A stretch of 64,000 nucleotides of DNA from an uncultured Candidatus Saccharibacteria bacterium. Its GTDB lineage: Bacteria > Patescibacteriota > Minisyncoccia > Phycocordibacterales > CAIZLB01. The stretch spans positions 9,429 through 73,428 of the forward strand of contig CAYXQC010000004.1 in assembly GCA_964467385.1 (NCBI GenBank). Reading direction: 5' to 3'. Below, piece after piece: positions 1 through 64,000 of the stretch (its first letter is position 1; the number at the start of each line of letters is the position of its first letter). Both the position numbers and the translations under genes were made by a program. The notes beneath the pieces were generated by a model. The model searched no databases. It was not told the origin of the DNA and saw only the letters and a list, made by a program, of their open reading frames with translations.

Positions 1-320
1 GGCGTAAGCATGGACCATGCGGCGAGGATCTGGATTCCTCAAAAGTTGTCCTCCCACTTAGACTCACTTCTTCTTCTTGGTGGCCATCATTTGTTCTCTA
101 GGAAATAGGGTCCTCGTCGCAAACTCAGACATCCACATCTTTCGAGCGGAAAGTCCGCTCATCGTTCATTCATTAGATCTTTTTGACCTTCGGGTCAATG
201 GTCGATATATCGACAAACATATCTGGCAAGTAGCCACATAGTATCGCAAATCCGCAGAGCAATTCGCACTGTGGATTTTTTCTTTTAAAAAATTCTTATC
301 GACCTGTATAATCAAATGAT

Positions 321-1529
321 ATGGCACTTATACAAGTTGGTGTTGTGCGCGGTGGACCTACTGCAGAATACGATGTGTCGCTTCGCACTGGGCAGCACAT
401 TTTGAACATGCTTGCTAAAGAGCCACTGGCTTCTAACTACAAAGGAAAAGATATTCTGATCGACCAAGAAGGTGTGTGGCATATGGATGGAATCCCCCAG
501 ACGCCAGATGCTATTTTGCGTGGTGTTGATGTTGTTTTTAATGCAACTAAAGGAAATTTTGAAAAAGGTAGTCCACTTCAGCGAATTCTTGAGTCATTTA
601 AAGTGCCATTTGTGGGAACTGAAACTCTAGGTTCAGCTTTGACTAAAAATAAAGTATTGTCGAAAGAACATTTTAAAAAGCAGGGTATTAAAACGCCATA
701 CTACAAGGAACTCAACCTGCCGCTTGGTGGAGATTTGAATCCTGTAGCCCTTGATCTGTTTAGAACTTTTCCAATGCCAGTTATTGTGAAGCCTGTAGGA
801 AAAGGTTCCTCTCTTGGTGTTTCTTTTGCCTCAAATTTTGAGGAATTGATTGAGGCTTTGAAGCATGCGCGCGGATTTTCCGAAGAAGTGTTGGTCGAGG
901 AGTATCTTACTGGTAAAGAAATTATTTCGGGCTTCATCGATGATTTCCGTGGCAAGGACTTGTATCATATGTTTCCTGTGGAAATTAAGCCGCATGAAAG
1001 GGAGGACTTTTTGAGTACCACTTTGCCGAATACTCTAAAAAGTGATGCCGTAAATGCAAACATGAGCACTAACCCTGAAGTGCAAGGTGACGCCCTGGTT
1101 TCTGGTGCTGTAAAAGTCGACGATTTATCTGAAAGTGAAAAAGCTTTGATCGCTCCGCTTAATGAGCTCGCAACTTCAAGTGTGACAAATGTTACAAATT
1201 CACCTAAGAAAAAACGACACTCAATATTTGACTGGGTCGGTAAACATGCAGGTTTGTATGATCACAGTTCTCCTGCGAATCTAACAAGTAAAGAAAAAAA
1301 GACTATTGAAGAGGCTGTCGCCAAAATTAAAGAAACTCTTGGTTTGCGACATTTTGCAACGGCTGATTTTATCGTGCATCCAAAGCGGGGAGTGTATTTG
1401 TTGGAGATAAACACTGACCCGAGCCTCCATGAACATGCACCTGTTTACAAGGCACTCGATGCTGCTGGAATAAAGCATCACGAGTTTTTTGACCACCTGA
1501 TAAGGCTTGCTCTTGGAGGCAAGAAATAG
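321..1529 (+). CDS. ddl: D-alanine--D-alanine ligase (ATP-grasp) with an internal low-complexity insertion
   Basis: N-terminus MALIQVGVVRGGPTAEYDVSLRTG resembles the Ddl N-domain (cf. IRVGVLFGGRSAEHEVS). ATP-grasp core follows (VIVKPVGKGSSLGVS, EVLVEEYLTGKEI, YLLEINTDPSL). Confidence 0.7.
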   Translation: MALIQVGVVRGGPTAEYDVSLRTGQHILNMLAKEPLASNYKGKDILIDQEGVWHMDGIPQTPDAILRGVDVVFNATKGNFEKGSPLQRILESFKVPFVGTETLGSALTKNKVLSKEHFKKQGIKTPYYKELNLPLGGDLNPVALDLFRTFPMPVIVKPVGKGSSLGVSFASNFEELIEALKHARGFSEEVLVEEYLTGKEIISGFIDDFRGKDLYHMFPVEIKPHEREDFLSTTLPNTLKSDAVNANMSTNPEVQGDALVSGAVKVDDLSESEKALIAPLNELATSSVTNVTNSPKKKRHSIFDWVGKHAGLYDHSSPANLTSKEKKTIEEAVAKIKETLGLRHFATADFIVHPKRGVYLLEINTDPSLHEHAPVYKALDAAGIKHHEFFDHLIRLALGGKK

Positions 1530-1608
1530 TAATATGTTTCGTAACGGTTTTTAGCCGTTTTTGTTTCTATAAAGAAGAGGCAAAAAACTAAAATCTCAAA
1601 ATAAATAA

Positions 1609-1681
1609 GGGCCCGTAGCTTAGTTGGTAGAGCGCCTCATTTGCACTGAGGAGGTCAGCGGTTCGAATCCGCTCGGGTCCA
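1609..1681 (+). tRNA. tRNA-Ala (anticodon UGC)
   Basis: Cloverleaf readable by eye. Acceptor GGGCCCG/CGGGTCC carries the G3:U70 alanine identity pair. Anticodon loop is TTTGCAC with a TGC anticodon. T-arm is GCGGTTCGAATCCGC. CCA is not encoded. Confidence 0.85.
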
Positions 1682-1691
1682 CAAAAACAAA

Positions 1692-1726
1692 GCACCCCAT
1701 CGTAAGATGGTGGTGTTTTGTTTTTG
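1692..1726 (+). terminator. rho-independent terminator after tRNA-Ala
   Basis: Hairpin cacc-ccatc gtaa gatgg-t-ggtg (one-base bulge) followed by TTTTGTTTTT. Confidence 0.5.
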
Positions 1727-1870
1727 CATACTAAGAAGCAAGCCGACTGCTCGGCTTGCGTGCGGATTCGAAAGGGTTCTCCTATATTTTCGAACGAATG
1801 CTTTTGCGACTTTAGCCAAGCATACGTGAGAAAATGGGAAACCCGTACTGCGCCTGTAAGGCGAGAAATT

Positions 1871-1884
1871 CCGCTCGGGTCCAC
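1871..1884 (+). repeat. direct repeat of the tRNA-Ala 3' end (att-like junction)
   Basis: Core ccgctcgggtccac matches the tRNA 3' end exactly. With one flanking base each side (ttccgctcgggtccac) it matches tRNA positions 1665-1680 at 15 of 16. It lies immediately upstream of promoter module A. Confidence 0.6.
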
Positions 1885-1890
1885 TCGATA

Positions 1891-1919
1891 TTGACTACTG
1901 TAAGAACGTATAGTACTAT
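1891..1919 (+). promoter_or_regulatory. promoter module A: TTGACT-N17-TACTAT within an inverted repeat
   Basis: TTGACT 1891-1896, 17-nt spacer, TACTAT 1914-1919, followed by the conserved CCGTGCG and leader ttgagtttggaagaaaggtca. An aagaac/gttctt inverted repeat brackets the -10. Confidence 0.5.
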
Positions 1920-2518
1920 CCGTGCGATGTGTTCTTTTAATTTGGTTGAGTTTGGAAGAAAGGTCATAACTTCCACACTGGTTTTCTGATTGGAAACTGG
2001 GGTTGTGATCCTTCCACTGAACTCAAATGCCAGAACCCTTTAAAAAATCAGGAGAAAAAATCCTTGATGACGCTGCAATTCATTTCACCGTCAATGACGT
2101 AAAATATCGTGTCAGAGCGAGTGCTTTTTTACAGATTTGATTCTTTTACCAGATGGGAAATACATGGTTGTAAATGAGTGGACTAGAGGCAACCCTCTCA
2201 AGCCAACCAAGTGGAAGCTTCTAGATGAAGTACCCAGTGACATGAGTCACCTCGAAGTCTATATTGCTGAGCAGTATGAATGGGAATAGGGTGATTACTA
2301 AGATTTGTCCCCGTTCTGTAAACTGAATGGAGAGCCTAGAGAAAGCAGAGTCTCAACAAGAGCCCCGAGCACAAGCGGAGGGTTCTTTTTAATTTAAAAT
2401 TCTCCTCAAAACCACCAACTCCTTTACAACTTGGTTCAGAAAAATGAAAGAGAAGTCCACTCGCATTGACTTTCTGTATAAATATGGCAATATATAGAAA
2501 GGGAACGAGGTGATTTAA

Positions 2519-2761
2519 ATGAATATCACCGTTACAGAACTGGAAGGCAAATTCGCTTTCTTGTTGTTGAAAAAAGTGATAAAAGAGAAAGATTCGTTGA
2601 GGAAACATAAGCCCAACGAAATCAAGCGCGAAGTAGTTAAGGTCGCGGAGGAACTCGGGGTTAAACCTGAAGACCTCTATTCTCTCTACCGCCGTATCGT
2701 CAACGAGCTAGTCGAGGAAGCTCGTCTTCCAGAAAAAATGGACTTCACCAAGCAAGGCTAG
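2519..2761 (+). CDS. hypothetical small protein (80 aa), island cassette
   Basis: ORF follows a gaagtccactcgcattgac promoter-like module and an RBS ggaacgaggtga. A hairpin terminator (aagccgca...tgcggctt) lies downstream. Confidence 0.45.
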   Translation: MNITVTELEGKFAFLLLKKVIKEKDSLRKHKPNEIKREVVKVAEELGVKPEDLYSLYRRIVNELVEEARLPEKMDFTKQG

Positions 2762-2949
2762 GCACCACGCCTACTAAAAGGGTAATTGCTCCTCCCACAC
2801 CAATGTGGCAAGGGCAGAACAAGAACCTCTCCTCCTTGGAGTCCAGAAGCCGCATCAGTAATGGTGCGGCTTCACTCTTTTAATATTTCACATAAATAAA
2901 CTAAATCTTTTGCAATTTGGTTTATAAAAATAATACTGAAGTCCACAAC

Positions 2950-3888
2950 CTCAATCATGCACCACATCTGCAACCTCGATATATACTTGAGGAATGAGAC
3001 ATTCAATACGAGATATATTAATTGAATTACGAAAGCAAAAAGGAAACTGTGCAAAAACAGCAAGAAGACTCGGAATACATAAAAGCACTGTGAGTAGATG
3101 GAAAAAGCGATCACAAAGAGGTGGTCGCTTTTTAGTTAATCAAATCAAGAGAGAATCAACGAGGCCTACCAATATTAAATATGTTCTCACAGAAAGAGAA
3201 GAGACAGATATCATCAAACTACGAGAAAGGAGGAAGTGTACAGCAGAGAAGATTAAATATATCCTTAAGCTTAAGGTGTCGGTAAGCACCATACAGAGAT
3301 TTTTAATACGAGTTGGTCTCATTGAACAGGAAGGATATCGTCGAAGACCTAAATTTCAAAATACCATACATATGCATGCAAAAAACGTTACTACAGTTGG
3401 ATACCTTCAAATGGATGTGAAAGTAGTTACTCCAGAGCTCTCAGGGCTACCTTGGACTTGTTTTGAGTATGCAGTCATTGATATTTACTCAAGATGGAAA
3501 GACGCTGTGATATTGAATCAGTTAGATCAAGATGGTTCCATCGGTGCACTCCTTGAGATATTACCGCGTCTTCCATTCAAACCTGTATTCATACAAACAG
3601 ACAACGGACTTGAGTTCCAACAGAAGTTTAAGAAGTTCCTAGATGGGTGGAATCTTAAACACCATCATATTCACAAATCTACTCCTAACGAGAATGCAGT
3701 GATTGAGAGATCCTTCCGAACCGATGAAGAAGAATTTTACTTTAGAATTGAACATCGACCTAAACACTACGACGAGCTTCGTGACCTTCTCAAAGACTTC
3801 CTGTACTACTACAACCATGAGAGACCACATTTGGGTATTAACATGAAAACACCAGCTGAAATGGTTGCAGATGTGGTGCATGATTGAG
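2950..3888 (+). mobile_element. IS481-family insertion sequence (939 bp) with perfect 26-bp terminal inverted repeats
   Basis: Left IR ctcaatcatgcaccacatctgcaacc (2950-2975) is the exact reverse complement of 3863-3888. A single transposase ORF sits inside. Confidence 0.75.
2994..3887 (+). CDS. IS481-family transposase (HTH + rve integrase core, DDE)
   Basis: N-terminal HTH (KTARRLGIHKSTVSRWKKR). rve core motifs QTDNGLEF, PNENAVIERSFRT and YNHERPHLGINMKTP. The C-terminus runs into the right IR. Confidence 0.85.
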   Translation: MRHSIRDILIELRKQKGNCAKTARRLGIHKSTVSRWKKRSQRGGRFLVNQIKRESTRPTNIKYVLTEREETDIIKLRERRKCTAEKIKYILKLKVSVSTIQRFLIRVGLIEQEGYRRRPKFQNTIHMHAKNVTTVGYLQMDVKVVTPELSGLPWTCFEYAVIDIYSRWKDAVILNQLDQDGSIGALLEILPRLPFKPVFIQTDNGLEFQQKFKKFLDGWNLKHHHIHKSTPNENAVIERSFRTDEEEFYFRIEHRPKHYDELRDLLKDFLYYYNHERPHLGINMKTPAEMVADVVHD

Positions 3889-3894
3889 ACGATA

Positions 3895-3923
3895 TTGACT
3901 ACTGTAAGAACGTATTGTACTAT
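3895..3923 (+). promoter_or_regulatory. promoter module C: TTGACT-N17-TACTAT within a perfect 8-bp inverted repeat
   Basis: Same 29-nt core as module A except one spacer base. aagaacgt / acgttctt flank the -10 (operator-like). It is upstream of ORF 4039-4551. Confidence 0.5.
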
Positions 3924-4038
3924 CCGTGCGACACGTTCTTTATATAGTTTGGGTTTAGAAATAGAGCCTTAAGAATCGCAGCCGACCTGCGATGCACTTA
4001 AAGTTCTTAACTCAACCCAAACAAAACAGCAACCTACC

Positions 4039-4551
4039 ATGACCGAACTACCTCCACCTCCCAGTGTTATCTACCTCTACCCATACACGATCCCTGTAGA
4101 TACTCTTCAGGCTTCGCGAGAGGGTTGGGTTCAAGTGCTTGCGGACCTTCAGGTTGAACGTGGTGACTCTTTCATTCTTCAGCCTGGCTACAGCATATCG
4201 CTAGCTATCAAGGACCTCGAAGTTGGTATCCTTATCACCGAGGATAACCCAGGCAAGGAATACCACGAGCTCAGCCTATTCCTCTTCGAGTTCGACCTGA
4301 GTTCGCTTGGCGACTTTTTTGTCCCGGCCACGGCGCTTTACACGTATGACGATGGGGCAAACTATGTCACCAGTGTCATTGAACACGTAATCACCGAGCA
4401 CTGGAAACCGCGCGTATTTACTCGTGCTGTTGCCGGCAATGAAACCGTAATCGAGGTTGTCCTTGAAGTTACACATGTTGGTGCAGGTGCGCCAATTGAA
4501 TACGTCGAACGTCTTGATCTGCTGAGCTTCGCAGCTTACGCAGGTGACTAG
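4039..4551 (+). CDS. hypothetical protein (170 aa), island cassette, GC-richer than surroundings
   Basis: ORF downstream of promoter module C and followed by a hairpin plus T-run terminator (~4590-4625). No recognisable family. Confidence 0.5.
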   Translation: MTELPPPPSVIYLYPYTIPVDTLQASREGWVQVLADLQVERGDSFILQPGYSISLAIKDLEVGILITEDNPGKEYHELSLFLFEFDLSSLGDFFVPATALYTYDDGANYVTSVIEHVITEHWKPRVFTRAVAGNETVIEVVLEVTHVGAGAPIEYVERLDLLSFAAYAGD

Positions 4552-4796
4552 TTTCGAGCCAAAAAAACCACCACCTCAAACACAGGGCCACTGTCGCAAG
4601 GTAGTGGTTTTCTGTTTTTTTAATTTCTTACCTTTAAATACGAAAATATACATAGTTCTAATACACACTGGTAGTAAGAACAAAGCTCAATACATCCCTA
4701 CTCAACTTCCTCTTTCTCAGCCTTGAGTATATAAGCCAGCACTTGCAACTCCTTAACCATTTGGTTCCATATTTGAGGCGGGAAGTCCACTCGCAT

Positions 4797-4825
4797 TGAC
4801 GAACAAAAGAATATATTGTACTATC
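4797..4825 (+). promoter_or_regulatory. promoter module D: TTGACG-N17-TACTAT plus conserved leader
   Basis: TTGACG 4797-4802, 17-nt spacer, TACTAT 4820-4825, then CCGTGCAG. The leader ttgagtttggaagaaaggtca..ctggggttgtga..cttccact is shared with module A. Confidence 0.5.
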
Positions 4826-4932
4826 CGTGCAGTATGTTCTTTTAAATTGTTTGAGTTTGGAAGAAAGGTCAGAACTTTTTACCAGTGTTGCTCTGCGAAA
4901 CTGGGGTTGTGACTCTTCCACTAAACTTAATC

Positions 4933-5241
4933 ATGAACAGATTATTGAAGAAGATATTGCGAATGGGCAACCTAGAGCAGTGCACTGAAACGGATATTGA
5001 AGAGGTGATTGCGAGAGGCGCAATAACAACAAAGCAGAAAGAGGTGCTATTTGGAGTGTATAGAACTCACCTTTCGTATGATTCGATTGCGATGAAGGTT
5101 GGCTGCACACCCCTGGGAGCACGTCGAATCGCAAGAAAAACATTTTTAAAGCTGGAGTATGCACTTGCAAGTCGTGCCACAGATCGTTTTATCGACCACC
5201 AAATCATCTGCGGTGTGGCAGCTGCAGCCGCTGGTTGTTGA
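4933..5241 (+). CDS. small HTH protein, sigma-70 region-4-like / LuxR-like helix-turn-helix
   Basis: LSYDSIAMKVGCTPLGARRIARKTFLKLE resembles a sigma region 4.2 HTH. The start was moved from the track's 4885 to the ATG at 4933, because 4885-4930 is the conserved promoter leader shared with module A. Confidence 0.4.
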   Translation: MNRLLKKILRMGNLEQCTETDIEEVIARGAITTKQKEVLFGVYRTHLSYDSIAMKVGCTPLGARRIARKTFLKLEYALASRATDRFIDHQIICGVAAAAAGC

Positions 5242-5485
5242 TAGCTACCCCTTTTTGTTTTTTTATCCAACTCTCCCTACAACAAGGAGTCACACGACTC
5301 ATGATGTGGGGCTTTTTGTTTTATTTAAAAATCTCTTTTAATCATTGCAACTCCCTCATAATCTGGTTCAGAAAAATAAAAGGGAAGTCCGTAGAGTATT
5401 AGCAAATAACACGTAATGTGGTATTTTGTTTTTAGGTTATCGATTCACGATACCGTTCAATACAAAAAAGAAAGGAACCTGCTCA

Positions 5486-5784
5486 TGAGCTTTTCATTGC
5501 TTAGTAAGTTTTACGCCCGTCCGGAGCTTTTCCGGAAAAACCAACCCGTCTATCTTCGTAAGTCTGATGAAGAGGCTGACGAAGATTCCCGTAGAAAACT
5601 TTCTCATCTGCGGGAGCAGATCGGTAGCGGACCGTTTCGTGTGCTTCGGATCACGGACACACCCTCCTCGAAAGCTGCACCTCAATGCGTCACGCTTGCT
5701 GACACAGGAAGTGATGCTCCTCTGCGAACCGAGGATGGACCACTGGAACTCAGCGGCTACTATCTGTCGTCGGATCCGCAGTAA
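5486..5784 (+). CDS. hypothetical protein (~99 aa), island cassette
   Basis: ATG at 5486 is preceded by the RBS aaaggaa, and a terminator-like hairpin lies at ~5805-5850. The longer track start at 5416 lacks an RBS. Confidence 0.35.
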
Positions 5785-6042
5785 GTCCAACTTGGTCGTC
5801 GCCCACTAACTCAGCACAGGAACCCCTGTCGTGAGATAGTGGGTTTTCTATTTTTATGTTACCAACAAATATCTCTGAACACTTTTCCAGATTTCGCATC
5901 TGTAAGGTTGAAATACGCAATTGGGTGATTCAAAAGTCTTGAACCATTACGGGGTATTGACTAGTGTAATATAACGTGATACTAATTGTAACGTTCTTTT
6001 ACATCTGAAAATCAATTCAAACGACAACTCAAAAAAACAGTC

Positions 6043-6489
6043 ATGGAACAAAAACTTGCTGAAGCAATCAGAAAAGCGTTGCTAGAAAACGGAATCGTCT
6101 TTTCGGAGGAGAACCCACTCGAGGTTCGTCTCCGTACTGCCAACGGAAGTATGGATACTCGTATTGCTTTCCCGGCAGTAACGCTAGGGAAAAATCTTGA
6201 AGATCTGATGGCTGTTGAAATTTCAACTCTCGGACTTGGAACGATCACTTGCAATACTTTAAAAGGTATGGGTATGGATACGGTAGGTGATGTACTCAAT
6301 CGAGTTGCAAAAGAAGGTTATCGCGAATTGATGCGTCAACGCCGCTTTGCAAAGAAAGGGTTCTATAATCTCCGTTCCGCGCTTTGGGATCTTGGCCTTA
6401 CCCTCGACAGTAATTGGAAAGTGCTGGATTACCTCCATCAAGATCGCGAATGGGAATCACGATTTCCATACTCTGTACGAGCGAGGTAA
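6043..6489 (+). CDS. stand-alone RNA polymerase alpha-subunit C-terminal-domain-like (HhH) protein
   Basis: VEISTLGLGTITCNTLKGMGMDTVGDVLNRVAKEGYRELMRQRRFAKKGFYNLRSALWDLGL matches the alpha-CTD pattern. Compare this genome's own RpoA C-terminus IDLSQRTANALVNANIRTVGGLIRKREKDILELDGLGSKGVEEIKVALETLGL. Confidence 0.5.
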   Translation: MEQKLAEAIRKALLENGIVFSEENPLEVRLRTANGSMDTRIAFPAVTLGKNLEDLMAVEISTLGLGTITCNTLKGMGMDTVGDVLNRVAKEGYRELMRQRRFAKKGFYNLRSALWDLGLTLDSNWKVLDYLHQDREWESRFPYSVRAR

Positions 6490-6570
6490 AAAGGCTAGCC
6501 AAAGTAGACAGGATTAATGCAGGATCGAAATCGTTGAACATCGTGATCGTTTCATAATGTTCGAACTCAA

Positions 6571-6606
6571 CCCACCACTCTGAAAAGTGTGGTGGGTTTT
6601 AATTTT
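6571..6606 (+). terminator. rho-independent terminator
   Basis: cccaccac tctgaaaagt gtggtggg followed by ttttaatttt. Confidence 0.6.
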
Positions 6607-7007
6607 AATACTTTATGTAAAAAAATAAAAATAAACCCCACACACCCGTAGCTTTTGTGTGGTCTATTCAGATAGTTCAAAAAATGGGAAATAAAAGGAA
6701 CAAAATTACTGTCGATTTTACACAAAAAACACAAAATTGACTCGTAATAAAACTGATTGATCAAACAAAATCAATCTAATGAACAAACGACTAGTCCAAT
6801 TGTGACTAGTCTGTTTTATTTTTAGATATGAATTTTTGATGAATAGGGTATATTCACAGACATATTTTTATGTGCTGTATTGCATTTTAGCTATAAAAAA
6901 GCTCACTTTTTTATTGACGCTCGTATGGGCGAGGAGTAGTCTATGGGTACCTTAACAACCAGACAGGTTCTTTAACGAACCTGCAATATTTACTGCCTAA
7001 ATTTTTT

Positions 7008-10000
7008 ATGCAAAAACCAAACATACAAACATCCCTTTTAGTAGCCTTGCTTTTAAGTTTAAGTATATTTTTACCAAGTGAACTTTCTGCTGCAACAACA
7101 GGTGCAACGAGCGGAACTAGTTTTTCTAACAATGCAGGAGGCACAGTTGCATGGAGCAATCTTTCAAATGCAACAAGTTCAGATAGCAATTATGTAACTG
7201 CTGGTTTAAATAGTGGTGGTAATCAAACTACACAAAAATTTAGAGCAACTGGATTCAATTTTAACATTCCTTCTAATGCTGTTGTAACGGGTATCGAAGT
7301 CACTGCTGAATATTCTGCTTCAAGCGCGAGTAAAATTGCAAGTTCAACTGTACAACTCGTAAAAGGCGGAACTACAATCACTGCCTATACTGGTAGCACA
7401 AGTGCTGTATGGACTACAACTAATACAACCTCTACATATGGAGGAACAAATCAACTTTGGGGTACCACATGGACAGCTACTGATATAAATGCTTCGAACT
7501 TCGGGGTAGAGTTCTCGACTCGATATAATACAGCATTTACTGGGGCGGTAACGGCTCAGCTTGATCAACTTTCTATAAAGGTCTACTATACGGCTCTTCC
7601 TCTTATCTCTGTTACTTCAAACATCTCAACCTCAACTCTGACGAATCAAGATATTACTATTACAGCCACTTCAACTGCTAATAGTACCCTAAACGCCACT
7701 TCACATATCTTCACAGAAAACGGCTCATTCGACTTCGTGGCGACTAATGTTGATGGTACAGCTACTACTACAGTAACTATTACAAACATCGACAAAGAGG
7801 CACCAGTTATCGCATCTTCTGTAGATATTGAAAATATTGAGGCAACTTCAGTATCAGGAGCTACTGTAACTTATACAACTCCAGCTATTACTGATAACAA
7901 CTCTGGAGCTACGGTTTCATGTCTCCCAGCTTCTGGATCTACTTTTGCACTTGGAACTACAGGTGTGATCTGTAATGGTTCAGATGTTGCAGGCAACTCT
8001 GCTACTTCAACTACATTCAATGTAACTGTGGTTGATACAACTTCACCTGTCATTGTATTGATTGGTGCTGATCCTCTTTCTGTAGAAGCTGGTACAGTCT
8101 TCGTTGACCCAGGGGCCACAGCAATAGATGCAAGTGGTGACTTTGCTGCCACATCAACAAATAACGTCGATACAGGAACTCTAGGGATATATACAGTGAC
8201 ATACACTGCCACTGATGCATCAGGAAACAGTGCTTCATCTACTACTCGAACAGTAAATGTGGTAGACACAACAGCACCTGCTGCACCAACTGCTGTATCA
8301 CCAATTGCAAATGCAATTCTTACTTCATCAGCACTCACTGTGCTTGATTGGAGTGATGTGGCTGATTTCTCATCACCAGTAACATATGCATACCAGCTCT
8401 CAAATTCAAATGCTACTAACCTAGACGGAACATTCGTTACTCCGATCGCTTCAGGAAGCACACTTACTACATCTGAAGCCTCAACGACTCTTGCGACAGA
8501 GGGTGACTATTACTACATTGCTCAGGCAACAGATGCACAGCTCAATGCTGGCCTTTGGATGTCTCCGGTTAAATTTACAATCGACAATACCGCACCTGCA
8601 ATTACAGTCACTGGCTCAAGCAGTATGACAGTAGAAGGTGGCTCAGTGTACGCAGACGATGGAGCTACAGCTCTTGATACGGTTGATGGACCAGTTTCAG
8701 TTTCATCATCAGGCAGTGTTGATACATCAATCACAGGCACATACACAATTACCTATACTGCAACAGATACAGCTGGAAATACTGCTACATCTACTCGATC
8801 TATTGAAGTAGTGGATACAACATCTCCTGTCATCACTCTTCTTGGCTCTGATCCCGTAACCATCGAAGCGGGTTCAACATATACAGATGCTGGAGCTACA
8901 GTGTCTGACAATATCTCTACTCCAATCACTGCAACAGCTTCAGGAACAGTTTCAACATTCGTAGTTGGAACATATGTGATCGAATACAATGCAGTTGATG
9001 GATCTGGAAATGTGGCCGCAACGGTTACTCGAACAGTAAACGTAGTAGACACAACGGCACCAGTTATAAACATCACTGGTCAGAATCCAAATATTGTAAC
9101 TATTAACAATGTATATGTAGACTCTGGTGCAACAGCTAGCGATCTTGTTGACGGAATCATCACTGTAACTTCAACAAGCACAGTTGATACAGCAACTCTT
9201 GGTACATATGCGGTGACATATTTTGCAACTGACTTGAGTGGTAATACAACTTCAGCTTCTCGATCAGTTATCGTTATTCCTCCAGACACAACAGCACCAG
9301 TTATCACAATCCTCGGCACAAATCCTCTTACAATCGAAGGTGGATCACTCTATATCGATGCCGGAGCAACAGCTCTTGATAACGTGAATGGAAATCTCAC
9401 AAGTTCAATCGTGACAGTCAATGGTGTAATAGCTACTTCAACAGGTTCATACACTGTGACTTACGATGTGTCTGACGGGGCAGGAAATCCTGCGACACAA
9501 GGCGTTCGAAATGTAACTGTAGTAGATACAACTGCACCAGTTCTCACAGTAAATGGTACAAATCCACTCACACTTCACATCGGTGATACATACACAGAGC
9601 TCGGTGCAACAGCTACAGATGCAGTTGATCAAGCGGTAGTGGTAGTAGTTGGTGGTGACATTGTTACAACAACAGCAACTTCAACATTCGTGGTGAGCTA
9701 TACAGCATCAGATGCATCAGGAAATCCTGCAATCCCAGTATCACGAACAGTGTATGTGGTTGATATAGCAGTACCAATCATCACAATCGTAGGTTCAAGC
9801 ACCGTTGATGTTGAATACGGCTCAGTGTATACAGATGCCGGAGCAACAGCGCTTGATGACGCTGATGGTGATATCTCTGCAAACATTGTAACTTCAGGAA
9901 GTGTAAACACATCAGCTCTCGGTGCATACACACTTTCATATGATGTATCAGACTCATCAGGAAATGCTGCAATTACCACAAACCGAACAGTAAATGTGGT

Positions 10001-10847
10001 GGATACGACAGCTCCAGTGGTGACAGTAACAGGTAGCTCAACAGTTGTACTCACGGTTGGTGACACGTACACAGAAGATGGAGCAACAGCTACAGATGCA
10101 GTTGATGGTTCACTTATAGTAACGACAACAGGAACAGTAGATACAAATACAGTTGGTACATACACACTTGTTTACTCTGCTACAGATCTTAGTGGCAACA
10201 CCGGCACATCAAGCCGAGACGTGATTGTAAATGCTGCTCCAGATACAACGGCGCCAATCATTACAATCCTTGGTACAAATCCTGTAACAATCACAGTCGG
10301 TGGTGTATTCACTGATGAAGGGGCAACTTCAACTGATAATGTTGATGTAAATCTTCCAATCACAGCTTCAAGCACGGTAAACACAAGCGTAGTCGGTACA
10401 TACACAGTGACATACAACACAACTGACAATTCAGGTAATGCTGCTATTCCAATGGTTCGAACAGTAAACGTGGTAGCGGCTACTGAAACAACTACACAGA
10501 CTCAGCAAGGTCAGACAGGTGGAGGAGGCGCACCAGTGGCACTCTTCACTAATTCAGGAGCAAATGGAGGTTCAAATAATGGTGCAGGTAACAATGGGGC
10601 AGCTGGAGTAGTACTCGGTGAAGCAACATTCCAATTCACAAAAAATCTTGGTCTTGGTTCAAGAGGAAATGATGTGATTGAACTCCAGAAGCGACTTAAG
10701 GCAGAAGGATTCTTTAAGTTCAATGTAACAACAGGATTCTTCGGTCCAGTGACACTTCAGGCGGTCAAGGCATACCAGATCGCTCACGGTATTAAGCCAG
10801 TATCAGGATTCGTAGGTGTACTTACTCGAGCGGAACTCAATAAGTAA
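7008..10847 (+). CDS. large secreted surface protein: signal peptide, ~10 tandem Ig-like (DUF5011/HYR-type) repeats, C-terminal peptidoglycan-binding domain
   Basis: Signal peptide MQKPNIQTSLLVALLLSLSIFLPSELSA. An ~80-aa unit ending ...R(T/S)VNVVDTTAP(V)I(T) recurs about 10 times, each with YTD.GATA.D..DG and G.Y...Y.A.D.SGN motifs. C-terminus carries a PG_binding_1-like segment (LGLGSRGNDVIELQKRLKAEGFF...GPVTLQAVKAYQ). Confidence 0.8.
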   Translation: MQKPNIQTSLLVALLLSLSIFLPSELSAATTGATSGTSFSNNAGGTVAWSNLSNATSSDSNYVTAGLNSGGNQTTQKFRATGFNFNIPSNAVVTGIEVTAEYSASSASKIASSTVQLVKGGTTITAYTGSTSAVWTTTNTTSTYGGTNQLWGTTWTATDINASNFGVEFSTRYNTAFTGAVTAQLDQLSIKVYYTALPLISVTSNISTSTLTNQDITITATSTANSTLNATSHIFTENGSFDFVATNVDGTATTTVTITNIDKEAPVIASSVDIENIEATSVSGATVTYTTPAITDNNSGATVSCLPASGSTFALGTTGVICNGSDVAGNSATSTTFNVTVVDTTSPVIVLIGADPLSVEAGTVFVDPGATAIDASGDFAATSTNNVDTGTLGIYTVTYTATDASGNSASSTTRTVNVVDTTAPAAPTAVSPIANAILTSSALTVLDWSDVADFSSPVTYAYQLSNSNATNLDGTFVTPIASGSTLTTSEASTTLATEGDYYYIAQATDAQLNAGLWMSPVKFTIDNTAPAITVTGSSSMTVEGGSVYADDGATALDTVDGPVSVSSSGSVDTSITGTYTITYTATDTAGNTATSTRSIEVVDTTSPVITLLGSDPVTIEAGSTYTDAGATVSDNISTPITATASGTVSTFVVGTYVIEYNAVDGSGNVAATVTRTVNVVDTTAPVINITGQNPNIVTINNVYVDSGATASDLVDGIITVTSTSTVDTATLGTYAVTYFATDLSGNTTSASRSVIVIPPDTTAPVITILGTNPLTIEGGSLYIDAGATALDNVNGNLTSSIVTVNGVIATSTGSYTVTYDVSDGAGNPATQGVRNVTVVDTTAPVLTVNGTNPLTLHIGDTYTELGATATDAVDQAVVVVVGGDIVTTTATSTFVVSYTASDASGNPAIPVSRTVYVVDIAVPIITIVGSSTVDVEYGSVYTDAGATALDDADGDISANIVTSGSVNTSALGAYTLSYDVSDSSGNAAITTNRTVNVVDTTAPVVTVTGSSTVVLTVGDTYTEDGATATDAVDGSLIVTTTGTVDTNTVGTYTLVYSATDLSGNTGTSSRDVIVNAAPDTTAPIITILGTNPVTITVGGVFTDEGATSTDNVDVNLPITASSTVNTSVVGTYTVTYNTTDNSGNAAIPMVRTVNVVAATETTTQTQQGQTGGGGAPVALFTNSGANGGSNNGAGNNGAAGVVLGEATFQFTKNLGLGSRGNDVIELQKRLKAEGFFKFNVTTGFFGPVTLQAVKAYQIAHGIKPVSGFVGVLTRAELNK
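8016..10500 (+). repeat. tandem ~240-bp coding repeats (~10 copies) inside the surface-protein gene
   Basis: Periodic recurrence of gtggtagacacaacagcacc-like units. The many antisense ORFs here (7871-8461, 8753-9076, 9698-10165 and others) are repeat artefacts. Confidence 0.7.
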
Positions 10848-11009
10848 AGTAAGTAGGTAAAATTTTAGATAGGTGAGTTGGTGCGGTGAACAATGCTGGA
10901 AAATTTTACAAAGGATCACTCAAATCTGGGTGGTCTTTTGTATTTGTAAAAAGTGTTGTATTATAATAGGCGTTAAGTATAGGCATGTATATACCTTTAT
11001 CTATTATCT

Positions 11010-12086
11010 ATGTGGCATAAGATTAAACACTATCTAGTTCAAACTGAGGAAAATAAACACAATCCGCACCTTCTACGATCGGAAATCTTGGCTGTGTTTT
11101 TGGTTCTAATTGTTGGACTGCAAGTTGTTTTTTTCTCTGGAATTTTGACACGAACTATTGCCTCATTTGCAAATATGATGGCAAGTGTTTTACCTGGGGT
11201 TCTCAGTCTTGAAACGAATGAATATCGTCACGGTCGAAGTATCTCTGAACTGCGCATGAGTCCTATTCTTGCCGAAGCTGCAAAATTGAAAGCAGAGGAT
11301 ATGGCACGCCGTGGATATTTCTCACATACTGGTCCAGATGGTGAAAAGCCTTGGGTCTGGCTACAAAAAGTTGGGTATGTGTATACATATGCGGGTGAAA
11401 ATCTAGCAGTAAACTTCGTCGATTCAAGCGATGTTACAAAGGCTTGGATAAATTCTCCAAAACATAAAGCTAATCTTGAGAATTCTAATTTTAAAGAAAT
11501 TGGTATCGGGACGGCTGAAGGGGAATATGAAGGAAAAATGACTACATATGTTGTGCAATTTTTTGCTACACCTGCAGAAGCTGAGAGCGTACCTGCTACG
11601 CCAGTTGCTACTACCATAACTGTAGCCGCGACTTCTACATCTATGGCCAATTCTGGCAAGCGAATCACAACTGCTTCATCGACAATTGCAACGTCAACAG
11701 TTTTGGCAACTACAGCGAGCACCTCAACAGGAAGCTCTACATCAGAAGTACTTGGTGTCTACACAACAGATACACCTATTGATACTTCCAGTGCTCGTAA
11801 TGGCGAAAATTCAGCAAATATGGCCTATGTAGAGGCTGTATCTCATCCGCGAGACTTTGCTCGAAATCTATTTATCGCAATAAGTACATTTCTTCTCCTG
11901 GTTCTTGGTTTTTCTATCATCCATCGAGCTATTTCACTAGGTGAAGCGCCATTTTTGCAGAGAATTACTGTGGGATTTAGGGCACATCGTAAGCATATTC
12001 TCGAAGTGATTTGTGTAATTCTTGCAATAGGCCTTATTTGGACTATTTTTGGCTATATTTCAGCGGGAATGGTTGCTGTTTCATAA
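11010..12086 (+). CDS. CAP/SCP/PR1-like (YkwD-family) domain protein with N- and C-terminal transmembrane segments and a Thr/Ser-rich linker
   Basis: CAP core: RMSPILAEAAKLKAEDMARRGYFSHTGPDG...AGENLAVNF...AWINSPKHKANLENSNFKEIGIG. Hydrophobic segments lie near residues 25-45 and 300-350. Confidence 0.7.
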   Translation: MWHKIKHYLVQTEENKHNPHLLRSEILAVFLVLIVGLQVVFFSGILTRTIASFANMMASVLPGVLSLETNEYRHGRSISELRMSPILAEAAKLKAEDMARRGYFSHTGPDGEKPWVWLQKVGYVYTYAGENLAVNFVDSSDVTKAWINSPKHKANLENSNFKEIGIGTAEGEYEGKMTTYVVQFFATPAEAESVPATPVATTITVAATSTSMANSGKRITTASSTIATSTVLATTASTSTGSSTSEVLGVYTTDTPIDTSSARNGENSANMAYVEAVSHPRDFARNLFIAISTFLLLVLGFSIIHRAISLGEAPFLQRITVGFRAHRKHILEVICVILAIGLIWTIFGYISAGMVAVS

Positions 12087-12596
12087 ATCATCTTCTTCCT
12101 TGCATGAGAACAGAGAATATCTGCTGATATTTTCCTCTATTCGCTGCAGCTCATTAGTCTCAAGCAAATCATCAGATAATTTATTCAATAAGATAGCCAA
12201 AATCAAAGCTGATTTTAAACAAAATATTGACAAAAATTTGTTTCATCTCGCTGTGTATTTTTTAAGTGTTTTTTTGGTAAGAAAATATACCTACGCGCGG
12301 CAGAATATGTGACATCAATCCGTTGCCTTAACATTGATTTTCACACGGGAGCATCCAAGCATTAGCGACCGATGAGTGCTTAATTGCGTTCTGACCCACT
12401 AAGCGAATGCACCCACTTTATATCTTCGTATAGGTAGCCATTGATTCGCAAACACAATCCGCTTTGACGGGTTGTTTTGTTTTTTTGACAATAGTCACAT
12501 TGTGTCGTAATATTTTCGAGTTCTACAAAGGACATTGAAAAATAAAAGCCAAAAAACCAGCAACAACGACTTTTAACCCATAAGGAAGGAATTCAA

Positions 12597-13013
12597 ATGC
12601 TTAAAAATGCAGAAAGTGAAAGAGGAAAAACTGAGGAAAAGCCCAAAAAGCGGATCCTGATCGTGGAGGACAATGAACGGATTGGTGAAACGATGGAGTG
12701 GTTTTGCGGAATCCAGCTGGGCTTCGTAGTGGCGTGGGTAAAGACTCGGAGAAATGCCTCTCGTCACATCAACATGAAAGGTCCTTGGGATTGCGTCATT
12801 CTCGACGGATGTCTTGAGGGTTTGGAACCTGATACGTTGTATTTGATCCCTGTGATCAAGGCAACATCCCCAAACTGCGTGATCATTGCCAACTCGAACG
12901 ACCTGCATGTTTCTGACCGGCTGATGGCTGAAGGTTGTCACCTCCGTTTTCCGAGCAAGGATGATTTCAATCAATTCTTCCGCAAGTTCTGCGAGGAGAA
13001 AGGTTGGACCTGA
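12597..13013 (+). CDS. stand-alone receiver (REC/CheY-like) domain protein, possibly degenerate
   Basis: KRILIVEDNERIGE ... CVILDGCLEGLEP ... fold pattern. Strong RBS aaggaagg. Promoter TTGACA-N17-TAATAT lies upstream (~12498-12527). Confidence 0.5.
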   Translation: MLKNAESERGKTEEKPKKRILIVEDNERIGETMEWFCGIQLGFVVAWVKTRRNASRHINMKGPWDCVILDGCLEGLEPDTLYLIPVIKATSPNCVIIANSNDLHVSDRLMAEGCHLRFPSKDDFNQFFRKFCEEKGWT

Positions 13014-13048
13014 TCTCTGGTCATCAATAACGCGGATTCGAACCGCAG

Positions 13049-13080
13049 CGCGCATCTTCATCGGTGCGCGTTTTTTTATT
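13049..13080 (+). terminator. rho-independent terminator after the REC gene
   Basis: gcgcgca tcttcatcgg tgcgcg followed by TTTTTTTATTTT. Confidence 0.45.
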
Positions 13081-13189
13081 TTAAAATAGATTTTCATATT
13101 GGATTTGACGGATTTCAGATGGTGCGTATCCTGTACTTGATACGAAAGCACATCTGCCTAGTATCAAAACAAGCCATTTTGAGAAGATC

Positions 13190-13384
13190 ATGGAAGAAGG
13201 AAACAGAGGGTTTTTCACCAAGAACAATGTTAAGTACGGTGAAATCGGTAAAGTCTACGAGGATTTCACCAAAAACTGTCCACGACAGATTCCGATTGAA
13301 TCAGAGACCATCAAGGATCCCAACGGTGACACTTTTATGGTCAAGATTCTCTGGGAAACTGCTGATTTCAGTAAGAACTCATGA
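13190..13384 (+). CDS. hypothetical small protein (64 aa)
   Basis: ORF bracketed by the upstream terminator and a downstream terminator. No family recognised. The alternative overlapping 143-aa frame (13119-13550) is less compact. Confidence 0.25.
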   Translation: MEEGNRGFFTKNNVKYGEIGKVYEDFTKNCPRQIPIESETIKDPNGDTFMVKILWETADFSKNS

Positions 13385-13407
13385 GGTTATCATTGGGATC
13401 AATCCAC

Positions 13408-13443
13408 AGCGCCGACCTCTACAAAGGTACGGCGCTTTTTTAT
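13408..13443 (+). terminator. rho-independent terminator
   Basis: agcgccg acctctacaaaggtac ggcgct followed by TTTTTTA. Confidence 0.5.
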
Positions 13444-13819
13444 TTGCAATTTCGTTTATTATTCGAAATTATTTCATAATAGTGCACAAACGACCAAAAT
13501 TTCATCAAAAATCTCTAAAAAATAAATCAAAAAATAATAAAATAGTCTAAAGAAAAATCTATAAATGAGCCGACACAAATTGTCGTAAAACTTATCCTAA
13601 AATACGACACAAAATATCAGGTTTTTAGAGTTGCATTTGCATCAATTTTAAAATCGTTTTGCAGTAGCAATTTTCATCAATTTTTTGTAATTATCCACAA
13701 GTCACACATTCGAAAAAGGTGTAAAATTTTACCCACGAGGCAATTTGGCCAATTTTAGTTGAGCGAGATAGTGTGTTGCTTCATTATAAAAACTTATCAA
13801 ACCTTAGACCTTTCGTCGT

Positions 13820-16552
13820 ATGAACATATCAGTTACAAAGCAAGACGGCACAAAAGTACCCTTCAATGCGGATTACATCAACAAGTCAATTGAACGAGCT
13901 TGCGCAGATTTACCAAACAGCGCTAGCTATGTTACACAGATTGCCAGTGAGACTCAGCTTACCTTGTTTGATGGTATAACGACGAATGAGCTTGATCAGG
14001 CGACTATTAGTGCTGCACTCCAGAACGTGCAGGATGATATTCGATATGACAAAGTTGCAACACGACTTCTCCTCAAGACAGTGTACCGACGAGTACTTGG
14101 TGAATATGATAAGGACAATGCGGCGGATCTTGAACGACGACATCGAGAGTATTTTCCCGAACATATGAAAAAGATGATCGCTGAAGGTCTTCTTGACCAG
14201 AAAATGGATGAAAAGCTCTTTGATCACAAGAAACTTGCAGACGCACTCAATATCTCACGAGATGAAATCTTTGCTTACGCAGGTCTCTCAACATTTCTCC
14301 ATCGATATTCTGTAAAAGATAAGAAATTAAATCCAATCGAAACTCCTCAGTATTTCTTCATGCGAGTAGCGATGGGTATGTCTTATTATGAAAAAGATCC
14401 TACGGCTACAGCTATCAGCTTCTACGAACAAATGTCACAGCACAAGTATGTGGCCGGAGGTTCTACAAACCTTACAGCGGGTACACCACGACCTGCGCTT
14501 TCAAATTGTTACCTCCTCGAAGTTCACGACGACATGGCACATATCGCTAAGTCAGTAGGAGATGTGATGCTTATTTCAAAAGGTACTGGAGGTCTTGGAG
14601 TTTCTCTTACAAAGCTTCGAGCGACAGGCTCTATTTTGAAGTCATCTAATACAACGTCATCTGGTCCAACTCCATTTGCAAAAATCATGGATACTGCGAT
14701 CCATGCGATTGTACGAGGTGGAAAGAAGAAAGGTGCACTCTGTTTCTACATGGAAACTTGGCACTATGATTTTCCTGAGTACATCCATTGGCGTCACAAT
14801 GCCGGAGATGACTATGTGCGAATGCGAACAGCTAACACAGCAGCTTATATCTCTGATGAATTTATGAAGCGTGTAACTCAGGGTGCTCAGTGGTACATGT
14901 TCGACCCTAAAGAAACAGCAGACCTGAACGAGCTTTATGGTGAAGCGTTTAGCAAGCGATATGCTGAGTACATTGAGATGGCAGAAGCTGGAAAAATGAC
15001 TATGTTCAAGAAGATGCCAGCTGAAGAACTCTATCGACAAATGCTTGTATCTCTTCAGACAACTTCACACCCATGGCTTACATGGAAAGATACTATCAAT
15101 ATGCGAGCGTTGAACAACAATACAGGTACTATTCACATGTCTAACCTCTGTACAGAGATTTGTCTTCCTCAGGATAAAGAAAACATCGCCGTATGTAACC
15201 TTGCCTCACTTAACATCGTGGCGCACCTCGTCGATAAGACGGTTACAGATCTTGGTGGGAAAGAAACTATTGTCAAAGAAATCGACTGGAAAGAACTTGA
15301 AAAATCTACTCGAATTGCAGTTCGACACCTCGATAATCTTATCGATATCAATCAGCCACCAGTTCCTGAAGCTGCAAAGTCTGACCGAGAAAACAGAGCT
15401 GTTGGTCTTGGTGTGATGGGGTTCTCAGATCTTATCGAAAAACTAGGGTTTGCGTACGACAGCGATGAGTCATTTACACTTGCTGACAAACTCTTCGAAT
15501 TCATCAGCTATATGGCAATCGATGAAAGTGCTGAACTTGCGAAAGTGCGAGGTTCATATACACACTTTGATGGTTCAATGTGGTCAAAAGGAATGGTACC
15601 ATTTGATACAATGTCTCTTTTGGAAAAATCTCGAGGTGAACAGCTTCTTGTAAATAAAGACATGCATGCAGGAGTTGATTGGGATGTACTTCGTGCAAAA
15701 GTAAAGAAGGGGATTCGAAATGCAACACTCATGGCTGTTGCACCAAATGCGAATATTGGACTTCTTGCTGGAACAGTTCCGGGTATCGATGTGCGATTTG
15801 CGCAGGCTTTCTCTCGAAATAAGTTCTCAGGAAAATATCTCGACATCAACCACAATCTTGTAGTCGACCTTGAAAAACTTGGCATCTGGGAAAAAGTTAA
15901 GTCAAAGATTATCGAAAACCGAGGTGATATTGAATTTATCGAAGAAATTCCTGAAAATATTAAGAAGATCTACAAGACTTCATTCTCAGTTTCTCCATAT
16001 GCAGTTATCGAAGTTGCTGCGCGAGCGCAGAAATGGGTAGATCAGGCACTTTCTCGAAATATGTACCTCGAGACTCGAGATATTAACCAGATTATTCACA
16101 TCTACAGTACAGCTTGGAAGAAGGGTCTCAAGTCTACATATTATCTCCACATGAAGCCTCAACACTCAGCAGAGCAAAGCACGATTGTGGTAAACAAAGC
16201 ACAGCAACTTGGTAAAAAAGGTTTCGCAGCTATGCGAATGTCGAGCCCACTTGCTGGCGCACCAGTTTCTGTAAGTATGCCAACTGAGATGGTCCAGCAA
16301 GTTTCTGCAAATGGAAACACCGCTACTATTCAGGCTTCAGCCCATGCTAATCCTAAAGAATCTACTATCACAGTAGATGTTGAAGCGACGATGCAGACTA
16401 ATGGTTCTACACCGAATACAATTGTCGCAGACATAGATGTTCAGGATACCACTGCAAAAAAAGCTGGCGGATATAAACCACTCAATTTAATCAGAGCTGA
16501 GGACTTTGGGGTAGATCCAAGTGAAGCGAATATTTGTGATGGTTGTCAGTAA
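13820..16552 (+). CDS. nrdA: ribonucleotide reductase class I alpha subunit with N-terminal ATP-cone and a ~150-aa low-complexity C-terminal tail ending in a Cys pair
   Basis: ATP-cone VTKQDGTKVPFNADYINKSIERA. Catalytic region NLCTEICLP. C-terminal CDGCQ. Confidence 0.9.
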   Translation: MNISVTKQDGTKVPFNADYINKSIERACADLPNSASYVTQIASETQLTLFDGITTNELDQATISAALQNVQDDIRYDKVATRLLLKTVYRRVLGEYDKDNAADLERRHREYFPEHMKKMIAEGLLDQKMDEKLFDHKKLADALNISRDEIFAYAGLSTFLHRYSVKDKKLNPIETPQYFFMRVAMGMSYYEKDPTATAISFYEQMSQHKYVAGGSTNLTAGTPRPALSNCYLLEVHDDMAHIAKSVGDVMLISKGTGGLGVSLTKLRATGSILKSSNTTSSGPTPFAKIMDTAIHAIVRGGKKKGALCFYMETWHYDFPEYIHWRHNAGDDYVRMRTANTAAYISDEFMKRVTQGAQWYMFDPKETADLNELYGEAFSKRYAEYIEMAEAGKMTMFKKMPAEELYRQMLVSLQTTSHPWLTWKDTINMRALNNNTGTIHMSNLCTEICLPQDKENIAVCNLASLNIVAHLVDKTVTDLGGKETIVKEIDWKELEKSTRIAVRHLDNLIDINQPPVPEAAKSDRENRAVGLGVMGFSDLIEKLGFAYDSDESFTLADKLFEFISYMAIDESAELAKVRGSYTHFDGSMWSKGMVPFDTMSLLEKSRGEQLLVNKDMHAGVDWDVLRAKVKKGIRNATLMAVAPNANIGLLAGTVPGIDVRFAQAFSRNKFSGKYLDINHNLVVDLEKLGIWEKVKSKIIENRGDIEFIEEIPENIKKIYKTSFSVSPYAVIEVAARAQKWVDQALSRNMYLETRDINQIIHIYSTAWKKGLKSTYYLHMKPQHSAEQSTIVVNKAQQLGKKGFAAMRMSSPLAGAPVSVSMPTEMVQQVSANGNTATIQASAHANPKESTITVDVEATMQTNGSTPNTIVADIDVQDTTAKKAGGYKPLNLIRAEDFGVDPSEANICDGCQ

Positions 16553-16587
16553 AATCAAATTAAAAAAATAATCTAACACTCAAAAAC

Positions 16588-17616
16588 ATGGCAATTGTAG
16601 GAAGACCAGCACCAACAGACACAACACTGCATCCGATTAAGTATAAATGGGCGTATGAGCTCTATGGCCAAGCTGTTCGAAACACTTGGTTCCCACATGA
16701 AATCGCACTCAAGGAAGACCTCCAAGATTTTGCAAAAATGACGCAAGATGAACGACATGCGGTTGAATTTGTAATGTCATTCTTCAATCCAGCTGAGCTC
16801 ATCGTAAACCGATCGATTGCTCTTGGTGTATATCCATATCTCAAATCTCCAGAAGCGCACCTCTTTTTGGCTAAATGGATGTGGGAAGAGGCGAATCATT
16901 GTGTGTCATTTGAGTACGTGCTTGAAACTTTCCCATTTGATAAACAAAAGGTATATAACAATCACCTCCAAACACCTTCAATGATTGCTAAAGAAGCGTT
17001 CATTGAAAAATATCTCAAGCGAATGACCGAGGATCGACTCGATATCGAATCAGTGGACGGTAAAAAGGATTTCGTGCGAAATCTCGTGGCAACAAATATC
17101 GTAATGGAAGGAACATGGTTCTACTCTGGATTCATGGTAGTAATGTCATTTCGACAGCGAAACCAGCTTCGAAACTTTGCTTCGATGATCAACTGGGTAC
17201 TTCGAGATGAGTCACTTCACTTGAAGTTTGGTATCAACCTAATCCATACAATTCTTGAAGAAAATCAGGATCTCCTGACTCCCGAATTTGCGGACGAAAT
17301 CCGAAACATCATCATTGAAGGAGTAAATGTTGAACTCGAATACAACAAAGATCTGTTCCCGAATGGCATTCTCGGCTTGAATGCTGACTATGTAAACCAG
17401 TATGTAAAATACGTAGCTGATCGACGACTTGAAGAGCTTGGCCTTGAAAAGCACTATAATGTTCCAAACCCTGCAAAATGGATGGCTACAGCAACTGATG
17501 TGTATGAACTCGTAAACTTCTTTGAAGCTCAGAACACAAGCTATGAAGTGGATTCAAAGGCGCATGATGGTAAAAGTGATGAGGCGAAGGAGAAGGCTGA
17601 AAAGGTGGTGGAATAG
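16588..17616 (+). CDS. nrdB: ribonucleotide reductase class I beta subunit (ferritin-like), apparent class Ic signature
   Basis: Metal-site motifs WEEANH and DESLHLKF. The Tyr-radical position reads Phe (EEANHCVSF). The first carboxylate ligand appears to be Glu (AELIVNRS). Confidence 0.85.
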   Translation: MAIVGRPAPTDTTLHPIKYKWAYELYGQAVRNTWFPHEIALKEDLQDFAKMTQDERHAVEFVMSFFNPAELIVNRSIALGVYPYLKSPEAHLFLAKWMWEEANHCVSFEYVLETFPFDKQKVYNNHLQTPSMIAKEAFIEKYLKRMTEDRLDIESVDGKKDFVRNLVATNIVMEGTWFYSGFMVVMSFRQRNQLRNFASMINWVLRDESLHLKFGINLIHTILEENQDLLTPEFADEIRNIIIEGVNVELEYNKDLFPNGILGLNADYVNQYVKYVADRRLEELGLEKHYNVPNPAKWMATATDVYELVNFFEAQNTSYEVDSKAHDGKSDEAKEKAEKVVE

Positions 17617-17975
17617 AAGGTTAGAAAGTTGGACGTTCTTTAAAACTTCACATTTCCAGGTGCCGCGTCTATTGTCGGTACACAGAAATGAATAATGTAA
17701 CGGCGGAAATAGCTATTTATAATAACAAGATGTAAACCCTTCTTCTGCTTGAGATGACCGTGGATCTTCCGCATGATCGCTAGTTCAGCAACGTAGGTAG
17801 AGTGTATTCTTGAAGGATTATAGATGATCGGTTCCTAGAACTGTGGAGTTTTAATATTTATGATCTCGAGATGTTGAGTAGCAAAAAAATTGTACGAGTT
17901 GCTTGAAACTTGCGAGCTGCAGTGAGCAGGGGAAAATCTAAGGAGAGATTTTCTGTTTTCACGCAACGAAAAGAA

Positions 17976-18947
17976 TTATTTTTTACCCACAAGATACCTC
18001 TGAATATTATTCTTATGCGCCTGATATGTTTTTGCGCAATAAATATTTCTATTACTGTGAATATAAAATAGACACTCTGTTTTTTGTGGATTAAATGCTG
18101 CGTCAATTGCTGCAAGACTTGGATTTGCGATAGCTGTAGGTGGAAGCCCTTTGTTTTGATAAGTGTTGTAGTCAGATTCGATGTATTTATCTTTTGAAAG
18201 CACATCCGGCCACCAGTCTGTAGAGCTTGCTTTAGCGTATTGAAGCGTAGCGTCCATATCAAGAGTCATGCCACGAAAAAGTCGATTCCATATCACCCCA
18301 GAGATTATCTTCATGTCGCTCGGACCAGCTGCTTCGCGCTGAATAATAGAAGCGATTCGCACTGCGGTATCGAGGTTAATCTTTCCACCAGTGGTACCTG
18401 TCACACCAGTCGCTAAAGCACCTTGTGAATTTTTTGTGGCTGCATTACTTTTATTGCTTTTTCCACCAGCTTGTTTTGCTAATACTTTATTTGAAACTTC
18501 AGTGTTGAATTTTCGAAGCATTTGATTCGCCACATCTGCGCCAGTTGCATCGAGATCAAACCAGTACGAACCTGGCATATAATATCCGTCCAAAACACCT
18601 CGCTCATCTTGTGGAGCGGTGTTCAAAAAAGCTTCTGTATTGCTTGCATTCCACGACAAAACCTTGGTTAGTCTCTCGGCGATTTGTTCACGGCGTAGAC
18701 CTGGCTGAATGGTTACAAAACGTTTGGTTGGATTGGCTAGGTTTGAATAGAATTCGAGAGGATCAAGACCATTTTTGTAAAGAAATAGGCTGGTGCCCGT
18801 CATAGCTACTGACGCTAATAAAAACATTAAAACAAGGGATATTTTTAGTCGGAGCGAGGGCTTGCCGGAAGGTCGTCCAGACAGCCGTCCGTTCGAGTGA
18901 TGTGAAGATCCTTTATATACATGCGAATGTACCCGAGGGGCTCTCAT
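17976..18947 (-). CDS. mltG: MltG/YceG-like endolytic transglycosylase, paralog 1
   Basis: YNTYQNKGLPPTAIANPSLAAIDAAFNP...LFYIH family motifs, N-terminal membrane anchor. Confidence 0.7.
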   Translation of the reverse strand: MRAPRVHSHVYKGSSHHSNGRLSGRPSGKPSLRLKISLVLMFLLASVAMTGTSLFLYKNGLDPLEFYSNLANPTKRFVTIQPGLRREQIAERLTKVLSWNASNTEAFLNTAPQDERGVLDGYYMPGSYWFDLDATGADVANQMLRKFNTEVSNKVLAKQAGGKSNKSNAATKNSQGALATGVTGTTGGKINLDTAVRIASIIQREAAGPSDMKIISGVIWNRLFRGMTLDMDATLQYAKASSTDWWPDVLSKDKYIESDYNTYQNKGLPPTAIANPSLAAIDAAFNPQKTECLFYIHSNRNIYCAKTYQAHKNNIQRYLVGKK

Positions 18948-19002
18948 ATGCTACTATTATAACCAATGATGTAATAAATGCGAGTCGTTTGCGTCATCAC
19001 CT

Positions 19003-19560
19003 ATGCAGAGTAAGAAACACATTGAAGAGCTAAAAAAGGACTTTCGGGAGACCTACGACTTGTACGCTGATGCACTGTTCCGTTTTTCGTACTATAAGCT
19101 TTCCGACAGGGAAAAAGCCAAGGATATTGTGCAGGACACATTCGTCCGGTTCTGGGAGTATATAGCTTCAGATGGGGAGGTTGAGAACGTAAAAGCGTTT
19201 CTCTACCGTATTGCTCACAATGCGATTATTGATAATTATCGCAAGAAAAAAGAGATCTCCCTTGATGTCCTTGAAGAAGAAGGTTTTGACCCACGCGATC
19301 ATGACATGCATCACTCTGTCTCAAGAGGTCCGGATGCTCGTAAAGCTCTCGAACTCATCAATCAACTCGATGACTCAGAGTCTGAGGTTATGCTCATGCG
19401 TTATGTAGATAGCTTATCCGTAAAAGAGATAGCTATGATCCTCGACGAACGTGAAAACACTGTTTCGGTCAAAATCCATCGAGCCTTAAAGCATCTACAG
19501 GAACTTTTTGAAGAGGTTTCCTTTAACTCTGCTACGAAGGTACCTTCGCAAGAACAATGA
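19003..19560 (+). CDS. ECF-type RNA polymerase sigma factor (sigma-70 regions 2 and 4)
   Basis: Region 2 DIVQDTFVRFWEY and a region-4 HTH (LSVKEIAMILDERENTVSVKIHRALKHL). Confidence 0.8.
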   Translation: MQSKKHIEELKKDFRETYDLYADALFRFSYYKLSDREKAKDIVQDTFVRFWEYIASDGEVENVKAFLYRIAHNAIIDNYRKKKEISLDVLEEEGFDPRDHDMHHSVSRGPDARKALELINQLDDSESEVMLMRYVDSLSVKEIAMILDERENTVSVKIHRALKHLQELFEEVSFNSATKVPSQEQ

Positions 19561-20855
19561 AACAAAACACATTTTATAAAGCAATACATGGTCTAAAGAA
19601 GATCAACATGACAGCTGATGAGAAATCAGCGGTCTTTCATCGTGCTTGGTCGGTTATCGAATCTATTGAAGCTACACATAATCTTTCACTAAACAAAGGG
19701 CGAGTAGCTAAGCTTCCTGCGGTAGCTGGTGCTCAAAACCAGTCAGTTAAAAGCACATTTGTATCAGTTTGGTCACATTATTTTTCACAAAAAAAGTTCG
19801 TGCCAGCACTCTCGCTTGCTATCCTTCTTATGGCAACGGGTGGCGTTTCTCTAGCTGCAGAGGAGTCACTTCCAGGTCAACTTTTGTACCCAGTTAAGAT
19901 CAATATAAATGAAGCAGTCCGAGGCTTTACAGCTCTTACACCGGAGGCAAAAGCTCGTTTTGCTCTCGAAATCACTGATCGACGTCTCAAAGAAGTAGCT
20001 CTTCTTTCATCAAAAGGTATGTTAAATGCAGAAACAAGCGCAGTTATTCAAGGTCAACTCGTCAAACAGGCTGGTCAGATCAAAAACCAGGTTGCTTCTC
20101 TTGTTTCTACAAAAAACATTCGCGCAGCACAGGAAATCAGCGTAAACTTCGAGTCGTCACTTCGAGCGCATGAGCTTATTCTCGAAAAAATTTCAACAAA
20201 ACAAGATCAGGATGAAGCAGACAATGAAGATATTGTGAATAATGATTCAACAAGGCTCGCCAGTGCGTCATCTTCTGCTAGTTCAACAGCTACAATCATG
20301 GCGCTTCGTGCGAACATGAGTGATACTAAAGCTCATATTAACTCTATTATCGCCACTTTAAAACTTCAGCTTGCAACTACAACTGAAACTAGGGCCAATC
20401 TCCAAGAAGAAGAAGTTAAGACTGAAAATCTTGATAAAGAAACTATTCTTGCGAGACTTGCCGAACTCAAGCTCCGAGCACTTGAGATCAAAAAAATAGC
20501 AAGCACTACACCTATTGCATCAGTTCTCCGAGCTTCTACCTCATTTGGTTATATCTTCCAGAGCGATCTCCTTATAACTTCTGCAAATACAAAGATAGGC
20601 ACAGCAGAATATGCTGCCGCTCTTACAGATCTCCAGAAGGCTACACAGTATCTAACAGATGCTGAGATTCTTATGACTGCAGATGACCTTACCAAGGATC
20701 CAGCTCTTAGAGAGGTGATCAATGAAGCTCTTTCAACAACAAGCTTCACAAGCGTACTTCCTACTATTCAGGCTACGAGTACGGCAACTACTACGATAGG
20801 TACCGAAACTGGCACAACAACAGTCGCAACATCGAGTGCTGCAAGTGTACAGTAG
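19557..20855 (+). CDS. putative anti-sigma factor / membrane-anchored coiled-coil protein
   Basis: ATGA start/stop overlap with the sigma gene. Single TM segment (FVPALSLAILLMATGGVSLAA) then a long helical extracytoplasmic domain. Confidence 0.5.
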   Translation: MKQNTFYKAIHGLKKINMTADEKSAVFHRAWSVIESIEATHNLSLNKGRVAKLPAVAGAQNQSVKSTFVSVWSHYFSQKKFVPALSLAILLMATGGVSLAAEESLPGQLLYPVKININEAVRGFTALTPEAKARFALEITDRRLKEVALLSSKGMLNAETSAVIQGQLVKQAGQIKNQVASLVSTKNIRAAQEISVNFESSLRAHELILEKISTKQDQDEADNEDIVNNDSTRLASASSSASSTATIMALRANMSDTKAHINSIIATLKLQLATTTETRANLQEEEVKTENLDKETILARLAELKLRALEIKKIASTTPIASVLRASTSFGYIFQSDLLITSANTKIGTAEYAAALTDLQKATQYLTDAEILMTADDLTKDPALREVINEALSTTSFTSVLPTIQATSTATTTIGTETGTTTVATSSAASVQ

Positions 20856-20871
20856 GTAGCATTTCTAAAAA

Positions 20872-22104
20872 TTGGATATAATACGTCCCATGAAAGGGGT
20901 GTCTAAAAAACATACCGAAGTGTCTAAACAGGAGGCTGTGCGGTATTTTGTGTTGTTTGGGATAACAGGGGACTTAGCTAAGCAAAAAATAATTCCTGCT
21001 TTATTTGAGTTATGGCAAAAAAAAGAGTTTGGTACTGATACTGTAGAATTCGTCGCATTTGGTAGAAAAAGTTTCAGTACGACAGAGTTCATTGATTTTA
21101 TTACTAAGTGTCTAGGTAAAATAAAGGTGACAGAAAAAGAAAAAAAAGCATTCGCTACAAGTTGGACATACATTCAATCTGAACTGAGTGATAGTAAAGG
21201 CTATAAGAATTTGAAGAAAAAGCTTGCAAACAAATTTGCGCCAATTGTATACATCTCTCTACCACCACAACTACACCTTCAAGTGTGTGACAATATAATA
21301 AAGCAAAAAATAGTAACCAAAAAAAATGCTGCTAAGTTAATGCTTGAAAAACCCTATGGGTATGATGCAAAATCTGCAACTATGCTCGAAAAAAAACTCA
21401 TACTTTCACTTCGTCAGGATCAGATTCTCCGTGTCGATCATTATGCCGGCAAACAAGCTCTAATTGAGTTTGAAAATCAAGCAAGACAAGGTGTGATTCC
21501 TTTTGAGCTAAGTGCAAAATCGGTCCAAAAAATAACATTCAATTTCTTGGAGACTAACGATGTTGCTGAAAGGGGTGCTTTTTATGACAAAGTCGGTGCG
21601 CTTCGTGATGTATTTCAAAACCATTTGCTTCATGAATTTGCATCTATAACTGCATTCCCTTTTTACAATCAAACTATAGATGCAAGTGAGCGAGCATTTC
21701 TTCGTGAAAGAAGCCTCAAACAATTTGAGATTGTAAAAAAACCAATTTTTAAACAGTATAAAGGGTACAAAAACACGCGAGGAGTTCAGTCAGATTCAAC
21801 AACTGAGACGTATTTTAAGATAGAAGCTCGTATGAAATCAAAATACTGGCAAGGTGTGAGATTTATTTTTGAAGGAGGGAAAGCGCAGTTAGTTGCTGAT
21901 TCGTCTATTAAAATCTATTTCAAAAAAACTGCGCGGAAGTCAGTAAATATAAATCCATACGTGATTCATATGAATGGTTATGGTGAGGATGCCTATGTTC
22001 GAGTGCTTCGTGATGCATTTGTATATGATGAAAATAGATTTATTTCATTTGAACAAGCGCGACTTGGTTGGAAGATTGTCGAGCAGATTGAGGATAATAA
22101 ATAG
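20872..22104 (+). CDS. zwf: glucose-6-phosphate 1-dehydrogenase-like
   Basis: N-terminal YFVLFGITGDLAKQKIIPALFEL (NADP-binding GxxGDLA). RVDHYAGKQ (cf. RIDHYLGKE). GALRDVFQNHLLH. Confidence 0.6.
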   Translation: MDIIRPMKGVSKKHTEVSKQEAVRYFVLFGITGDLAKQKIIPALFELWQKKEFGTDTVEFVAFGRKSFSTTEFIDFITKCLGKIKVTEKEKKAFATSWTYIQSELSDSKGYKNLKKKLANKFAPIVYISLPPQLHLQVCDNIIKQKIVTKKNAAKLMLEKPYGYDAKSATMLEKKLILSLRQDQILRVDHYAGKQALIEFENQARQGVIPFELSAKSVQKITFNFLETNDVAERGAFYDKVGALRDVFQNHLLHEFASITAFPFYNQTIDASERAFLRERSLKQFEIVKKPIFKQYKGYKNTRGVQSDSTTETYFKIEARMKSKYWQGVRFIFEGGKAQLVADSSIKIYFKKTARKSVNINPYVIHMNGYGEDAYVRVLRDAFVYDENRFISFEQARLGWKIVEQIEDNK

Positions 22105-22190
22105 CATCTTCAAAAAAGGTTTCCATAAAGAACCTTCCTACAATCCACAAAAATCCTAAAAAACGGCCTACAATATAGTATACTCAAGCG

Positions 22191-23759
22191 ATGGAACAAA
22201 TCGGAATTCAACTTTTCATTCACAATCTTGGTTATCTTGCGTCAGCCTGCCTCAGCCTGGTACTTGCTGTGCTTATTTTTTTTAGAGGAAAAACACGACT
22301 TCAAAACATTCTCTTTACTCTCACTAGTTTTACATTTATCGGCTACATCTTATTTTATCTTGAAGGTGTAAATGCTCGGAATTCCTACGCGGCACACTTT
22401 TTCTTTTCATGTACGATGATTCTGATTGTGACTGTCTGTTTAAATGCACATCTGGCTTTTGCAATGTTTAGAAAAGTAAAAGAGCAAAAAAATGCACTCA
22501 TTGTCATGTATGTTCTGGCGGCACTTATCATGATATTTCTTGGTGCAGACACTTCACGGTATCTCGCACATCCAGCTGCTTACGGTTTCTTGCCAAATTT
22601 CTTTGTTCCAGGTCCATATTATTGGCTTTTTGCTTCGTATTTCATTATTGTCACCGCATACTTTTTTGGATGCATCGGTATGTGGTATTTCAAGGCTGAA
22701 CCTGCTGAGAAAAATCGGATGAAATATTTTTTAGTGGCATTTGGCTGGGCCTATGCGATTGGTTTCAGTATTTTTGGATCAATCTTCGGTCTATATGATA
22801 TTAATATGTTGTATACGTCGATCATCGGGCTTTATGTGATTCCGCTTGCATACGGTGTGTTTAAATATGATGTAATTGATATTCATGTGGCTGCTAAAAA
22901 TGCACTTCTTTATGCGCTGTATTCCTTTTTTGTTGGAGGGGCGATTGTATTTGCAAATATTCTTAACGACTATCTAACTAGTCACTATATTGGTTTTCCG
23001 AACTGGATTCTGCCGTTTGCATCAGGACTCTTTGTGGTATTTGTAAGCTGGGTCGTATGGCGTCAGATCCGCGAGTCAGATATTTTAAAATATGAATTCA
23101 TAAACAATATTAGTCACAAGTTCCGTACACCTCTCACACATATTCGGTGGCTTGCAGAAGACCTTCGTGAAGTCGGTACAAAAGAAGAGCGTGACAAAGC
23201 GGTAGAACAGATCCAATACGCAAGCATGCGACTTTTTGAGCTTACAAATATCGTGATAGATGCATCTCAAAACAATAACGACCTCTACCTGTATCATTTT
23301 ACAAGTACAGATGTTTCTGAAATTGTCCACGAGATTCACACCGCTCATCTTGATCAGGTTAAACATAAGAAGCTAAAGGTGCATATCGATATTGGACCTG
23401 ATATTCCAAAAATAAAGGCGGATAAGACTCGATTACAGTTTGCACTTCAGATTCTCTACGAAAATGCACTTATTTACACCCCTGATTCAGGTGAAATTGA
23501 TATCAAGCTGCGACAAATTGGTGGGGAAGTTATTGTAACTATTCGAGACACAGGTATCGGTATTCCAAGTGATGCGTTGCCTCATGTATTTTCAAAGTTC
23601 TACAGAAGTAGAAACGCACGACACACTGACACTGAGGGAATGGGTGTTGGACTTTTCATGGCAAAAGATATCGTTGAGAAACACAACGGAAGAATCTGGG
23701 CTGAATCATACGGTGAAAATAAAGGTGCAACGTTTAGTGTAGCTTTCTTGATTGAATAA
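22191..23759 (+). CDS. sensor histidine kinase (polytopic N-terminal membrane domain, HisKA, HATPase_c), paralog 1
   Basis: FINNISHKFRTPLTHIRWLAEDL (H-box). DTGIGIP, GMGVGLFMAKDIVEKHNGRIWAES (G boxes). No adjacent response regulator. Confidence 0.8.
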   Translation: MEQIGIQLFIHNLGYLASACLSLVLAVLIFFRGKTRLQNILFTLTSFTFIGYILFYLEGVNARNSYAAHFFFSCTMILIVTVCLNAHLAFAMFRKVKEQKNALIVMYVLAALIMIFLGADTSRYLAHPAAYGFLPNFFVPGPYYWLFASYFIIVTAYFFGCIGMWYFKAEPAEKNRMKYFLVAFGWAYAIGFSIFGSIFGLYDINMLYTSIIGLYVIPLAYGVFKYDVIDIHVAAKNALLYALYSFFVGGAIVFANILNDYLTSHYIGFPNWILPFASGLFVVFVSWVVWRQIRESDILKYEFINNISHKFRTPLTHIRWLAEDLREVGTKEERDKAVEQIQYASMRLFELTNIVIDASQNNNDLYLYHFTSTDVSEIVHEIHTAHLDQVKHKKLKVHIDIGPDIPKIKADKTRLQFALQILYENALIYTPDSGEIDIKLRQIGGEVIVTIRDTGIGIPSDALPHVFSKFYRSRNARHTDTEGMGVGLFMAKDIVEKHNGRIWAESYGENKGATFSVAFLIE

Positions 23760-23797
23760 GTATGTTGAGTTGCAAGGCTAAGTGCGCGATAATGTAA

Positions 23798-25378
23798 TTG
23801 ATGGCGATCGAACTTTTGATTCATAACTTCGGATATATTTGCTCTGCGCTTATAACCATAGCGCTTGGACTCTTCATTCTCCTGAAAGATCCTAAAAAGC
23901 GCACCTACCAATTATTCTTTTTAAGCACAGTTTCATATGTTCTCTATGCTATTGCTTATGTACTATCTGTAAATATTGAAGATTCTGGCGTAGCAAGTGT
24001 TTTTGCATTCTTAATGGTTATTGCCGCAACTATTCCGTGCTTTCATGCCCATCTAGCATTTGCTACGTTTGGTATTGAGAAAGAACACAAGCGTGGACTG
24101 ACGGTTATGTATTCATGCTTTGCCGCTGTCTTCGCTTTTTTTATTGCAAATCCTTATGGGCTTCGACTTCAATCGATTCCAAAAGCATATTTCCCAAATT
24201 TTTTTCAACCTGGGCCGTACTACTGGATTTATTTTTTGTTTTTCTTTGGTGTGCTGGCGTACTACTACACAGTGCTTATAAAATACTATAAAAAAGCTGA
24301 CAAGCACGAGCAAAATCGTCTCAAATATTATTTTGCAGGATTTACTTGGGCATATGTCTGGTCACTTCCAATTTACATGCTTATCTGGAATATTCCTGGG
24401 GCAGGGTATTTGATGGTTTTTACGCCTCTTTTGGGTCTTTATACTTTACCGCTTGCATATGGGGTATATAAATATGATTTACTCAATATCAATATAGCCA
24501 TAAAAAACGCCTTACTATATGGGTTTTTTGTAGTTTTTGTTGGTGGTTCAGTTATTTTGATTAATGCGTTAAATGGCTTTTTGACAAAAACATACAATAA
24601 GTTCCCAATATGGATTGTACCGGTGAGTTCCGTGTTCCTCGTACTTCTAGTGAGTGTAATCGTATGGAATCAACTCCGTCAGGCAGATTTACTTAAATAT
24701 GAATTCATAAACAATATTAGTCACAAGTTCCGTACACCTCTCACGCATATTCGGTGGTTGGCGAGTGAGCTGAAAGGTATGAATGATCCGATTGAAAGAG
24801 AGCGAGCTGGTGCAAAGATCGACTTTGCCAGCATGAGACTTTTTGAACTTACAAACGCTGTGATCAACGCGTCGCGCGATGTGAATCCTTCGGTATACAG
24901 ATTCGCGAGCGTGAAAATTCATGATTTGATTGCTGATATTCGCAAAGCTCACGAGGATCAGGTTGAAGCAAAGCGCATGAATGTTGAATTTAAGTTCGAC
25001 AATTCCGTGATGGATGATTTTGTTTTGCGTGCCGATCGTGCTCGGCTACAGTTTGCGTTGCAGATTCTGTATGAAAACGCCTTGATGTATACGCCAGCTG
25101 GTGGTCATGTGACAGTTTCCGTTTCGGCTCAAAGTTCTCAAAAAGAAATTGTCATTACATTTAAAGATGATGGAATCGGTATCAAAGACTCAGATATCTC
25201 GCATGTATTTTCACGATTCTTTCGAGCTATTAATGCAAGACGTACAGACACAGAAGGTATGGGACTTGGCTTGTTCATTGCTAAAGATATTATCGAAAAG
25301 CACGGTGGGAGAATCTGGGCTGAATCTGATGGAGAGAATAAAGGGTCCACGTTTAGTGTGGCTTTGCAGATGGGTTAG
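23798..25378 (+). CDS. sensor histidine kinase, tandem paralog 2
   Basis: Same architecture and a near-identical H-box (FINNISHKFRTPLTHIRWLASEL) as the upstream kinase. Confidence 0.8.
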   Translation: MMAIELLIHNFGYICSALITIALGLFILLKDPKKRTYQLFFLSTVSYVLYAIAYVLSVNIEDSGVASVFAFLMVIAATIPCFHAHLAFATFGIEKEHKRGLTVMYSCFAAVFAFFIANPYGLRLQSIPKAYFPNFFQPGPYYWIYFLFFFGVLAYYYTVLIKYYKKADKHEQNRLKYYFAGFTWAYVWSLPIYMLIWNIPGAGYLMVFTPLLGLYTLPLAYGVYKYDLLNINIAIKNALLYGFFVVFVGGSVILINALNGFLTKTYNKFPIWIVPVSSVFLVLLVSVIVWNQLRQADLLKYEFINNISHKFRTPLTHIRWLASELKGMNDPIERERAGAKIDFASMRLFELTNAVINASRDVNPSVYRFASVKIHDLIADIRKAHEDQVEAKRMNVEFKFDNSVMDDFVLRADRARLQFALQILYENALMYTPAGGHVTVSVSAQSSQKEIVITFKDDGIGIKDSDISHVFSRFFRAINARRTDTEGMGLGLFIAKDIIEKHGGRIWAESDGENKGSTFSVALQMG

Positions 25379-25474
25379 TTGATGAAATATACATGCCTTT
25401 TATTTGCTAAATTTGTCTAGCGAATTACTGAGCAAATTGTGCCATATGTTTTTTTCTGCTAAACTTCACCCACT

Positions 25475-25717
25475 ATGGCATTTTTCAAAAATTTCTTAAT
25501 GAAGCAGATGATTAAAAGACAGATGAAGGGTGTTCCTGAATCTGAGCAGGAGAAGATTATTGCACTTGTTGAAAGCAATCCTGATTTTTTTCAAAATATT
25601 GCAAAAGAAGTTGAAGCTTTGACTAAACAAGGTAAAAGCCAGATGACTGCTTCTATGGAAGTGATGAGAAAGCACCAAGGTGAACTCCAGAAAATGATGA
25701 TGGGTCAAGGGAAATAG
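25475..25717 (+). CDS. hypothetical small protein (80 aa)
   Basis: Compact ORF upstream of ychF. No family recognised. Confidence 0.3.
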   Translation: MAFFKNFLMKQMIKRQMKGVPESEQEKIIALVESNPDFFQNIAKEVEALTKQGKSQMTASMEVMRKHQGELQKMMMGQGK

Positions 25718-25753
25718 CTTTATTTAGGTCTCTTTTTCTGCTAGACTCATCCA

Positions 25754-26860
25754 ATGAAACTCTCAATCGGCATCGTTGGTCTTCCAAATGTTGGTAAATC
25801 TACGCTCTTCAATGCGTTGACTAAAAAGTCTGTGCCCGCAGAAAACTATCCATTCTGTACGATTGATCCGTCAGTCGGTGTTGTAGCTGTGCCTGATGAA
25901 CGGCTCGTCAAGCTCGCTGAATTCTCAAAGTCCGCCAAAACTATTCCGGCTGTTGTTGAATTCGTGGACATTGCCGGTCTTGTAAAAGGTGCTTCTGAGG
26001 GTGAGGGTCTCGGTAACCAGTTCCTCTCACACATCCGAGAAGTAAACGCTATTGCAGAAGTTGTACGAATTTTCGAAGATCAAAATGTTATCCATGTTGA
26101 TGGAAAAATTAATCCTGTGAATGATATTCAGGTCATTAACCTCGAACTGGTGCTTGCTGACATGCAAACTGTTACGAAACGACTAGGTTCCGTTGAGCGT
26201 GACGCGAAGCGAGGCGATAAACCTGCTGTTGCTGAAAAAGGTGCACTCGAAAAAATTGCAAAAGTACTTGAAGCTGGTGAACTCGCACAGACTGCCGAGC
26301 TTACTGATGAAGAAAAAGAACGAATTCAAGGTTTGAGTCTTTTGACCATGAAGCCGATGATGTATATTTTGAATAAAAAAGCCGGGGGAACTAATCTTGA
26401 CGAACTCGATGGTGGAAGTGAGCCTCGATACAAAGCGTTAATTGAATATTTGAATGCACGAAAAGCAAAATGGGTGATCGTTGATGCAAAAGTTGAGCAC
26501 GAACTGATGTCGCTTGAAGGTGAGGAAAAGGCGATGTTTCGAGCAGAGCTCGGTGCCAAAGACGACGGTATCAATGAGCTCATTAAAACCGGCTATGATT
26601 TGTTGAACCTCCAAACATTTCTCACAACTGGGCCAGAAGAAACACGAGCATGGACAATCGAAAAAGGTTGGGCTGCACCAATGGCTGGAACTGCAATCCA
26701 CACTGATTTTAAGGATAGATTTATCCGAGCGGAAGTAATTGGTTGGAAAGATCTCCTCGATGCTGGATCATACGGTGCTGCTCGTGATAAAGGACTTGTA
26801 CGAACAGAAGGTAAGGAATACATCGTACGTGATGGTGATGTTGTGGAGTTTAAGGTCTAA
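25754..26860 (+). CDS. ychF: ribosome-binding ATPase YchF (Obg-like GTPase family, C-terminal TGS domain)
   Basis: MKLSIGIVGLPNVGKSTLFNALT. C-terminal RAWTIEKGWAAPMAGTAIHTDFKDRFIRAEVI. Confidence 0.9.
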   Translation: MKLSIGIVGLPNVGKSTLFNALTKKSVPAENYPFCTIDPSVGVVAVPDERLVKLAEFSKSAKTIPAVVEFVDIAGLVKGASEGEGLGNQFLSHIREVNAIAEVVRIFEDQNVIHVDGKINPVNDIQVINLELVLADMQTVTKRLGSVERDAKRGDKPAVAEKGALEKIAKVLEAGELAQTAELTDEEKERIQGLSLLTMKPMMYILNKKAGGTNLDELDGGSEPRYKALIEYLNARKAKWVIVDAKVEHELMSLEGEEKAMFRAELGAKDDGINELIKTGYDLLNLQTFLTTGPEETRAWTIEKGWAAPMAGTAIHTDFKDRFIRAEVIGWKDLLDAGSYGAARDKGLVRTEGKEYIVRDGDVVEFKV

Positions 26861-26931
26861 TCTGAGTCACGAACTCGTATCAAAAGCGTCTTCGTATATG
26901 CAGTTAAAAGCTGTGCTAAACTAATACTGAT

Positions 26932-27621
26932 ATGAATGGACCAAATAACCAGGCTTATAACGCGACGGGAAACGCAAATAATGTGGCTAATAACCAAACA
27001 GATAACGGAACTATTTTAGGTTTCAAGAAAGAAAATTTACCAATTGTTTTTGCACTTGCGCTACCTGTTTTTGTAGTTTGCTTTATTGGTCTACTTATTT
27101 TTGTACCAAAACTCGGACCTCGACCGATGTATGATTTTATCTTCACGGCGACGAGTGGTCGTTCGCTCCACACATCAGATGGTGCATGTACCGTTTTTTA
27201 TAATTATTATCAAATTGCACCAACTGAAGGTACATACAATCTTGTAAAAAAAGAATATCAGATTAGTGCTTTAGCAGATCAAAAGGTGATCGATCCATGT
27301 GCTAGTTATCCTCGGATGATTGAAAGTGATGCACCAGAGTTGTATTTGTATCTTGCAAAAGACGATACGGTACGACAAATTAACTTTGAAGAAGCGACGC
27401 AGTTCACATACAAGAAAGGTTTAGTTTCAGATGATGGCTATACGGTTGGTAAACGATATGTAAACCGTGGCGTGCTCGATATCTTTGGTGGAGGCGGCAC
27501 GAACAGCGGAGTTTTCGCTTCAAAGCGAAACAGGTATGTTCGACTAAATATTCCAGAGGCTCTAAGTGGTTCATACTACGATGCTGACTTCAATTTTATT
27601 GGCTGGGTAGAAGGAAAATAG
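26932..27621 (+). CDS. hypothetical membrane-anchored protein with Asn-rich N-terminus
   Basis: N-terminal low-complexity region, then TM segment LPIVFALALPVFVVCFIGLLIFV. Confidence 0.4.
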   Translation: MNGPNNQAYNATGNANNVANNQTDNGTILGFKKENLPIVFALALPVFVVCFIGLLIFVPKLGPRPMYDFIFTATSGRSLHTSDGACTVFYNYYQIAPTEGTYNLVKKEYQISALADQKVIDPCASYPRMIESDAPELYLYLAKDDTVRQINFEEATQFTYKKGLVSDDGYTVGKRYVNRGVLDIFGGGGTNSGVFASKRNRYVRLNIPEALSGSYYDADFNFIGWVEGK

Positions 27622-27690
27622 GAGATCATAGCGACGATAGAACAACGTCGCAACTATTAGGCACAAATTTATAAAAATTATCAAAAAAAC

Positions 27691-28839
27691 ATGAACAAAG
27701 AAGAACTTTTGCATGAAATACGACAATCGATGCACCGAGGTGAATTAACTTCGGAGGAGCTTTTGCTTGCAGTTGCTACACCGGTTGGTTTGGGTGACCC
27801 TGCGGAGTATCAAGCTTCAGGTGCCACGAACAAACTCTCGAGAAAGTACAATCTTCTTTCAAAAACACTCTATTTGATCGGAGGAATCGTTGTTCTCTCT
27901 GGAATTGTGACTGCAATTGCTAATAATTGGGCAAGTATTAATCCGATTGGTCATGTTGTGCTCACATGTGGACTCGGTATCAGTTTTCTTCTCGGTGCAG
28001 TCGCTCTCCATTCGGCAAAGCCACACATGCTTGTGCAGGTGTTTTATAGCTTAGCTGCAATATTAATGTTTATTGGTGGTTTTGTACTCATCGATGAACT
28101 CCAGAATGCTGGTATTGTAGTTACTGAGTTCAATACAAGTTTCATCACTCTTGTGTCAGCTGTACTTTTGGTGATTTTTGGATCACTTATGTATGGATTT
28201 AGGGAGCGTAATAAAATAGCTGGTCAAAATCCTGCAACTGTTTTGTATTTTATTGAAGCTGCACTTTTTGCCATCTTCTACTATTCAGTAGTCTTCCAGT
28301 GGATGGACAGTGTGCGAACTTCATATGGGTATGATTGGTTCTATGGTTATTACAATGACACTTTACATCAAACAGTTTCAGCCATTTTGAATCAGATATT
28401 TGCCTACACAAGTGCACTTTTTGGTGTTGGACTTATTGCACTTGCGCAAACTGATGCTATTCAGCGCGCTCGAAAAATCTGTAGTATCTTCACATTCGCC
28501 GGATATTCGCTTGTTTTGGTTCCGCTCATTATGCTCGTAGATACTGGAAATATCGCCTATGAGATCTGGACATTGCTCTATGTCTTTGTACTTACTTTGT
28601 TTGTAATTGTAAGTATTAGACTTCGAAATACTATGGGGCTCATACTGACATCACTTGCTATTGGCGCATATTGTATTAAAATCTCGGTATTGTACTTCTT
28701 TGCAGATAATCTGGGATTTCCACTGATTCTACTGGGATCAGGACTCCTGATCATGGTACTCGGATACTTCACGTATTATCTCAATAACGCATATATCAAT
28801 GGCCCAAAAACACACGAACAAAAAATCGAACACCGGTAA
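27691..28839 (+). CDS. polytopic integral membrane protein, unknown function
   Basis: About 9-10 hydrophobic segments. No catalytic motif recognised. Confidence 0.5.
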   Translation: MNKEELLHEIRQSMHRGELTSEELLLAVATPVGLGDPAEYQASGATNKLSRKYNLLSKTLYLIGGIVVLSGIVTAIANNWASINPIGHVVLTCGLGISFLLGAVALHSAKPHMLVQVFYSLAAILMFIGGFVLIDELQNAGIVVTEFNTSFITLVSAVLLVIFGSLMYGFRERNKIAGQNPATVLYFIEAALFAIFYYSVVFQWMDSVRTSYGYDWFYGYYNDTLHQTVSAILNQIFAYTSALFGVGLIALAQTDAIQRARKICSIFTFAGYSLVLVPLIMLVDTGNIAYEIWTLLYVFVLTLFVIVSIRLRNTMGLILTSLAIGAYCIKISVLYFFADNLGFPLILLGSGLLIMVLGYFTYYLNNAYINGPKTHEQKIEHR

Positions 28840-31453
28840 AAACACTACGTACAAAAAAGCTGTAAAAACTGTTGGAAATTCTACAAAAACCGACAAAAAA
28901 TCTGCACCGCAAGCTCCTCAATCTAACTCAGTGCAATACGACCATTTGAAAATAGAGAAAAAATGGCAAAAAGAATGGGCTCGGACTGGAATTTATAAGA
29001 CGAAAGAAAACGACGGTAAAAATAAGGGTAAACCAAAAGCTTATATCCTCGACATGTTCCCATATCCATCTGGATCAGGTCTTCATGTTGGTCATCCACG
29101 AGGTTACATTGCAACTGATGTATATTCTCGATACAAGACCATGACTGGTCACAATGTGCTTCATCCAATGGGGTGGGATGCATTCGGTTTACCGGCTGAA
29201 GAATTCGCTCTTAAAAATAAAATTCATCCTGCAATTGCGATGAAGAAAAATGTAGCACGTTACAAAGAGCAACTATCAATCCTCGGTTTGAACTATGATT
29301 GGTCTCGAGAGGTAAATACAACTGATCCTGAATATTACAAGTGGACGCAGTGGGCGTTTTTGCAAATGCATAAAAAAGGTTTGACATACGAGTCACATGA
29401 ACCTATCAACTGGTGTCCTTCATGTAAAACCGGTCTTGCAAACGAAGATCTCGAAGACGGCAAATGCGAACGGTGTGGATCTGTAGTTGAAAAGAAGCCT
29501 ATCCGTCAGTGGGTGATTAAGATCACGAAATATGCAGATCGATTGCTTGAAGATTTGGTGGAATTGAATTGGCCAGATTCGATCAAAGAGTCTCAACGAA
29601 ATTGGATTGGCCGAAGTGAAGGTGCTGAGTTTGATTTCCCGCTCGTCGTTGGTGGTAAAGAAATTGATCAAAAAATAACTGTGTTCACTACTCGATGCGA
29701 CACTCTTTTTGGTGTGACATATGTTGTTTTGGCACCTGAGCACAAGCTCGTAGTAGAACTTTTAGGGAATAATTCCGCGATACAAAACGTGTCGGTGAAA
29801 AACGCTGACAAGGTGCGTACTTTTATTAATTCTGTAAAAGAAAAGACAGATATAGAGCGAACAGCTGAAGGAAAAGAAAAAAGTGGTATAGCCCTTGAGG
29901 GTGTCGAGGCTATCAATCCTGCGACTGGTGAAAAAGTCCCTGTGTGGATCGCTGATTATGTATTGGCGGGATATGGCACAGGTGCTGTGATGGCAGTTCC
30001 TGCGCACGATGAACGAGATTTTAAATTTGCTAAGAAATATGGGTTAGGGGTTAAGCAAGTTATTTATGTTGCCGATGGAAATTTTAGAGATGAAGAGAAT
30101 GCTGGTCCGCTTTTAGAAGATGGTCAGTTAATGAATTCTTCAAATTACGATGATATGAATTCAGCCGAAGCTCGAACTAAAATCGCGGTAGAATTCGGCC
30201 GATCGGTTGTTAACTACAAACTTCGCGACTGGGTATTTTCACGACAACGATACTGGGGTGAACCGATTCCGCTTGTGCATTGCTCAAAATGTGGCGTTGT
30301 TCCTGTACCTGAGAAAGAACTTCCAATCAAACTTCCAAATGTTAAATCATATGAACCAACTGGTACAGGTGAGTCACCACTTGCCGCTATTTCAAAATGG
30401 GTAAATACAAAATGTCCTGTGTGTAAAGCGCCAGCTAAACGAGAAACAAACACTATGCCACAGTGGGCTGGTTCATGTTGGTATTACCTTCGATATATTG
30501 ATCCAAAAAATAAGAAGGCGTTGGTTGATCCGAAGAAAGAAAAGTACTGGCAGCCAGTAAATATGTATGTAGGTGGGGCAGAACATGCAACACGACATCT
30601 TATCTATGCTCGATTTTGGCATAAGTTCCTCTTTGATATTGGCGTGGTTTCGACAAAAGAACCATTTACCCAGCTCAAAAATCAAGGACTCATCGCAGGA
30701 CCTGATGGCAGAAAAATGAGTAAGCGTTTTGGAAATGTAGTGAATCCTGACGATGTTGTGAAGCTTTATGGTGCAGACACACTTCGGGTATATGAAATGT
30801 TTATGGGACCATTTGATTCTGGTATTGCCTGGAGTACTGATAATATGATCGGTTCACGACGATTTATCGAGCGAGTGTGGCGACTTGGTGAAAAAGTCGC
30901 TTTCAGCAATACTAAAAACAGCAACGATAGTTCACAAAATAGTACAAATAAAGATCTCGAATCTCTCATGCATCGAACTATTAAAAAAGTGACCGATGAT
31001 ATTGAGGCATTCAACATGAACACAGCGATTTCAACCATGATGATTTACTTAAATTCGCTTGAAGCTGAAGTAAAAAATGGGAATGCTGTTTCTGGAGAAA
31101 TGTATGAAATGTTGCTCAAACTTCTCGCTCCTTTCGCGCCGCATGCGACAGATGAGTTATGGGTAATGTATTTTGCGAAAATAAAGCGTGCAAAAAAGCC
31201 TGCGAAGTCTATCCATCTTGAAAATTGGCCAACATATGATCCTAAAAAACTCGAATCAACAACGTTTAGGATTGTAGTACAGGTCAATAGCAAAGTTAGA
31301 GGTACATTCATAAGTGGCACAGACATCGAAGCTGATGTTATTTCGGCGGCACTTGCACTTCCGGAAATTAAGCAAAGAATCGGTGATAAAAAACCATCTA
31401 AAACTTTCTACGTGAAAGGGAAGTTGGTGAACCTTGTTGTCGACGGTATTTAA
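28799..31453 (+). CDS. leuS: leucyl-tRNA synthetase with a Lys-rich ~45-aa N-terminal extension (start uncertain)
   Basis: FPYPSGSGLHVGHPRGY (HIGH). KMSKRFGNVV (KMSKS). CP1 editing and zinc-knuckle Cys motifs. The first 41 nt overlap the upstream gene. Confidence 0.9.
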   Translation: MAQKHTNKKSNTGKNTTYKKAVKTVGNSTKTDKKSAPQAPQSNSVQYDHLKIEKKWQKEWARTGIYKTKENDGKNKGKPKAYILDMFPYPSGSGLHVGHPRGYIATDVYSRYKTMTGHNVLHPMGWDAFGLPAEEFALKNKIHPAIAMKKNVARYKEQLSILGLNYDWSREVNTTDPEYYKWTQWAFLQMHKKGLTYESHEPINWCPSCKTGLANEDLEDGKCERCGSVVEKKPIRQWVIKITKYADRLLEDLVELNWPDSIKESQRNWIGRSEGAEFDFPLVVGGKEIDQKITVFTTRCDTLFGVTYVVLAPEHKLVVELLGNNSAIQNVSVKNADKVRTFINSVKEKTDIERTAEGKEKSGIALEGVEAINPATGEKVPVWIADYVLAGYGTGAVMAVPAHDERDFKFAKKYGLGVKQVIYVADGNFRDEENAGPLLEDGQLMNSSNYDDMNSAEARTKIAVEFGRSVVNYKLRDWVFSRQRYWGEPIPLVHCSKCGVVPVPEKELPIKLPNVKSYEPTGTGESPLAAISKWVNTKCPVCKAPAKRETNTMPQWAGSCWYYLRYIDPKNKKALVDPKKEKYWQPVNMYVGGAEHATRHLIYARFWHKFLFDIGVVSTKEPFTQLKNQGLIAGPDGRKMSKRFGNVVNPDDVVKLYGADTLRVYEMFMGPFDSGIAWSTDNMIGSRRFIERVWRLGEKVAFSNTKNSNDSSQNSTNKDLESLMHRTIKKVTDDIEAFNMNTAISTMMIYLNSLEAEVKNGNAVSGEMYEMLLKLLAPFAPHATDELWVMYFAKIKRAKKPAKSIHLENWPTYDPKKLESTTFRIVVQVNSKVRGTFISGTDIEADVISAALALPEIKQRIGDKKPSKTFYVKGKLVNLVVDGI

Positions 31454-31615
31454 ATTCTTCCCGAAGCTCAATGTGTGCAAAAAAGCTACTTTCGGAAAAC
31501 CTTGCTCGAATCCATTTGTCAATAGGCCAGGCTGGGTGACCCTTGACAGATGTGGCCTTATCTCTTGACTCTTTCCTAACCCCGTGCTAAAAATACAGGT
31601 ATAAAAATCTAAATT

Positions 31616-32671
31616 ATGGCAACTGCACCAACACTATCATTCAAGCCGAAGATCGTTACTAAGAGACTCCTTTCTGCGCTCCCTGAAAGAGCTCGACTGG
31701 TTGTTACAAAGCGATATGGTCTCGACAAGGACAATGAAAAGATGACACTTGAAGCTATCGGCGAAACATATAACATCACCCGAGAACGAGTTCGACAGAT
31801 TGAGCACGCTGCTCTACAAAACATTCGAAAGTCAGCTTTCTATAAGCAAGAAAAACCTATTTTCGAGGAACTCTATACATATATTCATGATCTTGGTGGC
31901 ATGATCGGTGAAGAAGAGCTTCTTAAGCATTTTGCAAAAGATCAGTCTACACAGAATCATATTCATTTTATGCTCGTGGTAGGTGAAAACTTCAAGAAAG
32001 AAAAAGAAGACCCTGAATTCAAACACCGATGGCATGTTGACGCACAACTTTCAAAGAAGATTCATGAAGCGCTCCGAAAGCTCTACAAAACTCTTGGTGA
32101 TGATGATTTGATTCCAGAGTCAGAGATGATTAAAACATTCCTTGAGCATTTGAAAGATGTAAATGAAAAGTACAAGAACGACGAAGTTGCAAAGCGATGG
32201 TTAAATATTTCTAAAAACATCGCCAAAAACCCTCTAGGTGAATGGGGTAAGTCAGATTCTCAGAATGTTAAAACAAAAGGTATTCGAGATTATGCCTTTC
32301 TTGCAATGCGAAAGCATGGTTCACCGATCCATTTCCGAGATATTGCAAAGCTTATCGAAAAACTCTTTAACAAGAAGGCTCATGTTGCTACTACTCATAA
32401 CGAACTTATCAAGGATAAGCGATTCGTACTCGTAGGACGAGGGCTCTATGCTCTTACAGAATGGGGTTATGCAAGTGGTGTCGTGAAAGACGTTATCAAG
32501 AAAATGATCGAAAAGTACGGTCCTCTTACCAAAGAAGAAATAATTCAAAAGGTTATGAAGGAACGATATGTAAAAGAAAACACAATCCTCGTTAACCTCC
32601 AAAACTCAAAATTCTTCAAGAAAGATAAGGATGGAAAATACTCTCTCGGTGGCGATCTTGCAGAAAAATAA
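31616..32671 (+). CDS. sigma-70 region-4 domain protein with a ~270-aa C-terminal domain of unknown function
   Basis: N-terminus LVVTKRYGLDKDNEKMTLEAIGETYNITRERVRQIEHAALQNIRK is a canonical region 4.2 HTH. No region 2 is present. Confidence 0.6.
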   Translation: MATAPTLSFKPKIVTKRLLSALPERARLVVTKRYGLDKDNEKMTLEAIGETYNITRERVRQIEHAALQNIRKSAFYKQEKPIFEELYTYIHDLGGMIGEEELLKHFAKDQSTQNHIHFMLVVGENFKKEKEDPEFKHRWHVDAQLSKKIHEALRKLYKTLGDDDLIPESEMIKTFLEHLKDVNEKYKNDEVAKRWLNISKNIAKNPLGEWGKSDSQNVKTKGIRDYAFLAMRKHGSPIHFRDIAKLIEKLFNKKAHVATTHNELIKDKRFVLVGRGLYALTEWGYASGVVKDVIKKMIEKYGPLTKEEIIQKVMKERYVKENTILVNLQNSKFFKKDKDGKYSLGGDLAEK

Positions 32672-32935
32672 AAGAAAAATCCTTATTTAAACAAGCCAAA
32701 CTTTATGCAAAGCGTACATCTAACTGGTGTGCGTTTTGTTATCCTTGTTGCAAGGATCTTGAATAGTGGTAGCATTTAGCTTGTACAAAAGAAATACATA
32801 TTCTTGGAGCGAAAAGGTTTTTAATCACCTTCGCAATCAAACCAGAATATGCAATCTTCGTACATTGTTCAGCAATTCTATAGCTGACTCTTAGCTCTTT
32901 TAGTGCAACCGTTAAAATAGAGAGGCAAAATTGCA

Positions 32936-33103
32936 GTGAAATCCACTTCAGTCAAAACGTCTGCATTGGCCAAAAGCACCCTCGAACGCACCATCATCGC
33001 CTCGGGCTTCGCGCTCCTGGCTCTGATGGCTGTGGCCTGTTTCTCTCAACATCACCACCCACCGTGGCTTGATCACTCTTTGGGCGCTGGAGGCTCAAGC
33101 TAA
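32936..33103 (+). CDS. putative 55-aa lipoprotein-like micropeptide (GTG start) in a GC-rich intergenic block
   Basis: RBS gagagg 10 nt upstream of the GTG. Signal-peptide-like ...TIIASGFALLALMAVAC, then a His-rich tail FSQHHHPPWLDHSLGAGGSS. Below the 60-aa ORF-track cutoff. Could instead be a structured RNA. Confidence 0.2.
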   Translation: MKSTSVKTSALAKSTLERTIIASGFALLALMAVACFSQHHHPPWLDHSLGAGGSS

Positions 33104-33363
33104 TCCTCAGAATTCTGCTAAAACGTGATATGTAAATGTCCTCGGTCAATTCTCCATGTATCGACCAGATGCCATAAACATCATGTTCAAAGCAGAATAC
33201 GAGTCATCTTTGCGTATCTCTCGCTCACGCGCACTTCCTTGTTTTAAACTCTCATCTCCAGCAGTCTACGCAATCCGCTGGGTCAGGTGAAAGTTAACGA
33301 GGAGGTGCGTTTTTTTACACACAAAATTTGCACCTATACTAAATATGCTAGAATATATCGCAT

Positions 33364-34638
33364 ATGGATTCTTTCTTTGAATCAGTAACCGTTAATGCCG
33401 TTCTTGTTTTTTTCTTTAAGATTGTCTATCTTGGTATTGCAATTGCAGTCCCTGTCTATCTTTCAAAAAAGTTTTGGAAAAAATGGAAAGCCTATGTCCG
33501 TGCACAGTTTTTTGCTAAGCAAAAGTACGTAGTACTTGAACTTAAAATTCCAAAGGGTTCAACAAAATCACCACTCGCCATGGAGGTATTCATGCATTGT
33601 TTGAATCAGACTGGCGGAGAGGGGACAAACTATGACAAGTTTTGGCTCGGTAAAAGTCGGACGATGTTTTCACTCGAAATTGTCTCAAACGGTGGTGACG
33701 TTAGTTTTTTGATCTGGACACGAGAGACATTTCAGGCAATTGTTGAGAATAACCTGTATTCGCAATTTCCAGATATTGAGATTCGAGTAGTTGATGATTA
33801 TGCATTTGATACACCATATGATGGCTCTGGTGATATTGAAATGTTTGCATGTGATTTTGTAAAAAATAAGGACTCTCATTATCCTATAAAAACGTATGTA
33901 CAGTACGGCTTAGATAAAGACCCTGACGAGGAGTTTAAGGTCGACCCAATCACACCCGTGATTGAAACACTTGGTTCACTTCAGAAAGGTGAGCAGATTT
34001 GGATTCAGATTGGTGTACGGGCGCACAAAAAAGAGATTCCAAAACCTGATACATGGTTTGAAAAAGTTGATTGGGAACATTTTGCTAAAGATGAAATCAA
34101 GAAGCTTATGAAGCGTGACGAGAAGCCAAAGGAGGGTCAACTTAAGATCGAAGAGCTTTCTATGACAAAGGGTGAGAAGGAAAAAGTGGAAGCTATTGAG
34201 AAAAATATTTCGAAAATAGCTTTTGATTGTGGTATTCGTGTGATTTATCTTGGTAAGAAAGATAAAGTGCGTGGAACTTTTGTGCCCGCAGTTACGGGTA
34301 TTTTTAAGCAATACAATACTACAAATCTCAATGGGTTTAAGCCTGCAAATGCGACATCTTTTGACTATCCATGGCAGGATCGAAGTGGTAAGAAACTTAT
34401 TCAGCACAAGAAAGCAATGTTGTATCTCTACAAGTATCGTTACTTCTTTTTCGATGAGTTTTTTCCGACTCAATACAAGACCATGTTCACTAAAAAAGAT
34501 TATGATTACCAACCATTTGTCCTCAGTGTTGAGGAATTAGCTAGTCTTTATCACTTCCCAGGTGATGTGTCACGAACCCCATCACTCTCACGTATTAATG
34601 CTAAGAAAGTTGAGCCGCCTGCGAATCTGCCAGTTTAG
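33364..34638 (+). CDS. hypothetical membrane-anchored protein (424 aa)
   Basis: N-terminal TM (VLVFFFKIVYLGIAIAVPVYL). Lys/Glu-rich middle region. Conserved-looking C-terminus LSVEELASLYHFPG. Promoter TTTGCA-N16-TAGAAT upstream. Confidence 0.5.
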   Translation: MDSFFESVTVNAVLVFFFKIVYLGIAIAVPVYLSKKFWKKWKAYVRAQFFAKQKYVVLELKIPKGSTKSPLAMEVFMHCLNQTGGEGTNYDKFWLGKSRTMFSLEIVSNGGDVSFLIWTRETFQAIVENNLYSQFPDIEIRVVDDYAFDTPYDGSGDIEMFACDFVKNKDSHYPIKTYVQYGLDKDPDEEFKVDPITPVIETLGSLQKGEQIWIQIGVRAHKKEIPKPDTWFEKVDWEHFAKDEIKKLMKRDEKPKEGQLKIEELSMTKGEKEKVEAIEKNISKIAFDCGIRVIYLGKKDKVRGTFVPAVTGIFKQYNTTNLNGFKPANATSFDYPWQDRSGKKLIQHKKAMLYLYKYRYFFFDEFFPTQYKTMFTKKDYDYQPFVLSVEELASLYHFPGDVSRTPSLSRINAKKVEPPANLPV

Positions 34639-34679
34639 TTATGTATATTTTGTAATCTGTCACTGAATTTAAATTATCC

Positions 34680-35696
34680 ATGCCGCTAGAAAACAATACT
34701 GAGTCAGAAAATATAATTGAAAATTCAATTCTAAAACATGCATTAAGTATTGGTGTGACTTTGGTGCTATGTACACTCATTATACTTGGTGTATTTTATT
34801 TCAAACTTGTAAAAGCACCATCTGGCAGAACACAAGAGAGTTATCCAATCCGAGTAGTCATCGAACAAGGTCAAAATGCTGCATCTATAGCTGCTGAATT
34901 GAAAGAACAGCAAGTAATTTCGTCAGCAGGTTTCTTGCGACGACTCATATTGTTTCGAGGAAAGTCGGTACGCATATCTTCTGGAACATATATATTTGAA
35001 AATCCATCTACTGTTTTTACGGTTATGGACAGACTTATTAAAAGTGATTTTGGTTATACACCAGTAAAAGTCACAGTACCAGAAGGGATGAATGTGAAAT
35101 CTTTGACTCGACTTATAAGTGAAAAGTTTCCGCACCTTTCTGCGGATCAGTTTGCACTTGAATCTGCCAAATACGAAGGTTATTTATTCCCAGAAACATA
35201 TTTCTTCGAGCCAAGTGCAACATCTAGTGCCATTATTGCTCGCATGACTTCAATGTTTGACCAGATGATTACTAAACACCTCCCAGAATTTACAACTCTA
35301 AGTGAATCACAAAGACGTGACACTATCATTCTCGCATCAATCCTTGAAGAAGAGGTGCAAACGTATGAAGATAAGCAAATGGTCGCTGATTTACTCATGC
35401 ATCGCATGAAAATCGGCATGGCACTTCAGGTTGATGCTACGCTGGCATATCGTTTTGGGAAAACTTCAGCTGAGCTTCGTGCTGATGATTTGAAATCAGA
35501 GGATCCGTACAATACATATACGCATCGTGGTCTGCCACCAACTCCAATTTCTAACCCTGGCCTTGAGTCAATTCGAGCAGCTTTGAATCCGCTTCCAAAT
35601 CCATATCTCTTCTATCTTTCTGATAAAAATGGTATAACACATTTCTCAAAAACTCATGAAGAACACGTTAAACTCAAAGCTACATACCTCAGATAA
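34680..35696 (+). CDS. mltG: MltG/YceG-like endolytic transglycosylase, paralog 2
   Basis: YNTYTHRGLPPTPISNPGLESIRAALNP...LFYLS. N-terminal TM. Confidence 0.75.
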   Translation: MPLENNTESENIIENSILKHALSIGVTLVLCTLIILGVFYFKLVKAPSGRTQESYPIRVVIEQGQNAASIAAELKEQQVISSAGFLRRLILFRGKSVRISSGTYIFENPSTVFTVMDRLIKSDFGYTPVKVTVPEGMNVKSLTRLISEKFPHLSADQFALESAKYEGYLFPETYFFEPSATSSAIIARMTSMFDQMITKHLPEFTTLSESQRRDTIILASILEEEVQTYEDKQMVADLLMHRMKIGMALQVDATLAYRFGKTSAELRADDLKSEDPYNTYTHRGLPPTPISNPGLESIRAALNPLPNPYLFYLSDKNGITHFSKTHEEHVKLKATYLR

Positions 35697-36963
35697 GGGC
35701 GCACATGCTGTTTCAGATGTTCTGGCAGCAAATCAAACTCCGGGTCGGAAAGTCTTTGTGGGTATGTCTGGTGGTGTTGATTCTTCTGTATCAGCAGCAC
35801 TCCTCAAAGAAGCTGGATATGATGTCACTGGTGTGTTTATAAAAGTATGGCAACCAGATTCTACTGATTGTGGCTGGAAAGATGAGAGACGTGATGCTAT
35901 GCGAGTTGCTGCTGTACTTGATATCCCATTTTTGACTCTCGATTTTAGTGAAGTATATAAGCGTGAAGTGGTTGATTATATGATTAATGAATATGCTTCG
36001 GGTCGCACACCGAATCCTGACGTAATGTGTAATCGTCATGTAAAATTCGGTTCATTTTTAAAATATGCACGCGAACATGGTGCAGATTTCGTGGCTACGG
36101 GGCATTATGCGCAAAATGTAGAGATAGAAAATACTGATAGAGGCATTCGCGGTGGTAATATCGGTGGGACTGAAACAGTTGCTAAACCAAAAAAATACGT
36201 AGCTGAAAGTGTTGATAATCAAAAAGATCAAAGCTATTTTCTCTGGACTTTACATGAAAAGGATCTGGAGTACATATTGTTTCCAATTGGTCATCTAGAA
36301 AAAACAGAAGTGCGAAAACTTGCTGAAAAATTTGGATTACCTGTATTTGATAAAAAAGATAGTCAAGGTGTGTGCTTTATTGGTCACCTCGATATGAAAG
36401 AGTTCTTAAAAGAGCATATCCCAGGTGCTGCGAGGGTAGGTGAAGTTTTGGATACAACTGGAACAGTGATTGGTTCTCATGAAGGTGCGATACTGTATAC
36501 AATAGGTGAGCGACATGGGTTTAATCATATCGTGAAAAATACTGATCCTTTGCCACTTTTTGTAATTGCAAAAGATGTCAAAAAAAATACTATAACTGTT
36601 GCGCCGAAATCTGCACATGTAGCAATGGATAACGGCGGACAAAACGGTACAACCTTATCGACTCAAATAAGACTTCGAGATGTAAATCTACACAGTGATT
36701 TTGATGAACGACTTCGTATCGGAAAAGGTGCGAAGGTTGAACTCGAATGCAGGATTCGGTACCGACAAGAAAAACAAAAATGCACTTTGATGGTGCAAAC
36801 TGATAAAAATGGCGATCCAGAGTATATCGTTAAATTTGAAGAATTTCAGCACGGGCTGGCTGAGGGACAGTCTCTTGTTCTGTACTCTGATACTGTTAGC
36901 ACAAAAAATTCACAAAAAAACACTACACTTTGTATCGGTGGTGGTATAATCGAACTTATATGA
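35656..36963 (+). CDS. mnmA: tRNA-specific 2-thiouridylase MnmA (PP-loop ATPase) with insertion (start uncertain)
   Basis: KVFVGMSGGVDSSVSAALL PP-loop. Catalytic Cys region DVMCNRHVKF. Confidence 0.85.
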   Translation: MKNTLNSKLHTSDKGAHAVSDVLAANQTPGRKVFVGMSGGVDSSVSAALLKEAGYDVTGVFIKVWQPDSTDCGWKDERRDAMRVAAVLDIPFLTLDFSEVYKREVVDYMINEYASGRTPNPDVMCNRHVKFGSFLKYAREHGADFVATGHYAQNVEIENTDRGIRGGNIGGTETVAKPKKYVAESVDNQKDQSYFLWTLHEKDLEYILFPIGHLEKTEVRKLAEKFGLPVFDKKDSQGVCFIGHLDMKEFLKEHIPGAARVGEVLDTTGTVIGSHEGAILYTIGERHGFNHIVKNTDPLPLFVIAKDVKKNTITVAPKSAHVAMDNGGQNGTTLSTQIRLRDVNLHSDFDERLRIGKGAKVELECRIRYRQEKQKCTLMVQTDKNGDPEYIVKFEEFQHGLAEGQSLVLYSDTVSTKNSQKNTTLCIGGGIIELI

Positions 36964-37844
36964 GTCCAGTATATATAACCAAAGAAGACGGTCAGGTAGA
37001 AGAGTTTGATCCTATTAAGCTGCAAGAATCCTTGATACGAGCAGGAGCTCAGCAAAACCTAGCAGAAAAAATCGCCAGAGAAATGGTTGATGATATTAAA
37101 GCCGGTGTTTGTGATCCTGAATCGGCAAATGGTGGCACTTGTACAGTTCATCAGATTTTCTCAAAAGCTTTTGAGATGTTGAAACAGGCTTCAATTGCCG
37201 CAGCTGCACGGTATTCGCTTCGACGGTCTATTATGGAATTCGGTCCAAGTGGCTTTCCATTTGAAAAATATGTAGCCCAAATTTTCAATGCCAAAGGCTA
37301 CACAACCCTCACAGACCAGCTTGTATATGGCGGTTGTGTACCACACGAGGTAGATGTAGTGGCTTGGAACGAGGAAAAACTCATCATGGCTGAGGTTAAA
37401 TACCACAATGAGCAGGGTGGGAAGTCTGATCTAAAAACTGCACTCTATGTGAAAGCGCGATACGATGATTTGAAAGATAATTCATTTACATACGGAGATT
37501 TTCCTCCACGTAAAATTGATCAATGGCTGTTGATTACAAATACGAAATTTACTGAAACTGCTATTACCTATGCAAAATGCAAAGGTCTTGAACTTATCAG
37601 TTGGATGTATCCTGAAAAAGGCAATCTGCTCGACATGATTGAAGAAACCAAACTTCATCCGATCACATGTCTTACTACTTTATCGGCAAATGACAAAAAG
37701 GATTTGTTGGCACATGATATTGTGCTTTGCAAAACTATTTATGAAAAGCGACAACTCCTAAAAGAAATCGGTTTGACAGACGCTAAGATTTTTAAAGTTA
37801 TGGAAGAAATTGGGCAAATCATCAATTTGGCGCCGAGGGATTAG
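36960..37844 (+). CDS. ATP-cone domain fused to Mrr-like restriction-endonuclease (PD-(D/E)XK) domain protein
   Basis: ATP-cone VYITKEDGQVEEFDPIKLQESLIRAG...AEKIAREMV. Mrr_cat-like FEKYVAQIFNAKGYTTL...HEVDVVAWNEEKLIMAEVKYH. Start chosen at the ATGA overlap with mnmA (track: 36930). Confidence 0.65.
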   Translation: MSPVYITKEDGQVEEFDPIKLQESLIRAGAQQNLAEKIAREMVDDIKAGVCDPESANGGTCTVHQIFSKAFEMLKQASIAAAARYSLRRSIMEFGPSGFPFEKYVAQIFNAKGYTTLTDQLVYGGCVPHEVDVVAWNEEKLIMAEVKYHNEQGGKSDLKTALYVKARYDDLKDNSFTYGDFPPRKIDQWLLITNTKFTETAITYAKCKGLELISWMYPEKGNLLDMIEETKLHPITCLTTLSANDKKDLLAHDIVLCKTIYEKRQLLKEIGLTDAKIFKVMEEIGQIINLAPRD

Positions 37845-37893
37845 TGCCGAGGTGGTTTTTTATTTTGTGCTCTTTATGTGCTAACATAAAAAC

Positions 37894-38721
37894 ATGGCCT
37901 GGACATCAACCTGGAAGAAGAAATTTTATATCCCCGGACAGACTGAACCGTTTAAGTTGAGCCGCTCTAAAATTGACCTTTTTGTTGATTGTCCTCGATG
38001 TTTCTATCTTGATCGACGACTCGAGGTTGGACGGCCGAGCATGCCTCCATTTACCCTAAACAGCGCTGTAGATCATCTTTTGAAAAAAGAATTTGATATG
38101 CACCGTAAAGCTGGCACACCGCATCCTTTGATGACCGAGAACGGTCTTGATTTTGTGCCATTTGATCATGACAAGATAAACGAGTGGCGTGAGAACTTCG
38201 TTGGTGTGCAATACTTGCATAAAGAAAGTAATTTCCTTGTTTTTGGAGCGGTTGATGATTTGTGGGTTGATGCAAAAGGTAAAGTTCATGTGGTTGATTA
38301 CAAAGCTACTAGCAAAGATGAGGCTGTGACAAAGCTCGAGGATACAAAATGGCATGACCAGTATCGACGACAGATGGAAATTTACCAATGGCTTTTGAAG
38401 CATAATGATCTTAATGTTTCTGATACTGGGTATTTTGTATACGTAACGGGCCGAAAAGATCTTGATAGTTTCGATGGCAAACTCGAATTTTACACAAATT
38501 TGATTTCATATAAAGGAAAAAGTGATTGGGTTGATGAAACTTTAATGCAGGCCAAGGCGTGTCTTGATGGAGATTCAATTCCAGAAGCTGGTCATGATTG
38601 CGAGTATTGTAACTATCGCGAAAATGCCGGTAATGCATTCAAAAAGCATGTTGCAAAGTTTGGTGCGAAGGCAATGGGGAAGAAAGGTAGTGCGACAAGT
38701 TCAAATAAAGTGAAGAAATAG
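37894..38721 (+). CDS. Cas4-like PD-(D/E)XK nuclease with Fe-S cysteine pattern (DUF83-type)
   Basis: N-terminal CPRC. C-terminal C-X10-C-X2-C (KACLDGD...HDCEYCNY). D..K core (VVDYKAT). No CRISPR array nearby. Confidence 0.65.
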   Translation: MAWTSTWKKKFYIPGQTEPFKLSRSKIDLFVDCPRCFYLDRRLEVGRPSMPPFTLNSAVDHLLKKEFDMHRKAGTPHPLMTENGLDFVPFDHDKINEWRENFVGVQYLHKESNFLVFGAVDDLWVDAKGKVHVVDYKATSKDEAVTKLEDTKWHDQYRRQMEIYQWLLKHNDLNVSDTGYFVYVTGRKDLDSFDGKLEFYTNLISYKGKSDWVDETLMQAKACLDGDSIPEAGHDCEYCNYRENAGNAFKKHVAKFGAKAMGKKGSATSSNKVKK

Positions 38722-38765
38722 ATATTAACTTCTAAAATAATTTAACATTATGGCGCGAGAATAAC

Positions 38766-40571
38766 ATGAAAAAAGTAAAAACAGAAAAAAATATCAATAC
38801 AGAACACCAGTGGGATTTCACTGACTTATATAAAGATCTGAATGACCCGAAACTTGAGCAAGATATTGCTGAAGTTGAAACACTTTGCGCCGATTTTGAA
38901 AAAAAGTACAAAAATGATCAGGAATACCTTAAGGATGAATCAAACGACACGCTCGTAGTAGCGATGAATGACTGGGAAAAACTTCATGATACCATCGGTA
39001 TGATTAAGCCTCTTTGGTATCTTTTCAATATGCAATCAATTATGAGCGGCAATGCAAAACTCGATCAAAAAATTGGCCAGCTCGAACCGAGAGCGACAAA
39101 TGCCGTAAATAGAATCGTCTTCTTTCCACTTGAGCTTGGTAAATTACCAGAAAAACGCCAGGCTAAAATTCTTAAAGATCCTCGGTTCGCATTTTTTGTA
39201 TACTACTTAAAGCGAACTTTTGAAGTTGCAAAATACAATCTTACCGAAGAAGCTGAAAAAGTGAATAATCTTTTAACCCGACCAGCTCGAACGCTTTGGA
39301 TTGATGGTTTTGAAAAGCTTACAAACAAAGAAACTGTTAAATTTAAGGGTAAAAATATTCCGTTATCGCAGGCACAGACTATGATTCATCAGCTACCACT
39401 TGCTGATCGTAGAAAACTCCACGATCTTTGCATGGAAAAGCTAAAATCGATTAGCTATTTTGCAGAGCAAGAAATAAATGCAGTGTACACTACAAAGAAA
39501 ATAAATGATGAGCTTCGTGGATATGAAAAGCCATATTCTGAAACTATTATTGGATATGAAAATTCTATCGAAACAATCGAGAATCTGGTTAAAACTGTTT
39601 CTGATAATTTCGCAATTTCAAATCGTTTCTATACTTTGAAGAAAAAACTTCTTAAACTGCCATACCTTGAATATGCTGATCGAGCAGTTGGTATTGCTAA
39701 AAAGCAGGTACAGATCCCTTTTGAAAAATCCGTAGAAATTCTTCGATCTGCGTTCGGAAAAGCGGGTGAACGGTACCTGCACATTCTTGATAAAATGCTC
39801 AAGGATAAGCGAATAGACGTGTACTCACGAATAGGTAAGCGAGGCGGTGCGTATTGTTGGGGTGGCCAAACTGTACCAACAGTTGTACTCCTTAACTATG
39901 TGCCAAGTGTCGATGCGGTTATGACATTTGCTCATGAAATGGGTCATGCAATTCACACTGAACTTTCCAAAAAGCAAAGAAAGTTTTATCAAAGTTACAC
40001 TATTTCTGTTGCTGAAATTGCCAGTACATTTTTTGAGAATCTAGCATTCCAGGAATTATTCGAAAAAATGTCGGACACAGAAAAGATTTACGCACTGTAC
40101 GATCGATTGGCTGATAGTATGCAAACTATTTTCAGACAAATTGCATGTTTTAACTTCGAATTGAAATTGCATGAAGATCTGCGAAAAAATGGTGCGCTAA
40201 CTGCTGCGGAAATATGCAAAGCACATAATACTGAAATGAGCAGATATCTCGGCAAAGCAGTCAAAATGCATGAACTAGACGGTTATCTCTTTTGTTCATG
40301 GAGTCATATTCGAAACTTTTTCTATGTGTATTCATATGCATACGGCGAACTTATCAGCCGCGCATTGTACAAGAAGTGTAAAGAAGATGACAGCTTTTTT
40401 GCCAAGGTTGATATGTTTTTGGAAGCCGGAAACAGTATGTCGCCTGATAATATATTCAAATCAATCGGCTTCGATGTAAGTAAGTCAAGCTTTTTCGAAA
40501 AAGGTTTGCAGTCTATTGAGGAAGATTTGACTACACTTGAGAAATTGATGAAGAAAAATAAGATGATTTAA
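38766..40571 (+). CDS. pepF: oligoendopeptidase F (M3 family zinc metallopeptidase)
   Basis: HExxH zinc motif TFAHEMGHAIH. Length and layout typical of M3B. Confidence 0.85.
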   Translation: MKKVKTEKNINTEHQWDFTDLYKDLNDPKLEQDIAEVETLCADFEKKYKNDQEYLKDESNDTLVVAMNDWEKLHDTIGMIKPLWYLFNMQSIMSGNAKLDQKIGQLEPRATNAVNRIVFFPLELGKLPEKRQAKILKDPRFAFFVYYLKRTFEVAKYNLTEEAEKVNNLLTRPARTLWIDGFEKLTNKETVKFKGKNIPLSQAQTMIHQLPLADRRKLHDLCMEKLKSISYFAEQEINAVYTTKKINDELRGYEKPYSETIIGYENSIETIENLVKTVSDNFAISNRFYTLKKKLLKLPYLEYADRAVGIAKKQVQIPFEKSVEILRSAFGKAGERYLHILDKMLKDKRIDVYSRIGKRGGAYCWGGQTVPTVVLLNYVPSVDAVMTFAHEMGHAIHTELSKKQRKFYQSYTISVAEIASTFFENLAFQELFEKMSDTEKIYALYDRLADSMQTIFRQIACFNFELKLHEDLRKNGALTAAEICKAHNTEMSRYLGKAVKMHELDGYLFCSWSHIRNFFYVYSYAYGELISRALYKKCKEDDSFFAKVDMFLEAGNSMSPDNIFKSIGFDVSKSSFFEKGLQSIEEDLTTLEKLMKKNKMI

Positions 40572-40625
40572 AGCTGCATTAAATCCTAGAAAAACCCCGT
40601 AAATTGTGCTAAAATCGAGCCTACT

Positions 40626-42494
40626 ATGCAGCCGGCACAGCCTACTATGAATTCTTCAGAAATCCGAAAGCGTTTCTTGGCTTTCTTCGAAAAGCGAGGT
40701 CACGCTATTCTCCCGAGCGCTCCACTTGTACCTGAGAACGATCCGTCAGTGCTTTTTAACACTGCTGGCATGCAACCTTTGGTGCCGTATCTTCTTGGCG
40801 AAAAACACCCACTCGGCACTCGTCTAGCTAACTTTCAGAAATGCGTACGAACAGTAGACTTTGATGAGATTGGTGATAATACACATTTTACTTTTTTTGA
40901 AATGATGGGTAACTGGTCACTTGGTGACTATTTTAAAAAAGAAGCGATTGAATGGAGCTATGAACTTCTCACAAACAAGGAAGAGGGTTTTGGTCTCGAT
41001 CCGCAGCGACTCTATGTAACTTGTTTTGAAGGAAATGAAAATGCACCGCGAGACGATGAGTCTGCTGGTATTTGGCGTGAGATTTTCGAGCGAAATGGTG
41101 TGACTGGCGAGCGGATTTACTTTATGCCAGCTAAAAATAACTGGTGGAGTCCTGGTGACAATGGTCCATGTGGCCCTGATACTGAGATGTTTTACGACGT
41201 AACAGGAAATCATGCTGACGCTAAAGGAATGACGAAAGAAGAATACTTGGCAGCTGATAATAAACAGGAAGTTGTGGAGATTTGGAACGATGTGTTTATG
41301 GAATACCGAGCAGAAAACGGTAAAGTAGTTGGTAAGCTTGCTACAAAAAACGTAGACACTGGTTCTGGCTATGAACGAGTGACTATGGTGCTTCAAGGTA
41401 AGACAAATGCATATGATACTGACATTTTTGCTTCAACATTTGCCAAAATAAGCGAACTTAAAACCTTATCTGACACAAAAAAAGAGCGAATAATCGTTGA
41501 TCATACTCGAACATCGGTGATGCTCATTTCAGACTGCGTCACCCCATCAAACACCGATCAAGGGTACATTTTACGACGACTAATTCGACGAGCTGTGCGT
41601 GTAGCTGATGAAATCGGTATGAAACCCGGATCACTCTTCTGGATCGCTGATACACTTATCGAGCAGTATAAAGATATCTATGAAAACGTTGGGCGACTTC
41701 GGGAGACTATCAAGGTTACTATTGATACTGAAGAGAAAAAATTCAGAAATACTTTAAAAGATGGTCTTAAAGAATTTAATAAAAGTTTGGAGAAAATTCA
41801 GGCTGAAAGTGGTAGCAATTCTGGTGCGAAAAATTTAATTTCAGGTGAAATTGCATTCAAACTCGTTACAACATACGGCTTCCCATTTGAAATGGTCAAA
41901 GAAATGGCTAAGGATAAAGGTTTTGAGGTAGATATTGCAAATTTTGAGGAAAAATTTGAAGCTCACAAGTCACTTTCACGGGCCGGCGCTGAACAGAAGT
42001 TCAAAGGTGGTCTTGGTGACACAAGTGAAATGTCAGTAAAGTATCACACAGCCACGCATCTCTTGCATCAAGCGCTTCGAGAAGTTCTTGGTGAGCATGT
42101 ACAGCAAAAGGGAAGTAATATCACTCCAGAACGGCTTCGGTTTGACTTTGCTCATCCTGCCAAAATGACTGATGAAGAAAAAAATCGAGTTGAAGGAATT
42201 GTAAATGAAAAAATCAAAGCGGCACTTCCTGTTGCTGTTGTAAGTCTACCCTTTGCAGAAGCTGAAAAGACCGGTGCATTGCATTTCTTTGGTGAGAAGT
42301 ATGGCGACACAGTTACGGTTTACTACATCGGCGATCAAGCAGATGAAAAAGGTACAAACATTGAACACGCATTTTCTAAAGAATTCTGTGGTGGTCCTCA
42401 TGTAAAAAACACAAGCGAACTTGGAACATTTAAGATTCAAAAAGAAGAGGCTGTTTCTCAGGGAGTAAGACGAATTAAAGCGGTTTTGAATTAA
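40626..42494 (+). CDS. alaS: alanyl-tRNA synthetase, short form (catalytic + editing domains, no C-Ala domain)
   Basis: N-terminus SEIRKRFLAFFEKRGHAILPSAPLVP. Editing-site HTATHLLHQALREVLGEHVQQKGS and CGGPH. Only 622 aa. The likely true start is the ATG at 40647. Confidence 0.85.
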   Translation: MQPAQPTMNSSEIRKRFLAFFEKRGHAILPSAPLVPENDPSVLFNTAGMQPLVPYLLGEKHPLGTRLANFQKCVRTVDFDEIGDNTHFTFFEMMGNWSLGDYFKKEAIEWSYELLTNKEEGFGLDPQRLYVTCFEGNENAPRDDESAGIWREIFERNGVTGERIYFMPAKNNWWSPGDNGPCGPDTEMFYDVTGNHADAKGMTKEEYLAADNKQEVVEIWNDVFMEYRAENGKVVGKLATKNVDTGSGYERVTMVLQGKTNAYDTDIFASTFAKISELKTLSDTKKERIIVDHTRTSVMLISDCVTPSNTDQGYILRRLIRRAVRVADEIGMKPGSLFWIADTLIEQYKDIYENVGRLRETIKVTIDTEEKKFRNTLKDGLKEFNKSLEKIQAESGSNSGAKNLISGEIAFKLVTTYGFPFEMVKEMAKDKGFEVDIANFEEKFEAHKSLSRAGAEQKFKGGLGDTSEMSVKYHTATHLLHQALREVLGEHVQQKGSNITPERLRFDFAHPAKMTDEEKNRVEGIVNEKIKAALPVAVVSLPFAEAEKTGALHFFGEKYGDTVTVYYIGDQADEKGTNIEHAFSKEFCGGPHVKNTSELGTFKIQKEEAVSQGVRRIKAVLN

Positions 42495-42588
42495 GGATTT
42501 TATCTTATTTGAACACGGAAATTTATTTTGCATAAAAATGTGCAAAACTTACCCATATATAGAGTCTTTTTGATATAATGGGTTTTAT

Positions 42589-43743
42589 ATGAAGTTACTG
42601 GGTTCTCTTGTTTTTTATATTGGCAACGGAGTTGTGAAAGCCGGTCTCGTTGTGCATGAAAAAAATAAGGCACCACGTATTGTTTCGCTTATTGTCAAGG
42701 ATTTACCACACCATGAAGAGCGTGACCGAGAACACCTAGAAAAACGTATCTTATCTGAGTTCAATGAGCTCGTCACAGAGTTCAAGAATCATCAAATCAA
42801 AAATCTTCTCGACAAAGGTATTTCTGTTTCCATTAAAAACGCTCTTGTTTTACTTTCCTCACCTTGGTACATTTCTGAAACTTCTATTATAAAAATGAAG
42901 GAACAGAAGCCTTTTGTGGTAACCGAGCAACTTATCGAAAAGGCAAAAGACGATATCATCAAAGGCTACCGTGATGCTCACAAGCTCGATGTAACTGTAC
43001 TCGAGCAAAAAATAATCAATATTATTCTAAATGGTTACCCAACAACTGAACCTTTAAGGAAAAAAGTACAGACCTTGGATATGAATATTTTTACTAGTTT
43101 TGCTCGTAAATCTTCGGTTGACCAGATTAAGGATATTATTAATAAAAACTTTCATACCACTTCTACTACTGTCCATTCACAATCGATCGTCTCTTTCAGT
43201 GTTATAAGTAACATCTGGAGAGAGATGCTTCAATACATCATTGTAGATGTAACCTCACAACTCACCGAGCTTGTGGCTATTAGAAAAGGTACTTTATCAG
43301 AGGCCTACTCTTTCCCGAAAGGTAAACAGTTTTTAGTCAGAATCATATCCGAAGGTTTGAGCGTCTCTACAGAAGTGGCAGAGTCTATGATTCGTATGAA
43401 AAACAACGGAGAAATAGATGCTGATCTTGATACCAAAATATCGACCTTTTTGAAGAAAGCAAATGATGAGTGGCTCAAAGATTTCTCTAATTCACTTCGT
43501 GTAATGTCTGGTAGCACTTCACTTCCAAATTCGTTTTTCTTGTTTGCACCAAAGGATGTCTCACATATTTTCTCTGAGTACATCTCATCAGAGGAATATC
43601 AGCAGTTCTCGTTTGCTGAAGGAAAATTTATAGTTAAAGCACTTGCTGCACAAGATTTTTCACCTTATGCCAAAAATGAGTCAGACAAAGAAGCAGATTT
43701 GTCACTCACACTAGGGGCAATATACAGTGGGATTATCATCTAG
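42589..43743 (+). CDS. hypothetical actin-like ATPase fold protein (PilM/FtsA-like), low confidence
   Basis: Phosphate-1-like FYIGNGVVKAGLV and phosphate-2-like IIVDVTSQLTELVAIRKG. Confidence 0.4.
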   Translation: MKLLGSLVFYIGNGVVKAGLVVHEKNKAPRIVSLIVKDLPHHEERDREHLEKRILSEFNELVTEFKNHQIKNLLDKGISVSIKNALVLLSSPWYISETSIIKMKEQKPFVVTEQLIEKAKDDIIKGYRDAHKLDVTVLEQKIINIILNGYPTTEPLRKKVQTLDMNIFTSFARKSSVDQIKDIINKNFHTTSTTVHSQSIVSFSVISNIWREMLQYIIVDVTSQLTELVAIRKGTLSEAYSFPKGKQFLVRIISEGLSVSTEVAESMIRMKNNGEIDADLDTKISTFLKKANDEWLKDFSNSLRVMSGSTSLPNSFFLFAPKDVSHIFSEYISSEEYQQFSFAEGKFIVKALAAQDFSPYAKNESDKEADLSLTLGAIYSGIII

Positions 43744-43783
43744 AAAATTAAACATCAAATTTATTTAAAATTTATATAAATAT

Positions 43784-45166
43784 ATGGAAAAAAACTTCTA
43801 CGATATCATTCCAAACGAAAAGCGAAGTATCCGAAATATTCCTATTCCAAAGAAAAAAAAGGATGAGGTTCGTAAAGCAGTTGTTGCATCTGATGCAGAA
43901 GCTGAACATATCTCTGTAGCGAAAACAGAAGAGTTTGCCTCTATGGAAGACAAAGTTACATTAAAGAGGAGTCAAAATAACGAAAGTTTTGAGGATTGGG
44001 AAAAAAGCAGAAAGGGTGATAAATCATATTGGAAAGCCTACACAATACTTGCTCTTATTATTGTCTTTATAGGTTTCCTTCTTTCGACGACATTTGCGCG
44101 GGCGACCATTACAATCAGTCCTGTGCGTCATGATCTTGCTATAAAGGATTTAAAGATTTCTTTTGATGAATTGACTCATGAATCCATTTCTGGTGAAGAC
44201 TACAAAGCTGAAACAGAAGTAGATGCAAACGGAAGTGTAAAAGTTGATCGTAAGGCAGTTGGCACAGTTGTCTTGTACAACGCATATTCAAGCACTGCTC
44301 AAAAACTAGTAGCTGGTACACGGCTTGAGACTCCTAAAGGTTTGATATATAAGCTCAAAAATGCAGTCACTATTCCAGGTCAAACAACTTCTGAAGGAAA
44401 AAAGACTCCAGGAAGCGTATCTGTTGAAGTAGAAGCTAGTGAATCTGGCGACAAATACAATTCTAGTCCACAAGATTTTAAAGTCGTGGCATATAAGGGT
44501 ACCGATAAGTACAATACTATTTATGGACGATCAAAAAGTTCGCTTACTGATGGATTTTCAGGAACGGTCCCAAATATCAGCCAAAAAGCTATTGCTGATA
44601 GTCTAGCAGAGCTCAAAAAACAGATTCAGGCACAAATAAATGCTGATTTTCTAAAGCAGGCAAGTAAGATAGATGGTGGCTTTGTATATATAAAAAACAG
44701 CGCAGTTATCACATATGCACAGCCAAAACAGGATATGAACCGAGCTGGTACAAAAGCGACAATTACACTAACAGCTAAAGCAACTGCGCTTATATTTGAC
44801 GAGTCTGCGCTTTCTGAACTTATTATCCAAAAAGAAAATCCTACCAGCTCAAGTACAAGTGCGAGTTCGACTACTGGACTTAGTCTCGCTGAAGAGCCAA
44901 AACTCGTATACGGAGGTATTTTCGATAGCCTTTCAGCTACAACCGCTACTGACAATTCTTGGATGGTCCTCAATGGAACGACGAGTATTGCTTCGATAGT
45001 TGAAGAACTTAAACTCGCCAAAACAGTAAGTGGACTTTCAAAAGAACAGGCTCTTTCTGCTCTTAAAGACTACATCGAGGTTGATTCAATCGATATCAGT
45101 ATCATTCCGTGGTGGGTCAAAACACTTCCAAGTGCAGATAAAATTAAAGTAGTGCTTGAAAAATAG
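43784..45166 (+). CDS. hypothetical membrane-anchored extracytoplasmic protein (460 aa)
   Basis: Single TM (ILALIIVFIGFLLSTTFA) after a charged N-terminus. Partner of the upstream actin-like gene. Confidence 0.45.
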   Translation: MEKNFYDIIPNEKRSIRNIPIPKKKKDEVRKAVVASDAEAEHISVAKTEEFASMEDKVTLKRSQNNESFEDWEKSRKGDKSYWKAYTILALIIVFIGFLLSTTFARATITISPVRHDLAIKDLKISFDELTHESISGEDYKAETEVDANGSVKVDRKAVGTVVLYNAYSSTAQKLVAGTRLETPKGLIYKLKNAVTIPGQTTSEGKKTPGSVSVEVEASESGDKYNSSPQDFKVVAYKGTDKYNTIYGRSKSSLTDGFSGTVPNISQKAIADSLAELKKQIQAQINADFLKQASKIDGGFVYIKNSAVITYAQPKQDMNRAGTKATITLTAKATALIFDESALSELIIQKENPTSSSTSASSTTGLSLAEEPKLVYGGIFDSLSATTATDNSWMVLNGTTSIASIVEELKLAKTVSGLSKEQALSALKDYIEVDSIDISIIPWWVKTLPSADKIKVVLEK

Positions 45167-45200
45167 CCTATAAAATGGTACTGTATACCTTGTCATTTCA

Positions 45201-45434
45201 ATGCATCCAACTCACGACAATTCCAACAAGAAAGAGGCGCTTTACGGTAGAGTAGTAGAGGCTCTTCCAAACACACTTTTTAAAGTACAGATCGAAGGCG
45301 GTTCAGACGAACCGGTCCTTTCGTTCCTTGGAGGAAAGATGCTCCACAACCGTATTAGAGTGGTTATTGGAGATAGGGTTATGGTTGAAATTGACCCCTA
45401 TGGTGGGAAAGCCCGGATCACACGGAGAATGTAG
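45201..45434 (+). CDS. infA: translation initiation factor IF-1
   Basis: S1-like GRVVEALPNTLFKVQIEGG...LSFLGGKMLHNRIRVVIGDRVMVEIDPYGGKARITRR. Confidence 0.8.
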   Translation: MHPTHDNSNKKEALYGRVVEALPNTLFKVQIEGGSDEPVLSFLGGKMLHNRIRVVIGDRVMVEIDPYGGKARITRRM

Positions 45435-45502
45435 GGGAAAACGGACTTTACAATATTATTCAATTATAGTAGGATGTCTTCTACAACTTTTTATATATAT
45501 TT

Positions 45503-45619
45503 ATGCGAGTAAAAGCTTCAGTTAAAACAAAATGTACACATTGCAAAGTGGTCCGACGAAAGGGATCAGTTTATATTACCTGTAAGGCAAATATTCGACA
45601 TAAGCAGAAGCAGGGCTAG
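45503..45619 (+). CDS. rpmJ: 50S ribosomal protein L36 (38 aa, missed by the ORF track)
   Basis: [38 protein letters not shown] with the zinc-ribbon C..C...C..H pattern. Confidence 0.85.
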
Positions 45620-45676
45620 TACTGCTCATATATAATCGACTGAAATTACACTAACCCTTAAACCAAAGAAACATCC

Positions 45677-46054
45677 ATGCGAATACTAGGTATCACAATT
45701 CCAGACAATCGACGACTCGAAATGGCCCTCACAGCACTTTATGGTATTGGCCGACCACGAGCGAAAAAAATCCTTCTCGAAGCTGGTGTAGACTTTGGTA
45801 AGACGACTGCTGATATTTCTGCTGACGAAGAAAACAAGATTCGACAGATTGTTGAGTCATTTAAGCTCGAAGCTGATCTTAAGCGAGAGATCGGATCAAA
45901 CATTAAGCGACTCAAAGATATTAAGTCATACCGAGGTTCTCGACATGCTCGGCGACTTCCTGCGCGAGGACAGCGAACAAAGACAAATGCTCGTACCTTG
46001 AAAGGTGTAAAGAAGACTATGGGTTCTGGAAAGAAAAAGGAGTCTAAGAAGTAG
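45677..46054 (+). CDS. rpsM: 30S ribosomal protein S13
   Basis: MRILGITIPDNRRLEMALTALYGIGRPRAKKIL. Confidence 0.92.
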   Translation: MRILGITIPDNRRLEMALTALYGIGRPRAKKILLEAGVDFGKTTADISADEENKIRQIVESFKLEADLKREIGSNIKRLKDIKSYRGSRHARRLPARGQRTKTNARTLKGVKKTMGSGKKKESKK

Positions 46055-46105
46055 TTCTAGATAGTTATATTTATTAATAAACCAACAACAGATAACAATA
46101 AAGCC

Positions 46106-46531
46106 ATGGGTAAGAAACGAATCGTAAAAACAGCAGGTGAAGGTGAAACAGCGGCAAAGGCTACATCTTCGTCATCAAAGAAGAAAGTAGATGCTGGTAT
46201 TCTTCATGTTCAGTCTACATACAACAACACAAAGCTTATCCTTACAGATACAAAGGGTAATGCTGTTGCATGGTCATCATCTGGTTCTCTTGGATTCAAG
46301 GGTGCAAAGAAGGGTACTCCTTTTGCAGCTGCTAAGATTGGCGAAGTTCTTGCTGACAAAGCACTTGCTATGGGTATGAAGGAAGTTTCTGTTGTTATCA
46401 AAGGTGTAGGTTCTGGCCGAGAATCAGCTGTTCGATCTTTTATTACAAAAGGTTTGAGTATTGCTGGTATCAAAGACCAGACTCCAGTTCCTCACAACGG
46501 TCCTAAGCCGCCTAAACCACGACGAGTATAG
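46106..46531 (+). CDS. rpsK: 30S ribosomal protein S11
   Basis: ILHVQSTYNNTKLILTDTKGNAVAWSSSGSLGFKGAKKGTPFAA. Confidence 0.92.
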   Translation: MGKKRIVKTAGEGETAAKATSSSSKKKVDAGILHVQSTYNNTKLILTDTKGNAVAWSSSGSLGFKGAKKGTPFAAAKIGEVLADKALAMGMKEVSVVIKGVGSGRESAVRSFITKGLSIAGIKDQTPVPHNGPKPPKPRRV

Positions 46532-46583
46532 TCCATATTATTAACTGCATATCGCAAACTGCAAATCAAACACCAAAAATACC

Positions 46584-47186
46584 ATGAAACTAGGTCCAAA
46601 ATTCAAAATCGCACGACGACTCGGTGCACCAATCTTCGAAAAAACTCAAACTGCAAAGTTTAAGGCTACTATTGGTGAAAAGAAAGGTAAGAAGCCAGCT
46701 TCAAAGAGCGATTTCGCACGACAGTTGATCGAGAAGCAGAAGATGCGATTCACATATGGTGTATCTGAAAAGCAATTCGCTGGATATGCAAAGAAGGTGA
46801 TTGCTTCAGGTAGCCACACTCCAGCTTCAGATCTTTTCATCAAGCTTGAAACTCGACTCGACAACGTTGTATACCGACTCGGTCTTACAACTACTCGACA
46901 ATTTGCACGACAGGTTGTTTCTCATGGTCATATTCTTGTAAATGGACGAAAACTAAATATTCCTTCATATGAAGTTAAGCCTGGAGACCTTATCGAAATC
47001 CGACAGGGTAGCAAAACTAATGGTATTTTTAAAGAATTTGAAGAAAAAATAAAAACTATCGAAACTCCTACATGGCTCACTTGGAACATTGAACGAAAGC
47101 AGGGATCAGCACTCAGATTACCGACTACCGAAGGTCAGGAACTTCTGTTCGACTTAAGCGCAGTATTGGAGTATTACAAGCGATAG
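46584..47186 (+). CDS. rpsD: 30S ribosomal protein S4
   Basis: MKLGPKFKIARRLGAPIFEKTQ... plus C-terminal S4 domain. Confidence 0.9.
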   Translation: MKLGPKFKIARRLGAPIFEKTQTAKFKATIGEKKGKKPASKSDFARQLIEKQKMRFTYGVSEKQFAGYAKKVIASGSHTPASDLFIKLETRLDNVVYRLGLTTTRQFARQVVSHGHILVNGRKLNIPSYEVKPGDLIEIRQGSKTNGIFKEFEEKIKTIETPTWLTWNIERKQGSALRLPTTEGQELLFDLSAVLEYYKR

Positions 47187-47243
47187 TATTTTATTAATAA
47201 TAGTTCACTTTTAATTTTAAATTAAATTTTTAACAACAACGCC

Positions 47244-48215
47244 ATGTCTGAAACACAAATCGTACTTCCATCAAAGCCAAAAGCAGTAGAAGAAACATCT
47301 AACTACGGCCATTATGAAATTGACGGTCTTTACCCTGGATATGGCCATACACTCGGTAATTCACTCCGAAGAATCGCTCTTTCATCACTTCCTGGAGCAG
47401 CTGTTACAAGTGTAAAAATCGAAGGTGTAAACCACGAATTTTCAACTATCAAAGGCGTGAGAGAAGATGTGATCAACATCATTCTCAACCTCAAAAAAGT
47501 TCGATTTGCTATTTCAGGTGATGAGGCTCAGACAATCAACCTCAAGATCAAAGGTGTAAAAGAAGTTACAGCAAACGACTTTAAACTCCCAGGTCAGGTT
47601 ACTGTTTCTAACCCTGAAGCATACCTCTTCTCGATCACAGAAGCTTCAACAGAAGTTGAAATGGAAATCAAAGTTGAACGAGGTATTGGCTTTGTCACAA
47701 AAGAACTTATCCAAAAGGATCGAGTCGAAATCGGTAGTATTGCTCTTGATGCTGCATTTTCACCAATCACACTTGCAAACTACGATGTAGAACAAATGCG
47801 AGTAGGTGACCGAACAGACTTCAACAAACTTAAGTTTTATATCAAAACAGACGGCACGGTTTCTCCACGAGATGCATTTGAAAAGTCTATCGAGATTATG
47901 ATTACGCAACTCAAAGCTATCATCGGCTTTAAGGACTCAGAACCTGAAATCACTTCATCTTCTTCACATACTCCTTCAGCTGAGGAATCAGCAGAAAACA
48001 AAGAGGCTCTTGATGACGCACTTAAAACACGAATCGAGTCTATCGACCTATCACAGCGAACAGCCAACGCTCTTGTAAACGCCAATATCCGAACAGTAGG
48101 TGGCCTTATCCGAAAGCGAGAGAAGGATATTCTCGAACTTGACGGTCTAGGATCAAAAGGTGTTGAAGAAATCAAAGTAGCTCTCGAGACACTTGGCTTA
48201 TCTCTAAAATCATAG
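47244..48215 (+). CDS. rpoA: DNA-directed RNA polymerase subunit alpha
   Basis: N-terminal domain YGHYEIDGLYPGYGHTLGNSLRRIALSSLPGAAVT. C-terminal HhH alpha-CTD. Confidence 0.92.
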   Translation: MSETQIVLPSKPKAVEETSNYGHYEIDGLYPGYGHTLGNSLRRIALSSLPGAAVTSVKIEGVNHEFSTIKGVREDVINIILNLKKVRFAISGDEAQTINLKIKGVKEVTANDFKLPGQVTVSNPEAYLFSITEASTEVEMEIKVERGIGFVTKELIQKDRVEIGSIALDAAFSPITLANYDVEQMRVGDRTDFNKLKFYIKTDGTVSPRDAFEKSIEIMITQLKAIIGFKDSEPEITSSSSHTPSAEESAENKEALDDALKTRIESIDLSQRTANALVNANIRTVGGLIRKREKDILELDGLGSKGVEEIKVALETLGLSLKS

Positions 48216-48259
48216 TATTGTATAGGCCCATTATAAAAAGTTCAGATAAATAAAAAGCA

Positions 48260-48610
48260 ATGAGACACCATAACGCAAACAGAAAATTCGGACGAAAAAC
48301 AGACCAAAGAGCTGCGCTTTTGCGGTCTCTTGCTCGAGAACTTTTCCTCCATGGTAAAATCGTAACAACCGAGGCTAAGGCCAAGGAAGTTCGACCGTAT
48401 GCTGAAGAACTTATCACTATTGCACGAGAAGGTGATCTTTCAGCGACACGACTTGTTTCTGCGCGACTTGCAAACAATGTAATTGTTAAGAAACTTGTTA
48501 AAACTATCGCTCCTGCGTACAAAGACCGAAAAGGTGGATACACTCGAATTGTAAAACTCGAAAGACGACCTTCTGACGGCAGCAAGATGGCTGTTATCGA
48601 ACTTGTATAA
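48260..48610 (+). CDS. rplQ: 50S ribosomal protein L17
   Basis: MRHHNANRKFGRKTDQRAALLRSLARELFLHGKIVTT. Confidence 0.9.
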   Translation: MRHHNANRKFGRKTDQRAALLRSLARELFLHGKIVTTEAKAKEVRPYAEELITIAREGDLSATRLVSARLANNVIVKKLVKTIAPAYKDRKGGYTRIVKLERRPSDGSKMAVIELV

Positions 48611-48643
48611 CATTCAACACATTAGCAGATTATCAAAATTACC

Positions 48644-48991
48644 ATGACTAAACACATCATAGACGCACAGAATAAAAAGATCGGACGAGTAGCTACAGAA
48701 GCTGCTATGATCCTTATGGGCAAAAACACTCCAGCTTTTGCAAAGAACGTGGTTGCTGATGTTAAGGTTGAAATCATCAATGCTGCTAAGGCTGAAATCA
48801 CTCAAAAGAAAAAGGATGGCAAATTCTACCTTACATACTCAGGTTATCCTGGAGGTCAGCGAAATGAAACTCTGGGCAAATTGATCGAGCGAAAGGGTAT
48901 TACAGAGGTGTTTAAACGAGCCGTAAAAGGTATGCTTCCTGACAACAAGCTTAAGACAAAGGTTCTTCTTAACCTTACTGTTACCGAATAA
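48644..48991 (+). CDS. rplM: 50S ribosomal protein L13
   Basis: IDAQNKKIGRVATEAAMILMGKNTPAFAKNVVAD...YSGYPGG. Confidence 0.85.
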   Translation: MTKHIIDAQNKKIGRVATEAAMILMGKNTPAFAKNVVADVKVEIINAAKAEITQKKKDGKFYLTYSGYPGGQRNETLGKLIERKGITEVFKRAVKGMLPDNKLKTKVLLNLTVTE

Positions 48992-49026
48992 TAAAGCATT
49001 TTGCTCAAATAATATTTAATAAAATC

Positions 49027-49431
49027 ATGACAACTGAAACTAAAAAATACATAGAGGCAATCGGACGACGAAAGACATCTACAGCTCGAGTTCGAATCAC
49101 TCCTTCAACAAAGCAATCTATAAAGATCAATGACAAAGAACTCAATGAATACTTTAAGACTTCAGATCTTCAAGTTAAAGCTCTTGAAGCTGTTGCTAAG
49201 TCAGGTACAGAGCAGAAGTTTGCTATTACAGCTAAAATCGTAGGCGGAGGAACAAGCTCACAGTCAGAAGCACTCCGACACGGTATTGCACGAGCAATCG
49301 AAAAGTCAGAACCACACCTTCGGTCAAACCTTAAGAAGGAAGGTTTCCTTACACGAGATCAACGAACAAAAGAACGACGAAAGTTCGGTCTCAAGAAAGC
49401 TCGAAAAGCACCACAGTGGTCAAAACGATAG
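49027..49431 (+). CDS. rpsI: 30S ribosomal protein S9
   Basis: GRRKTSTARVRITP... C-terminal RRKFGLKKARKAPQWSKR. Confidence 0.9.
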   Translation: MTTETKKYIEAIGRRKTSTARVRITPSTKQSIKINDKELNEYFKTSDLQVKALEAVAKSGTEQKFAITAKIVGGGTSSQSEALRHGIARAIEKSEPHLRSNLKKEGFLTRDQRTKERRKFGLKKARKAPQWSKR

Positions 49432-49535
49432 AAAAGGTGTACTGATCCTGCAAGGATGTAAGAAATTTTGTGAGCGACGACGAACAAAATATTCGTGACC
49501 AAACAACAATCGTAGAAGTCTATGCAGAATTCAAG

Positions 49536-49565
49536 ACCTCTCAGAAATGGGAGGTTTTGTATTAT
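49536..49565 (+). terminator. weak rho-independent terminator after rpsI
   Basis: acctc tcagaaatgg gaggt followed by TTTGTATTATT. Confidence 0.35.
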
Positions 49566-49596
49566 TCGAAAAAAATAAATTATTAAAAATGTAAAA

Positions 49597-50054
49597 ATAA
49601 AAAATCCACCGGAGAGTGCAGTTTGGCGAGCGTGAGAACTCAAACCATATACATCTCCGGTGGAAACTCAGGTAGGTGGTGTTTAGCAACCAAAACCTCC
49701 TTTGTTAACTCCTTAGCTTGAGAAAAGCTGATCAGGCGAATTCCCAGCTCGTGCCCGTGGGGACTCAGTCGATTTTGCCTTGTGGCGATGAGTAAACCCT
49801 TTCGCGCCGGCGTATTAGAAACCGGGCAGTTGAGCATATGCTTTAGTAGGAGTTTGCACTTGTGACCTGTATAGGTGGTTCCATTGGGTTCCACCTGACA
49901 AATCAGGCAAAACAAGTGCTGTATACCTATCTTTTGTACCTGTGACCAAAGCAACCACATCGGGATGCTTTACGAGGGTGCTGAACACCAATCCGTCCTC
50001 GCGTGGCCGTGCGGCCTTCTTCGGACATCCGAAGGTGAATCTCAAATACCGCAC
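49597..50054 (-). ncRNA. candidate structured non-coding RNA (~450 nt) with its own promoter and terminator; identity unresolved (RNase P RNA or tmRNA are the obvious guesses)
   Basis: Minus-strand promoter TTGACA-N16-TACTAT (50083-50088 / 50061-50066). Minus-strand terminator CCACCGGAGA...TCTCCGGTGG then TTTTTTATTTTT (49594-49663). GC-rich with many perfect hairpins (e.g. GGTGGAACCCAATGGAACCACC). The two overlapping minus ORFs have no RBS or homology. Confidence 0.45.
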
Positions 50055-50060
50055 ATGCGG

Positions 50061-50088
50061 ATAGTATCACGCTTATATGGTTTGTCAA
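50061..50088 (-). promoter_or_regulatory. sigma70-type promoter of the candidate ncRNA (TTGACA-N16-TACTAT-CCG)
   Basis: Reverse complement of 50061-50088 reads TTGACAaaccatataagcgtgaTACTAT. It shares the TACTATCCG -10/discriminator with the island promoter modules. Confidence 0.4.
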
Positions 50089-50217
50089 TATTATCGTCTT
50101 TAATTAAAAATTAACTGAATCTGAGAAAATTGGCAGAAATGGCTCTATTTTTGAGAAAATTTTGATAGCCATTTAATGTTTGCAATTTATAATACTTTTC
50201 ATTAAAATATCACCACT

Positions 50218-50832
50218 ATGACAGACCAGAACACTCGCAAAAATCAAGAAATCGAGGAGCAGGACATCGAGCTTGAGCCTATAACGGGTAGCAATAAAGA
50301 TTCAGACATAGCCGATGATGTGGTAATAGATGAAGAGACAGAGATGGGTACACCAGCTGTTGTTAAAAATCTTCGTGAAAAGCTAAAAAAAGCTGTCGAG
50401 GAAAAACAAGAGTATCTAACGGGTTGGCAAAAAGACAAAGCTGAATTCATTAATGCTCGAAAACGAGACGAAGATGCAAAGCAAGAATTTCTAAAATTTG
50501 CTAAGCAGGGAATTATAGAAGATATTCTTCCTGTGCTTGATAGTTTTGATATGGCTATGGCAAATAAAGCTTCGTGGGAATCTATTTCAGCTGAATGGAG
50601 AGGTGGAGTAGAAGGAATTTACAATCAGCTTCTTGGTGTACTCACAAAACAAGGTGTTTCGTCATTTGGAGCAATAGGTGATGCGTTTGATCCAAATCTC
50701 CACCAATCTGTTTCAATGGTTCCAACTGAAGATAAATCTAAAGACCACACAGTGGCAAACGTCCTCCAGAAGGGTTACATACTTGGAGGAAAAGTCGTAC
50801 GACCTGCTATGGTTCAAGTGTTTGAGGCTTAA
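50218..50832 (+). CDS. grpE: nucleotide exchange factor GrpE
   Basis: Coiled-coil N-terminus, then ILPVLDSFDMA...GYILGGKVVRPAMVQV, typical GrpE C-terminus. Confidence 0.85.
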   Translation: MTDQNTRKNQEIEEQDIELEPITGSNKDSDIADDVVIDEETEMGTPAVVKNLREKLKKAVEEKQEYLTGWQKDKAEFINARKRDEDAKQEFLKFAKQGIIEDILPVLDSFDMAMANKASWESISAEWRGGVEGIYNQLLGVLTKQGVSSFGAIGDAFDPNLHQSVSMVPTEDKSKDHTVANVLQKGYILGGKVVRPAMVQVFEA

Positions 50833-50912
50833 ACTTGCGGATTTTCTTTAGAGTTTTATAATTAGGTTCTAAATAGGATTTTGACCTTAAAAAGTCCTAA
50901 AAACTATCAACC

Positions 50913-51365
50913 ATGCTCACAACAGACAAGATTTTAGCTCATAAAACACATGGAAAAAACCTGATTCTTCTTACTCAGGTTGAGTCTTCATATTTCTTCG
51001 TCGTGGCACAGGTGGTTGCTACAAAATCTATCTTTTCTCGAAAAAATAGTCGTGGTCAACTCAAAGCTATTTTCCAAAGACAACTTTCCGAGTCAGAAGC
51101 TTTCGCAATTTTCAATGAACTTACAGGTACACATACAACATCACACAACACAACACCTGAACCACTTTTGCTTTCAGATGATACAAAAGCTATAGAAACA
51201 ACTCTCTCAAACAATGAGGCTATTGTCTTACTCCTAGAAGGTAAAACAGAGAAAATTGAGATTGTACTCGAAAGTACCCAGCCACAGCCTGTCGTATCTC
51301 CATATTTCCCAACAAAGGAAATCTTTCTGTCAGTACAAAAAACTCGCGCACCGGCAATTGCTTAA
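50913..51365 (+). CDS. hypothetical protein (150 aa) between grpE and dnaK
   Basis: No recognisable family. Occupies the slot where hrcA sometimes sits, but has no HrcA features. Confidence 0.4.
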   Translation: MLTTDKILAHKTHGKNLILLTQVESSYFFVVAQVVATKSIFSRKNSRGQLKAIFQRQLSESEAFAIFNELTGTHTTSHNTTPEPLLLSDDTKAIETTLSNNEAIVLLLEGKTEKIEIVLESTQPQPVVSPYFPTKEIFLSVQKTRAPAIA

Positions 51366-51528
51366 CTTTTAAGCATACGCTCATCTGCGTTTGCTTTCTA
51401 AAACATCCTCGACAGATTTTATCGGACTAAGAATTCTATTTATTCAAGTCAAATTATCCTAAATTATTCAATTATTAAATTAGTTAACTAACTCAGCGCG
51501 AAAGCGCACAAGTAAAACTACAAAACAT

Positions 51529-53448
51529 ATGGCAAAAATTATTGGTATCGATCTTGGTACAACAAACTCTGCAGTCGCAATTATGGAAGCAGGTGATCCG
51601 AAAATCCTCGAAAACGTAGAGGGTGCACGGACGACTCCTTCGATTGTAGCTGTATCAAAAAACAACGAACGACTTGTTGGACTTCTTGCAAAACGACAAT
51701 CTGTTACAAATCCAAAGAATACAGTGTACGGAATCAAACGATTCATTGGACACAGCTTCGACGAATCAGGTGTACAACAGGACAAAAAGACTGTCCCATA
51801 TGAAGTTGTAAAAGCAGACAATAATGGTGTTAAAGTTAAGCTTTCTGATAAGGATTATTCTCCTGAGGAAATTTCAGCTATGATTCTTACAAAGCTTAAG
51901 AATGATGCCGAAGCAAAGCTTGGTGAAAAAATCACAGAAGCTATTATCACTGTTCCTGCATACTTTAATGACGCACAACGACAGGCCACAAAGGATGCTG
52001 GAAAAATTGCAGGTCTTGATGTAAAGCGAATTATCAATGAACCGACAGCTGCAGCTCTTGCATACGGGTTCAACAAAAAGAAAGATGAGAAAGTAGCTGT
52101 GTTCGACTTTGGAGGAGGAACATTCGATATATCTATTCTTGAAGTGGGTGATGATGTGGTAGAAGTAAAATCTACTGACGGCGACCATCGACTCGGGGGA
52201 CGAGATATTGACTACAAAGTGTTGAACTGGATTGCTGATGAATTCAAGAAAGATCAAGGAATTGATGTGCGAGGTGATGCCCTTGCAATGCAGCGACTCG
52301 ACGAAGCTGCTGAAAAAGCAAAGATAGAACTTTCAACATCTATTGAAACTGAAATCAACATTCCATTCATCACATCTGATGCCTCAGGTCCTAAGCACCT
52401 TGTGATGAAACTTACTCGAGCAAAGCTTGATGAGATTGCTGATGAATTCGTTGAACGTGCAATGCAGATTACAAAGCGAGCTATCGAGGCTTCACCATTC
52501 AAGGTTGGAGAGATCAATGAAGTGATTCTTGTTGGTGGGCAGACACGAATGCCAAAGATTCAGAAAGCTGTAAAAGATTTCTTTGGTAAGGAACCAAACC
52601 AGAGTATCAACCCTGATGAGGTAGTAGCCCTTGGTGCTGCAATTCAAGGAGGTGTGATCTCAGGTGATGTAAAAGGCATTCTTCTTCTTGATGTGATTCC
52701 ACTTTCACTCGGTATCGAAACTATGGGTGGAGTTGCCACAAAACTCATTGAAAAGAATACAACTATTCCATCATCAAAGTCACAGGTATTCTCAACTGCA
52801 GCCGATAATCAAACATCTGTAGAAATTCACATTACTCAAGGTGAACGAGCTATGGCTGCAGACAACAAATCACTTGGACGATTTATCCTTGATGGAATTC
52901 CACCAGCTCCACGTGGTATGCCACAGGTTGAAGTAACATTCGATGTGGATGCAAACGGTATTCTTAGCGTAAAGGCGAAAGATAAAGCAACAGGCAAAGA
53001 ACAGTCTATTCGAATTGAAGCAAGTTCAGGCCTTTCAAAAGACGATATTGAGAAAATGAAGAAGGATGCTGAAACTCACGATGCTGAAGATAAGAAAAAG
53101 AAAGATGAGATCGAAGTGAAAAACACAGCTGATCATATTATTTACTCTGCCGAAAAAGCAGTGAAGGACAATAAAGATAAGGTTGGCGCAGATATTGTTT
53201 CTGGAGTTGAAGCTAAAATCACTGCAGCAAAAACTGCACGAGACGCATCACCTACAGACATTGAAACTATCAAGAAAGCCACAGAAGAACTTTCAACTGA
53301 AATGTCTAAGATTGGTGAAGCTATGAGTAAGGCTGGCAGCAATAGCACAGCAGGTGCTGACACAGGCGCTGGAGGAAACACAGATGGTTCAAGTACTGAC
53401 ACAGAAGCTGACTCTGGTGAAAAAGTAAGAGATGCTGAGACAAAATAA
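51529..53448 (+). CDS. dnaK: molecular chaperone DnaK (Hsp70)
   Basis: [42 protein letters not shown]. Confidence 0.95.
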
Positions 53449-53575
53449 TCAGTGAAATATTCAGTGCTGAAAATTAACTAACGTATTTGTTCAGTTTCCG
53501 AGCGCAAAAAATTCGCGAAAATTGCGCTCGGTATATTGAGCAAATCTGATATCCCACTCAATCAAAATAAATTAT

Positions 53576-54769
53576 ATGTCAAAAGATTATTATAAAATTT
53601 TAGGAGTCGACAAAAGTGCAAGTAAAGACGAAATCAAAAAAGCATTTCGTAAAATGGCACATGAGCATCATCCAGACAAAACAGGCGGGGACGACAAAAA
53701 GTTTAAAGAAGTGAACGAAGCGTATTCAGTATTATCTGATGACAGTAAAAAAGCACAGTATGACCAATTCGGAAGTGAAGGGCCATCTGGATTTGGTGGT
53801 AGTACAGGTTATGGCAGCCAAGGAGGCTTCGGTGGTTTCGATTTTAGTGGATTCACTGGTGGACAAGGCTTTGGTGGTTTTGGAGGTGGTGATGGAGTAG
53901 AATTTGATTTGGGAGACATCTTCGGCAGTGTATTTGGTGGAGGAACACGTGGTGGTCGTGGAGGGAGGGTAAAAACACCCAAAGGTTCTGACATCTCAGT
54001 TGATTTAGAGATCTCATTTAAAGAATCAATCTTTGGGGCTGAAAAAGAGTTCTCACTACATCGAACAATGGAATGCTCACATTGCAAAGGTACTCGTGCT
54101 GAAGCAAAATCTAATGGAGACAAAGCTAGTGCTAGTGACTTTGATACATGTAAAACATGTGATGGCTCAGGTCAGATTATAGAAACACGAAGAAGTATGT
54201 TCGGTGCATTTCAATCTGCGCATCTTTGTGACACATGTGCCGGTACTGGAAAAATTCCAAAGCATAAATGTTCAATATGCAAAGGAAAGGGAATCGAGCA
54301 CAAAAAAGACACAATCACAGTTATTATTCCAGCTGGAATCGAAGCAAGTGAAATGCTTCGAGTTCATGGAAAAGGTGAAGCGGTAACTGGTGGTACAACT
54401 GGTGACCTTTATATCCGAGTACATATTCGTCACACTTCAAGCGATTCTCATATTGTCAAAAAAGGTACAAACTTGGAAATGGATCATACTATTAAACTTT
54501 CAGATGCACTTCTTGGCGGCGAAAGCGACATTGAAACACTTGATGGAGTAATAACGATGACAATTCCCCAAGGTATTACTCATGGTGAAATTCTTCGTGT
54601 TAAAAATAAAGGTGTACCATATGGCGCAGGTGCTAGCAACCCAAATACTTCAACCGCATCAAGCACAAAGCGTGGCGATTTAATGGTTCATATTAAAGTG
54701 AATATTCCATCAAAATTATCTAAAAATGCTAAAAAGTTGATTGAGGAATTAAAGAAAGAGGGGATTTAA
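53576..54769 (+). CDS. dnaJ: molecular chaperone DnaJ (J domain, G/F region, four CxxCxGxG zinc fingers)
   Basis: [64 protein letters not shown]. Confidence 0.95.
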
Positions 54770-54836
54770 AATAATTTTCCACAACTTTAGCTAAATGTAA
54801 CCGTGCGAGTATGTTTACTTGCTATACTACTAGCAT

Positions 54837-55316
54837 ATGATTTCATTTAACATCACGCTCGTTATCGTTATCGCAATTCTTACTGCACTTACTTTTTACA
54901 AAGGAAAAGGACTTTTGTTTTCACTTCTTGTGAGTTTTTATCCTGCTTCGATCATGTACGCTTCATTTCCATACAAAGCGAAGTTTTTATTCTCGACCGC
55001 TTCGGCACAAAACACCTTTTACTCACATTTAGGAATATTCGCAGTTTTCTTTATTCTTTCATTTCTCGTAGCTCGAAGAATTGTCCATTCAGATGGTACA
55101 CGAGGTGGTTTTATTGGTTTTCTTGATGCACTTCTCCTTTCTGCATCAGTTGTAGTCCTTACAGTTGCACTCACATTCCATATTCTCCCGTATAGAGATA
55201 TTTATAGTCTCGGTGCACAGTTCCAAAACTTCTTCAGTGGATCTCTTGGATATTTCGTATCGATTATTTCACCAATGGCAGTTTTGTATTACATGACAGG
55301 TAGAAATTATTACTAA
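54837..55316 (+). CDS. hypothetical small integral membrane protein (4 TM)
   Basis: Four hydrophobic segments. No motif recognised. Confidence 0.4.
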   Translation: MISFNITLVIVIAILTALTFYKGKGLLFSLLVSFYPASIMYASFPYKAKFLFSTASAQNTFYSHLGIFAVFFILSFLVARRIVHSDGTRGGFIGFLDALLLSASVVVLTVALTFHILPYRDIYSLGAQFQNFFSGSLGYFVSIISPMAVLYYMTGRNYY

Positions 55317-55517
55317 AAAATTCCATAAATTCAGCAATTTTCATATACCTGTGTTCAGAATTTTCGCAAAACGGACCGTGATACGCGATACAGAACAGTA
55401 TAAATTGCCCCTTCGCCATAAATCCTGTATAATTGAACTACTTTGGTATTTCGCTACCACTTCATTGCGCAATGCGATGCATTAGCATTCCATTGACCGA
55501 AACCATAGAAACTAAAC

Positions 55518-56306
55518 ATGTCAGAAACACCAATTCAAAATCAAAATCTCTCCCAGATAGGGAGTAGTGTTGCTGTAAATTATCCAAAGCCGGAACTTCT
55601 CGCCGACGATTCTAAAGGAGTCGTCATTTTTTTAAACGAAAGTCTCGATATTGTACGGAGAAATATAGCGGATTTTCTGTCTCATTGGACATCACGTATT
55701 GTCCAAAACATCGGGACTATCTTTTTCAGGATTTTATTTCATTCTTTTTTTAAGATGCAGATTAAAGGTGCGAAATGGATGCGTCGAGCTCATGGACCAG
55801 CACTAATCGTTTCAAATCACATCGCACCTTATGATAGTTTTATGTTCCATCTCTTCTTCCGAATCGGATCACCGCTTTTGCCACTTCGATTCATGGGAGT
55901 CCTGAAGTTCAGTGCACCATTTCTAAATTTCCTCAGCAGAATTGGTATCGTACAAGTTATTTACTTATTGTTTGGCGTATTCGTAATCATCCAAGGTGAA
56001 GGAGTTGAAAAAGCATTGGTAAATGCTCGAAGAATTTTGAAGCAGGGCGGTACGGTAGTGATTTTCCCAGAAGGTAAAATGTCTCGAAATGGTCAGATTG
56101 GGGAGTTCAAGAAAGGCGCAGCAATACTCGCAAAAGAGACAGGTGTACAAGTTATCCCGGTATCCGTAAAGAAAACCAAGCGAGCGGTCCGAAATCTTAT
56201 AAACATAAATGTAGGTAAACCGTTTGCTATAGAAAAATCGATGAGCACCGAAGATGCAATACAAAAGATGCGTGATACTGTCCTAAATCTGCACTTATTA
56301 AATTAA
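55518..56306 (+). CDS. plsC: 1-acyl-sn-glycerol-3-phosphate acyltransferase-like (PlsC family)
   Basis: HX4D motif VSNHIAPYDSF. FPEGKMSRNG block. Confidence 0.75.
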   Translation: MSETPIQNQNLSQIGSSVAVNYPKPELLADDSKGVVIFLNESLDIVRRNIADFLSHWTSRIVQNIGTIFFRILFHSFFKMQIKGAKWMRRAHGPALIVSNHIAPYDSFMFHLFFRIGSPLLPLRFMGVLKFSAPFLNFLSRIGIVQVIYLLFGVFVIIQGEGVEKALVNARRILKQGGTVVIFPEGKMSRNGQIGEFKKGAAILAKETGVQVIPVSVKKTKRAVRNLININVGKPFAIEKSMSTEDAIQKMRDTVLNLHLLN

Positions 56307-56386
56307 AATTAGTTCTAAAAAACACTCTAGCTGTAAGAATTAGAGTATTAAAGATTAATAAAATATAAATAAAAAATCTAAAATTC

Positions 56387-57484
56387 ATGAAAAAATTTGC
56401 ATTCCTAGTACACCCCCGAGATAACAGAGACTTCCTTCGAAGATTCCCTTATCTATCATTTTTACCTGAGCGAGTTTTAAGATTTATCACCCGTCACATG
56501 CCACCAGTCATCGTATCTCATATAACTGGTCTCAAAGATCGACAAGGAAACCCTGTCGACGGTATGATTATCGCTGTAACAATGACCGCTCGACAGATGA
56601 TGGAAGAGAGAGCCGCAGCGCTTAAGAAAATTATTCAAGCTTCTAAGTTCGCTGAAAAACGAGGCGTCGGTATTATAGGCTTCGGTGCTCTCACTGCTTC
56701 ACTCTCAAAGGGTGGGCTTGATGTTTTACCACATGTAAAGGAAATGGGTGTAACAACTGGCCGAATTTATACCATAAAGACAGTAACTGATTATGTTAAA
56801 AAATGCATTACTGATTTTGGATATGACCCGAGAAAAGTAAAACTTGCAGTAGTGGGCGCAGGTGGATCCATTGGTTCTGGTTGTGCCAAATTGCTTGCTG
56901 AGTACGGTGTAAAAAATATTCTCCTCATCGATGTACAAAAACGTGCTGATCATCTCAAAAAACAACTTGAACATCTTAGGGGTGTATATAGTGATCTAGA
57001 TATCGAGACATCTCATGCTATTTCTTCTATAAAAGGATGGGATGTTGTGATTACAGCTACAAACTCACCAGAAGCCGTGCTTTCAAGCGAAGATATTTCC
57101 CCTGGAACAATTATCGTAAATGATGCACAACCATCTGATGTACCACCTCATATTATCCGAGAGCGAGACGATATTCTAGTTATCGAAGGTGGAGTGATCA
57201 CAACACCGGGTATTAAGTGCAATTTTAATCTTGGTCTTGCAGATAGGGAAGATACATTCTGTTGTTTAGGTGAAATTCTTGTACTTGCACATAATCAAAA
57301 GTTTAACCACTTCACAGTTGGTGAAGCTGATATGACGTTATTACCAGAAATTATTGAAATGGAAAAAGAACTCGGATTCAGGATTGCAAAATTCCAAAAC
57401 TCTCCACAACGACACATCCCAGAATCACAAATCGAAAAAGTGAAGGAAATTATTCGTGCGCGAATCAAAATCGTACAGAGTTAG
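56387..57484 (+). CDS. acyl-ACP reductase-like NAD(P)-dependent oxidoreductase (AAR family homolog)
   Basis: Resembles cyanobacterial acyl-ACP reductase: FAFLVHP (cf. FGLIGHL), IIGFGALTASL (cf. ISALGGFTSI), LAVVGAGGSIGSGCAKLL (cf. VAVVGATGDIGSAVCRWL), and a conserved Cys region. Confidence 0.55.
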   Translation: MKKFAFLVHPRDNRDFLRRFPYLSFLPERVLRFITRHMPPVIVSHITGLKDRQGNPVDGMIIAVTMTARQMMEERAAALKKIIQASKFAEKRGVGIIGFGALTASLSKGGLDVLPHVKEMGVTTGRIYTIKTVTDYVKKCITDFGYDPRKVKLAVVGAGGSIGSGCAKLLAEYGVKNILLIDVQKRADHLKKQLEHLRGVYSDLDIETSHAISSIKGWDVVITATNSPEAVLSSEDISPGTIIVNDAQPSDVPPHIIRERDDILVIEGGVITTPGIKCNFNLGLADREDTFCCLGEILVLAHNQKFNHFTVGEADMTLLPEIIEMEKELGFRIAKFQNSPQRHIPESQIEKVKEIIRARIKIVQS

Positions 57485-57585
57485 TTGAAATTACACAAAT
57501 ATAAGTATAGAAAATTACGTAAATTTAACCACTAAATAAAAGTCATAGTATAATAAACCTACACGGATAAACAAATCTTGAAATC

Positions 57586-59244
57586 ATGGATGCGATTACA
57601 CTATCACTTATCATAATTGCAATAATTAACGCTGCGTTGGGTTTTCTTCTTCTCTCCGATAGAAATAAATATCACGCGAGCAGTGTATATGCAATAAACG
57701 TGGTGATGATTTTGTCATGGGTTGGAGGTATTTTATTTTACCGATGGTCAAACCAAGAAGACATTGTAAATTGGACAAAGGCATTGTACACATCCGCAAC
57801 GCTTATCGCGAGTAGTTTTCTATATTTCACATACATTTTTCCTGAACGAGAAGGGTATTTCAGTTGGACAAAAAAAGTCTTGTTTGCATTGCCAAACATT
57901 ATTGTTGCTACGCTTGTTATTTGGACAGATAAGATAATCTCAGGGGCAACAGTTATGGTTGAGGAAGAGAATAAAATTAGTTTTGGCACATATTATCCGC
58001 TCTACATTCTCTATATCCTCTCGTATTTCATGTTTGGTTTTTATCGATTAATCATGAAGTATCGACGCATTACAGATAAAAGTCAAAAGCAGCAGATTAT
58101 TTTTGTACTGATCGGGTATATCATTTCTGCGAACATCAGCTTTATTACAAATCTGATCTTACCATGGTTTGGAATCTTTTATTTCAACTGGCTTGGCCAG
58201 GTTTCTACTGTAACCATGATTGCATTTGCAACCTACGCAATCATTGAGCATCAACTTTTTAACATTAAAGCTGTTGCTACTGAGCTTTTGATTGGTGTAC
58301 TCTGGATCTTCCTTCTTATTCGTACCATCCTCGCTGCAGATGCGACAGAACGATTCCTTAATGGTGGAATGTTCATTGTATCCATTATCCTTGGTTACTT
58401 CCTTATCCGAAGCGTCAAAAGTGAAATTGCACAACGAGAAAAGATTGAAAATTTGGCAAAAGAACTCGAGGATACCAACATTCACCTACAGGAACTTGAT
58501 CAGCAAAAGTCTGAATTCGTATCGCTCGCATCACATCAGCTTCGAGGTCCACTCACCGCAATTAGAGGGTATGCATCCATGCTTCTTGACGGTGACTTTG
58601 GGACCGTTCAGCCTGAAGCAAAAGATGCTATTGATAAAATTTTCGCCTCAACAAAAGATCTTCTCGTGGTGGTGGAAGATTATCTCAATGTTTCTCGAAT
58701 CGAACAGGGTAGGATGCAATATGACTACAGTGTATTTGATTTGCGTGAACTTGCCGCGACTGTTGTGACCGAACTTCGACCAAACATAGAACGTGCGCAT
58801 TTAAAAATTGACTATGACTATGACATGCATGGCGATTATCGAGTTAATGCAGACATCGGTAAAATCAAACAAGTTATAAGCAATTTGATAGACAATGCCA
58901 TCAAGTACACACCAACTGGAAGTATCCACGTGTGGTTGACACACGGTTCAAAGGAAACCCTATCCGCAGATCCTGCTCAGAACTCTACGCAGACTATGGA
59001 TATGTATCGAATTCTTCTTTGTATTTCTGATACTGGTGTAGGAATTTTACCAGAAGTTTTACCTCGTCTTTTTGAAAAATTCACCCGTGCACCCGACGCG
59101 TCAAAAACAAATATCATGGGAACAGGTCTCGGTTTATACGTTGCTAGAAAAATGATCGAAGCACATGGCGGAAAAATCTGGGCTGAATCAGCCGGAGCAG
59201 GCAAAGGCTCAACGTTCTTTATTGAGCTTAAGTGTGTTGAGTGA
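57586..59244 (+). CDS. sensor histidine kinase (polytopic membrane domain, HisKA, HATPase_c), paralog 3
   Basis: H-box SLASHQLRGPLTAIRGYASML. DTGVGI, GTGLGLYVARKMIEAHGGKIWAES. Confidence 0.8.
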   Translation: MDAITLSLIIIAIINAALGFLLLSDRNKYHASSVYAINVVMILSWVGGILFYRWSNQEDIVNWTKALYTSATLIASSFLYFTYIFPEREGYFSWTKKVLFALPNIIVATLVIWTDKIISGATVMVEEENKISFGTYYPLYILYILSYFMFGFYRLIMKYRRITDKSQKQQIIFVLIGYIISANISFITNLILPWFGIFYFNWLGQVSTVTMIAFATYAIIEHQLFNIKAVATELLIGVLWIFLLIRTILAADATERFLNGGMFIVSIILGYFLIRSVKSEIAQREKIENLAKELEDTNIHLQELDQQKSEFVSLASHQLRGPLTAIRGYASMLLDGDFGTVQPEAKDAIDKIFASTKDLLVVVEDYLNVSRIEQGRMQYDYSVFDLRELAATVVTELRPNIERAHLKIDYDYDMHGDYRVNADIGKIKQVISNLIDNAIKYTPTGSIHVWLTHGSKETLSADPAQNSTQTMDMYRILLCISDTGVGILPEVLPRLFEKFTRAPDASKTNIMGTGLGLYVARKMIEAHGGKIWAESAGAGKGSTFFIELKCVE

Positions 59245-59381
59245 TTTGACCATTCTATTTTGATAAGCTAGCATATTGTAAATTTGTCAAGGATTTAGCA
59301 GAGACTTGCAAGCTTCGCTCGACCGAGACTAATCTCAGTTTTTTGAAATAGCAACCAATATAGAAAGAGAGGCAACAACTC

Positions 59382-60266
59382 ATGAAAGTAACAGATAGGC
59401 ATATAGTTATCGCACCACCAGCCTTTTTCGTCGAAGTGCTTTTGAAGGCTTTGGTAGATTTCCTGAAAAGCTTCGGCTATCAGGTCCATCTTGTCTCGTA
59501 CGAAAAAAATTGGTCAATGGAGGATTGTTACGAGAGTGTATGCAAAAAAGTCGAAGAAGTGGAACAGACTATCTTTGGCTATCCAAACGCACACTTTAGC
59601 AACATGAACCATCACATGGTTTACCTGATTGGCATCTCAAAAGGCGCTCCACTGGTTCACCGTCTTGCGCAATGTACACCAGGACGTTTCAGTGGAGTCA
59701 TGCTCTACAGCTCGCCATGGATGGGAGGTTGGCCAATTTGGTCGACACTGTTTACCATATTCCTTACATCAAGTTATTTTTGGCCGATCTTTAGAAAGAA
59801 AGGTCAGATTAGGCTTAAAGAGAAGGATGTCAGGAGCCTTCTTTATGGAGGTCAGGATGGTGGAGAGATCGAGAATCTGACCAAGATTGTTTCAGAATCG
59901 GGTCTGATTTACTATGAACTTTTGAAGGGTTCAATGTTGCCCAACATATACCCTGAACTTCGCTATGCAATCATCAGTGCCAGCAAGGAAAAATTTCACA
60001 GAAACAGTGCAAAGAAGCGCTTCAGCAAGAGGTGTGTGAATGCCTGCTACTGCGAGCTCGAAGGTTCACATTTTGGCTTGCTGGACGATCGTCTCTTTCT
60101 TGAATTCGTAGCAGGAGAAGTCTCCTGCGCGTTTTCAGGTAAGGGCCGTATTAAAGATGGAAACACCTCTTCCGACCCGAGAATTCCTGATGCAGATGAA
60201 TCAGACGTTGACGGTGATGCCCTTGTGGTGAATCGAAAATTCAGCGGATTCGTACGCGTTCCATAA
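59382..60266 (+). CDS. hypothetical alpha/beta-hydrolase-like protein, GC-richer than neighbours
   Basis: GxSxG-like nucleophile elbow LIGISKGAPL. No clear catalytic triad assignment. Confidence 0.4.
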   Translation: MKVTDRHIVIAPPAFFVEVLLKALVDFLKSFGYQVHLVSYEKNWSMEDCYESVCKKVEEVEQTIFGYPNAHFSNMNHHMVYLIGISKGAPLVHRLAQCTPGRFSGVMLYSSPWMGGWPIWSTLFTIFLTSSYFWPIFRKKGQIRLKEKDVRSLLYGGQDGGEIENLTKIVSESGLIYYELLKGSMLPNIYPELRYAIISASKEKFHRNSAKKRFSKRCVNACYCELEGSHFGLLDDRLFLEFVAGEVSCAFSGKGRIKDGNTSSDPRIPDADESDVDGDALVVNRKFSGFVRVP

Positions 60267-60432
60267 GACCAATCAGCTCAAAGCGACAACTCTCAAAGCA
60301 CTCAGATTAAACCCTGAGTGCTTTTTAAATTTTCAAATCAATTTTTTTTAAAAAAATTGAGCAAAATTTCACATATATCATACAGCGCAAAAAACTGGCA
60401 CAAAGTAGAAAAAATGCTACTATATTTACACT

Positions 60433-61434
60433 ATGTCAGACACACACACGCCGTCACAATCTAAAAAGATTCTCATATCCGGGATCAAATCTACTGGCCG
60501 ACCACATATTGGAAATTACTTTGGTGCCATGAAGCAATATATAGAAATGCAAGACCAATACGACACTCGTATTTTTATTGCAGACCTCCATTCACTCACT
60601 AGTATCCAAAACGGCGAGGAACTTGCCCAGTCGACACTCGATCTCGCCATAGACTATCTCGCAATCGGTCTTGATCCTGAAAAAGTGACCATTTTTAAAC
60701 AATCGGATCTCCCTGAAGTAGCTGAGCTCGGTTGGATTTTCAACTGTATTACAACTATGCCGTACTTGATGCGAGCACATGCGTTTAAGGATGCTGAGGC
60801 AAAAAACAAAGAGATCAATGTTGGTGTTTTTGATTATCCAATGCTTATGGCTGCTGATATTCTTATTCACAATGCTGACATTGTACCGGTTGGAAAAGAT
60901 CAAAAGCAGCACGTAGAATTTGCACGTGATACTGCTGAAAAATTTAACCGAATTTTCAAGGGCGATGGTAAATCATGTCCAGAAGGAGAAGAACTTTTTA
61001 AACTCCCTGAAGCAAGTATCATAGATGCAGTTGAAACTGTACCAGGTATTGATGGACAAAAAATGAGCAAAAGCTATAACAATCACATTCCATTGTTTTC
61101 AACAGACGAAGAATTAACAAAACTTGTGATGTCTATTGTGACTGATTCAAATGGTGGAGTGCCACAGAATGTATATAATATTCACAAACTTTTCCGAGAC
61201 GAAGGATATCTCAAAAAGCTATATAGTGAAAATGAAGGAAAGTACAAAGCACTCAAAGACGCACTTCTTGCTGACATGATCGCTTTCGTTAAACCACTTC
61301 GTGATCGACGGGCAGAAATTGCAAAAGATCCAGATGCTGTTCGAAAACTTCTTGCTCGAAACGGCGCAACAATGCGAGAACATACCCATGCGCTTATGTA
61401 TGAAGTACGAAAGGCTGTAGGGTTGATTGTTTAA
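60433..61434 (+). CDS. trpS: tryptophanyl-tRNA synthetase
   Basis: HIGH variant PHIGNYFGA. KMSKS (QKMSKSYNN). Confidence 0.9.
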   Translation: MSDTHTPSQSKKILISGIKSTGRPHIGNYFGAMKQYIEMQDQYDTRIFIADLHSLTSIQNGEELAQSTLDLAIDYLAIGLDPEKVTIFKQSDLPEVAELGWIFNCITTMPYLMRAHAFKDAEAKNKEINVGVFDYPMLMAADILIHNADIVPVGKDQKQHVEFARDTAEKFNRIFKGDGKSCPEGEELFKLPEASIIDAVETVPGIDGQKMSKSYNNHIPLFSTDEELTKLVMSIVTDSNGGVPQNVYNIHKLFRDEGYLKKLYSENEGKYKALKDALLADMIAFVKPLRDRRAEIAKDPDAVRKLLARNGATMREHTHALMYEVRKAVGLIV

Positions 61435-61581
61435 AAATCGAAAACCTACTAACTTGAAACCACCTTTTAAAATAGTCCTTTTTTTGCTATACTCTCCAGA
61501 TATTAAGAGCGACAAAAAAGGTACATCATCGTACTAAAAGATGCCGCACCAAGGCAACAAAAAGCCACATAAACCAAACCA

Positions 61582-63018
61582 ATGTCACAAAGAGTATTCA
61601 TTAGAGATCTGAAAACACACGAAGGTCAGGAAGTTACCATAAAGGGCTGGGTAGATGTCCGACGAGACCAGGGCAAGCTTATTTTCTTTGACTTTCGAGA
61701 CATGACAGGGAAGGTCCAGGGTGTGATTTTGCCAAATGCTACAGATGCACATGTAGTTGGCTCTACAGCACGGCCTGAATGGGTGGTTGAAGTTATTGGA
61801 AAAGTTAACCCTCGGCCCGAGCGAAACATACAGGCTGACAAACAAAATGGCGATATCGAGCTTGAAGTTCTCGGTATGAAAGTGTTGAATGAAGCAGAAA
61901 CGCCGCCATTTGATATTCACGCGGATACACGAGAGGTAAATGAAGAGACACGACTTAAGTATCGATATGTTGATCTTCGAGGGGAGCGCCTTCAGAAAAA
62001 TATTCGAAATCGTGCAAAGATTATTTCACATATTCGGAATTTTTTGGGCGGCATTGATTTTACAGAAATCGAAACACCACTCCTTACAAAATCAACTCCC
62101 GAAGGAGCACGAGACTACATCGTACCATCACGACTTGATCGTGGCCTCTTCTACGCACTCCCGCAATCTCCTCAGCAGTACAAACAACTTCTGATGTCAG
62201 CAGGCATAGAGCAGTATTTTCAGATCGCAAAATGCATGCGAGATGAAGACACACGAGGTGATCGACAGCCAGAATTCACACAACTCGACATGGAACTTTC
62301 TTTCGCAACAGAGGAAGAGATTATGGCGATTACGGAACAACTCCTTATCGAAATTGTAACAAAACTGTATCCTCACAAAAAGATTCAACAGATTCCATTC
62401 CCGCGAATCCCATACACTGAGGCAATGGCTAAATACAATATTGACCGACCAGATATTCGAGAAAATAAAGAAGATCCGAACTTACTGGCATTTTGCTGGG
62501 TTATTGATTTTCCATTCTTTGAGAAAAATGAAAAACAGAATGGTACAGGTGGAGGTGTGAGCCAGTGGACGTTTACCCACAATCCATTTTCAGCCGCAAA
62601 GCCTGATCATCATGAAAAATTGATGTCATCAAAAGCATCTGATACTGACCTCCAAACAATCACAGCTGCACAGTACGACATTGTATTGAATGGTTACGAA
62701 ATCGGCGGAGGAAGCGTACGAAATCATCAACCAGAAGCCCTCCTCAAAGTTTTTGAAATTATGGGTTACGACCGAGAAACGGTAGAGAAAAATTTTGCGC
62801 ATATGCTTCATGCATTTAGAAGTGGAACTCCTCCACATGGAGGCATTGCGTGGGGTCTCGATCGTCTGATCATGCTTCTTGAAAATGAGCCAAACATCCG
62901 CGAAGTGATCGCATTCCCAAAGACAGGTGAGGGTCGAGATCCAATGATGGAATCTCCAAGTGAAGTAAATCCTGACCAGCTACGAGACCTTGGGTTGGTT
63001 GTTAATAAAGGGAAATAA
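61582..63018 (+). CDS. aspS: aspartyl-tRNA synthetase, archaeal/eukaryal-type short form (Asp/Asn specificity not resolvable by eye)
   Basis: N-terminal OB fold. Class II motifs FYALPQSPQQYKQLLM, FRDEDTRGDRQPEFTQLDME, GGGSVRNHQPE. Confidence 0.75.
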   Translation: MSQRVFIRDLKTHEGQEVTIKGWVDVRRDQGKLIFFDFRDMTGKVQGVILPNATDAHVVGSTARPEWVVEVIGKVNPRPERNIQADKQNGDIELEVLGMKVLNEAETPPFDIHADTREVNEETRLKYRYVDLRGERLQKNIRNRAKIISHIRNFLGGIDFTEIETPLLTKSTPEGARDYIVPSRLDRGLFYALPQSPQQYKQLLMSAGIEQYFQIAKCMRDEDTRGDRQPEFTQLDMELSFATEEEIMAITEQLLIEIVTKLYPHKKIQQIPFPRIPYTEAMAKYNIDRPDIRENKEDPNLLAFCWVIDFPFFEKNEKQNGTGGGVSQWTFTHNPFSAAKPDHHEKLMSSKASDTDLQTITAAQYDIVLNGYEIGGGSVRNHQPEALLKVFEIMGYDRETVEKNFAHMLHAFRSGTPPHGGIAWGLDRLIMLLENEPNIREVIAFPKTGEGRDPMMESPSEVNPDQLRDLGLVVNKGK

Positions 63019-63070
63019 ATTTCCCTTTAAGTTAAGCTGGGTCAGCAATAATGTAGTACAATATCTACAA

Positions 63071-63892
63071 ATGAATCCTGAACAGTCTACTGCAACAACT
63101 AATATACGAGCTACAGCGGCACCTACAGCCTCAAAAACCAACATCTTCACCATCAAGACCGAAGTCTTCGAGGGACCTCTTGACCTTTTGCTTACCCTTA
63201 TCGAAAAGCGCAAACTTTTCATAAATGATATTTCACTTGCAAAAGTAACAGATGAATACATCCAGTTTGTAAACAGATTAGGGGAATATTCTCTCAGCGA
63301 CCGAACTCAATTTATCTATATTGCATCGACACTACTTCTTGTAAAAGCAAAATCTCTCTTGCCGACCCTTAACCTAACTGAAGAGGAGCAGAGCGATGTA
63401 AAAGATCTCGAGCGACGATTGAAAGAACTTGAAATGATGCGACGAGCCAGCGAAACCATTCAAAAACTTTTTGGCGCACAATATATTTTTCCACGAGGAG
63501 GATTTGACGGAAATTTTAAAACAGAAATACCTGAACTTTTTGTGCCAAGCAAAGACCTGTCTTTGTCGAGTCTCACTGATGCCATAAGTCGAGTACTGAC
63601 TTCATTGCCAAAAAAGGCTCCAACAGCTCCAAAAGTAACAGTTAGAAAAACTATCAGCCTTGAGGAAATGATCGGCCGCCTAACTGACCGAATTAAAACC
63701 GCCGTTAAAATGAGCTTTAGAGAATTTAGTGGCCACACAAAGGTAAATAAAGAGGAGCGAGTCCATGTCATTGTAAGTTTCTTGGCAATGCTCGAACTTG
63801 TAAAACAAGGAGTACTCGATGCACACCAAGAAGGCTTATTCGACGAGATCCATATGGAGACAGGGGAAGTTGGGGTGCCACGGTATCATTAA
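63071..63892 (+). CDS. scpA: segregation and condensation protein A
   Basis: FEGPLDLLLTLIEKRKLFINDISLAKVTDEYIQ. Start taken at the internal ATG at 63071; the track's 62990 overlaps aspS. Confidence 0.8.
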   Translation: MNPEQSTATTNIRATAAPTASKTNIFTIKTEVFEGPLDLLLTLIEKRKLFINDISLAKVTDEYIQFVNRLGEYSLSDRTQFIYIASTLLLVKAKSLLPTLNLTEEEQSDVKDLERRLKELEMMRRASETIQKLFGAQYIFPRGGFDGNFKTEIPELFVPSKDLSLSSLTDAISRVLTSLPKKAPTAPKVTVRKTISLEEMIGRLTDRIKTAVKMSFREFSGHTKVNKEERVHVIVSFLAMLELVKQGVLDAHQEGLFDEIHMETGEVGVPRYH

Positions 63893-64000
63893 TTTACCCA
63901 CAAAAACCCTCCTAAAAAGGGCCTATAAAGCCCTAGGATATGCTAGTATAGGAAACATACATATCTGCACGCCTAGGCGCGATTTTTAGTAGCTACAGGA

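Follow-up and report, generated by a model that had tools for sequence, protein, structure and literature searches.

A proposed additive, integron-like accessory locus of putatively mobile one-gene units on a Paceibacterota tRNA-Ala

Chromosomal super-integrons collect small, co-oriented single-ORF cassettes with near-identical attC (VCR) repeats, driven from Pc and built up at a primary site, attI; attC itself being an imperfect hairpin site (R''/L''...L'/R') at the cassette 3' end. Phage morons, in turn, are autonomous promoter-ORF-terminator units that sit inside prophages and leave the transcription of their neighbours undisturbed. The tycheposon islands of Prochlorococcus are hypervariable, tRNA-adjacent regions of a streamlined genome, whose kilobase-long elements are flanked by partial tRNA copies and encode a tyrosine or large serine recombinase themselves, together with replication or packaging genes; repeated integration at one site displaces older elements inward and leaves partial tRNAs scattered (bioRxiv 10.1101/2020.12.28.424599). 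CIMEs (cis-mobilizable elements) are moved in cis by a neighbouring element. Those of streptococci, which derive from the decay of ICEs or IMEs and span several kilobases, keep attL and attR in the absence of integration and transfer genes, and lie in tandem at a tRNA 3' end (PMC5704250). Lastly, the rAID-1 arrays of Bacteroidales are long runs of small orphan genes, the repetitive sequence between them being 'reminiscent of integrons', with a XerD-family recombinase at the array head, skewed GC and immunity-gene homologues (bioRxiv 10.1101/471110).

The array described here lies in a 64-kb stretch of DNA ('the window') and is placed on the chromosome of an uncultured member of the Paceibacterota (Patescibacteria/CPR). 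With tycheposons it shares a hypervariable site beside a tRNA and partial copies of that tRNA, but its units are 0.2-1.2 kb long, hold one ORF or none, lack a recombinase and are built on a standard promoter / leader / terminator / repeat ('D2') chassis, and most of its junction repeats match the tRNA over only 6-9 nt. Like integrons, it has many cassettes without known relatives, a repeat of ~70 nt at the cassette 3' end, one fixed insertion point and a content that varies among close relatives; it differs in having no adjacent IntI, a tRNA 3' end in place of attI, an unstructured repeat, and cassettes with their own promoter and terminator rather than Pc. As in CIMEs, junctions that we take to be attL/attR-like are kept without integration or transfer genes, whereas the units are uniform, do not look like the decayed remains of something larger, and have no ICE or IME relatives that we could find. 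Morons offer a parallel for self-contained promoter-ORF-terminator units, but they do not form tRNA-anchored arrays around a common junction repeat, and our searches found no phage genes in the array. Long runs of small orphan genes also recall rAID-1, a membership we rejected: the array has no XerD-family recombinase, no skewed GC and no immunity-gene homologues that we could find, and its cargo gave no PADLOC or Pfam matches.

The gene order UvrC-Ddl-tRNA-Ala ... nrdA encloses window positions 1683 to ~6610 and recurs in ten related Paceibacterota loci (given L numbers below). Scoring each flank wherever the retrieved contigs extend to it, we find Ddl-tRNA-Ala on the left of the window and of L009-L014, and nrdA on the right of the window, L005, L007, L010, L011 and L014. 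Between tRNA-Ala and nrdA, the content is different in each of the ten loci, with a 170-aa ORF the sole content common to five of them; both the presence and the content of the locus vary at a conserved site. The first-pass annotation had proposed a variable accessory island and looked to related genomes for confirmation, which this comparison provides: no segment of identical content is conserved across the ten. L005 holds one additional cassette, placed precisely where the tRNA 3' end would otherwise meet the terminator+X block (see below), a Type III R-M system occupies the locus in L012, and window positions 6627-6663 are found again at the end of L009. Genomes whose Ddl proteins are only 56-67% identical have the same array architecture. 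The foreign base composition claimed for the island does not hold up, since its GC content (0.39-0.45) compares with 0.35-0.44 elsewhere, and composition is thus not foreign. We saw neither a circular form nor a scar of excision, nor any heterogeneity within the population; the Logan contigs break at repeats or within the tRNA, and their breaks carry no information on this point.

Features of the tRNA-Ala locus, in window coordinates
Feature	Position	Strand	Remarks
tRNA-Ala(TGC)	1609-1682	+	ARAGORN; Rfam tRNA, 72 bits
X-unit, 202-bp insert without ORF	1683-1884	+	direct repeat D15; absent from L014, L010
X-unit: tRNA terminator	about 1683-1730	+	
X-unit: small hairpin	1740-1757	+	
X-unit: partial T-arm GCGGATTCGAA	1761-1771	+	split by ~95-nt structured body
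X-unit: structured body, ~95 nt	about 1772-1866	+	
X-unit: exact 15-nt tRNA 3'-end copy	1870-1884	+	closes X-unit
Cassette 1	1885-2460	+	-35 1891-1896, -10 1914-1919
Cassette 1 H1	1902-1936	+	z = -3.0
Cassette 1 leader hairpin H2	1940-2028	+	z = -3.4
Cassette 1 ORF	2027-2140 and 2137-2289	+	frameshift-split
Cassette 1 terminator-like hairpin	about 2363-2392	+	
Cassette 1 D2	2389-2460	+	
Cassette 2	2461-2946	+	TTGACT 2466-2471, -10 region AT-rich, about 2489-2496; lacks H1, H2
Cassette 2 ORF, 80 aa	2519-2761	+	Shine-Dalgarno present
Cassette 2 terminator	2846-2873	+	
Cassette 2 D2	2876-2946	+	
IS481-family IS	2950-3888	+	between GTCCAC and next ATTGAC
IS transposase	2994-3887	+	rve_3 and HTH domains
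Cassette 3	3889-4790	+	promoter 3895-3923
Cassette 3 H1	3906-3940	+	z = -4.3
Cassette 3 H2	3947-4022	+	z = -5.8
Cassette 3 ORF, 170 aa	4039-4551	+	
Cassette 3 terminator	about 4565-4611	+	
Cassette 3 D2 (b type)	4722-4790	+	
Cassette 4	4791-5392	+	promoter 4796-4824
Cassette 4 H1	4805-4843	+	z = -8.2
Cassette 4 H2	4848-4933	+	z = -5.0
Cassette 4 ORF, 102 aa	4933-5241	+	no known relatives
Cassette 4 terminator	about 5275-5323	+	
Cassette 4 D2	5321-5392	+	ends GTCCGT
Cassette 5	5393-5855	+	no standard 5' module; leader unstructured, z = 0
Cassette 5 ORF, 99 aa	5485-5784	+	Shine-Dalgarno present
Cassette 5 terminator	5802-5855	+	member of shared terminator family
Cassette 6	5947-6610	+	promoter TTGACT 5947-5952, TACTAA 5970-5975
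Cassette 6 leader	GTTCTTT at 5993	+	H1 weak, H2 absent
Cassette 6 ORF, 148 aa	6043-6489	+	alpha-CTD-like stretch; relatives not found
Cassette 6 terminator	6571-6610	+	right end of cassette array

Working from the tRNA towards nrdA, we see that the array is anchored on the tRNA-Ala 3' end (...GGTTCGAATCCGCTCGGGTCCAC), an attB-like position; bases 1605-1682 in this region are 100% identical between the window and L014. The last 15 nt of the tRNA, TCCGCTCGGGTCCAC, recur exactly downstream (direct repeat 1668-1682 / 1870-1884), as the first-pass annotation had noticed. The copy behaves like an att duplication in what it bounds: a 202-bp insert ('X-unit') beside an intact tRNA. L014 and L010 lack this insert, and in both the tRNA runs directly into the same promoter as the window's. 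L012 has two X-units in tandem, and the last 20 nt of the first match the tRNA end perfectly. The X-unit folds with z = -3.2 in the window and also in L005, and between these two its inner helix has been swapped for a different yet still paired sequence. That this first copy closes an ORF-less mini-insert, not an ORF cassette, had been overlooked.

Beyond the X-unit are six single-ORF cassettes and four D2 copies, all on the + strand; what is gained and lost would be self-contained transcription units of 0.5-1.2 kb, X-units being smaller (down to 0.2 kb). The 5' module comprises a sigma-70-type promoter, TTGAC-17-TACTAT, inside a 17-bp hairpin with T-run (H1), which encloses the promoter spacer and -10 element and lies ~14 nt from the left junction. 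By match to this consensus, promoters are predicted before cassettes 1, 3 and 4, with a variant before cassette 6. H1 positions are paired in 90% of cells, as against 34-57% with partners slid, and include many G-U pairs, which points to a hairpin acting at the RNA level on the sense strand. A leader hairpin of about 75-85 nt (H2) usually follows, abutting the ATG without a Shine-Dalgarno sequence; its folding gave z values of -2 to -6.7 across 11/11 leaders. The promoter-wrapping, terminator-like hairpin and the long leader hairpins are both additions to the earlier description, which had given each ORF its own promoter and terminator. So tidy a rule is not supported: every cassette does have a terminator and four have a clear promoter, but the standard 5' module is missing from the cassettes that begin at 2461 and 5393, and the latter also lacks a convincing -35.

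The ORFs are mostly without known relatives; that of cassette 2 has just one weak PHROG match, function unknown, and in L005 there is a weak AcrVA2-like match. The 170-aa family (7 members, dN/dS about 0.2) occurs in five different neighbourhoods, all behind the same tRNA-Ala, its right-hand cassette boundaries ragged from genome to genome. An alpha-CTD-like protein, named previously, has weak yet consistent support, whereas the HTH protein named with it gave no family match, the one such match belonging to the IS transposase. The IS element itself is confirmed as IS481-type, inserted into one cassette junction: it is present in one copy in the window, its 26-nt inverted repeats (2950-2975 / 3863-3888) match perfectly, and its transposase is about 30% identical to annotated IS481 transposases.

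D2, a conserved 73-nt element overlooked in the first-pass annotation, ends with the final six bases of the tRNA, GTCCAC. It aligns nearly gaplessly (single-base gaps in 2/14 copies), with 27-28 nt from GGTTC to GTCCAC, and is positioned between two terminators; about 7/18 copies have a terminator or unrelated sequence after them instead of a promoter. On neither strand does its folding surpass that of shuffled controls (z between -0.8 and +1.2), as expected for a site that acts at the DNA level. Sequence in common with the tRNA is limited to GGTTC...GTCCAC, overall similarity not being significant. Of four gtccac-containing junctions proposed earlier, two carry an exact 19-mer, GAAGTCCACTCGCATTGAC (2452 and 4782; chance expectation 0.03 in the window), and a third, GAAGTCCAC at 2938-2946, has had its ATTGAC (3894) split off by the intervening IS; the fourth, GAAGTCCGT at 5385, has no ATTGAC promoter downstream. 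Bare GTCCAC is not enriched (21 found in the window against 17 expected); just the longer junctions are significant. These repeats are not spread evenly through the DNA compared, an outcome that would have spoken against the earlier reading: over ~197 kb (window plus related loci), D2 and promoter-module profiles match in the tRNA-Ala-proximal interval alone and always on the tRNA strand, one weak promoter-module match apart (L014 2005-1966, opposite strand, outside the interval, E 4e-4).

Site-specific recombination should give rise to four classes of junction, and each of them is present, nucleotide-exact: tRNA-GTCCAC meets the A-rich terminator (window, L007, L008, L009, L012) or the TCGAT-ATTGAC promoter (L005, L010, L011, L013, L014), while D2-GTCCAC meets the terminator(+X) (L005, L013, L020) or the promoter (twice in the window, L008, L011, twice in L013, L019). 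The crossover point is resolved no finer than between GTCCAC and ATTGAC. One D2 in L013 ends CTCGGGTCCAC, the variant seen in the tRNAs of the window and L014, where the tRNA of L013 itself has CTAGGG; this suggests that the repeat was imported from another genome.

As reported before, no integrase gene is seen: Pfam scans of ORFs of at least 110 aa throughout the 64-kb window found no tyrosine, serine or HUH recombinase, and the only transposase is the IS481-type DDE enzyme. Flanks of up to 10 kb in relatives (4-10 kb upstream of Ddl in five of them) gave nothing, nor was a recombinase found among the scanned island ORFs of relatives or the Pfam tables of Logan contigs. An IS200/IS605-type element or PATE, which would have subterminal hairpins at both ends, was considered and rejected: H1 does lie close to the left junction, but no Y1_Tnp domain, that of the Y1 HUH transposase, was found in the Pfam scans, and the right end, D2, is unstructured rather than a hairpin. 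The related loci yielded no phage gene, conjugation gene or integrase fragment and no meaningful PHROG or PADLOC matches, and viral and plasmid collections yielded no copy.

How might such an array arise? We give about an even chance to integrase-less mini-cassettes having accreted behind tRNA-Ala, at its 3' end, through a recombinase whose gene lies elsewhere, followed by reshuffling through homologous recombination. The failure to find a recombinase fits an ordinary flexible island with no dedicated enzyme, maintained by natural transformation and homologous recombination with flanks and modules as portable homology; here the modules would be alike because they serve expression and have been multiplied by duplication and gene conversion, and GTCCAC would accompany the promoter since the founding promoter adjoined the tRNA. 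Unrelated ORFs do carry common modules, homology stopping at the ATG and resuming ~12 nt past the stop, a sharing that homologous recombination or gene conversion explains more simply; the promoter at 3894-3958 is identical to that of L009 at 65/65 positions beside an ORF with dS 0.63, as gene conversion would produce; and the ragged 170-aa cassettes, together with a terminator+D2 block, ~110 nt long, of which L013 has two identical copies, point the same way. What this account leaves unexplained are foreign inserts bounded by 15-20-nt tRNA 3'-end copies, D2-GTCCAC meeting the tRNA's own terminator at the same nucleotide as the tRNA does elsewhere, and a D2 of fixed length between two terminators even with no promoter after it; we hold it unlikely, if far from negligible.

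Partial tRNA copies and tandem units, reminiscent of tycheposon islands and CIME accretion, would also suit the decay of one or more larger tRNA-integrating elements (prophage, ICE/IME or tycheposon-like) that lost integrase and core genes and left moron-like units with att remnants, and the host-takeover flavour of the cargo (an alpha-CTD-like protein and the weak AcrVA2-like match of L005) and the R-M system of L012 lend this some colour; but the searches above found no phage, conjugation or integrase remnant, the units are uniform, complete and constrained, and the same architecture persists where Ddl has diverged so far, making this origin improbable. D2 could instead be an upstream promoter element (A-rich UP element or activator site), its match to the tRNA coincidental, given that its A-rich 3' half adjoins the next promoter's -35 upstream and that the island encodes an alpha-CTD-like protein; the D2 copies that precede no promoter, the promoters directly after the tRNA or X-end that do without D2, and the joint duplication of D2 with its upstream terminator in L013 leave it a slim prospect. 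Co-oriented single-ORF cassettes with repeated junction elements bring to mind a classical integron or CALIN (attC cluster without integrase), which we all but dismiss: IntI was not found in the window by Pfam, D2 has no hairpin on either strand, the leader hairpin boxes (GTTRRRY...RYYYAAC) run in the reverse of attC order, and the cassettes bear their own promoters and terminators. The earlier island reading therefore stands as to a variable tRNA att-site locus with small self-expressing cassettes and no integrase in view, but not as to membership of the integron family.

In support of accretion by an enzyme acting in trans we count eight lines: the conserved frame, the four junctions, empty and occupied sites, the extra cassette of L005, the import into L013, the constancy of D2, confinement to the interval, and module structure. 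Against it we count the failure to find a recombinase in the DNA scanned, the ragged 170-aa limits, the non-significant D2-tRNA similarity, the loosely placed crossover point, the modules common to unrelated ORFs, the lack of an observed circle or scar and the lack of a copy in viral or plasmid collections. A standard unit runs from a 2-5-nt linker through the H1-embedded promoter, usually H2, one ORF and an intrinsic terminator to D2. A circular cassette, with D2-GTCCAC joined to linker-promoter (attP-like), would recombine either with tRNA-...GTCCAC/downstream (attB) or with an incomplete copy of the tRNA, and its enzyme would be supplied from elsewhere in the genome or by a helper element; new units would consequently come to lie next to the tRNA and push older ones distally. 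ORF-less X-units would enter likewise, with the tRNA 3' end duplicated over 15-20 nt. Homologous recombination between common modules, deletions and IS insertion would later remodel the array.

The sequences themselves show the anatomy, its restriction to this locus, the variation among relatives, empty and occupied sites, the four junction classes and no linked recombinase; the functions of H1, H2 and D2 we infer, as we do excision / integration, the trans-acting enzyme and the transcription starts. H1 would halt transcripts arriving from the tRNA or the preceding cassette, whilst those from the embedded promoter would begin within the H1 3' arm and so escape termination, leaving each unit insulated at both ends. 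Taken as a whole, the locus would be an additive, integron-like accessory site on tRNA-Ala; a fast-turnover series of one-gene units that looks like an integron-like gene-collecting site.

Relatives of Ddl among GTDB representatives are Candidatus Paceibacterota/Patescibacteria MAGs (56-67% amino-acid identity). The pairing of Ddl with tRNA-Ala(TGC) is kept in the window and in the related loci L009-L014, with UvrA, UvrC and Adk further upstream, whilst the right border is a class I ribonucleotide reductase gene (nrdA) in the window, L005, L007, L010, L011 and L014. The interval between tRNA and nrdA spans 2-11 kb and its content is different at every locus: small ORFs, large surface proteins or, in L012, a Type III restriction-modification system (11943-16704; Mod 686 aa, Res 899 aa), this locus having neither promoter cassettes nor D2, a 73-nt junction repeat. 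The site is a general hotspot for accessory genes. Only one interval ORF, of 170 aa (4039-4551, cassette 3), is common to five loci: in L007 and L009 it directly follows the tRNA, and in the window, L005 and L008 it comes after other units; its dN/dS of ~0.2 identifies it as a real gene. Directly after the cassette array, the window encodes a 1279-aa secreted repeat protein (7008-10847), its promoter carrying GTTCTTT inside a small hairpin (6963-6984); relatives in L005, L013 and L014 are 663-1020 aa long, the one in L005 with fn3 and peptidoglycan-binding domains.

Working outwards from the tRNA, an exact copy of its last 15 nt, TCCGCTCGGGTCCAC, is found at 1870-1884, bearing out the tRNA-end copy proposed in the first-pass annotation, and is followed by six units in the same orientation that fill 1885-6610. 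Of the four junctions proposed at the same time, those at 2452 and 4782 share an exact 19-mer, GAAGTCCACTCGCATTGAC (0.03 matches expected by chance), and the third, GAAGTCCAC at 2938-2946, is also present, separated from its ATTGAC at 3894 by an IS with a transposase of the IS481 family and inverted repeats that match perfectly over 26 nt; the fourth, at ~5384-5385, reads GAAGTCCGT and no promoter comes after it. That each ORF comes with a promoter of its own holds only in part, since H1 and H2 (hairpins around the promoter and in the leader, respectively) are missing from cassettes 2 and 5 and cassette 6 has a weak H1 only. Bare GTCCAC is not enriched (21 occurrences in the window vs 17 expected) and island GC (0.39-0.45), claimed to be unrelated to the core genome, overlaps that of the rest of the window (0.35-0.44), so that foreign base composition is rejected; with the site at ~5384-5385, this means that the compositional argument fails and some details were wrong, the observation itself being real. 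A frameshift at or close to a T6 run (~2124-2129) divides the cassette 1 ORF (2027-2289) into pieces of 37 and 50 aa, which reflects either a pseudogene or an error in sequencing.

Features of the tRNA-Ala interval, its junction classes and cassette parts, with other genes of the window
Feature	Location	Detail
tRNA-Ala(TGC)	window 1609-1682	ARAGORN and Rfam
H1, terminator overlapping promoter	window 1902-1936, 3906-3940, 4805-4843; L009 2192-2226; also L008, L010, L014
X-type structured element in partial tRNA-Ala T-loop	window 1759-1884; L005 800-930; L012 11534-11900
X-unit parts	window 1683-1884	tRNA terminator, small hairpin, partial T-arm GCGGATTCGAA ... ATTCCGC, tRNA-end copy; no ORF
tRNA-GTCCAC / A-rich terminator	window, L007, L008, L009, L012	junction
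tRNA-GTCCAC / TCGAT-ATTGAC promoter	L010, L011, L014; variants in L005, L013	junction
D2-GTCCAC / terminator (+X)	L005, L013, L020	junction
D2-GTCCAC / promoter	window (twice), L008, L011, L013 (twice), L019	junction
Full cassette, part 1		linker of 2-5 nt, 3' of GTCCAC
Full cassette, part 2		promoter ATTGAC-17 nt-TACTAT
Full cassette, part 3		motif GTTCTTT(T)A
Full cassette, part 4		H2, long leader hairpin ending 0-25 nt 5' of an ATG that lacks a Shine-Dalgarno
Full cassette, part 5		single ORF
Full cassette, part 6		intrinsic terminator
Full cassette, part 7		D2, 73-nt repeat with GAAGTCCAC at end
ATP-cone fused to Mrr-type restriction endonuclease domain	window 36930-37844	adjoins PD-(D/E)XK nuclease, 37894-38721; unusual pairing
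351-aa protein	window 31616-32671	N-terminal sigma-70 region 4 and HARE-HTH domain
Two YceG/MltG paralogues	window 17976-18947(-) and 34680-35696

H1 takes in the promoter spacer and -10 element together with the earliest bases of the transcript; it has a stem of 17-18 bp, a loop of 5 nt and a T-run after it. Its folding z-scores reach -8.8 and it was picked up independently by a terminator scan. Across an 11-sequence alignment, 90% of cells are paired, against 34-57% with the partners slid; genuine double substitutions are limited to three pairs and U-G pairs are numerous, the latter pointing to a hairpin that forms as RNA on the sense strand. We see a stable H2 in 11/11 leaders from the window and its relatives (z -2.0 to -6.7), with variable apical sequences and a basal stem that switches from TTGAGTT/AACTCAA to TTGGGTT/AACCCAA; H2, placed beside a start codon that lacks a Shine-Dalgarno, probably controls translation or RNA processing. 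D2 aligns over its whole length with single-base gaps in 2 of 14 copies and otherwise none, and shows no secondary structure when either strand is folded. It resembles the tRNA in GGTTC and GTCCAC alone, the span from the one to the other being 27-28 nt in D2 vs 23 nt in the tRNA. We therefore rejected D2 as an attC-like hairpin (no structure on either strand) and as an entire tRNA that has degenerated (no match by profile; alignment z 0.4-2.6); H2 was likewise rejected as an attC, its boxes being in reverse order. In ~197 kb of Paceibacterota DNA, profiles of D2 and the promoter module match this interval only and almost always on the tRNA strand, the one exception being a weak promoter-module match in L014 (2005-1966). 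With content differing at every locus and the profiles restricted to the interval, the segment is not conserved with the same content in all relatives, nor are its junction repeats equally frequent throughout the ~197 kb.

The junctions include every one of the four combinations that attB-, attL-, attR- and attP-like sites would give, with the nucleotide register kept. The tRNA of L014, identical to that of the window over 1605-1682, directly adjoins the promoter found at window 1885; relative to L014, the window has an extra 202 bp (1683-1884), which we call the X-unit, bounded by the 15-nt repeat. The loop of its partial T-arm is split by a structured body of ~95 nt (~1772-1866), folding with z = -3.2 in the window and L005 alike, the inner helix having been swapped for a different yet complementary sequence; this body has no Rfam match; it may represent a miniature integrative element or else a small RNA. 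Two X-units stand in tandem in L012, the first terminating in a perfect 20-nt tRNA-end copy, and L008 matches L012 at 96% identity as far as the midpoint of this copy, beyond which they diverge. In L005, one additional cassette separates the tRNA from the terminator+X block, fitting exactly between them. One D2 of L013 ends in CTCGGGTCCAC, the form seen in the tRNAs of the window and L014 and not the CTAGGG of L013 itself, which suggests import from another genome. At 12680-12785 and 13660-13769, L013 also has a near-identical ~110-nt terminator plus D2 ending CTCGGGTCCAC-CA on both sides of a 232-aa cassette, an arrangement resembling one unit between long direct repeats.

The cargo ORFs returned nothing significant from Pfam, PHROGs or PADLOC. 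No relatives of the 148-aa (cassette 6) and 102-aa (cassette 4) ORFs were found among 5.8 billion proteins, whilst the 170-aa family corresponds to a single 50% cluster in a set of 1.84 billion representatives and gave nothing in a GTDB genome scan. The 170-aa and 148-aa proteins gave AlphaFold models of too low quality (pLDDT 43-44) for structure search. Residues 52-123 of the 148-aa protein (6043-6489) show similarity to the C-terminal domain of RpoA as encoded in the window (47244-48215; 28% identity, pairwise E = 2e-5), and 10 of its 11 PDB matches, all weak, are alpha-CTD chains; the protein may act as a decoy or modulator of RNA polymerase.

As the first-pass annotation had it, no integrase is seen in the window: domains of tyrosine, serine or HUH recombinases were not found in the larger ORFs of its 64 kb, in the relatives' flanks (up to 10 kb) or in the scanned island ORFs. 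The upstream region, put forward as the place to look, likewise yielded none, the neighbours being UvrC, UvrA and Adk. Rfam (E <= 1, window 1-9000) returned the tRNA alone, plus sub-threshold noise. The 5.3-kb island has no blastn match in phage and plasmid collections, D2 has none in IMG/VR, and three IMG/VR junction matches are chance matches to unrelated DNA; an origin from phage or plasmid is therefore rejected. A metagenome scan with D2 found just two short contigs, L019 and L020. Breaks in Logan contigs coincide with repeats (tRNA, D2, IS, terminators), and are thus uninformative on strain heterogeneity.

What we see is real: integrase-less, expression-ready mini-cassettes accreted on a tRNA, from which we infer mobility and an enzyme. 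We judge it an evenly balanced proposition that an unlinked recombinase inserts small circular units at the tRNA-Ala end, these being reshuffled later. A circular unit bearing D2-GTCCAC and the linker-promoter would recombine with the GTCCAC end of the tRNA, or of a partial copy, through a recombinase encoded elsewhere; the newest units would lie closest to the tRNA, accumulation proceeding outward, with subsequent homologous recombination, deletion and IS insertion. Excision of the X-unit would, on such a scheme, leave tRNA-GTCCAC directly abutting TCGATATTGAC. The functions that we give for H1, H2 and D2 are inferred. H1 could be a one-way transcriptional insulator: it would stop transcripts entering from the tRNA or the preceding unit, whilst those from the embedded promoter, starting within its 3' arm, would escape termination. 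L010, L011, L014, L005 and L013 show no terminator other than H1 in the stretch from the tRNA to the first cassette. D2 would then be located between two terminators, which fits a role at the DNA level; that it is an upstream promoter element we regard as highly improbable.

Homologous exchange without any recombinase is a weightier competitor. The right-hand limits of the 170-aa cassette vary between genomes; one leader or terminator block serves unrelated ORFs, with homology ending at the ATG and resuming ~12 nt past the stop; and the window promoter/H1 (3894-3958) is 65/65 identical to L009 702-766 next to a 170-aa ORF with dS 0.63, suggesting that the module is under strong constraint or has recently undergone gene conversion. 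Together, these patterns indicate that the modules are subject to homologous recombination/gene conversion, strong constraint, or both. We consider exchange by homology alone rather unlikely. In its working the locus is like CIME accretion (PMC5704250), where att-flanked units are without integration genes; the array contains no phage genes, and decay of larger elements seems to us improbable. Tycheposons (bioRxiv 10.1101/2020.12.28.424599) share the tRNA-anchored additive island, tandem integrations and intervening partial tRNA copies, but the present array has no element-borne recombinase. Both integrons and rAID-1 (bioRxiv 10.1101/471110) are alike in form, with repeated intergenic elements among small orphan genes; however, no XerD-family gene heads this array, and it lacks IntI and an attC hairpin, its cassettes bearing their own promoters, so that to a true integron we give scarcely any weight. 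The array fails the defining tests of each of these families, and the searchable literature gave us no account of arrays like these in Patescibacteria. That it represents an undescribed CPR gene-capture system, an ‘expression-ready integron’ of insulated promoter/leader/terminator/D2 cassettes that use D2 as a linear recombination element and are inserted at the tRNA-Ala 3' end by an unlinked recombinase, is a tentative proposal.

Patescibacteria/CPR genomes are very small; to our knowledge, little is known of how they gain genes, and we know of almost no experimental genetics in the phylum. Even on a conservative reading, the terminator-embedded promoter and leader hairpins are candidate regulatory elements. 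Were a trans-acting recombinase to recognise D2, this would add a new system of site-specific recombination, acting on a short linear site, and the array, if our proposal is true, would be an example from nature of expression cassettes that are standardised and insulated. A tRNA site collecting ready-to-express single-gene units would then offer a compact route to strain-level novelty, which could serve host interaction, defence or counter-defence, and would supply reduced genomes with rapidly renewed, lineage-specific small proteins.

Follow-up and report, generated by a model that had tools for sequence, protein, structure and literature searches.

Related systems

PeSL (promoter-early stem-loop) regulatory cassettes have been described in T4-type phages (Arbiol et al. 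2010, PMC2839356; Comeau et al. 2014, PMC4122927). In these, a strong sigma-70-type promoter is fused to a stem-loop that often overlaps the -10 box and contains G-T pairs. The modules sit just upstream of small ORFans in a hyperplastic region, carry an AT-rich upstream region and a Shine-Dalgarno sequence at the 3' end, and terminate upstream transcription; the repeats mediate gene shuffling, and mini-circles are observed. Integron gene cassettes form co-oriented arrays of single-gene, mostly orphan, promoterless units that lack their own recombinase, have precise boundaries, and are expressed from a common Pc promoter. An IntI tyrosine recombinase encoded next to the array acts on attI and on attC sites, which carry R''/L''...L'/R' boxes (RYYYAAC...GTTRRRY), are conserved in structure but variable in sequence, and undergo crossover in R'. 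tRNA-targeting integrative elements and their tandem arrays, for example the tycheposons of Prochlorococcus (bioRxiv 10.1101/2020.12.28.424599), insert at a tRNA 3' end and leave a partial tRNA copy behind, successive integrations pushing older units further into an island whose content varies between strains. CIME-type elements are integrase-less. Operators of the lambda or LexA style overlap a promoter, and an inverted repeat can bracket the -10 box; a repressor operator has sequence-conserved dyad half-sites at a helical-phase spacing, bound by a cognate dimer.

The locus studied here lies in a 64-kb stretch of a Paceibacterota (candidate-phyla-radiation, CPR) chromosome, referred to below as the window. 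It was compared with each of these systems in turn.

With PeSL cassettes it shares a sigma-70-like promoter with an overlapping stem-loop, upstream of ORFans in a plastic region. It differs in its chromosomal, housekeeping context, in the absence of an AT-rich UP region (the sequence upstream of -35 is GAAGTCCACTCGC), in the lack of a Shine-Dalgarno sequence before the ORFs at 2027, 4039 and 4933, in an additional leader hairpin of ~80 nt and a repeat of ~68 nt, and in junctions at a fixed 6-bp core shared with a tRNA 3' end. With integron cassettes it shares a co-oriented array of single-gene, mostly orphan units without their own recombinase, precise boundaries, a cassette-associated element conserved in structure but variable in sequence, and evidence for a circular or tandem form. 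However, every cassette has its own predicted promoter and terminator, the anchoring site is the 3' end of tRNA-Ala, no attC R/L boxes were recognised by inspection, and no IntI gene was found among the ORFs scanned in the window. As in tRNA-targeting elements, the 3' end of the tRNA is repeated directly (exact 15-nt repeat at 1668-1682 and 1870-1884), but the units are only 0.55-0.9 kb, with a single ORF each and neither integrase nor replication module, and the shared core is only 6-7 bp, or 15-19 bp for the tRNA copy. With operator-overlapping promoters it shares the inverted repeat around the -10 box, but the half-site spacing is 29 bp, the inner arms co-vary, and the wobble bias points to intramolecular pairing on the sense strand.

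Features of the island

The following features were annotated, all on the forward strand. D2 denotes the ~68-nt cassette-end repeat; A, B, D and F denote promoter modules; L numbers denote related metagenomic loci. Promoters and terminators are predicted from sequence.

1609..1682 (+), tRNA-Ala(TGC), identified with ARAGORN and Rfam (72 bits); its 3' end ...GGGTCCAC is the inferred primary attachment point, and in L145 a cassette sits directly after it.
1682..1726 (+), terminator hairpin natively following the tRNA (inverted repeat; RNA fold -23.3 kcal/mol); equivalent terminators follow the tRNA in L006, L015, L147, L148 and L151.
1727..1869 (+), conserved spacer segment between the tRNA and its 3'-end copy; a homologous segment occurs in L145, and analogous segments in L006, L015, L147 and L019 share GA(T/C)GAGAAAGC.
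1870..1884 (+), exact 15-nt copy of the tRNA-Ala 3' end (TCCGCTCGGGTCCAC), the inferred secondary attachment point, where the array starts; the same arrangement is seen in L006, L015 and L145.
1891..1919 (+), module A promoter: TTGACT, 17 nt, TACTAT.
1902..1936 (+), module A hairpin 1, with the -10 box at its apex and followed by TTTTAATTT.
1946..2026 (+), module A leader hairpin 2, abutting the ATG at 2027, without a Shine-Dalgarno sequence.
2027..2289 (+), cassette A cargo ORF in two frames, joined by a -1 shift at T_TTT_TTA (2125-2131).
2393..2460 (+), D2 repeat ending in the core GAAGTCCAC.
2466..2493 (+), second promoter type, without hairpin 1 (TTGACT, 16 nt, TGG-CAATAT), followed by a Shine-Dalgarno sequence and the 80-aa ORF at 2519-2761; a near-identical promoter follows GGGTCCAC in L006.
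2846..2873 (+), terminator of the 80-aa cassette.
2879..2946 (+), D2 repeat ending in GAAGTCCAC, upstream of module B.
2950..3888 (+), insertion sequence (IS) with 26-bp perfect inverted repeats and an HTH + rve_3 DDE transposase at 2994-3887; it is an intruder and not part of the system, and an identical module B without it occurs in L151.
3895..3923 (+), module B promoter.
3906..3940 (+), module B hairpin 1.
3947..4022 (+), module B leader hairpin 2, different in sequence from A and D but of the same architecture; conserved together with the 170-aa ORF in L145, L147, L148 and L151.
4039..4551 (+), 170-aa orphan cargo ORF without Pfam or PHROG match; six homologues at 58-78% identity, all in similar arrays.
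4584..4611 (+), terminator of the 170-aa cassette.
4651..4790 (+), long form of the D2 repeat, ending in GGGAAGTCCAC; shared by L006, L145 and L147 behind unrelated ORFs.
4796..4824 (+), module D promoter: TTGACG, 17 nt, TACTAT.
4805..4843 (+), module D hairpin 1, 17 pairs followed by TTTTAAATT.
4851..4930 (+), module D leader hairpin 2; the ATG is at 4933.
4933..5241 (+), 102-aa orphan cargo with a predicted sigma region-4-like HTH fold (weak evidence).
5325..5392 (+), D2 repeat with a degenerate core (GAAGTCCGT), followed by a TTAGCA-N17-TATTTT promoter and the 99-aa ORF (5485-5784).
5957..5997 (+), degenerate module F: TTGACT, a weak -10, a short hairpin and GTTCTTT, upstream of the alpha-CTD-like 148-aa ORF (6043-6489).

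Promoter modules and hairpins

The preliminary description had reported three near-identical promoters, each embedded in an inverted repeat, together with a leader shared by modules A and D, and this observation was confirmed. The three TTGAC-N17-GTACTATCCGTGC modules lie at 1891, 3895 and 4796. The pattern TTGACK-N17-TACTATCCGTGC matched exactly at 1891-1925, 3895-3929 and 4796-4830 and nowhere else in the window; shuffled sequences gave 0.07 matches on average, and 0 of 100 shuffles reached three. The third module had been placed one position too far downstream (4797-4825 instead of 4796-4824). The inverted repeat proved to be longer than described, with 15-17 pairs and a 5-nt loop TATCC. 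The leader of A and D showed 83% identity over 83 nt and 88% over 34 nt, and folds into one long hairpin (z=-3.4 for A and -4.4 for D), of which the ggaag/cttcc pairing noted before forms part of the basal stem. Three features had been missed: module B has an equivalent leader hairpin of different sequence (z=-5.8), each module is preceded by a ~68-nt repeat ending in GAAGTCCAC, and module A directly follows the copy of the tRNA-Ala 3' end.

The modules are very likely genuine sigma-70-type promoters, although this is inferred from sequence alone and promoters of CPR bacteria have not been characterised. Promoters of this type have TTGACA-like -35 and TATAAT-like -10 hexamers spaced 16-18 nt apart, a geometry that all three modules show. 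In 20 related modules from 10 loci, TTGAC was invariant and was followed at 17 +/- 1 nt by a TAnnnT/A hexamer, even where the surrounding sequence and the spacers differed. The same genome uses sigma-70-like signals elsewhere, for example TGTATAAT before ddl.

Covariation of the hairpins was examined across nine copies. Of the cells, 93% paired, in comparison with about 43% when the partner columns were slid, and eight pairs carried changes on both sides, a number reached by 0 of 500 shuffles; column pair 71-93, for example, reads AU in four copies, GC in three and GU in one. The leader is a genuinely conserved structure with compensatory changes. G:T wobbles outnumbered A:C mismatches about 10:1 (21:2 in hairpin 1 and 22:3 in hairpin 2), which points to pairing on the sense strand in both hairpins. 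The + strand folded better than the - strand in all three copies of hairpin 1 (z=-4.8 against -1.7 in module D). As RNA, hairpin 1 has -11 to -19 kcal/mol, in comparison with -13 to -27 kcal/mol for the ORF terminators of the island, and is followed by UUCUUUU(A)A, with the same TTTT(A)A tail as those terminators; its stem is, however, AU/GU-rich, whereas intrinsic terminators usually have a stable, G+C-rich stem-loop followed directly by a U-run, and only module D was flagged by the terminator scanner. Searches against Rfam at gathering threshold and at E<=5, on the island and on related loci, returned only the tRNA and no hit on the modules; weak tmRNA_permuted hits (16-17 bits, E 2-4) are caused by the tRNA T-arm.

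Related loci and cassette junctions

Ten related metagenomic loci carry different cassettes joined exactly at GTCCAC, the sequence in which the tRNA-Ala 3' end also terminates. A syntenic ddl-tRNA-Ala island in L006 has different cargo. The same D2 type is joined to different promoter types at GTCCAC (window A2 in comparison with L007, and window D in comparison with L006c). L145 carries a 728-nt cassette exactly between tRNA...GGGTCCAC and the native downstream terminator, flanked by GTCCAC, whereas the window has the empty site. In L019 the last D2...GTCCAC abuts sequence like that which natively follows the tRNA. One cassette, designated P0002, has three different upstream and two different downstream neighbours. 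The 601-nt contig L021 has a 55-nt terminal overlap, giving a 546-bp head-to-tail, circle-like junction; this path comes from one low-coverage metagenome contig and could equally be a tandem duplication. Of the 13 metagenome hits to the promoter pattern, nine are unrelated generic promoters. A search of genome contigs with Ddl returned a single relative at 58% identity, in which no modules were found.

A Pfam scan of 54 main ORFs of the window, which left out the 1279-aa ORF at 7008-10847 and shorter or overlapping ORFs, returned no recombinase other than the unrelated IS transposase, the only rve-type protein. No recombinase was found in the related arrays either. The cargo ORFs have no Pfam or PHROG family, and the 102-aa and most other cargo proteins have no informative homologues; the 102-aa protein retrieved only itself from 5.8 billion proteins. 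Its AF2 model (pLDDT 74-88 for residues 20-80) gave a sigma region-4/KorA-like fold, with SigD region 4 and KorA as top Foldseek hits, but only with weak E-values on a single-sequence model. The 148-aa protein was shown to be alpha-CTD-like through its homologues.

A viral origin found no support. Three specific patterns gave no match in IMG/VR, a 15-mer gave only chance hits, with 0 of 120 loci carrying the module context, and BLAST against phage records and comparison with PHROGs gave nothing useful.

Interpretation

The three modules are best read, with a probability of about 0.6, as the 5' ends of three single-gene cassettes in a co-oriented array anchored at tRNA-Ala. Each cassette has the order TC(G/A)(C/A)(T)ATTGAC (-35), 17 nt, a -10 box, hairpin 1, hairpin 2, an orphan ORF, an intrinsic terminator, and a D2 repeat ending in (A/G)GTCCAC. 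In this view, TTGAC/TACTAT is a strong housekeeping-sigma promoter, and transcription should start about 6-8 nt after the -10 box, inside the 3' arm of hairpin 1. Hairpin 1 would therefore form only in RNA arriving from upstream, where it would act, with its U-run, as a terminator or attenuator and insulate each cassette, as in the PeSL modules. Hairpin 2 would be a structured 5' UTR ending at a start codon that lacks a Shine-Dalgarno sequence, and probably governs mRNA stability, processing or translation start. Cassettes would be gained, lost and reshuffled by recombination at the 6-bp core GTCCAC, most likely by a recombinase encoded elsewhere in the genome, and the conserved module, together with D2, may also serve as the arms of the recombination site. 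The sequence architecture, its conservation, the sense-strand pairing with covariation and the junction polymorphism between genomes were established directly by the analysis, whereas transcription and its start sites, termination, the role of hairpin 2, recombination and the enzyme responsible are inferences.

Some observations fit this reading less well. The stems of hairpin 1 are AU-rich, and each ORF already has a stronger terminator upstream, so that a second terminator may be redundant. Hairpin 1 is degraded in about 5 of the 20 modules, yet GTTCTTT persists, and the outer arms AAGAAC/GTTCTT are nearly invariant in sequence; a plain RNA stem requires neither, which hints at protein recognition by a regulator or recombinase. 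Some mosaic breakpoints lie at the hairpin 2/ATG boundary and at the terminator/D2 boundary rather than at GTCCAC, which fits homologous recombination between conserved linkers.

A more far-reaching reading, possible but tentative, is that Paceibacterota have an integron-like gene-capture system that relies on a recombinase supplied in trans. The 3' end of tRNA-Ala (...GGGTCCAC) and its nearby copy would serve as attachment sites, the cassettes would be autonomous expression units, and the repeated (T)G(G/T)TTC motifs in D2 and in both arms of hairpin 1 would be recombinase-binding sites. CPR bacteria have tiny genomes and few recognised mobile elements, and little is known about how they acquire accessory genes. 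The locus suggests a compact gene-capture route, apparently undescribed so far, in which single orphan genes travel with their own promoter, insulating hairpin, structured leader and terminator and plug in at a tRNA end at a fixed 6-bp core. If confirmed, it would be a cassette system outside the integron paradigm, with the tRNA acting as the attI-like site, promoter-bearing cassettes and an unknown recombinase; the PeSL-type composite promoter/terminator logic would extend from T4-type phages to a bacterial chromosome; and ready-made candidate promoters, terminators and 5' UTRs would become available for an uncultivated phylum. The presence of stand-alone predicted sigma region-4-like and alpha-CTD-like proteins among the cargo hints at accessory control of transcription.

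Alternative explanations

The interpretation offered in the preliminary description, namely a repressor operator overlapping each promoter and co-regulating the island genes, possibly through the sigma-4-like or the alpha-CTD-like protein, was only partly supported: the promoters, the structured leader and the alpha-CTD-like assignment held, and the sigma region-4-like assignment rests on the weak fold evidence given above. The classic operator arrangement itself is not supported and appears unlikely. The half-sites AAGAAC/GTTCTT are 29 bp apart centre to centre (about 2.8 helical turns), the arms between them co-vary instead of being conserved, and the excess of sense-strand G:T pairs points to pairing within one strand rather than to a palindrome read by a protein; moreover, GTTCTTT persists where the left arm is lost. 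The proposed regulators are variable cargo, absent from relatives that keep the modules but carry other ORFs, so the modules cannot generally depend on them. An operator function is not excluded, because the outer six base pairs are nearly invariant, and the cargo does include folds of DNA-binding type. It is likewise rather unlikely, though less so, that the conserved linkers are PeSL-like regulatory cassettes only, shuffled purely by homologous recombination, with GTCCAC as mere microhomology and no dedicated recombinase. The PeSL precedent with mini-circles, the breakpoints at the ATG and at the terminator/D2 border, and the absence of a recombinase gene among the ORFs scanned speak for this view. 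On the other hand, three kinds of junction join sequences that share nothing but GTCCAC: the tRNA 3' end or its copy joined to a promoter (window 1884/1885; L006; L145), and D2 joined to the sequence natively downstream of the tRNA (L019, L145). An identity of 6-7 bp is too short for RecA-type exchange and is typical of a recombinase overlap region.

That hairpins 1 and 2 are folded single-stranded DNA recombination sites resembling attC, rather than RNA elements, is very doubtful. Strand-specific pairing fits single-stranded DNA as well as RNA, hairpin 2 is conserved in structure while its sequence varies, the array is co-oriented, and a circle-like junction exists. However, the junction core lies 15-20 nt upstream of hairpin 1, upstream of both hairpins and not inside a hairpin base; by inspection, hairpin 1 shares only AAC...GTT with the attC arrangement and hairpin 2 has the opposite order; no IntI gene was found among the ORFs scanned; and hairpin 2 travels with its ORF as a 5' UTR.

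Further readings were rejected by inspection: dif/Xer sites (the spacer between the inner arms is 16 nt, not 6), a hammerhead (GAUGAG is present, but no CUGA), and retrons and DGRs (no reverse transcriptase was found among the ORFs scanned). A promoter inside D2 that would transcribe hairpin 1 was sought, but no convincing -35/-10 pair was found. Coding on the antisense strand of D2 was discarded, because the conserved "peptide" only reflects DNA conservation and the substitutions are non-synonymous. D2 as a decayed tRNA 3' half remains unproven: GGTTC and GTCCAC are shared, but their spacing differs (17-19 nt in comparison with 12).

Predicted promoter modules and their inverted repeats

The 64-kb window was scanned for the pattern TTGACK-N17-TACTATCCGTGC, which occurs exactly three times, at 1891 (module A), 3895 (module B) and 4796 (module D), whereas shuffled sequences gave 0.07 occurrences on average. 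The observation made in the preliminary description, of three near-identical promoter modules embedded in inverted repeats and accompanied by a structured leader, was thus confirmed, although its coordinate for the third module was off by one. Each copy holds an inverted repeat of 15-17 bp with the loop TATCC (hairpin 1). Modules A and D share a leader (hairpin 2) that folds into one imperfect hairpin of ~80 nt ending at the start codon, and module B has a hairpin of the same size and position with a different sequence. Folding z-scores ranged from -3.4 to -5.8 for the leaders alone, and from -3.5 to -7.4 for the whole modules.

The window is ordinary chromosome of a candidate-phyla-radiation (CPR) bacterium and encodes ddl, ribonucleotide reductase, aminoacyl-tRNA synthetases, ribosomal proteins, rpoA and dnaK/dnaJ. 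The only relative of its Ddl in the genome collection is a Candidatus Paceibacterota MAG at 58% identity. The modules lie in an island of ~5 kb immediately downstream of tRNA-Ala(TGC). The island is a co-oriented series of small ORFs, each of which is followed by a good terminator and then by a repeat of ~68 nt (D2) ending in GAAGTCCAC; TTGAC comes about 5 nt after this core. The features are as follows:

1609-1682, tRNA-Ala(TGC)
1870-1884, exact 15-nt copy of the tRNA 3' end, TCCGCTCGGGTCCAC, which module A follows in place of a D2
1902-1936, inverted repeat of module A
1946-2026, leader hairpin of module A
2027-2289, ORF of cassette A, split into two frames
2393-2460, D2
2879-2946, D2
2950-3888, insertion sequence separating module B from its D2
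3906-3940, inverted repeat of module B
3947-4022, leader hairpin of module B
4723-4790, D2
4805-4843, inverted repeat of module D
4851-4930, leader hairpin of module D
5325-5392, degenerate D2

The insertion sequence carries perfect inverted repeats of 26 bp and encodes a 297-aa HTH + rve_3 DDE transposase. It sits 3 nt from the GTCCAC core of module B and 6 nt from the -35 box, and only "AC" is shared by its two flanks. The two frames of the cassette A ORF are joined by a -1 shift on the heptamer T_TTT_TTA (2125-2131), which connects MPEPF...SAFL to TDLILLPDGK...EWE; programmed frameshifting, a 1-nt deletion or a sequencing error could each account for this.

Related arrays in metagenomes

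A metagenome scan with the promoter pattern returned 13 loci. Four modules in three of these (loci L006, L007 and L011) are true relatives that share the whole unit of D2, core, promoter, hairpin 1 and hairpin 2; the others are unrelated generic promoters. Homologues of two cargo proteins led to further arrays (L017-L024, L145-L148 and L151).

Locus L006 is syntenic with the window (ddl, tRNA-Ala, island) but carries different ORFs. The same D2 type is joined to different promoter types exactly at GTCCAC, as shown by comparison of window A2 with L007 and of window D with L006c. In L145, a 728-nt cassette consisting of promoter, hairpin 1, a 172-aa ORF, terminator and D2, and ending in ...GAAGTCCAC, is inserted precisely after tRNA...GGGTCCAC; it is followed by the terminator and spacer segment that directly follow the tRNA in the window, which gives a clean comparison of occupied and empty sites. 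In L019 the last D2...GTCCAC abuts sequence like that natively downstream of the tRNA. The cassette designated P0002 has three different upstream and two different downstream neighbours. L021, a 601-nt SPAdes contig, has a terminal overlap of 55 nt, indicating a 546-bp circle or a head-to-tail tandem of that cassette. L151 carries a module B identical to that of the window, without the insertion sequence. In L007 (168-336), a 42-aa InsA-like zinc-ribbon ORF and a strong local hairpin, which gave spurious miRNA-family hits, lie upstream of a Sigma70_r4 cassette and may represent an IS1-like fragment in the array.

The whole interval between tRNA-Ala and the ribonucleotide reductase gene varies in size and content between relatives, being about 12 kb in the window (1683-13800), 9 kb in L145 and 4 kb in L148. 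In the window it includes a 1279-aa repeat-rich surface protein (7008-10847) and a CAP-domain protein (11010-12086). Independent Logan assemblies all break inside tRNA-Ala (end of L001, start of L016, starts of L145-L148), and in the window's own sample they also break at about 6982, which fits strain heterogeneity, or a repeat, at the island borders within the sampled populations.

In several relatives, the tRNA-Ala is followed by a terminator, a conserved segment of ~130-190 nt (GA(T/C)GAGAAAGC...GGGTCG...) and then a second copy of a tRNA 3' end (window 1683-1884; L006; L015, 8291-8457; L145, 759-930; L147, 30-194). In L006 that copy matches the L015-type tRNA rather than the tRNA of L006 itself, and in L015 it is followed by a terminator. 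The segment may be a small RNA or an old attachment-site remnant; Rfam gave only insignificant tmRNA_permuted hits.

Promoter signals and hairpin pairing

In 20 modules from 10 loci, TTGAC is invariant and a TAnnnT/A hexamer lies 17 +/- 1 nt downstream in each case, even where the spacer and the hairpin differ; the variants include TACTAT, TATTAT, TATAAA, TACCAT, TAATCT, TAACAT and others. This pattern of conservation is what a sigma-70-type promoter predicts; promoter function is inferred from sequence alone.

On an alignment of nine copies, the two-hairpin structure pairs in 93% of cells, against about 43% when the 3' partners are slid, and eight pairs show changes on both sides, a number that 0 of 500 shuffles reached. 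Non-Watson-Crick cells are overwhelmingly G:T on the + strand (21 against 2 A:C in hairpin 1, and 22 against 3 in hairpin 2), and the + strand folds better than the - strand in all three window copies. The pairing is therefore within the sense strand, as RNA or as top-strand single-stranded DNA, and is not the symmetry of a protein-read duplex. The conserved outer half-sites are 29 bp apart. As RNA, hairpin 1 is about as stable as the true terminators of the island and has the same TTTT(A)A tail. The predicted start site, expected near 1926, 3930 and 4831 in modules A, B and D, lies inside its 3' arm, so that the hairpin could form only in transcripts arriving from upstream. The expected 3' ends of such upstream read-through lie at the U-runs near 1937-1940, 3941 and 4844-4847.

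Hairpin 2 travels with its ORF: the 170-aa family keeps the B-type hairpin in L145, L148, L151 and, with compensatory remodelling, L147. The A/D-type hairpin, however, precedes unrelated ORFs. The basal 5' strand GTTGAGTTTGGAAGAA is conserved in all types, while the apex varies with compensation (for example, UUUUC/GAGAA changes to UUUCC/GGGAA). The AUG follows within 0-19 nt and there is no Shine-Dalgarno sequence. A role in mRNA stability, processing or translation start is inferred, possibly by RNase III trimming to a short leader. No Rfam family matched. Several island ORFs and the 1279-aa ORF likewise lack a Shine-Dalgarno sequence, and ddl has an extended -10 box (TGTATAAT, 305-312) only 8 nt before its ATG (321), which suggests a leaderless mRNA.

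Candidate regulators

The 148-aa protein encoded in the island is alpha-CTD-like, as its homologues hit PF03118 at E = 3.6e-6 or better. The 102-aa protein is an orphan; its single-sequence AF2 model has pLDDT 74-88 over residues 20-80 and best matches sigma region 4 and KorA, with a Foldseek E-value of only 0.09 and a target-normalised TM-score of 0.77. A cassette in L007 encodes a clear stand-alone Sigma70_r4 protein (E = 4e-14). These proteins, of which the first two had been put forward in the preliminary description as candidate regulators, are variable cargo, so the conserved modules cannot depend on them in general, although they might still modulate the modules. Elsewhere in the window, the chromosome encodes a 351-aa protein with an N-terminal Sigma70_r4 domain plus HARE-HTH (31616-32671), and an ECF-type sigma factor next to a DUF5667 protein (19003-19560).

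Interpretation

The modules are best explained as composite promoter/insulator elements with a structured 5' UTR that head autonomous single-gene cassettes in a strain-variable array anchored at tRNA-Ala. The architecture of the modules, their conservation, the sense-strand pairing and the differing junctions between loci were read from the sequences, whereas transcription, termination and recombination, as well as the role of hairpin 2, are inferences. The arrangement of promoter and hairpin 1 is that described and tested for PeSLs in T4-type phages, in which a strong sigma-70 promoter is combined with a stem-loop that often overlaps the -10 box and contains G-T pairs; those modules lie upstream of ORFans, terminate upstream transcription, mediate shuffling and yield mini-circles (PMC2839356). 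PeSL-like regulatory cassettes, integron-like arrays and tRNA-targeted integration are already known, and the array is regarded as a variation on these; it differs from the PeSLs of T4-type phages in lying in ordinary chromosome of a CPR bacterium.

The reading of the inverted repeat as a repressor operator overlapping the promoter, as proposed in the preliminary description, is only partly supported. Additional protein recognition, by a regulator or a recombinase, is nevertheless suggested by the nearly invariant sequence of the outer arms and by the survival of GTTCTTT where the left arm has decayed. With regard to mobility, the junctions that share only GTCCAC (tRNA end joined to promoter, tRNA copy joined to promoter, and D2 joined to native downstream sequence) argue for site-specific recombination with an overlap of 6-7 bp. 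No recombinase was found among the main ORFs of the window covered by the Pfam scan, other than the transposase of the insertion sequence, or in the arrays, so that it would have to act in trans. Other breakpoints, at the ATG and at the border between terminator and D2, fit homologous exchange between the conserved linkers, as proposed for PeSLs, and both processes may operate.

What the first reader, a model, noticed from the sequence alone, without database searches (positions are those of the whole stretch)
36960..38721. Adjacent ATP-cone/Mrr-like nuclease and Cas4-like Fe-S PD-(D/E)XK nuclease: candidate two-gene defence or DNA-processing module
Gene 1 fuses an ATP-cone, an allosteric nucleotide sensor typical of RNR and NrdR, to an Mrr-type restriction-endonuclease catalytic domain. 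That predicts a nuclease gated by (d)NTP levels. Gene 2 is a Cas4/DUF83-like nuclease with an N-terminal CPRC and a C-terminal C-X10-C-X2-C Fe-S pattern, but no CRISPR-Cas context. The pair sits between housekeeping genes (mnmA, pepF) with an ATGA overlap into mnmA.
Basis: partly seen in the sequence, partly recalled or inferred. Interest (0 to 1): 0.55.

Follow-up and report, generated by a model that had tools for sequence, protein, structure and literature searches.

The report
Two conserved housekeeping nucleases, not defence
Two neighbouring nuclease genes in an ultra-small (Patescibacteria) bacterium are real and intact, but they are slowly evolving core genes in a housekeeping gene row and not a paired anti-phage system; the first belongs to a widespread, untested family that probably cuts nucleic acid under control of cellular ATP or dATP.

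Summary
Gene 1 (36960-37844) has an ATP-cone, an Mrr_cat/AF1548-type PD-(D/E)XK nuclease domain and an AF1548-like C-terminal domain. Its catalytic residues E130, D132, E145 and K147 are invariant. Gene 2 (37894-38721) is a Cas4-like, RecB-family nuclease, with invariant D..DYK and Q..Y motifs and four invariant cysteines (C33, C36, C236, C239). The C-terminal spacing is C-X12-C-X2-C, not X10.

Both genes sit in a gene order conserved across Paceibacteria: DUF8128, YceG, MnmA, gene 1, [MgtC], [gene 2 or HD], [UDG], PepF, AlaS. They diverge no faster than MnmA and AlaRS.
- Gene 2 follows gene 1 in 29 of 63 informative gene-1 loci, often with MgtC between them.
- Only 8 of 38 informative gene-2 loci have gene 1 upstream.
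- No known defence system matched, and the window has no CRISPR array or cas gene.

Outside Patescibacteria, gene 1's family pairs with a beta-CASP nuclease in 8 of 11 contexts. Four of these continue with a nucleoside phosphorylase and a PRPP-synthetase-like gene.

Best reading: gene 1 is an adenine-nucleotide-gated nuclease for nucleic-acid turnover or salvage, and gene 2 is a separate DNA-end-processing exonuclease.

The parts
35656..36963 (+). mnmA (tRNA 2-thiouridylase). It is the upstream neighbour, and its stop codon overlaps the gene 1 start (ATGA).
   Evidence: Pfam tRNA_Me_trans, 245.8 bits. Sequence. Upstream of gene 1 in 71/80 related loci.
36960..37844 (+). Gene 1: 294-aa ATP-cone / AF1548-type PD-(D/E)XK nuclease / C-terminal helical domain protein.
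36972..37229 (+). ATP-cone domain (residues 5-90). It carries a lineage-specific Cys-containing insert at about residues 48-63.
   Evidence: Pfam PF03477, 29.5 bits against a 25.8 cutoff. hhalign to RNR cones. K8 invariant and K20 at least 90% conserved family-wide. Foldseek gives weak NrdR and RNR cone hits.
37251..37601 (+). Mrr_cat / AF1548-type nuclease core (residues 98-214). Catalytic D132 (37353-37355), E145 (37392-37394) and K147 (37398-37400).
   Evidence: Pfam PF04471, 28.5 bits against a 21 cutoff. Alignment to 1Y88. AF1548 D38/E51/K53 are predicted catalytic in PMC1821046. Invariant.
37659..37823 (+). AF1548-like C-terminal helical domain (residues 234-288).
   Evidence: Pfam PF22357, 22.0 bits (cutoff 23.9). 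Aligned to the 1Y88 C-terminus. Foldseek target-normalised TM-score (TMt) 0.76 to 1Y88.
37845..37893 (.). 49-nt spacer between gene 1 and gene 2. No promoter-like or terminator-like site was reported here.
37894..38721 (+). Gene 2: 275-aa Cas4-like / RecB-family PD-(D/E)XK nuclease. Cys C33 (37990-37992), C36 (37999-38001), C223 (38560-38562), C236 (38599-38601), C239 (38608-38610). Motif residues D122 (38257-38259), D135 to K137 (38296-38304), and Q160 to Y164 (38371-38385).
38766..40571 (+). pepF (M3 oligoendopeptidase), the downstream neighbour. AlaRS follows at 40626-42494.
   Evidence: Pfam Peptidase_M3, 128.9 bits. alaS lies downstream in 49/80 related loci.

Best explanation
These are two separately conserved, vertically inherited nuclease genes of a Paceibacteria (Patescibacteria/CPR) chromosome. 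They lie in a long co-directional housekeeping row. They are not a dedicated two-gene system.

Gene 1 belongs to a compact family of about 280 residues, widespread in several phyla and not experimentally characterised. An N-terminal ATP-cone is fused to a catalytically intact AF1548/Mrr-type PD-(D/E)XK nuclease and a small helical C-terminal domain.

Inferred mechanism for gene 1: the ATP-cone binds ATP or dATP (or a related adenine nucleotide) and, as in RNR and NrdR, changes the oligomeric state or domain packing. This switches the nuclease on or off according to the energy or dNTP state. The cuts start nucleic-acid breakdown for turnover and nucleotide or pentose salvage.

Inferred mechanism for gene 2: it is a metal-cluster-stapled RecB/Cas4-like exonuclease that trims DNA ends in repair, recombination or degradation. 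In this lineage it may act after gene 1, in the position the beta-CASP nuclease holds in other phyla. It also works in other contexts without gene 1.

Shown here: domain make-up, intact catalytic residues, synteny statistics and gene neighbourhoods. Inferred: nucleotide gating, substrate, and any cooperation between the two proteins.
For: Domains and residues:
- Gene 1's E130, D132, E145 and K147, and the ATP-cone K8, are invariant across CPR, Bacteroidota and Chlamydiia members. K20 is at least 90% conserved.

Family size and architecture: 521 clusters at 50% identity reach E<=1e-30, and nearly all of the best 150 are full-length three-domain proteins.

Core-gene behaviour:
- At least 598 species genomes carry gene 1.
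- The same gene order recurs, with mnmA in 71/80 loci, yceG in 65/80 and DUF8128 in 59/80.
- Divergence equals that of MnmA and AlaRS.
- Gene 1 has no hit in viral contigs or phage records.

Neighbours in Paceibacteria: a DNA or nucleotide gene (gene 2, UDG, a YfbR-like HD 5'-deoxynucleotidase, or ExoX) lies within 2.6 kb downstream in 52 of 63 loci. An MGMT-like gene appears in L100.

Neighbours in other phyla:
- 8 of 11 contexts have a beta-CASP MBL nuclease directly downstream, in several cases overlapping gene 1.
- 4 of the 11 continue with a thymidine/AMP-phosphorylase-family gene and a PRPP-synthetase-like gene.
- Usp, PFK, DeoC, a GAPDH-like gene, phosphoketolase, acetate kinase, PPK2 and MgtC lie nearby.
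- The MBL, Prs and TP trio is induced by microoxia in Bradyrhizobium (PMC6515984).

Gene 2: AdnA, RecE, Cas4 and Exo5 are its nearest solved folds.
Against: - No biochemistry exists for either protein.
- The ATP-cone is divergent. The residue equivalent to NrdA R10 is Glu or variable. A profile search found no RNR or NrdR cone in the PDB by sequence.
- The Paceibacteria neighbourhoods are not phylogenetically independent, so they may reflect frozen synteny and not function.
- No beta-CASP, TP or Prs homologue lies near gene 1 in the window or in the related Paceibacteria loci.
- Gene 2 homologues also sit directly downstream of Type IIG or Type III restriction genes and a Ppl-like gene, and in a phage-like contig. 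A defence-related role for gene 2 is therefore not excluded.
Confidence: 0.5

Rival explanations
1. DNA-repair reading. Gene 1 is a damage-specific or structure-specific repair endonuclease. It works with the repair genes that share its slot (the Cas4-like exonuclease, UDG, an MGMT-like protein, ExoX). The ATP-cone only couples incision to dNTP availability for repair synthesis.
For: 52 of 63 Paceibacteria loci have gene 2, UDG, HD or ExoX within 2.6 kb downstream of gene 1. L100 and L102 show gene 1, gene 2, an MGMT-like gene or UDG. Some sources annotate homologues as 'Holliday junction resolvase-like'.
Against: In other phyla the partners are a beta-CASP nuclease, a nucleoside phosphorylase, Prs and stress or glycolytic genes, not repair genes. 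The repair neighbours come from a single class with conserved synteny.
Confidence: 0.22
2. This is a two-gene anti-phage module. The ATP-cone senses a phage-induced shift in the dNTP or ATP pool and unleashes the Mrr-type nuclease. The Cas4-like nuclease finishes the degradation.
For: The sensor-plus-PD-(D/E)XK layout resembles Can2 and Cdn1, and Foldseek matches the nuclease core to Can2, MspJI and AspBHI. Gene 2 homologues lie next to Type IIG and Type III restriction genes, a Ppl-like gene and integrases in some genomes.
Against: PADLOC gives no system-level hit. Gene 1 holds a fixed position between housekeeping genes in 71/80 loci. Divergence matches aminoacyl-tRNA synthetase genes. Gene 1 is absent from viral contigs and phage records. 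Adjacency is only 29/63 and 8/38, with MgtC often between the genes. The composition profile shows GC of about 0.36-0.43 across 30-46 kb, with no break at the pair.
Confidence: 0.1
3. Gene 1 is a nucleotide-sensing DNA-binding regulator similar to NrdR. Its nuclease fold serves only for DNA binding.
For: Some sources call homologues 'NrdR family'. An ATP-cone-bearing class I RNR is encoded 20 kb upstream.
Against: The nuclease motif residues E130, D132, E145 and K147 are invariant across phyla. There is no Zn ribbon. TIGR00244 scores 14.4 bits against a 124.65 cutoff.
Confidence: 0.05

Closest known systems
AF1548 of Archaeoglobus fulgidus (PDB 1Y88; Pfam Mrr_cat plus AF1548-like_C)
   Same: It shares the nuclease core and C-terminal helical domain: E=1.2e-24 over residues 104-288, and Foldseek E=1e-15 with target-normalised TM-score 0.76 and 34% identity. 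The predicted catalytic D38, E51 and K53 align with D132, E145 and K147.
   Different: AF1548 has no ATP-cone. It is a structural-genomics protein of unknown function.
Mrr-type (Type IV) restriction endonucleases
   Same: The Mrr_cat catalytic core matches above the Pfam cutoff.
   Different: Gene 1 has no N-terminal winged-helix reader of modified DNA. It lies in a housekeeping context and has no defence-system match.
ATP-cones of RNR and NrdR
   Same: The N-terminal domain matches PF03477. K8, E14 and K20 align with NrdA K9, E15 and K21. By analogy, nucleotide-dependent switching of oligomeric state is the likely working principle (inference).
   Different: The output domain is a nuclease, not a reductase or a Zn-ribbon repressor. 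The residue equivalent to R10 is not basic. The cone is too divergent to hit PDB cones by sequence.
Can2 / Card1 / Cdn1 (nucleotide-sensor domain fused to a PD-(D/E)XK nuclease)
   Same: They follow the same logic: a small-molecule nucleotide sensor fused to a PD-(D/E)XK effector. Foldseek matches the nuclease core to Can2 and Cdn1.
   Different: Their sensor is a CARF/SAVED-type domain that binds cyclic oligoadenylates, and they belong to CRISPR or CBASS defence. Here the sensor is an ATP-cone in a housekeeping context.
Cas4, the AddB and AdnA nuclease domains, and Exo5 (Fe-S RecB-family exonucleases), compared with gene 2
   Same: Gene 2 shares the RecB-type D..D/ExK and QxxxY motifs, and cysteines near the N- and C-termini. 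Foldseek hits are AdnA 9e-7, RecE, type I-C Cas4, SSO0001 and Exo5.
   Different: There is no cas or CRISPR context. The Cas4 models score below their cutoffs. The cysteines form a 2+2 pattern (CxxC ... CxxC) and not the canonical C...CxxCx5C. No helicase is fused.
The cluster of ATP-cone nuclease, beta-CASP MBL nuclease, thymidine/AMP-phosphorylase-family gene and PRPP-synthetase-like gene in Bacteroidota and Chlamydiae
   Same: The first gene of that cluster is a full-length homologue of gene 1, at about 40% identity.
   Different: The window and the related Paceibacteria loci lack the beta-CASP, phosphorylase and Prs partners. Cas4-like, HD, UDG or ExoX genes occupy the downstream slot instead.

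Membership tests
ATP-cone (PF03477) | Profile score above the Pfam gathering cutoff | tested here: met
   29.5 bits against 25.8, residues 5-90.
ATP-cone (PF03477) | Binds ATP or dATP and transmits an allosteric signal | not testable with these tools
   Only conservation of K8, K20 and Y85 and alignment to NrdA K9, E15 and K21. The R10 equivalent is not basic.
Mrr_cat / AF1548-like PD-(D/E)XK nuclease | Profile and structure match, with the D...ExK catalytic motif present | tested here: met
   PF04471 scores 28.5 bits against 21. 1Y88 matches at E=1.2e-24 and target-normalised TM-score 0.76. D132, E145 and K147 are invariant.
Mrr proper (Type IV restriction enzyme) | N-terminal winged-helix domain that reads modified DNA | tested here: not met
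   The N-terminus is an ATP-cone, and no Mrr_N hit was found.
NrdR | Zn ribbon plus ATP-cone, and TIGR00244 above its cutoff | tested here: not met
   14.4 bits against 124.65. There is no Zn-ribbon segment.
PDDEXK_1 (PF12705), gene 2 | Full-length profile match above the cutoff, with RecB motifs | tested here: met
   52.1 bits against 22, covering model positions 2-244 of 247. D122, D135-Y-K137, Q160 and Y164 are invariant.
Cas4 (PF01930 / TIGR00372), gene 2 | Score above the family cutoffs | tested here: not met
   PF01930 scores 17.8 against 22.7. TIGR00372 scores 22.3 against 65. PADLOC Cas4 models give only about 30 bits.
Cas4 (PF01930 / TIGR00372), gene 2 | Canonical four-Cys Fe-S pattern C...CxxCx5C (the pattern is taken from established knowledge) | tested here: not met
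   The invariant cysteines are C33, C36, C236 and C239, a 2+2 pattern. C223 is only about 90% conserved. No Cys lies 5 residues after C239. Whether the metal is Fe-S or Zn cannot be tested here.
Cas4 (PF01930 / TIGR00372), gene 2 | Genomic association with cas1, cas2 or a CRISPR array | tested here: not met
   The 64-kb window has no CRISPR-like repeat array. The annotated ORFs carry no cas domain.
Known anti-phage defence systems (PADLOC-DB 2.0) | System-specific protein models matched by both genes | tested here: not met
   Gene 1 matches only the nuclease end of ZorD, at 16 bits. Gene 2 matches only generic Cas4 models.
Dedicated two-gene module or operon | Adjacency conserved across lineages, in both directions | tested here: not met
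   Gene 2 lies within 2.6 kb downstream of gene 1 in 29 of 63 loci, often with MgtC between them. Gene 1 lies upstream in 8 of 38 gene-2 loci. Non-CPR gene 1 homologues pair with a beta-CASP gene instead.
Defence-island or mobile gene behaviour | Variable context, presence on phages or plasmids, patchy distribution | tested here: inconclusive
   Gene 1 has a fixed housekeeping context in CPR and no viral hits. It is, however, plasmid-borne in Criblamydia and Pontibacter. Gene 2 has variable contexts that include restriction, Ppl-like, integrase and phage-like loci.

The most novel reading that the evidence does not exclude
The ATP-cone/AF1548-type nuclease family would be a so-far undescribed class of allosterically controlled nucleases. 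They would read the adenylate or dATP state and open a route from nucleic acid to nucleotides and pentose. In Bacteroidota and Chlamydiae the route would run through a beta-CASP nuclease, an AMP/thymidine-phosphorylase-family enzyme and a Prs-like enzyme within hypoxia or starvation gene islands. In Paceibacteria, which depend on scavenged nucleotides, it would be a core gene working with Cas4-like, ExoX or HD nucleotidase partners.
Probability: 0.3. Interest if true: 0.7.

Novelty: new member of a known kind. Interest (0 to 1): 0.4.

Why it matters
As flagged, the pair is ordinary: two database-annotated nuclease families in a conserved housekeeping row.

The useful by-product concerns gene 1's family. 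It has hundreds of clusters at 50% identity and an invariant catalytic motif and cone lysine. It is a core gene in a large part of Patescibacteria. Searches of the held literature found no functional study of it. If its nuclease is gated by ATP or dATP, it would extend ATP-cone allostery beyond ribonucleotide reduction. It would also give a testable handle on how nucleotide-auxotrophic ultra-small bacteria, and hypoxia- or starvation-stressed Bacteroidota and Chlamydiae, control nucleic-acid turnover.

Tried and rejected
- Sequence search of gene 2 against the PDB gave only chance hits to glycerol kinase.
- A profile of gene 1 against the PDB recovered 1Y88 but no RNR or NrdR cone.
- The promoter and terminator scan of 33-43 kb found no more sites than shuffled sequence and none in the gene 1 to gene 2 spacer.
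- The tandem-repeat scan found no CRISPR array.
- Phage GenBank records have no match for either protein. Viral contigs have none for gene 1.
- tblastn with beta-CASP, TP-family, Prs and AAA_28 queries found nothing in the window or in the gene-1 loci. The only hit was a beta-CASP match in one gene-2 locus, L158.
- Literature searches for ATP-cone with (restriction) endonuclease or with CPR terms, and for 'ATP cone domain-containing protein', returned no study of this family. AF1548 appears only as a predicted restriction endonuclease in the Global Ocean Sampling (GOS) metagenome paper.
- A specific functional link between mnmA and gene 1 was considered and set aside. The adjacency is confined to Paceibacteria and is absent in all 11 contexts from other phyla.
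- The NrdR-like regulator reading was rejected because the catalytic residues are invariant.
Full report
OBSERVATION

Both ORFs exist as described. Gene 1 runs 36960-37844 (+), 294 aa. Its ATG overlaps the mnmA stop codon as ATGA at 36960-36963. Gene 2 runs 37894-38721 (+), 275 aa, after a 49-nt spacer.

Pfam places three domains in gene 1:
- an ATP-cone at residues 5-90 (29.5 bits, cutoff 25.8);
- Mrr_cat at 98-214 (28.5 bits, cutoff 21);
- AF1548-like_C at 234-288 (22.0 bits, cutoff 23.9).

Residues 104-288 match the structural-genomics protein AF1548 (PDB 1Y88) at E=1.2e-24. An AlphaFold model (mean pLDDT 86) superposes on 1Y88 with Foldseek E=1e-15 and a target-normalised TM-score of 0.76.

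Gene 2 matches PDDEXK_1 over almost the whole model (52 bits). It stays below the Cas4 cutoffs: PF01930 17.8 against 22.7, and TIGR00372 22.3 against 65. Its model (pLDDT 88) is closest to the AdnA nuclease domain, RecE, type I-C Cas4, SSO0001 and Exo5.

One correction to the finding: the C-terminal cysteine spacing is C223-X12-C236-X2-C239, not X10.

CATALYTIC AND SENSOR RESIDUES

Among 32 close homologues of gene 1, H129, E130, D132, E145, K147 and H149 are invariant. In a wider set of 30 sequences from CPR, Bacteroidota, Chlamydiia and unnamed representative clusters, E130, D132, E145 and K147 stay invariant. So does the ATP-cone lysine K8, and K20 is at least 90% conserved.

D132, E145 and K147 align with AF1548 D38, E51 and K53. 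Those were predicted to be catalytic in PMC1821046.

This puts K8, E14 and K20 on NrdA K9, E15 and K21. The R10 equivalent is Glu or variable. A profile search did not reach RNR or NrdR cones in the PDB by sequence. The cone is therefore real but divergent, and nucleotide binding remains an inference.

In gene 2, D121, D122, D135-Y-K137, Q160, Y164 and four cysteines (C33, C36, C236, C239) are invariant. C223 is not. This 2+2 pattern differs from the canonical Cas4/AddB C...CxxCx5C pattern. Whether the site holds Fe-S or Zn cannot be decided here.

GENOMIC SETTING

The window is a Patescibacteria chromosome segment made of housekeeping genes:
- Ddl, a class I RNR with its own ATP-cone, G6PD, YchF and LeuRS;
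- a sigma-like HARE-HTH protein, a DUF8128-like protein, YceG, MnmA, gene 1, gene 2, PepF and AlaRS;
- further downstream, S4, RpoA, GrpE, DnaK, DnaJ and a class II aminoacyl-tRNA synthetase.

The window has no CRISPR array and no cas domain in the annotated ORFs. Composition is even across the region. Promoter-like and terminator-like sites are no more frequent than in shuffled sequence.

SYNTENY, FORWARD DIRECTION

The best 80 loci are all Patescibacteria, mostly Paceibacteria. Counts in these 80 loci, and confirmed by HMM:
- mnmA upstream in 71;
- yceG in 65;
- the 424-aa DUF8128-like gene in 59;
- alaS downstream in 49;
- gene 2 downstream in 36.

Among the 63 loci with at least 2.5 kb of downstream sequence, the genes within 2.6 kb are:
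- gene 2 in 29;
- a UDG-family glycosylase in 31;
- a YfbR-like HD 5'-deoxynucleotidase in 11;
- an ExoX-like exonuclease in 2;
- MgtC in 19, usually between gene 1 and gene 2.

Gene 2 and the HD gene mostly alternate in the slot after gene 1. In 52 of the 63 loci, at least one DNA or nucleotide-metabolism gene follows gene 1.

Median identity to the window proteins across these loci is 47% for gene 1 and 55% for gene 2. The comparison values are 46% for MnmA, 54% for AlaRS and 37% for YceG. That is housekeeping-grade conservation.

SYNTENY, REVERSE DIRECTION

A metagenome scan with the gene 2 profile returned 80 loci at 52-70% identity. Of the 38 with at least 2.5 kb upstream, only 8 have gene 1 within 2.6 kb.

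The other gene 2 contexts vary. Several place gene 2 directly downstream of a Type IIG restriction-methylase or a Type III restriction enzyme, plus a Ppl-like PHP-ATPase (L084, L085, L145, L082). Others place it beside integrases.

One IMG/VR contig (L081) carries a 62%-identical copy. It lies between a methylase with a ResIII/TnsA-like protein and a PIF1/RecD-type helicase, next to a terminase large subunit. A 46%-identical copy lies on a phage-like Flagellatimonas plasmid.

Gene 1 has no relative in IMG/VR or in GenBank phage records.

GENE 1'S FAMILY OUTSIDE PATESCIBACTERIA

tblastn against plasmids found full-length homologues, about 40% identical, in Criblamydia sequanensis and Pontibacter actiniarum. 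In both, the homologue is the first gene of the same cluster:
- ATP-cone protein;
- MBL-fold hydrolase;
- thymidine-phosphorylase-family protein;
- ribose-phosphate pyrophosphokinase.

A homologue search seeded with the Criblamydia protein returned at least 6551 proteins, including Chlamydiia, Chitinophaga, Psychroserpens and Saprospiraceae.

Eleven contexts outside CPR were inspected. In eight, a beta-CASP/RMMBL metallo-beta-lactamase nuclease lies immediately downstream, in several cases overlapping gene 1. Four of these eight continue with the phosphorylase and Prs-like genes. Two of the eleven have an AAA_28 gene instead, and one has neither.

Recurrent neighbours are Usp, 2-hydroxyacid dehydrogenase, a GAPDH-like gene, PFK, DeoC, P-II, PPK2, P-type ATPases and MgtC. 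In Criblamydia they also include phosphoketolase, glycogen phosphorylase and acetate kinase.

In Bradyrhizobium diazoefficiens the MBL, Prs and TP trio (bll3115-3117) is induced under microoxia (PMC6515984). Whether that locus also holds a gene 1 homologue was not shown.

None of these partners occurs in the window or near gene 1 in the Paceibacteria loci.

An exhaustive profile search gives 521 clusters at 50% identity with E<=1e-30 and 972 with E<=1e-10. Almost all of the top 150 are 270-295-aa proteins covering all three domains. A few, like AF1548, lack the cone.

INTERPRETATION

The two genes are real, intact nucleases. The evidence does not support a dedicated pair, and supports a defence system even less. 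Adjacency is partial in both directions, and an unrelated gene often separates the two. The surrounding order is a frozen housekeeping array. PADLOC recognises no system.

The most economical reading has two parts.

Gene 1 is a core, adenine-nucleotide-gated nuclease. Its ATP-cone would switch oligomeric state or domain packing, as in RNR and NrdR, so that nucleic-acid cleavage follows the ATP or dATP state. Its partners in two settings support a turnover or salvage role: an exonuclease, a nucleoside phosphorylase and a Prs-like gene with stress genes in other phyla, and Cas4-like, ExoX, HD nucleotidase or UDG genes in Paceibacteria.

Gene 2 is a generalist RecB/Cas4-like end-processing exonuclease. 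It occurs in housekeeping, restriction-linked and phage contexts. In this lineage it may take the exonuclease place that beta-CASP holds elsewhere, but that cooperation is inference only.

A pure DNA-repair role for gene 1 is the main rival. The defence reading remains possible but unlikely for gene 1. It is somewhat more open for gene 2 taken alone.

COMPARISON, NOVELTY AND SCORES

Both proteins are ordinary members of families already present in databases, as 'ATP cone domain-containing protein' or 'restriction endonuclease', and as 'PD-(D/E)XK nuclease family protein'. A solved structure exists for the nuclease half of gene 1's family.

Gene 2 fails three Cas4 membership tests: score cutoffs, cysteine pattern and cas context. 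It should be called Cas4-like, not Cas4. Gene 1 is neither Mrr proper (no modified-DNA reader) nor NrdR (no Zn ribbon).

No study of the ATP-cone nuclease family was found in the held literature.

Verdict: new member of a known kind, interest 0.4. The most novel reading still open is an ATP/dATP-gated nuclease that starts a nucleic-acid salvage route. I give it about 0.3 probability, and an interest of about 0.7 if true.

Noticed in passing
window 33364-34638 (+): A 424-aa protein with an N-terminal membrane segment had no hit in my Pfam scan. Homologues in the same position (upstream of yceG) carry a precomputed PF26449 DUF8128 hit. It is conserved in 59/80 related loci. It looks like a core gene of unknown function, seen so far only in Patescibacteria loci.
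   Followed up: partly
window 13820-16552 and 16588-17616 (+): [quoted passage not shown] The genome therefore encodes a second ATP-cone protein, and its cone also lacks the Arg of the usual KR pair.
   Followed up: partly
window 37101-37148 (gene 1 residues ~48-63): The ATP-cone carries a lineage-specific insert, 'GVCDPESANGGTC', with two cysteines. It is present only in the ~10 closest relatives and is modelled with low confidence (pLDDT about 61). It could be a disulfide or a metal site.
   Followed up: no
L033, L035, L048, L054, L059, L061, L063, L065, L067, L070, L102 and others: An MgtC-family membrane protein gene sits directly after gene 1, often between gene 1 and gene 2, in 19/63 Paceibacteria loci. 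An MgtC-domain gene also lies near the gene 1 homologue of Psychroserpens. The recurrence across phyla is unexplained.
   Followed up: partly
L084, L085, L145, L082 (about 3100-6700 in each locus): Gene 2 homologues (about 55% identical) lie directly downstream of a Type IIG restriction-methylase or a Type III restriction enzyme plus a ~940-aa Ppl-like PHP-ATPase. In L084 a protein follows that matches RT-protease and LmuA models. This may be an uncharacterised defence operon that uses this nuclease.
   Followed up: partly
L081 (IMG/VR contig, 751-11646): A 62%-identical gene 2 homologue lies in a phage-like stretch: N6_N4 methylase, ResIII/TnsA-like protein, gene 2 homologue, PIF1/RecD-type helicase, terminase large subunit and a ParB-methylase. 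This suggests exchange of the nuclease between Paceibacteria and their phages.
   Followed up: partly
L090, L091, L096, L183/L184: A conserved cluster in Chlamydiae and Bacteroidota: ATP-cone nuclease, beta-CASP MBL nuclease, thymidine/AMP-phosphorylase-family gene and PRPP-synthetase-like gene. It is embedded among Usp, PFK, 2-hydroxyacid dehydrogenase, P-II, PPK2, phosphoketolase and acetate kinase genes. The MBL, Prs and TP trio is microoxia-induced in Bradyrhizobium (PMC6515984).
   Followed up: partly
window 17976-18947 (-): A second YceG/MltG-family paralogue lies on the minus strand, one of the few minus-strand genes in the window.
   Followed up: no
window 2994-3887 (+) and 7008-10847 (+): An HTH plus rve_3 integrase (IS-type transposase), and a 1279-aa surface protein with nine Bact_surface_Ig-like repeats, a HYR domain and a C-terminal peptidoglycan-binding domain.
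   Followed up: no

Follow-up and report, generated by a model that had tools for sequence, protein, structure and literature searches.

Our leading reading, which we hold tentatively, is that the spacer between rpsI and grpE in the 64-kb stretch of DNA analysed here (the window) contains an acquired, lineage-specific insertion of ~0.6 kb with a self-contained unit on the minus strand, the product of which is probably a non-coding RNA. Judging from its sequence features, the unit would be transcribed and its product would act as RNA. The earlier note on this DNA had proposed an unannotated minus-strand RNA gene at this place; the proposal stood up in that the unit is independent, has no coding signature and folds beyond coding controls, but the identity suggested for it, RNase P RNA or tmRNA, did not. 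We favour a non-coding RNA because of the polarity of the transcription signals, the lack of a coding signature and of a called gene, and the folding beyond that of coding controls. Counting against this reading, the unit has no homologue and therefore offers neither covariation nor a sign of purifying selection; its structure signal is moderate, given a GC-adjusted z of -1.8, chance-level hairpins and strand symmetry; and one of its ORFs, ORF79, has its start codon right at the predicted +1, in a genome where two genes have -10 hexamers at an estimated near-leaderless spacing.

Locus and transcription signals

The gene order at the locus is rpsD-rpoA-rplQ-rplM-rpsI, a 786-nt spacer, grpE, a gene for a hypothetical protein of 150 aa and dnaK. 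The coordinates of rpsI (49027-49431) and grpE (50218-50832) agree with the siting of the candidate between these two genes in the earlier note. The host belongs to the Patescibacteria (CPR) and is of the Paceibacteria / Taylorbacteria type, the nearest GTDB species being annotated as Paceibacterota, Taylorbacteria or Patescibacteria. An identical GrpE is encoded on an NCBI metagenome contig (GCA_013558375.1) and two Logan contigs, and the spacer was 100% identical among the three contigs fetched for the locus. The best GrpE match in 5.8 billion proteins showed only 77% identity, so the species is barely sampled.

A strong minus-strand promoter and a minus-strand intrinsic terminator had been claimed for the unit, and we recovered both (Table 1). 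The promoter, read from 50088 to 50061, has a TG extended -10 and 10/12 matches, and places the predicted +1 at ~50054-50056. Sites of the form TTGACA-N16-18-TAnnnT occur only twice in the 64 kb, both times in intergenic DNA, and this promoter is one of the two. The perfect stem of the terminator measured 11 bp, compared with the 10 bp first reported, and is followed by a U-tract (TTTTTTATTTTT / UUUUUUAUUUUU). It encloses a 38-nt interior that folds on itself as a nested hairpin (pair probability 0.98); a simple terminator scan had passed over it only because its loop exceeds 8 nt. Promoter and terminator have the same polarity and bracket exactly the GC-rich block. With a same-strand sigma-70 promoter and an intrinsic terminator on its flanks, the unit has the make-up of an independent bacterial transcription unit.

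The GC content of positions 49610-50059 was 0.507, compared with 0.403 on average for the window (sd 0.030; z = 3.4), which confirmed that the segment is GC-richer than its surroundings and made it the second-richest 450-nt stretch of the window. GC peaks elsewhere in the window adjoin a tRNA-Ala gene, in a region that also has an rve-family integrase gene. Because these peaks sit in an integrase-bearing island, high GC marks foreign DNA in this genome as readily as RNA structure. Foreign origin alone could explain the high GC of the candidate, a point against the non-coding RNA reading.

Table 1. Features of the rpsI-grpE spacer and its flanks (window coordinates)
Feature	Positions	Strand	Details
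rpsI	49027-49431		Gene bounding the candidate's spacer
rplM-rpsI operon terminator	49532-49559	+	Convergent with the candidate's terminator
Lineage-specific insertion relative to L091	49565-50178		Approximate extent, from flank alignment
Intrinsic terminator	49593-49664	-	11-bp GC-rich perfect stem, 49664-49654 / 49615-49605
Predicted transcript	49597-50054	-	~455 nt, GC ~0.50, moderately structured
ORF106	49640-49960	-	106-aa ORF
11-nt perfect inverted repeat, arm CAAACCATATA	49641-49651		Inside the terminator hairpin
Predicted multibranch domain	49707-49854	-	Closed by AACUCCU/AGGAGUU, probability 0.86
ORF79	49815-50054	-	79-aa ORF, GTG at predicted +1, leaderless candidate
64-nt interrupted hairpin, GCACUUGU.../...ACAAGUGC	49856-49919	-	Most stable internal element, pair probabilities 0.94-1.0
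Sigma-70-type promoter	50061-50088	-	TTGACA-16-TACTAT, TG extended -10, 10/12 matches
11-nt inverted repeat, second arm	50074-50084		In promoter spacer, upstream of predicted +1
grpE promoter	50180-50208	+	TTGCAA-17-TAAAAT, kept in L091, divergent from the candidate's promoter
grpE	50218-50832		Other gene bounding the candidate's spacer

Between the divergent promoters of the candidate and grpE, a 10-nt direct repeat, TGAGAAAATT, is present twice (50122-31 and 50152-61), together with an 8-nt inverted repeat, AAATGGCT / AGCCATTT, that we read by eye at ~50137-44 and ~50167-74. The repeats of this segment (50122-50174) may constitute an operator; they are missing from L091, a relative in which the site is empty.

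Several other regions of the window drew our attention. Positions 1609-6000 begin with tRNA-Ala(TGC); next come the gene for an rve-family integrase or transposase (2994-3887) and GC-rich ORFs, at 4039-4551 and 5416-5784, that had no Pfam match. Probably an integrated mobile island, this region accounts for two of the window's four GC-richest segments. A gap of ~690 nt at 32672-33363 has no large ORF and no Rfam match at the gathering score; its centre is GC-rich, and a 55-aa ORF within it (32936-33103) encodes a hydrophobic stretch resembling a transmembrane helix. The only other perfect promoter-like site of the window, TTGACA-N17-TAATAT at 12485-12513 (+), lies in a 486-nt gap (12087-12572), and downstream of it a GC-rich segment (12597-13013) weakly matches the receiver domain of response regulators.

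Known RNA families, folding and coding potential

When searched with Rfam 15 at the gathering score, the whole window yielded only tRNA-Ala. At E<=10, neither positions 49400-50300 nor the isolated 464 nt of 49597-50060 matched RNase P, tmRNA, SRP or 6S RNA, in a search of the 464 nt that reported matches as weak as 7.6 bits, to another family. SRP RNA and 6S RNA were ruled out on the basis of these blanks at both thresholds, and the candidate could be assigned to no other Rfam 15 family. The Rfam check proposed in the earlier note, with models of RNase P, tmRNA, SRP and other non-coding RNAs, therefore produced nothing in favour of these identities. Searches at E<=10 of positions 1-420, of the L004 and L008 spacers described below and of 17 related loci returned tRNA-Ala only. 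ARAGORN found no tmRNA, its sole match being the tRNA-Ala at 1609. The P4 helix of RNase P RNA has two conserved strands, CR-I (GAGGAAAGUCC) and CR-V (ACAGAAnnnGGCUUA). On the minus strand of 49597-50060, CR-I was missing within 2 mismatches and CR-V within 3. These motif scans and the ARAGORN result bear out the earlier remark that neither P4 strands nor a tRNA-like end could be found.

RNase P RNAs of CPR bacteria do not reach the Rfam thresholds in ~10 of 35 complete genomes, yet RF00010 still picks up the divergent ones, with low scores (PMC8172020), so a blank at E<=10 carries weight. Our search of the literature for CPR-specific structured RNAs at the rpsI-grpE locus returned nothing relevant except this paper (PMC8172020).

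The size of the unit (~450 nt), the tendency of CPR RNase P RNAs to miss Rfam thresholds and the lack of a detected RNase P RNA or tmRNA elsewhere in the window all speak for the identity first proposed, an RNase P RNA or a tmRNA that has diverged strongly. The last of these points means nothing, since the window is a fraction of the genome. The covariance models, the P4 scans and ARAGORN all argue the other way, and so do the related loci: those of relatives with ~90% DnaK identity had no similar sequence, one site was empty, and the universal conservation expected of RNase P RNA was not seen in related grpE neighbourhoods (nhmmer, blastn). Absence from all relatives tested, including the one with the empty site, indicates that the unit is not a housekeeping RNA, unless the gene had moved. 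The identity as RNase P RNA or tmRNA is effectively refuted.

Comparison with other RNA classes showed partial likenesses. Like RNase P RNA (RF00010 / RF00011; ~350-450 nt), the unit is GC-richer than its AT-rich host and has its own promoter and terminator, but it lacks a P4 strand and a covariance-model score, is not conserved in close relatives and has an empty-site relative. It shares a similar size and a stand-alone gene with tmRNA (ssrA), but has no tRNA-like domain, CCA end, tag reading frame (ARAGORN) or Rfam match. Orphan bacterial sRNA and ncRNA genes of intergenic islands are likewise sited at operon boundaries, with a sigma-70 promoter, an intrinsic terminator, no coding signature and a narrow phylogenetic distribution; at ~455 nt, the candidate is longer than typical trans-acting sRNAs, and it showed no above-chance target complementarity in the window. 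GOLLD, ROOL, OLE, raiA and HEARO, all of which are in Rfam, are large structured non-coding transcripts often found on foreign DNA. They are, however, defined by conservation and covariation over many genomes, whereas the candidate is unique and matched no model.

We then considered folding. The full-length transcript had a minimum free energy (MFE) of -160.4 kcal/mol, compared with -136.5 +/- 6.3 in shuffles (z = -3.8). Sub-windows of 240 nt on the minus strand gave z values of -2.0 to -3.1, and the rpoA and dnaK coding controls gave ~-0.3. The folding energy is thus beyond that of shuffled sequence, but after regression of MFE on GC the candidate ranked only 6th in stability among 160 windows (residual z -1.8), and the signal was strand-symmetric, with the plus strand folding as well as the minus strand and slightly better in every sub-window. 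Only about half of the nucleotides of the candidate have a well-defined pairing state. Among the elements listed in Table 1, the predicted multibranch domain would sequester the first of two Shine-Dalgarno-like AAGGAG motifs. The description of the segment as packed with perfect hairpins was not supported: we counted 3 separate ones with stems of 5 bp or more, whereas dinucleotide shuffles had 2.8 +/- 2.0, and this number was equalled or exceeded in 153 of the 500 shuffles. A long-range helix between the two ends of the unit had also been suggested; the 15-nt pair exists, with 87% complementarity (13/15), but this is at chance level and the helix is absent among the high-probability pairs.

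Neither of the two ORFs in the unit looked like a host gene. Codon log-odds were -0.06 for ORF79 and -0.17 for ORF106, compared with 0.33 +/- 0.13 for host genes and -0.21 +/- 0.21 for spurious ORFs; host-like codon usage is thus lacking in both, though a foreign gene could fail in this respect too. The source contig shown has no called gene in this spacer, and in the collection searched the products of ORF79 and ORF106 were nowhere recorded as called genes. A search with the six concatenated frames against 5.8 billion proteins, intended to reveal homologous RNAs that had been miscalled as ORFs, returned nothing, as did a search with ORF79 against the same proteins and searches of all six frames against Pfam and PHROGs. 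ORF106 gave a single match among 1.84 billion representatives, P0121, a protein of 684 aa with twelve 56-aa tandem repeats that is evidently translated satellite DNA. We rejected it as a homologue, because its E-value of 2e-16 is an artefact that sums twelve matches of ~24 bits each. The claim that the ORFs have no homology was therefore upheld across Pfam, PHROGs, the 5.8 billion proteins and the 1.84 billion representatives. AlphaFold2 modelled ORF79 from its single sequence with low confidence (pLDDT 58).

The accompanying claim, that the lack of a ribosome-binding site speaks against coding, is void, because the real genes of the window are also without a Shine-Dalgarno sequence: a Shine-Dalgarno-like 4-mer was present in 2 of 42 genes, and well-defined genes start after A-rich leaders that lack one. 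At several genes, such as grpE (50180-50220) and the gene at 33364 (33327-33366), the -10 hexamer lies 7-9 nt from the ATG, a spacing that by our own estimate suggests leaderless or near-leaderless mRNAs. The GTG of ORF79 stands at the same distance from TACTAT as these ATG codons do from their -10.

The rpsI-grpE spacer in relatives

We found no relative of the candidate sequence. Searches with nhmmer and blastn against the related grpE neighbourhoods (L001-L080, L084-L093 and L094-L096) returned nothing, and the same was true of tblastx against 93 related loci and of blastn against phages and plasmids. In the window itself, blastn revealed neither a second copy in the 64 kb nor target complementarity above chance. 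Six degenerate 24-nt patterns back-translated from ORF79 and ORF106 had no match in IMG/VR or the JGI metagenomes, nor did an exact 22-mer of the hairpin apex in the JGI metagenomes. The loci of the closest GrpE relatives (74-79% identity) contained no copy of intermediate divergence, and one of them was an empty site.

In this empty-site relative (L091; GrpE 74% identity), the rpsI stop is followed by a conserved 40-nt block, a terminator, ~45 nt, and the grpE promoter and ATG. The ~0.6 kb at the candidate's locus is accordingly a lineage-specific insertion, which runs from just past the rpsI terminator to just short of the grpE promoter. A perfect 11-nt inverted repeat with arms CAAACCATATA / TATATGGTTTG flanks 444 bp here; by our own estimate, such a repeat is expected by chance ~0.09 times per 850 nt, and one arm lies within the terminator. 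No direct repeat was detected beside the arms that would mark a target-site duplication, and the window held no other copy of the kind that MITEs leave. MITEs and Correia-like elements resemble the candidate in being intergenic and lineage-restricted, in their length (~440 bp, here with an 11-nt perfect terminal-like inverted repeat) and in being able to carry promoter or terminator signals. The candidate differs from MITEs in having no target-site duplication or second copy in 64 kb and in having one arm inside a terminator hairpin.

The adjacency of rpsI and grpE is kept in 62 related loci, where the spacer is hypervariable, measuring anything between 43 nt and 3.2 kb and differing in content without any relatedness. 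The L001, L092 and L093 spacers contain a HicA toxin gene and an adjacent upstream ORF (HicB-like as read in L001), and those of L094 and L096 contain hypothetical ORFs. In the L011 spacer, a small GC-rich protein gene on the minus strand has a TTGACA promoter, a terminator and a Shine-Dalgarno sequence, whereas the grpE start of L011 lacks a Shine-Dalgarno sequence. In L004, a 245-nt ORF-free unit at 3541-3785 (+) has a TTGACA-17-TATATT promoter (11/12), a terminator and a folding z of -5.1, and just upstream of grpE there is a second terminator-ended segment (3790-3952, +) with no Rfam match. In L008, an ORF-free stretch of 711 nt at 3150-3860 (+) has a TTGACA-16-TATGAT promoter with TG (11/12) and an apparent strong terminator; it is rich in UUCG and GNRA tetraloops, and its MFE is -254, compared with -195 in shuffles (z -7.6).

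These L004 and L008 units share with the candidate the slot, the absence of ORFs, a TTGACA-type promoter, a terminator, a strong fold z and the lack of an Rfam match, but they lie on the opposite strand, have no sequence similarity to it and are better structured. Neither has an Rfam match, and they are dissimilar to each other as well. The L008 unit had no homologue in any fetched locus, and both units were absent from their own nearest relatives (~80% GrpE identity; for L004, these are L095 and L096). Unrelated spacer contents and units missing from nearest relatives together point to the rpsI-grpE slot as a fast-turnover landing site. Both units are stronger structured-RNA candidates than that of the window, and the L008 unit is a stronger large-ncRNA candidate than 49597-50054.

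The conserved block in the rpsI 3' UTR is a separate observation. It spans ~40 nt (window 49461-49503, +; AAATTTTGTGAGCGACGRCGAACAAAATATTYGTGAC) and was also present at L091 136-188, L034 3384-3424, L001 3275-3311, L002 3618-3656 and L035 ~2520-2580, with 92-95% identity across species whose surrounding spacer is unrelated. The block, which had no Rfam match, folds into a hairpin of 7 bp whose ~12-nt loop is nearly invariant. In the alignment, one pair of this hairpin changes across species from U-A to U.G to C-G, and its neighbour from G-C to G.U.

Competing explanations and biological meaning

It is possible, if on balance doubtful, that the candidate is a non-functional relic of foreign or mobile DNA, perhaps MITE-like, in a permissive inter-operon gap, in which case the promoter-like and terminator-like signals would be remnants or by-products. 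The sequence is unique and absent from every relative tested, the spacer turns over fast enough for the L004 and L008 units to be missing at ~80% GrpE identity, and the GC-rich DNA of this genome is mobile-island DNA. The perfect 11-nt inverted repeat around 444 bp and a structure signal that is only moderate after GC correction point in the same direction. On the other hand, a promoter with an extended -10 close to consensus and a terminator with an 11-bp stem and a U-tract, both properly oriented and placed around the block, are unlikely to be accidental; the MITE variant finds neither a target-site duplication nor a second copy in the 64 kb; and Patescibacteria genomes are compact, with 0.6 kb of junk seldom retained. 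We regard it as unlikely that the unit is the mRNA of a small orphan protein, either ORF79, read leaderless from a GUG at +1, or ORF106, on a foreign gene cassette comparable to the small minus-strand gene in the same spot of L011. In a genome that makes no use of Shine-Dalgarno sequences, the missing ribosome-binding site is uninformative, and the GTG of ORF79 shares the -10-to-start geometry (7-9 nt) of grpE and the 33364 gene. The L011 cassette, with its TTGACA promoter, small ORF and terminator, sits in the same spacer and orientation. By our own estimate, moreover, an open frame of 110 codons is expected by chance ~0.2 times in the region, and the GC1/GC2/GC3 values of ORF106 (0.52/0.36/0.53) fit a gene from a genome of ~50% GC. 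Against a protein, neither 5.8 billion proteins nor 1.84 billion representatives held a homologue once the P0121 artefact was set aside, neither product was recorded as a called gene, and the codon scores are in the spurious range. In addition, the start of ORF106 lies inside a hairpin, ORF79 would leave a structured 3' UTR of ~215 nt, and ORF79 and ORF106 overlap out of frame with each other.

A structured leader on the plus strand, such as a thermosensor, that belongs to the grpE-dnaK operon would be in keeping with the slightly better folding of the plus strand in every sub-window and with the plus-strand location of the L004 and L008 units. We nevertheless judge such a leader, suggested by analogy, to be highly improbable: the stretch from the rpsI terminator to the block lacks a plus-strand promoter, the terminator hairpin read on the plus strand is without a U-tract, a conserved promoter directly before the ATG already serves grpE, and the minus-strand signals are strong.

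Under the non-coding RNA reading that we prefer, ~0.6 kb of lineage-specific DNA, probably horizontally acquired, would have entered the neutral gap that separates the terminator of rplM-rpsI from the promoter of grpE, a gap with rapid turnover in Paceibacteria. The insertion would carry a strong extended -10 promoter that drives a GC-rich transcript of ~455 nt ending at a long-stem intrinsic terminator. This transcript would most likely be a stand-alone, species-specific non-coding RNA, accessory or cargo in nature and not housekeeping.

For annotation, the candidate region should not be labelled rnpB or ssrA, and a missing Shine-Dalgarno sequence is no argument against coding in this genome. 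A more intriguing lead than the candidate itself is that relatives repeatedly carry, in this slot, ORF-free units that fold strongly and are unrelated. Conceivably, although we give this only a small chance, RNA-only cassettes that are mutually unrelated and turn over fast use the rpsI-grpE gap of Paceibacteria as a landing pad, which would be an undescribed phenomenon. Each cassette would have its own consensus promoter and terminator and a strongly folded payload free of ORFs (window 49597-50054, L004 3541-3785 and L008 3150-3860). If so, there would be a pool of mobile structured RNAs that serve as accessory genes of ultra-small symbiotic bacteria. If the unit of the window is transcribed and functional, it would add a long orphan non-coding RNA to the Patescibacteria (CPR), whose RNA biology is almost uncharted, and would point to a hot spot between operons at which toxin-antitoxin modules and unrelated structured RNAs are gained and lost.
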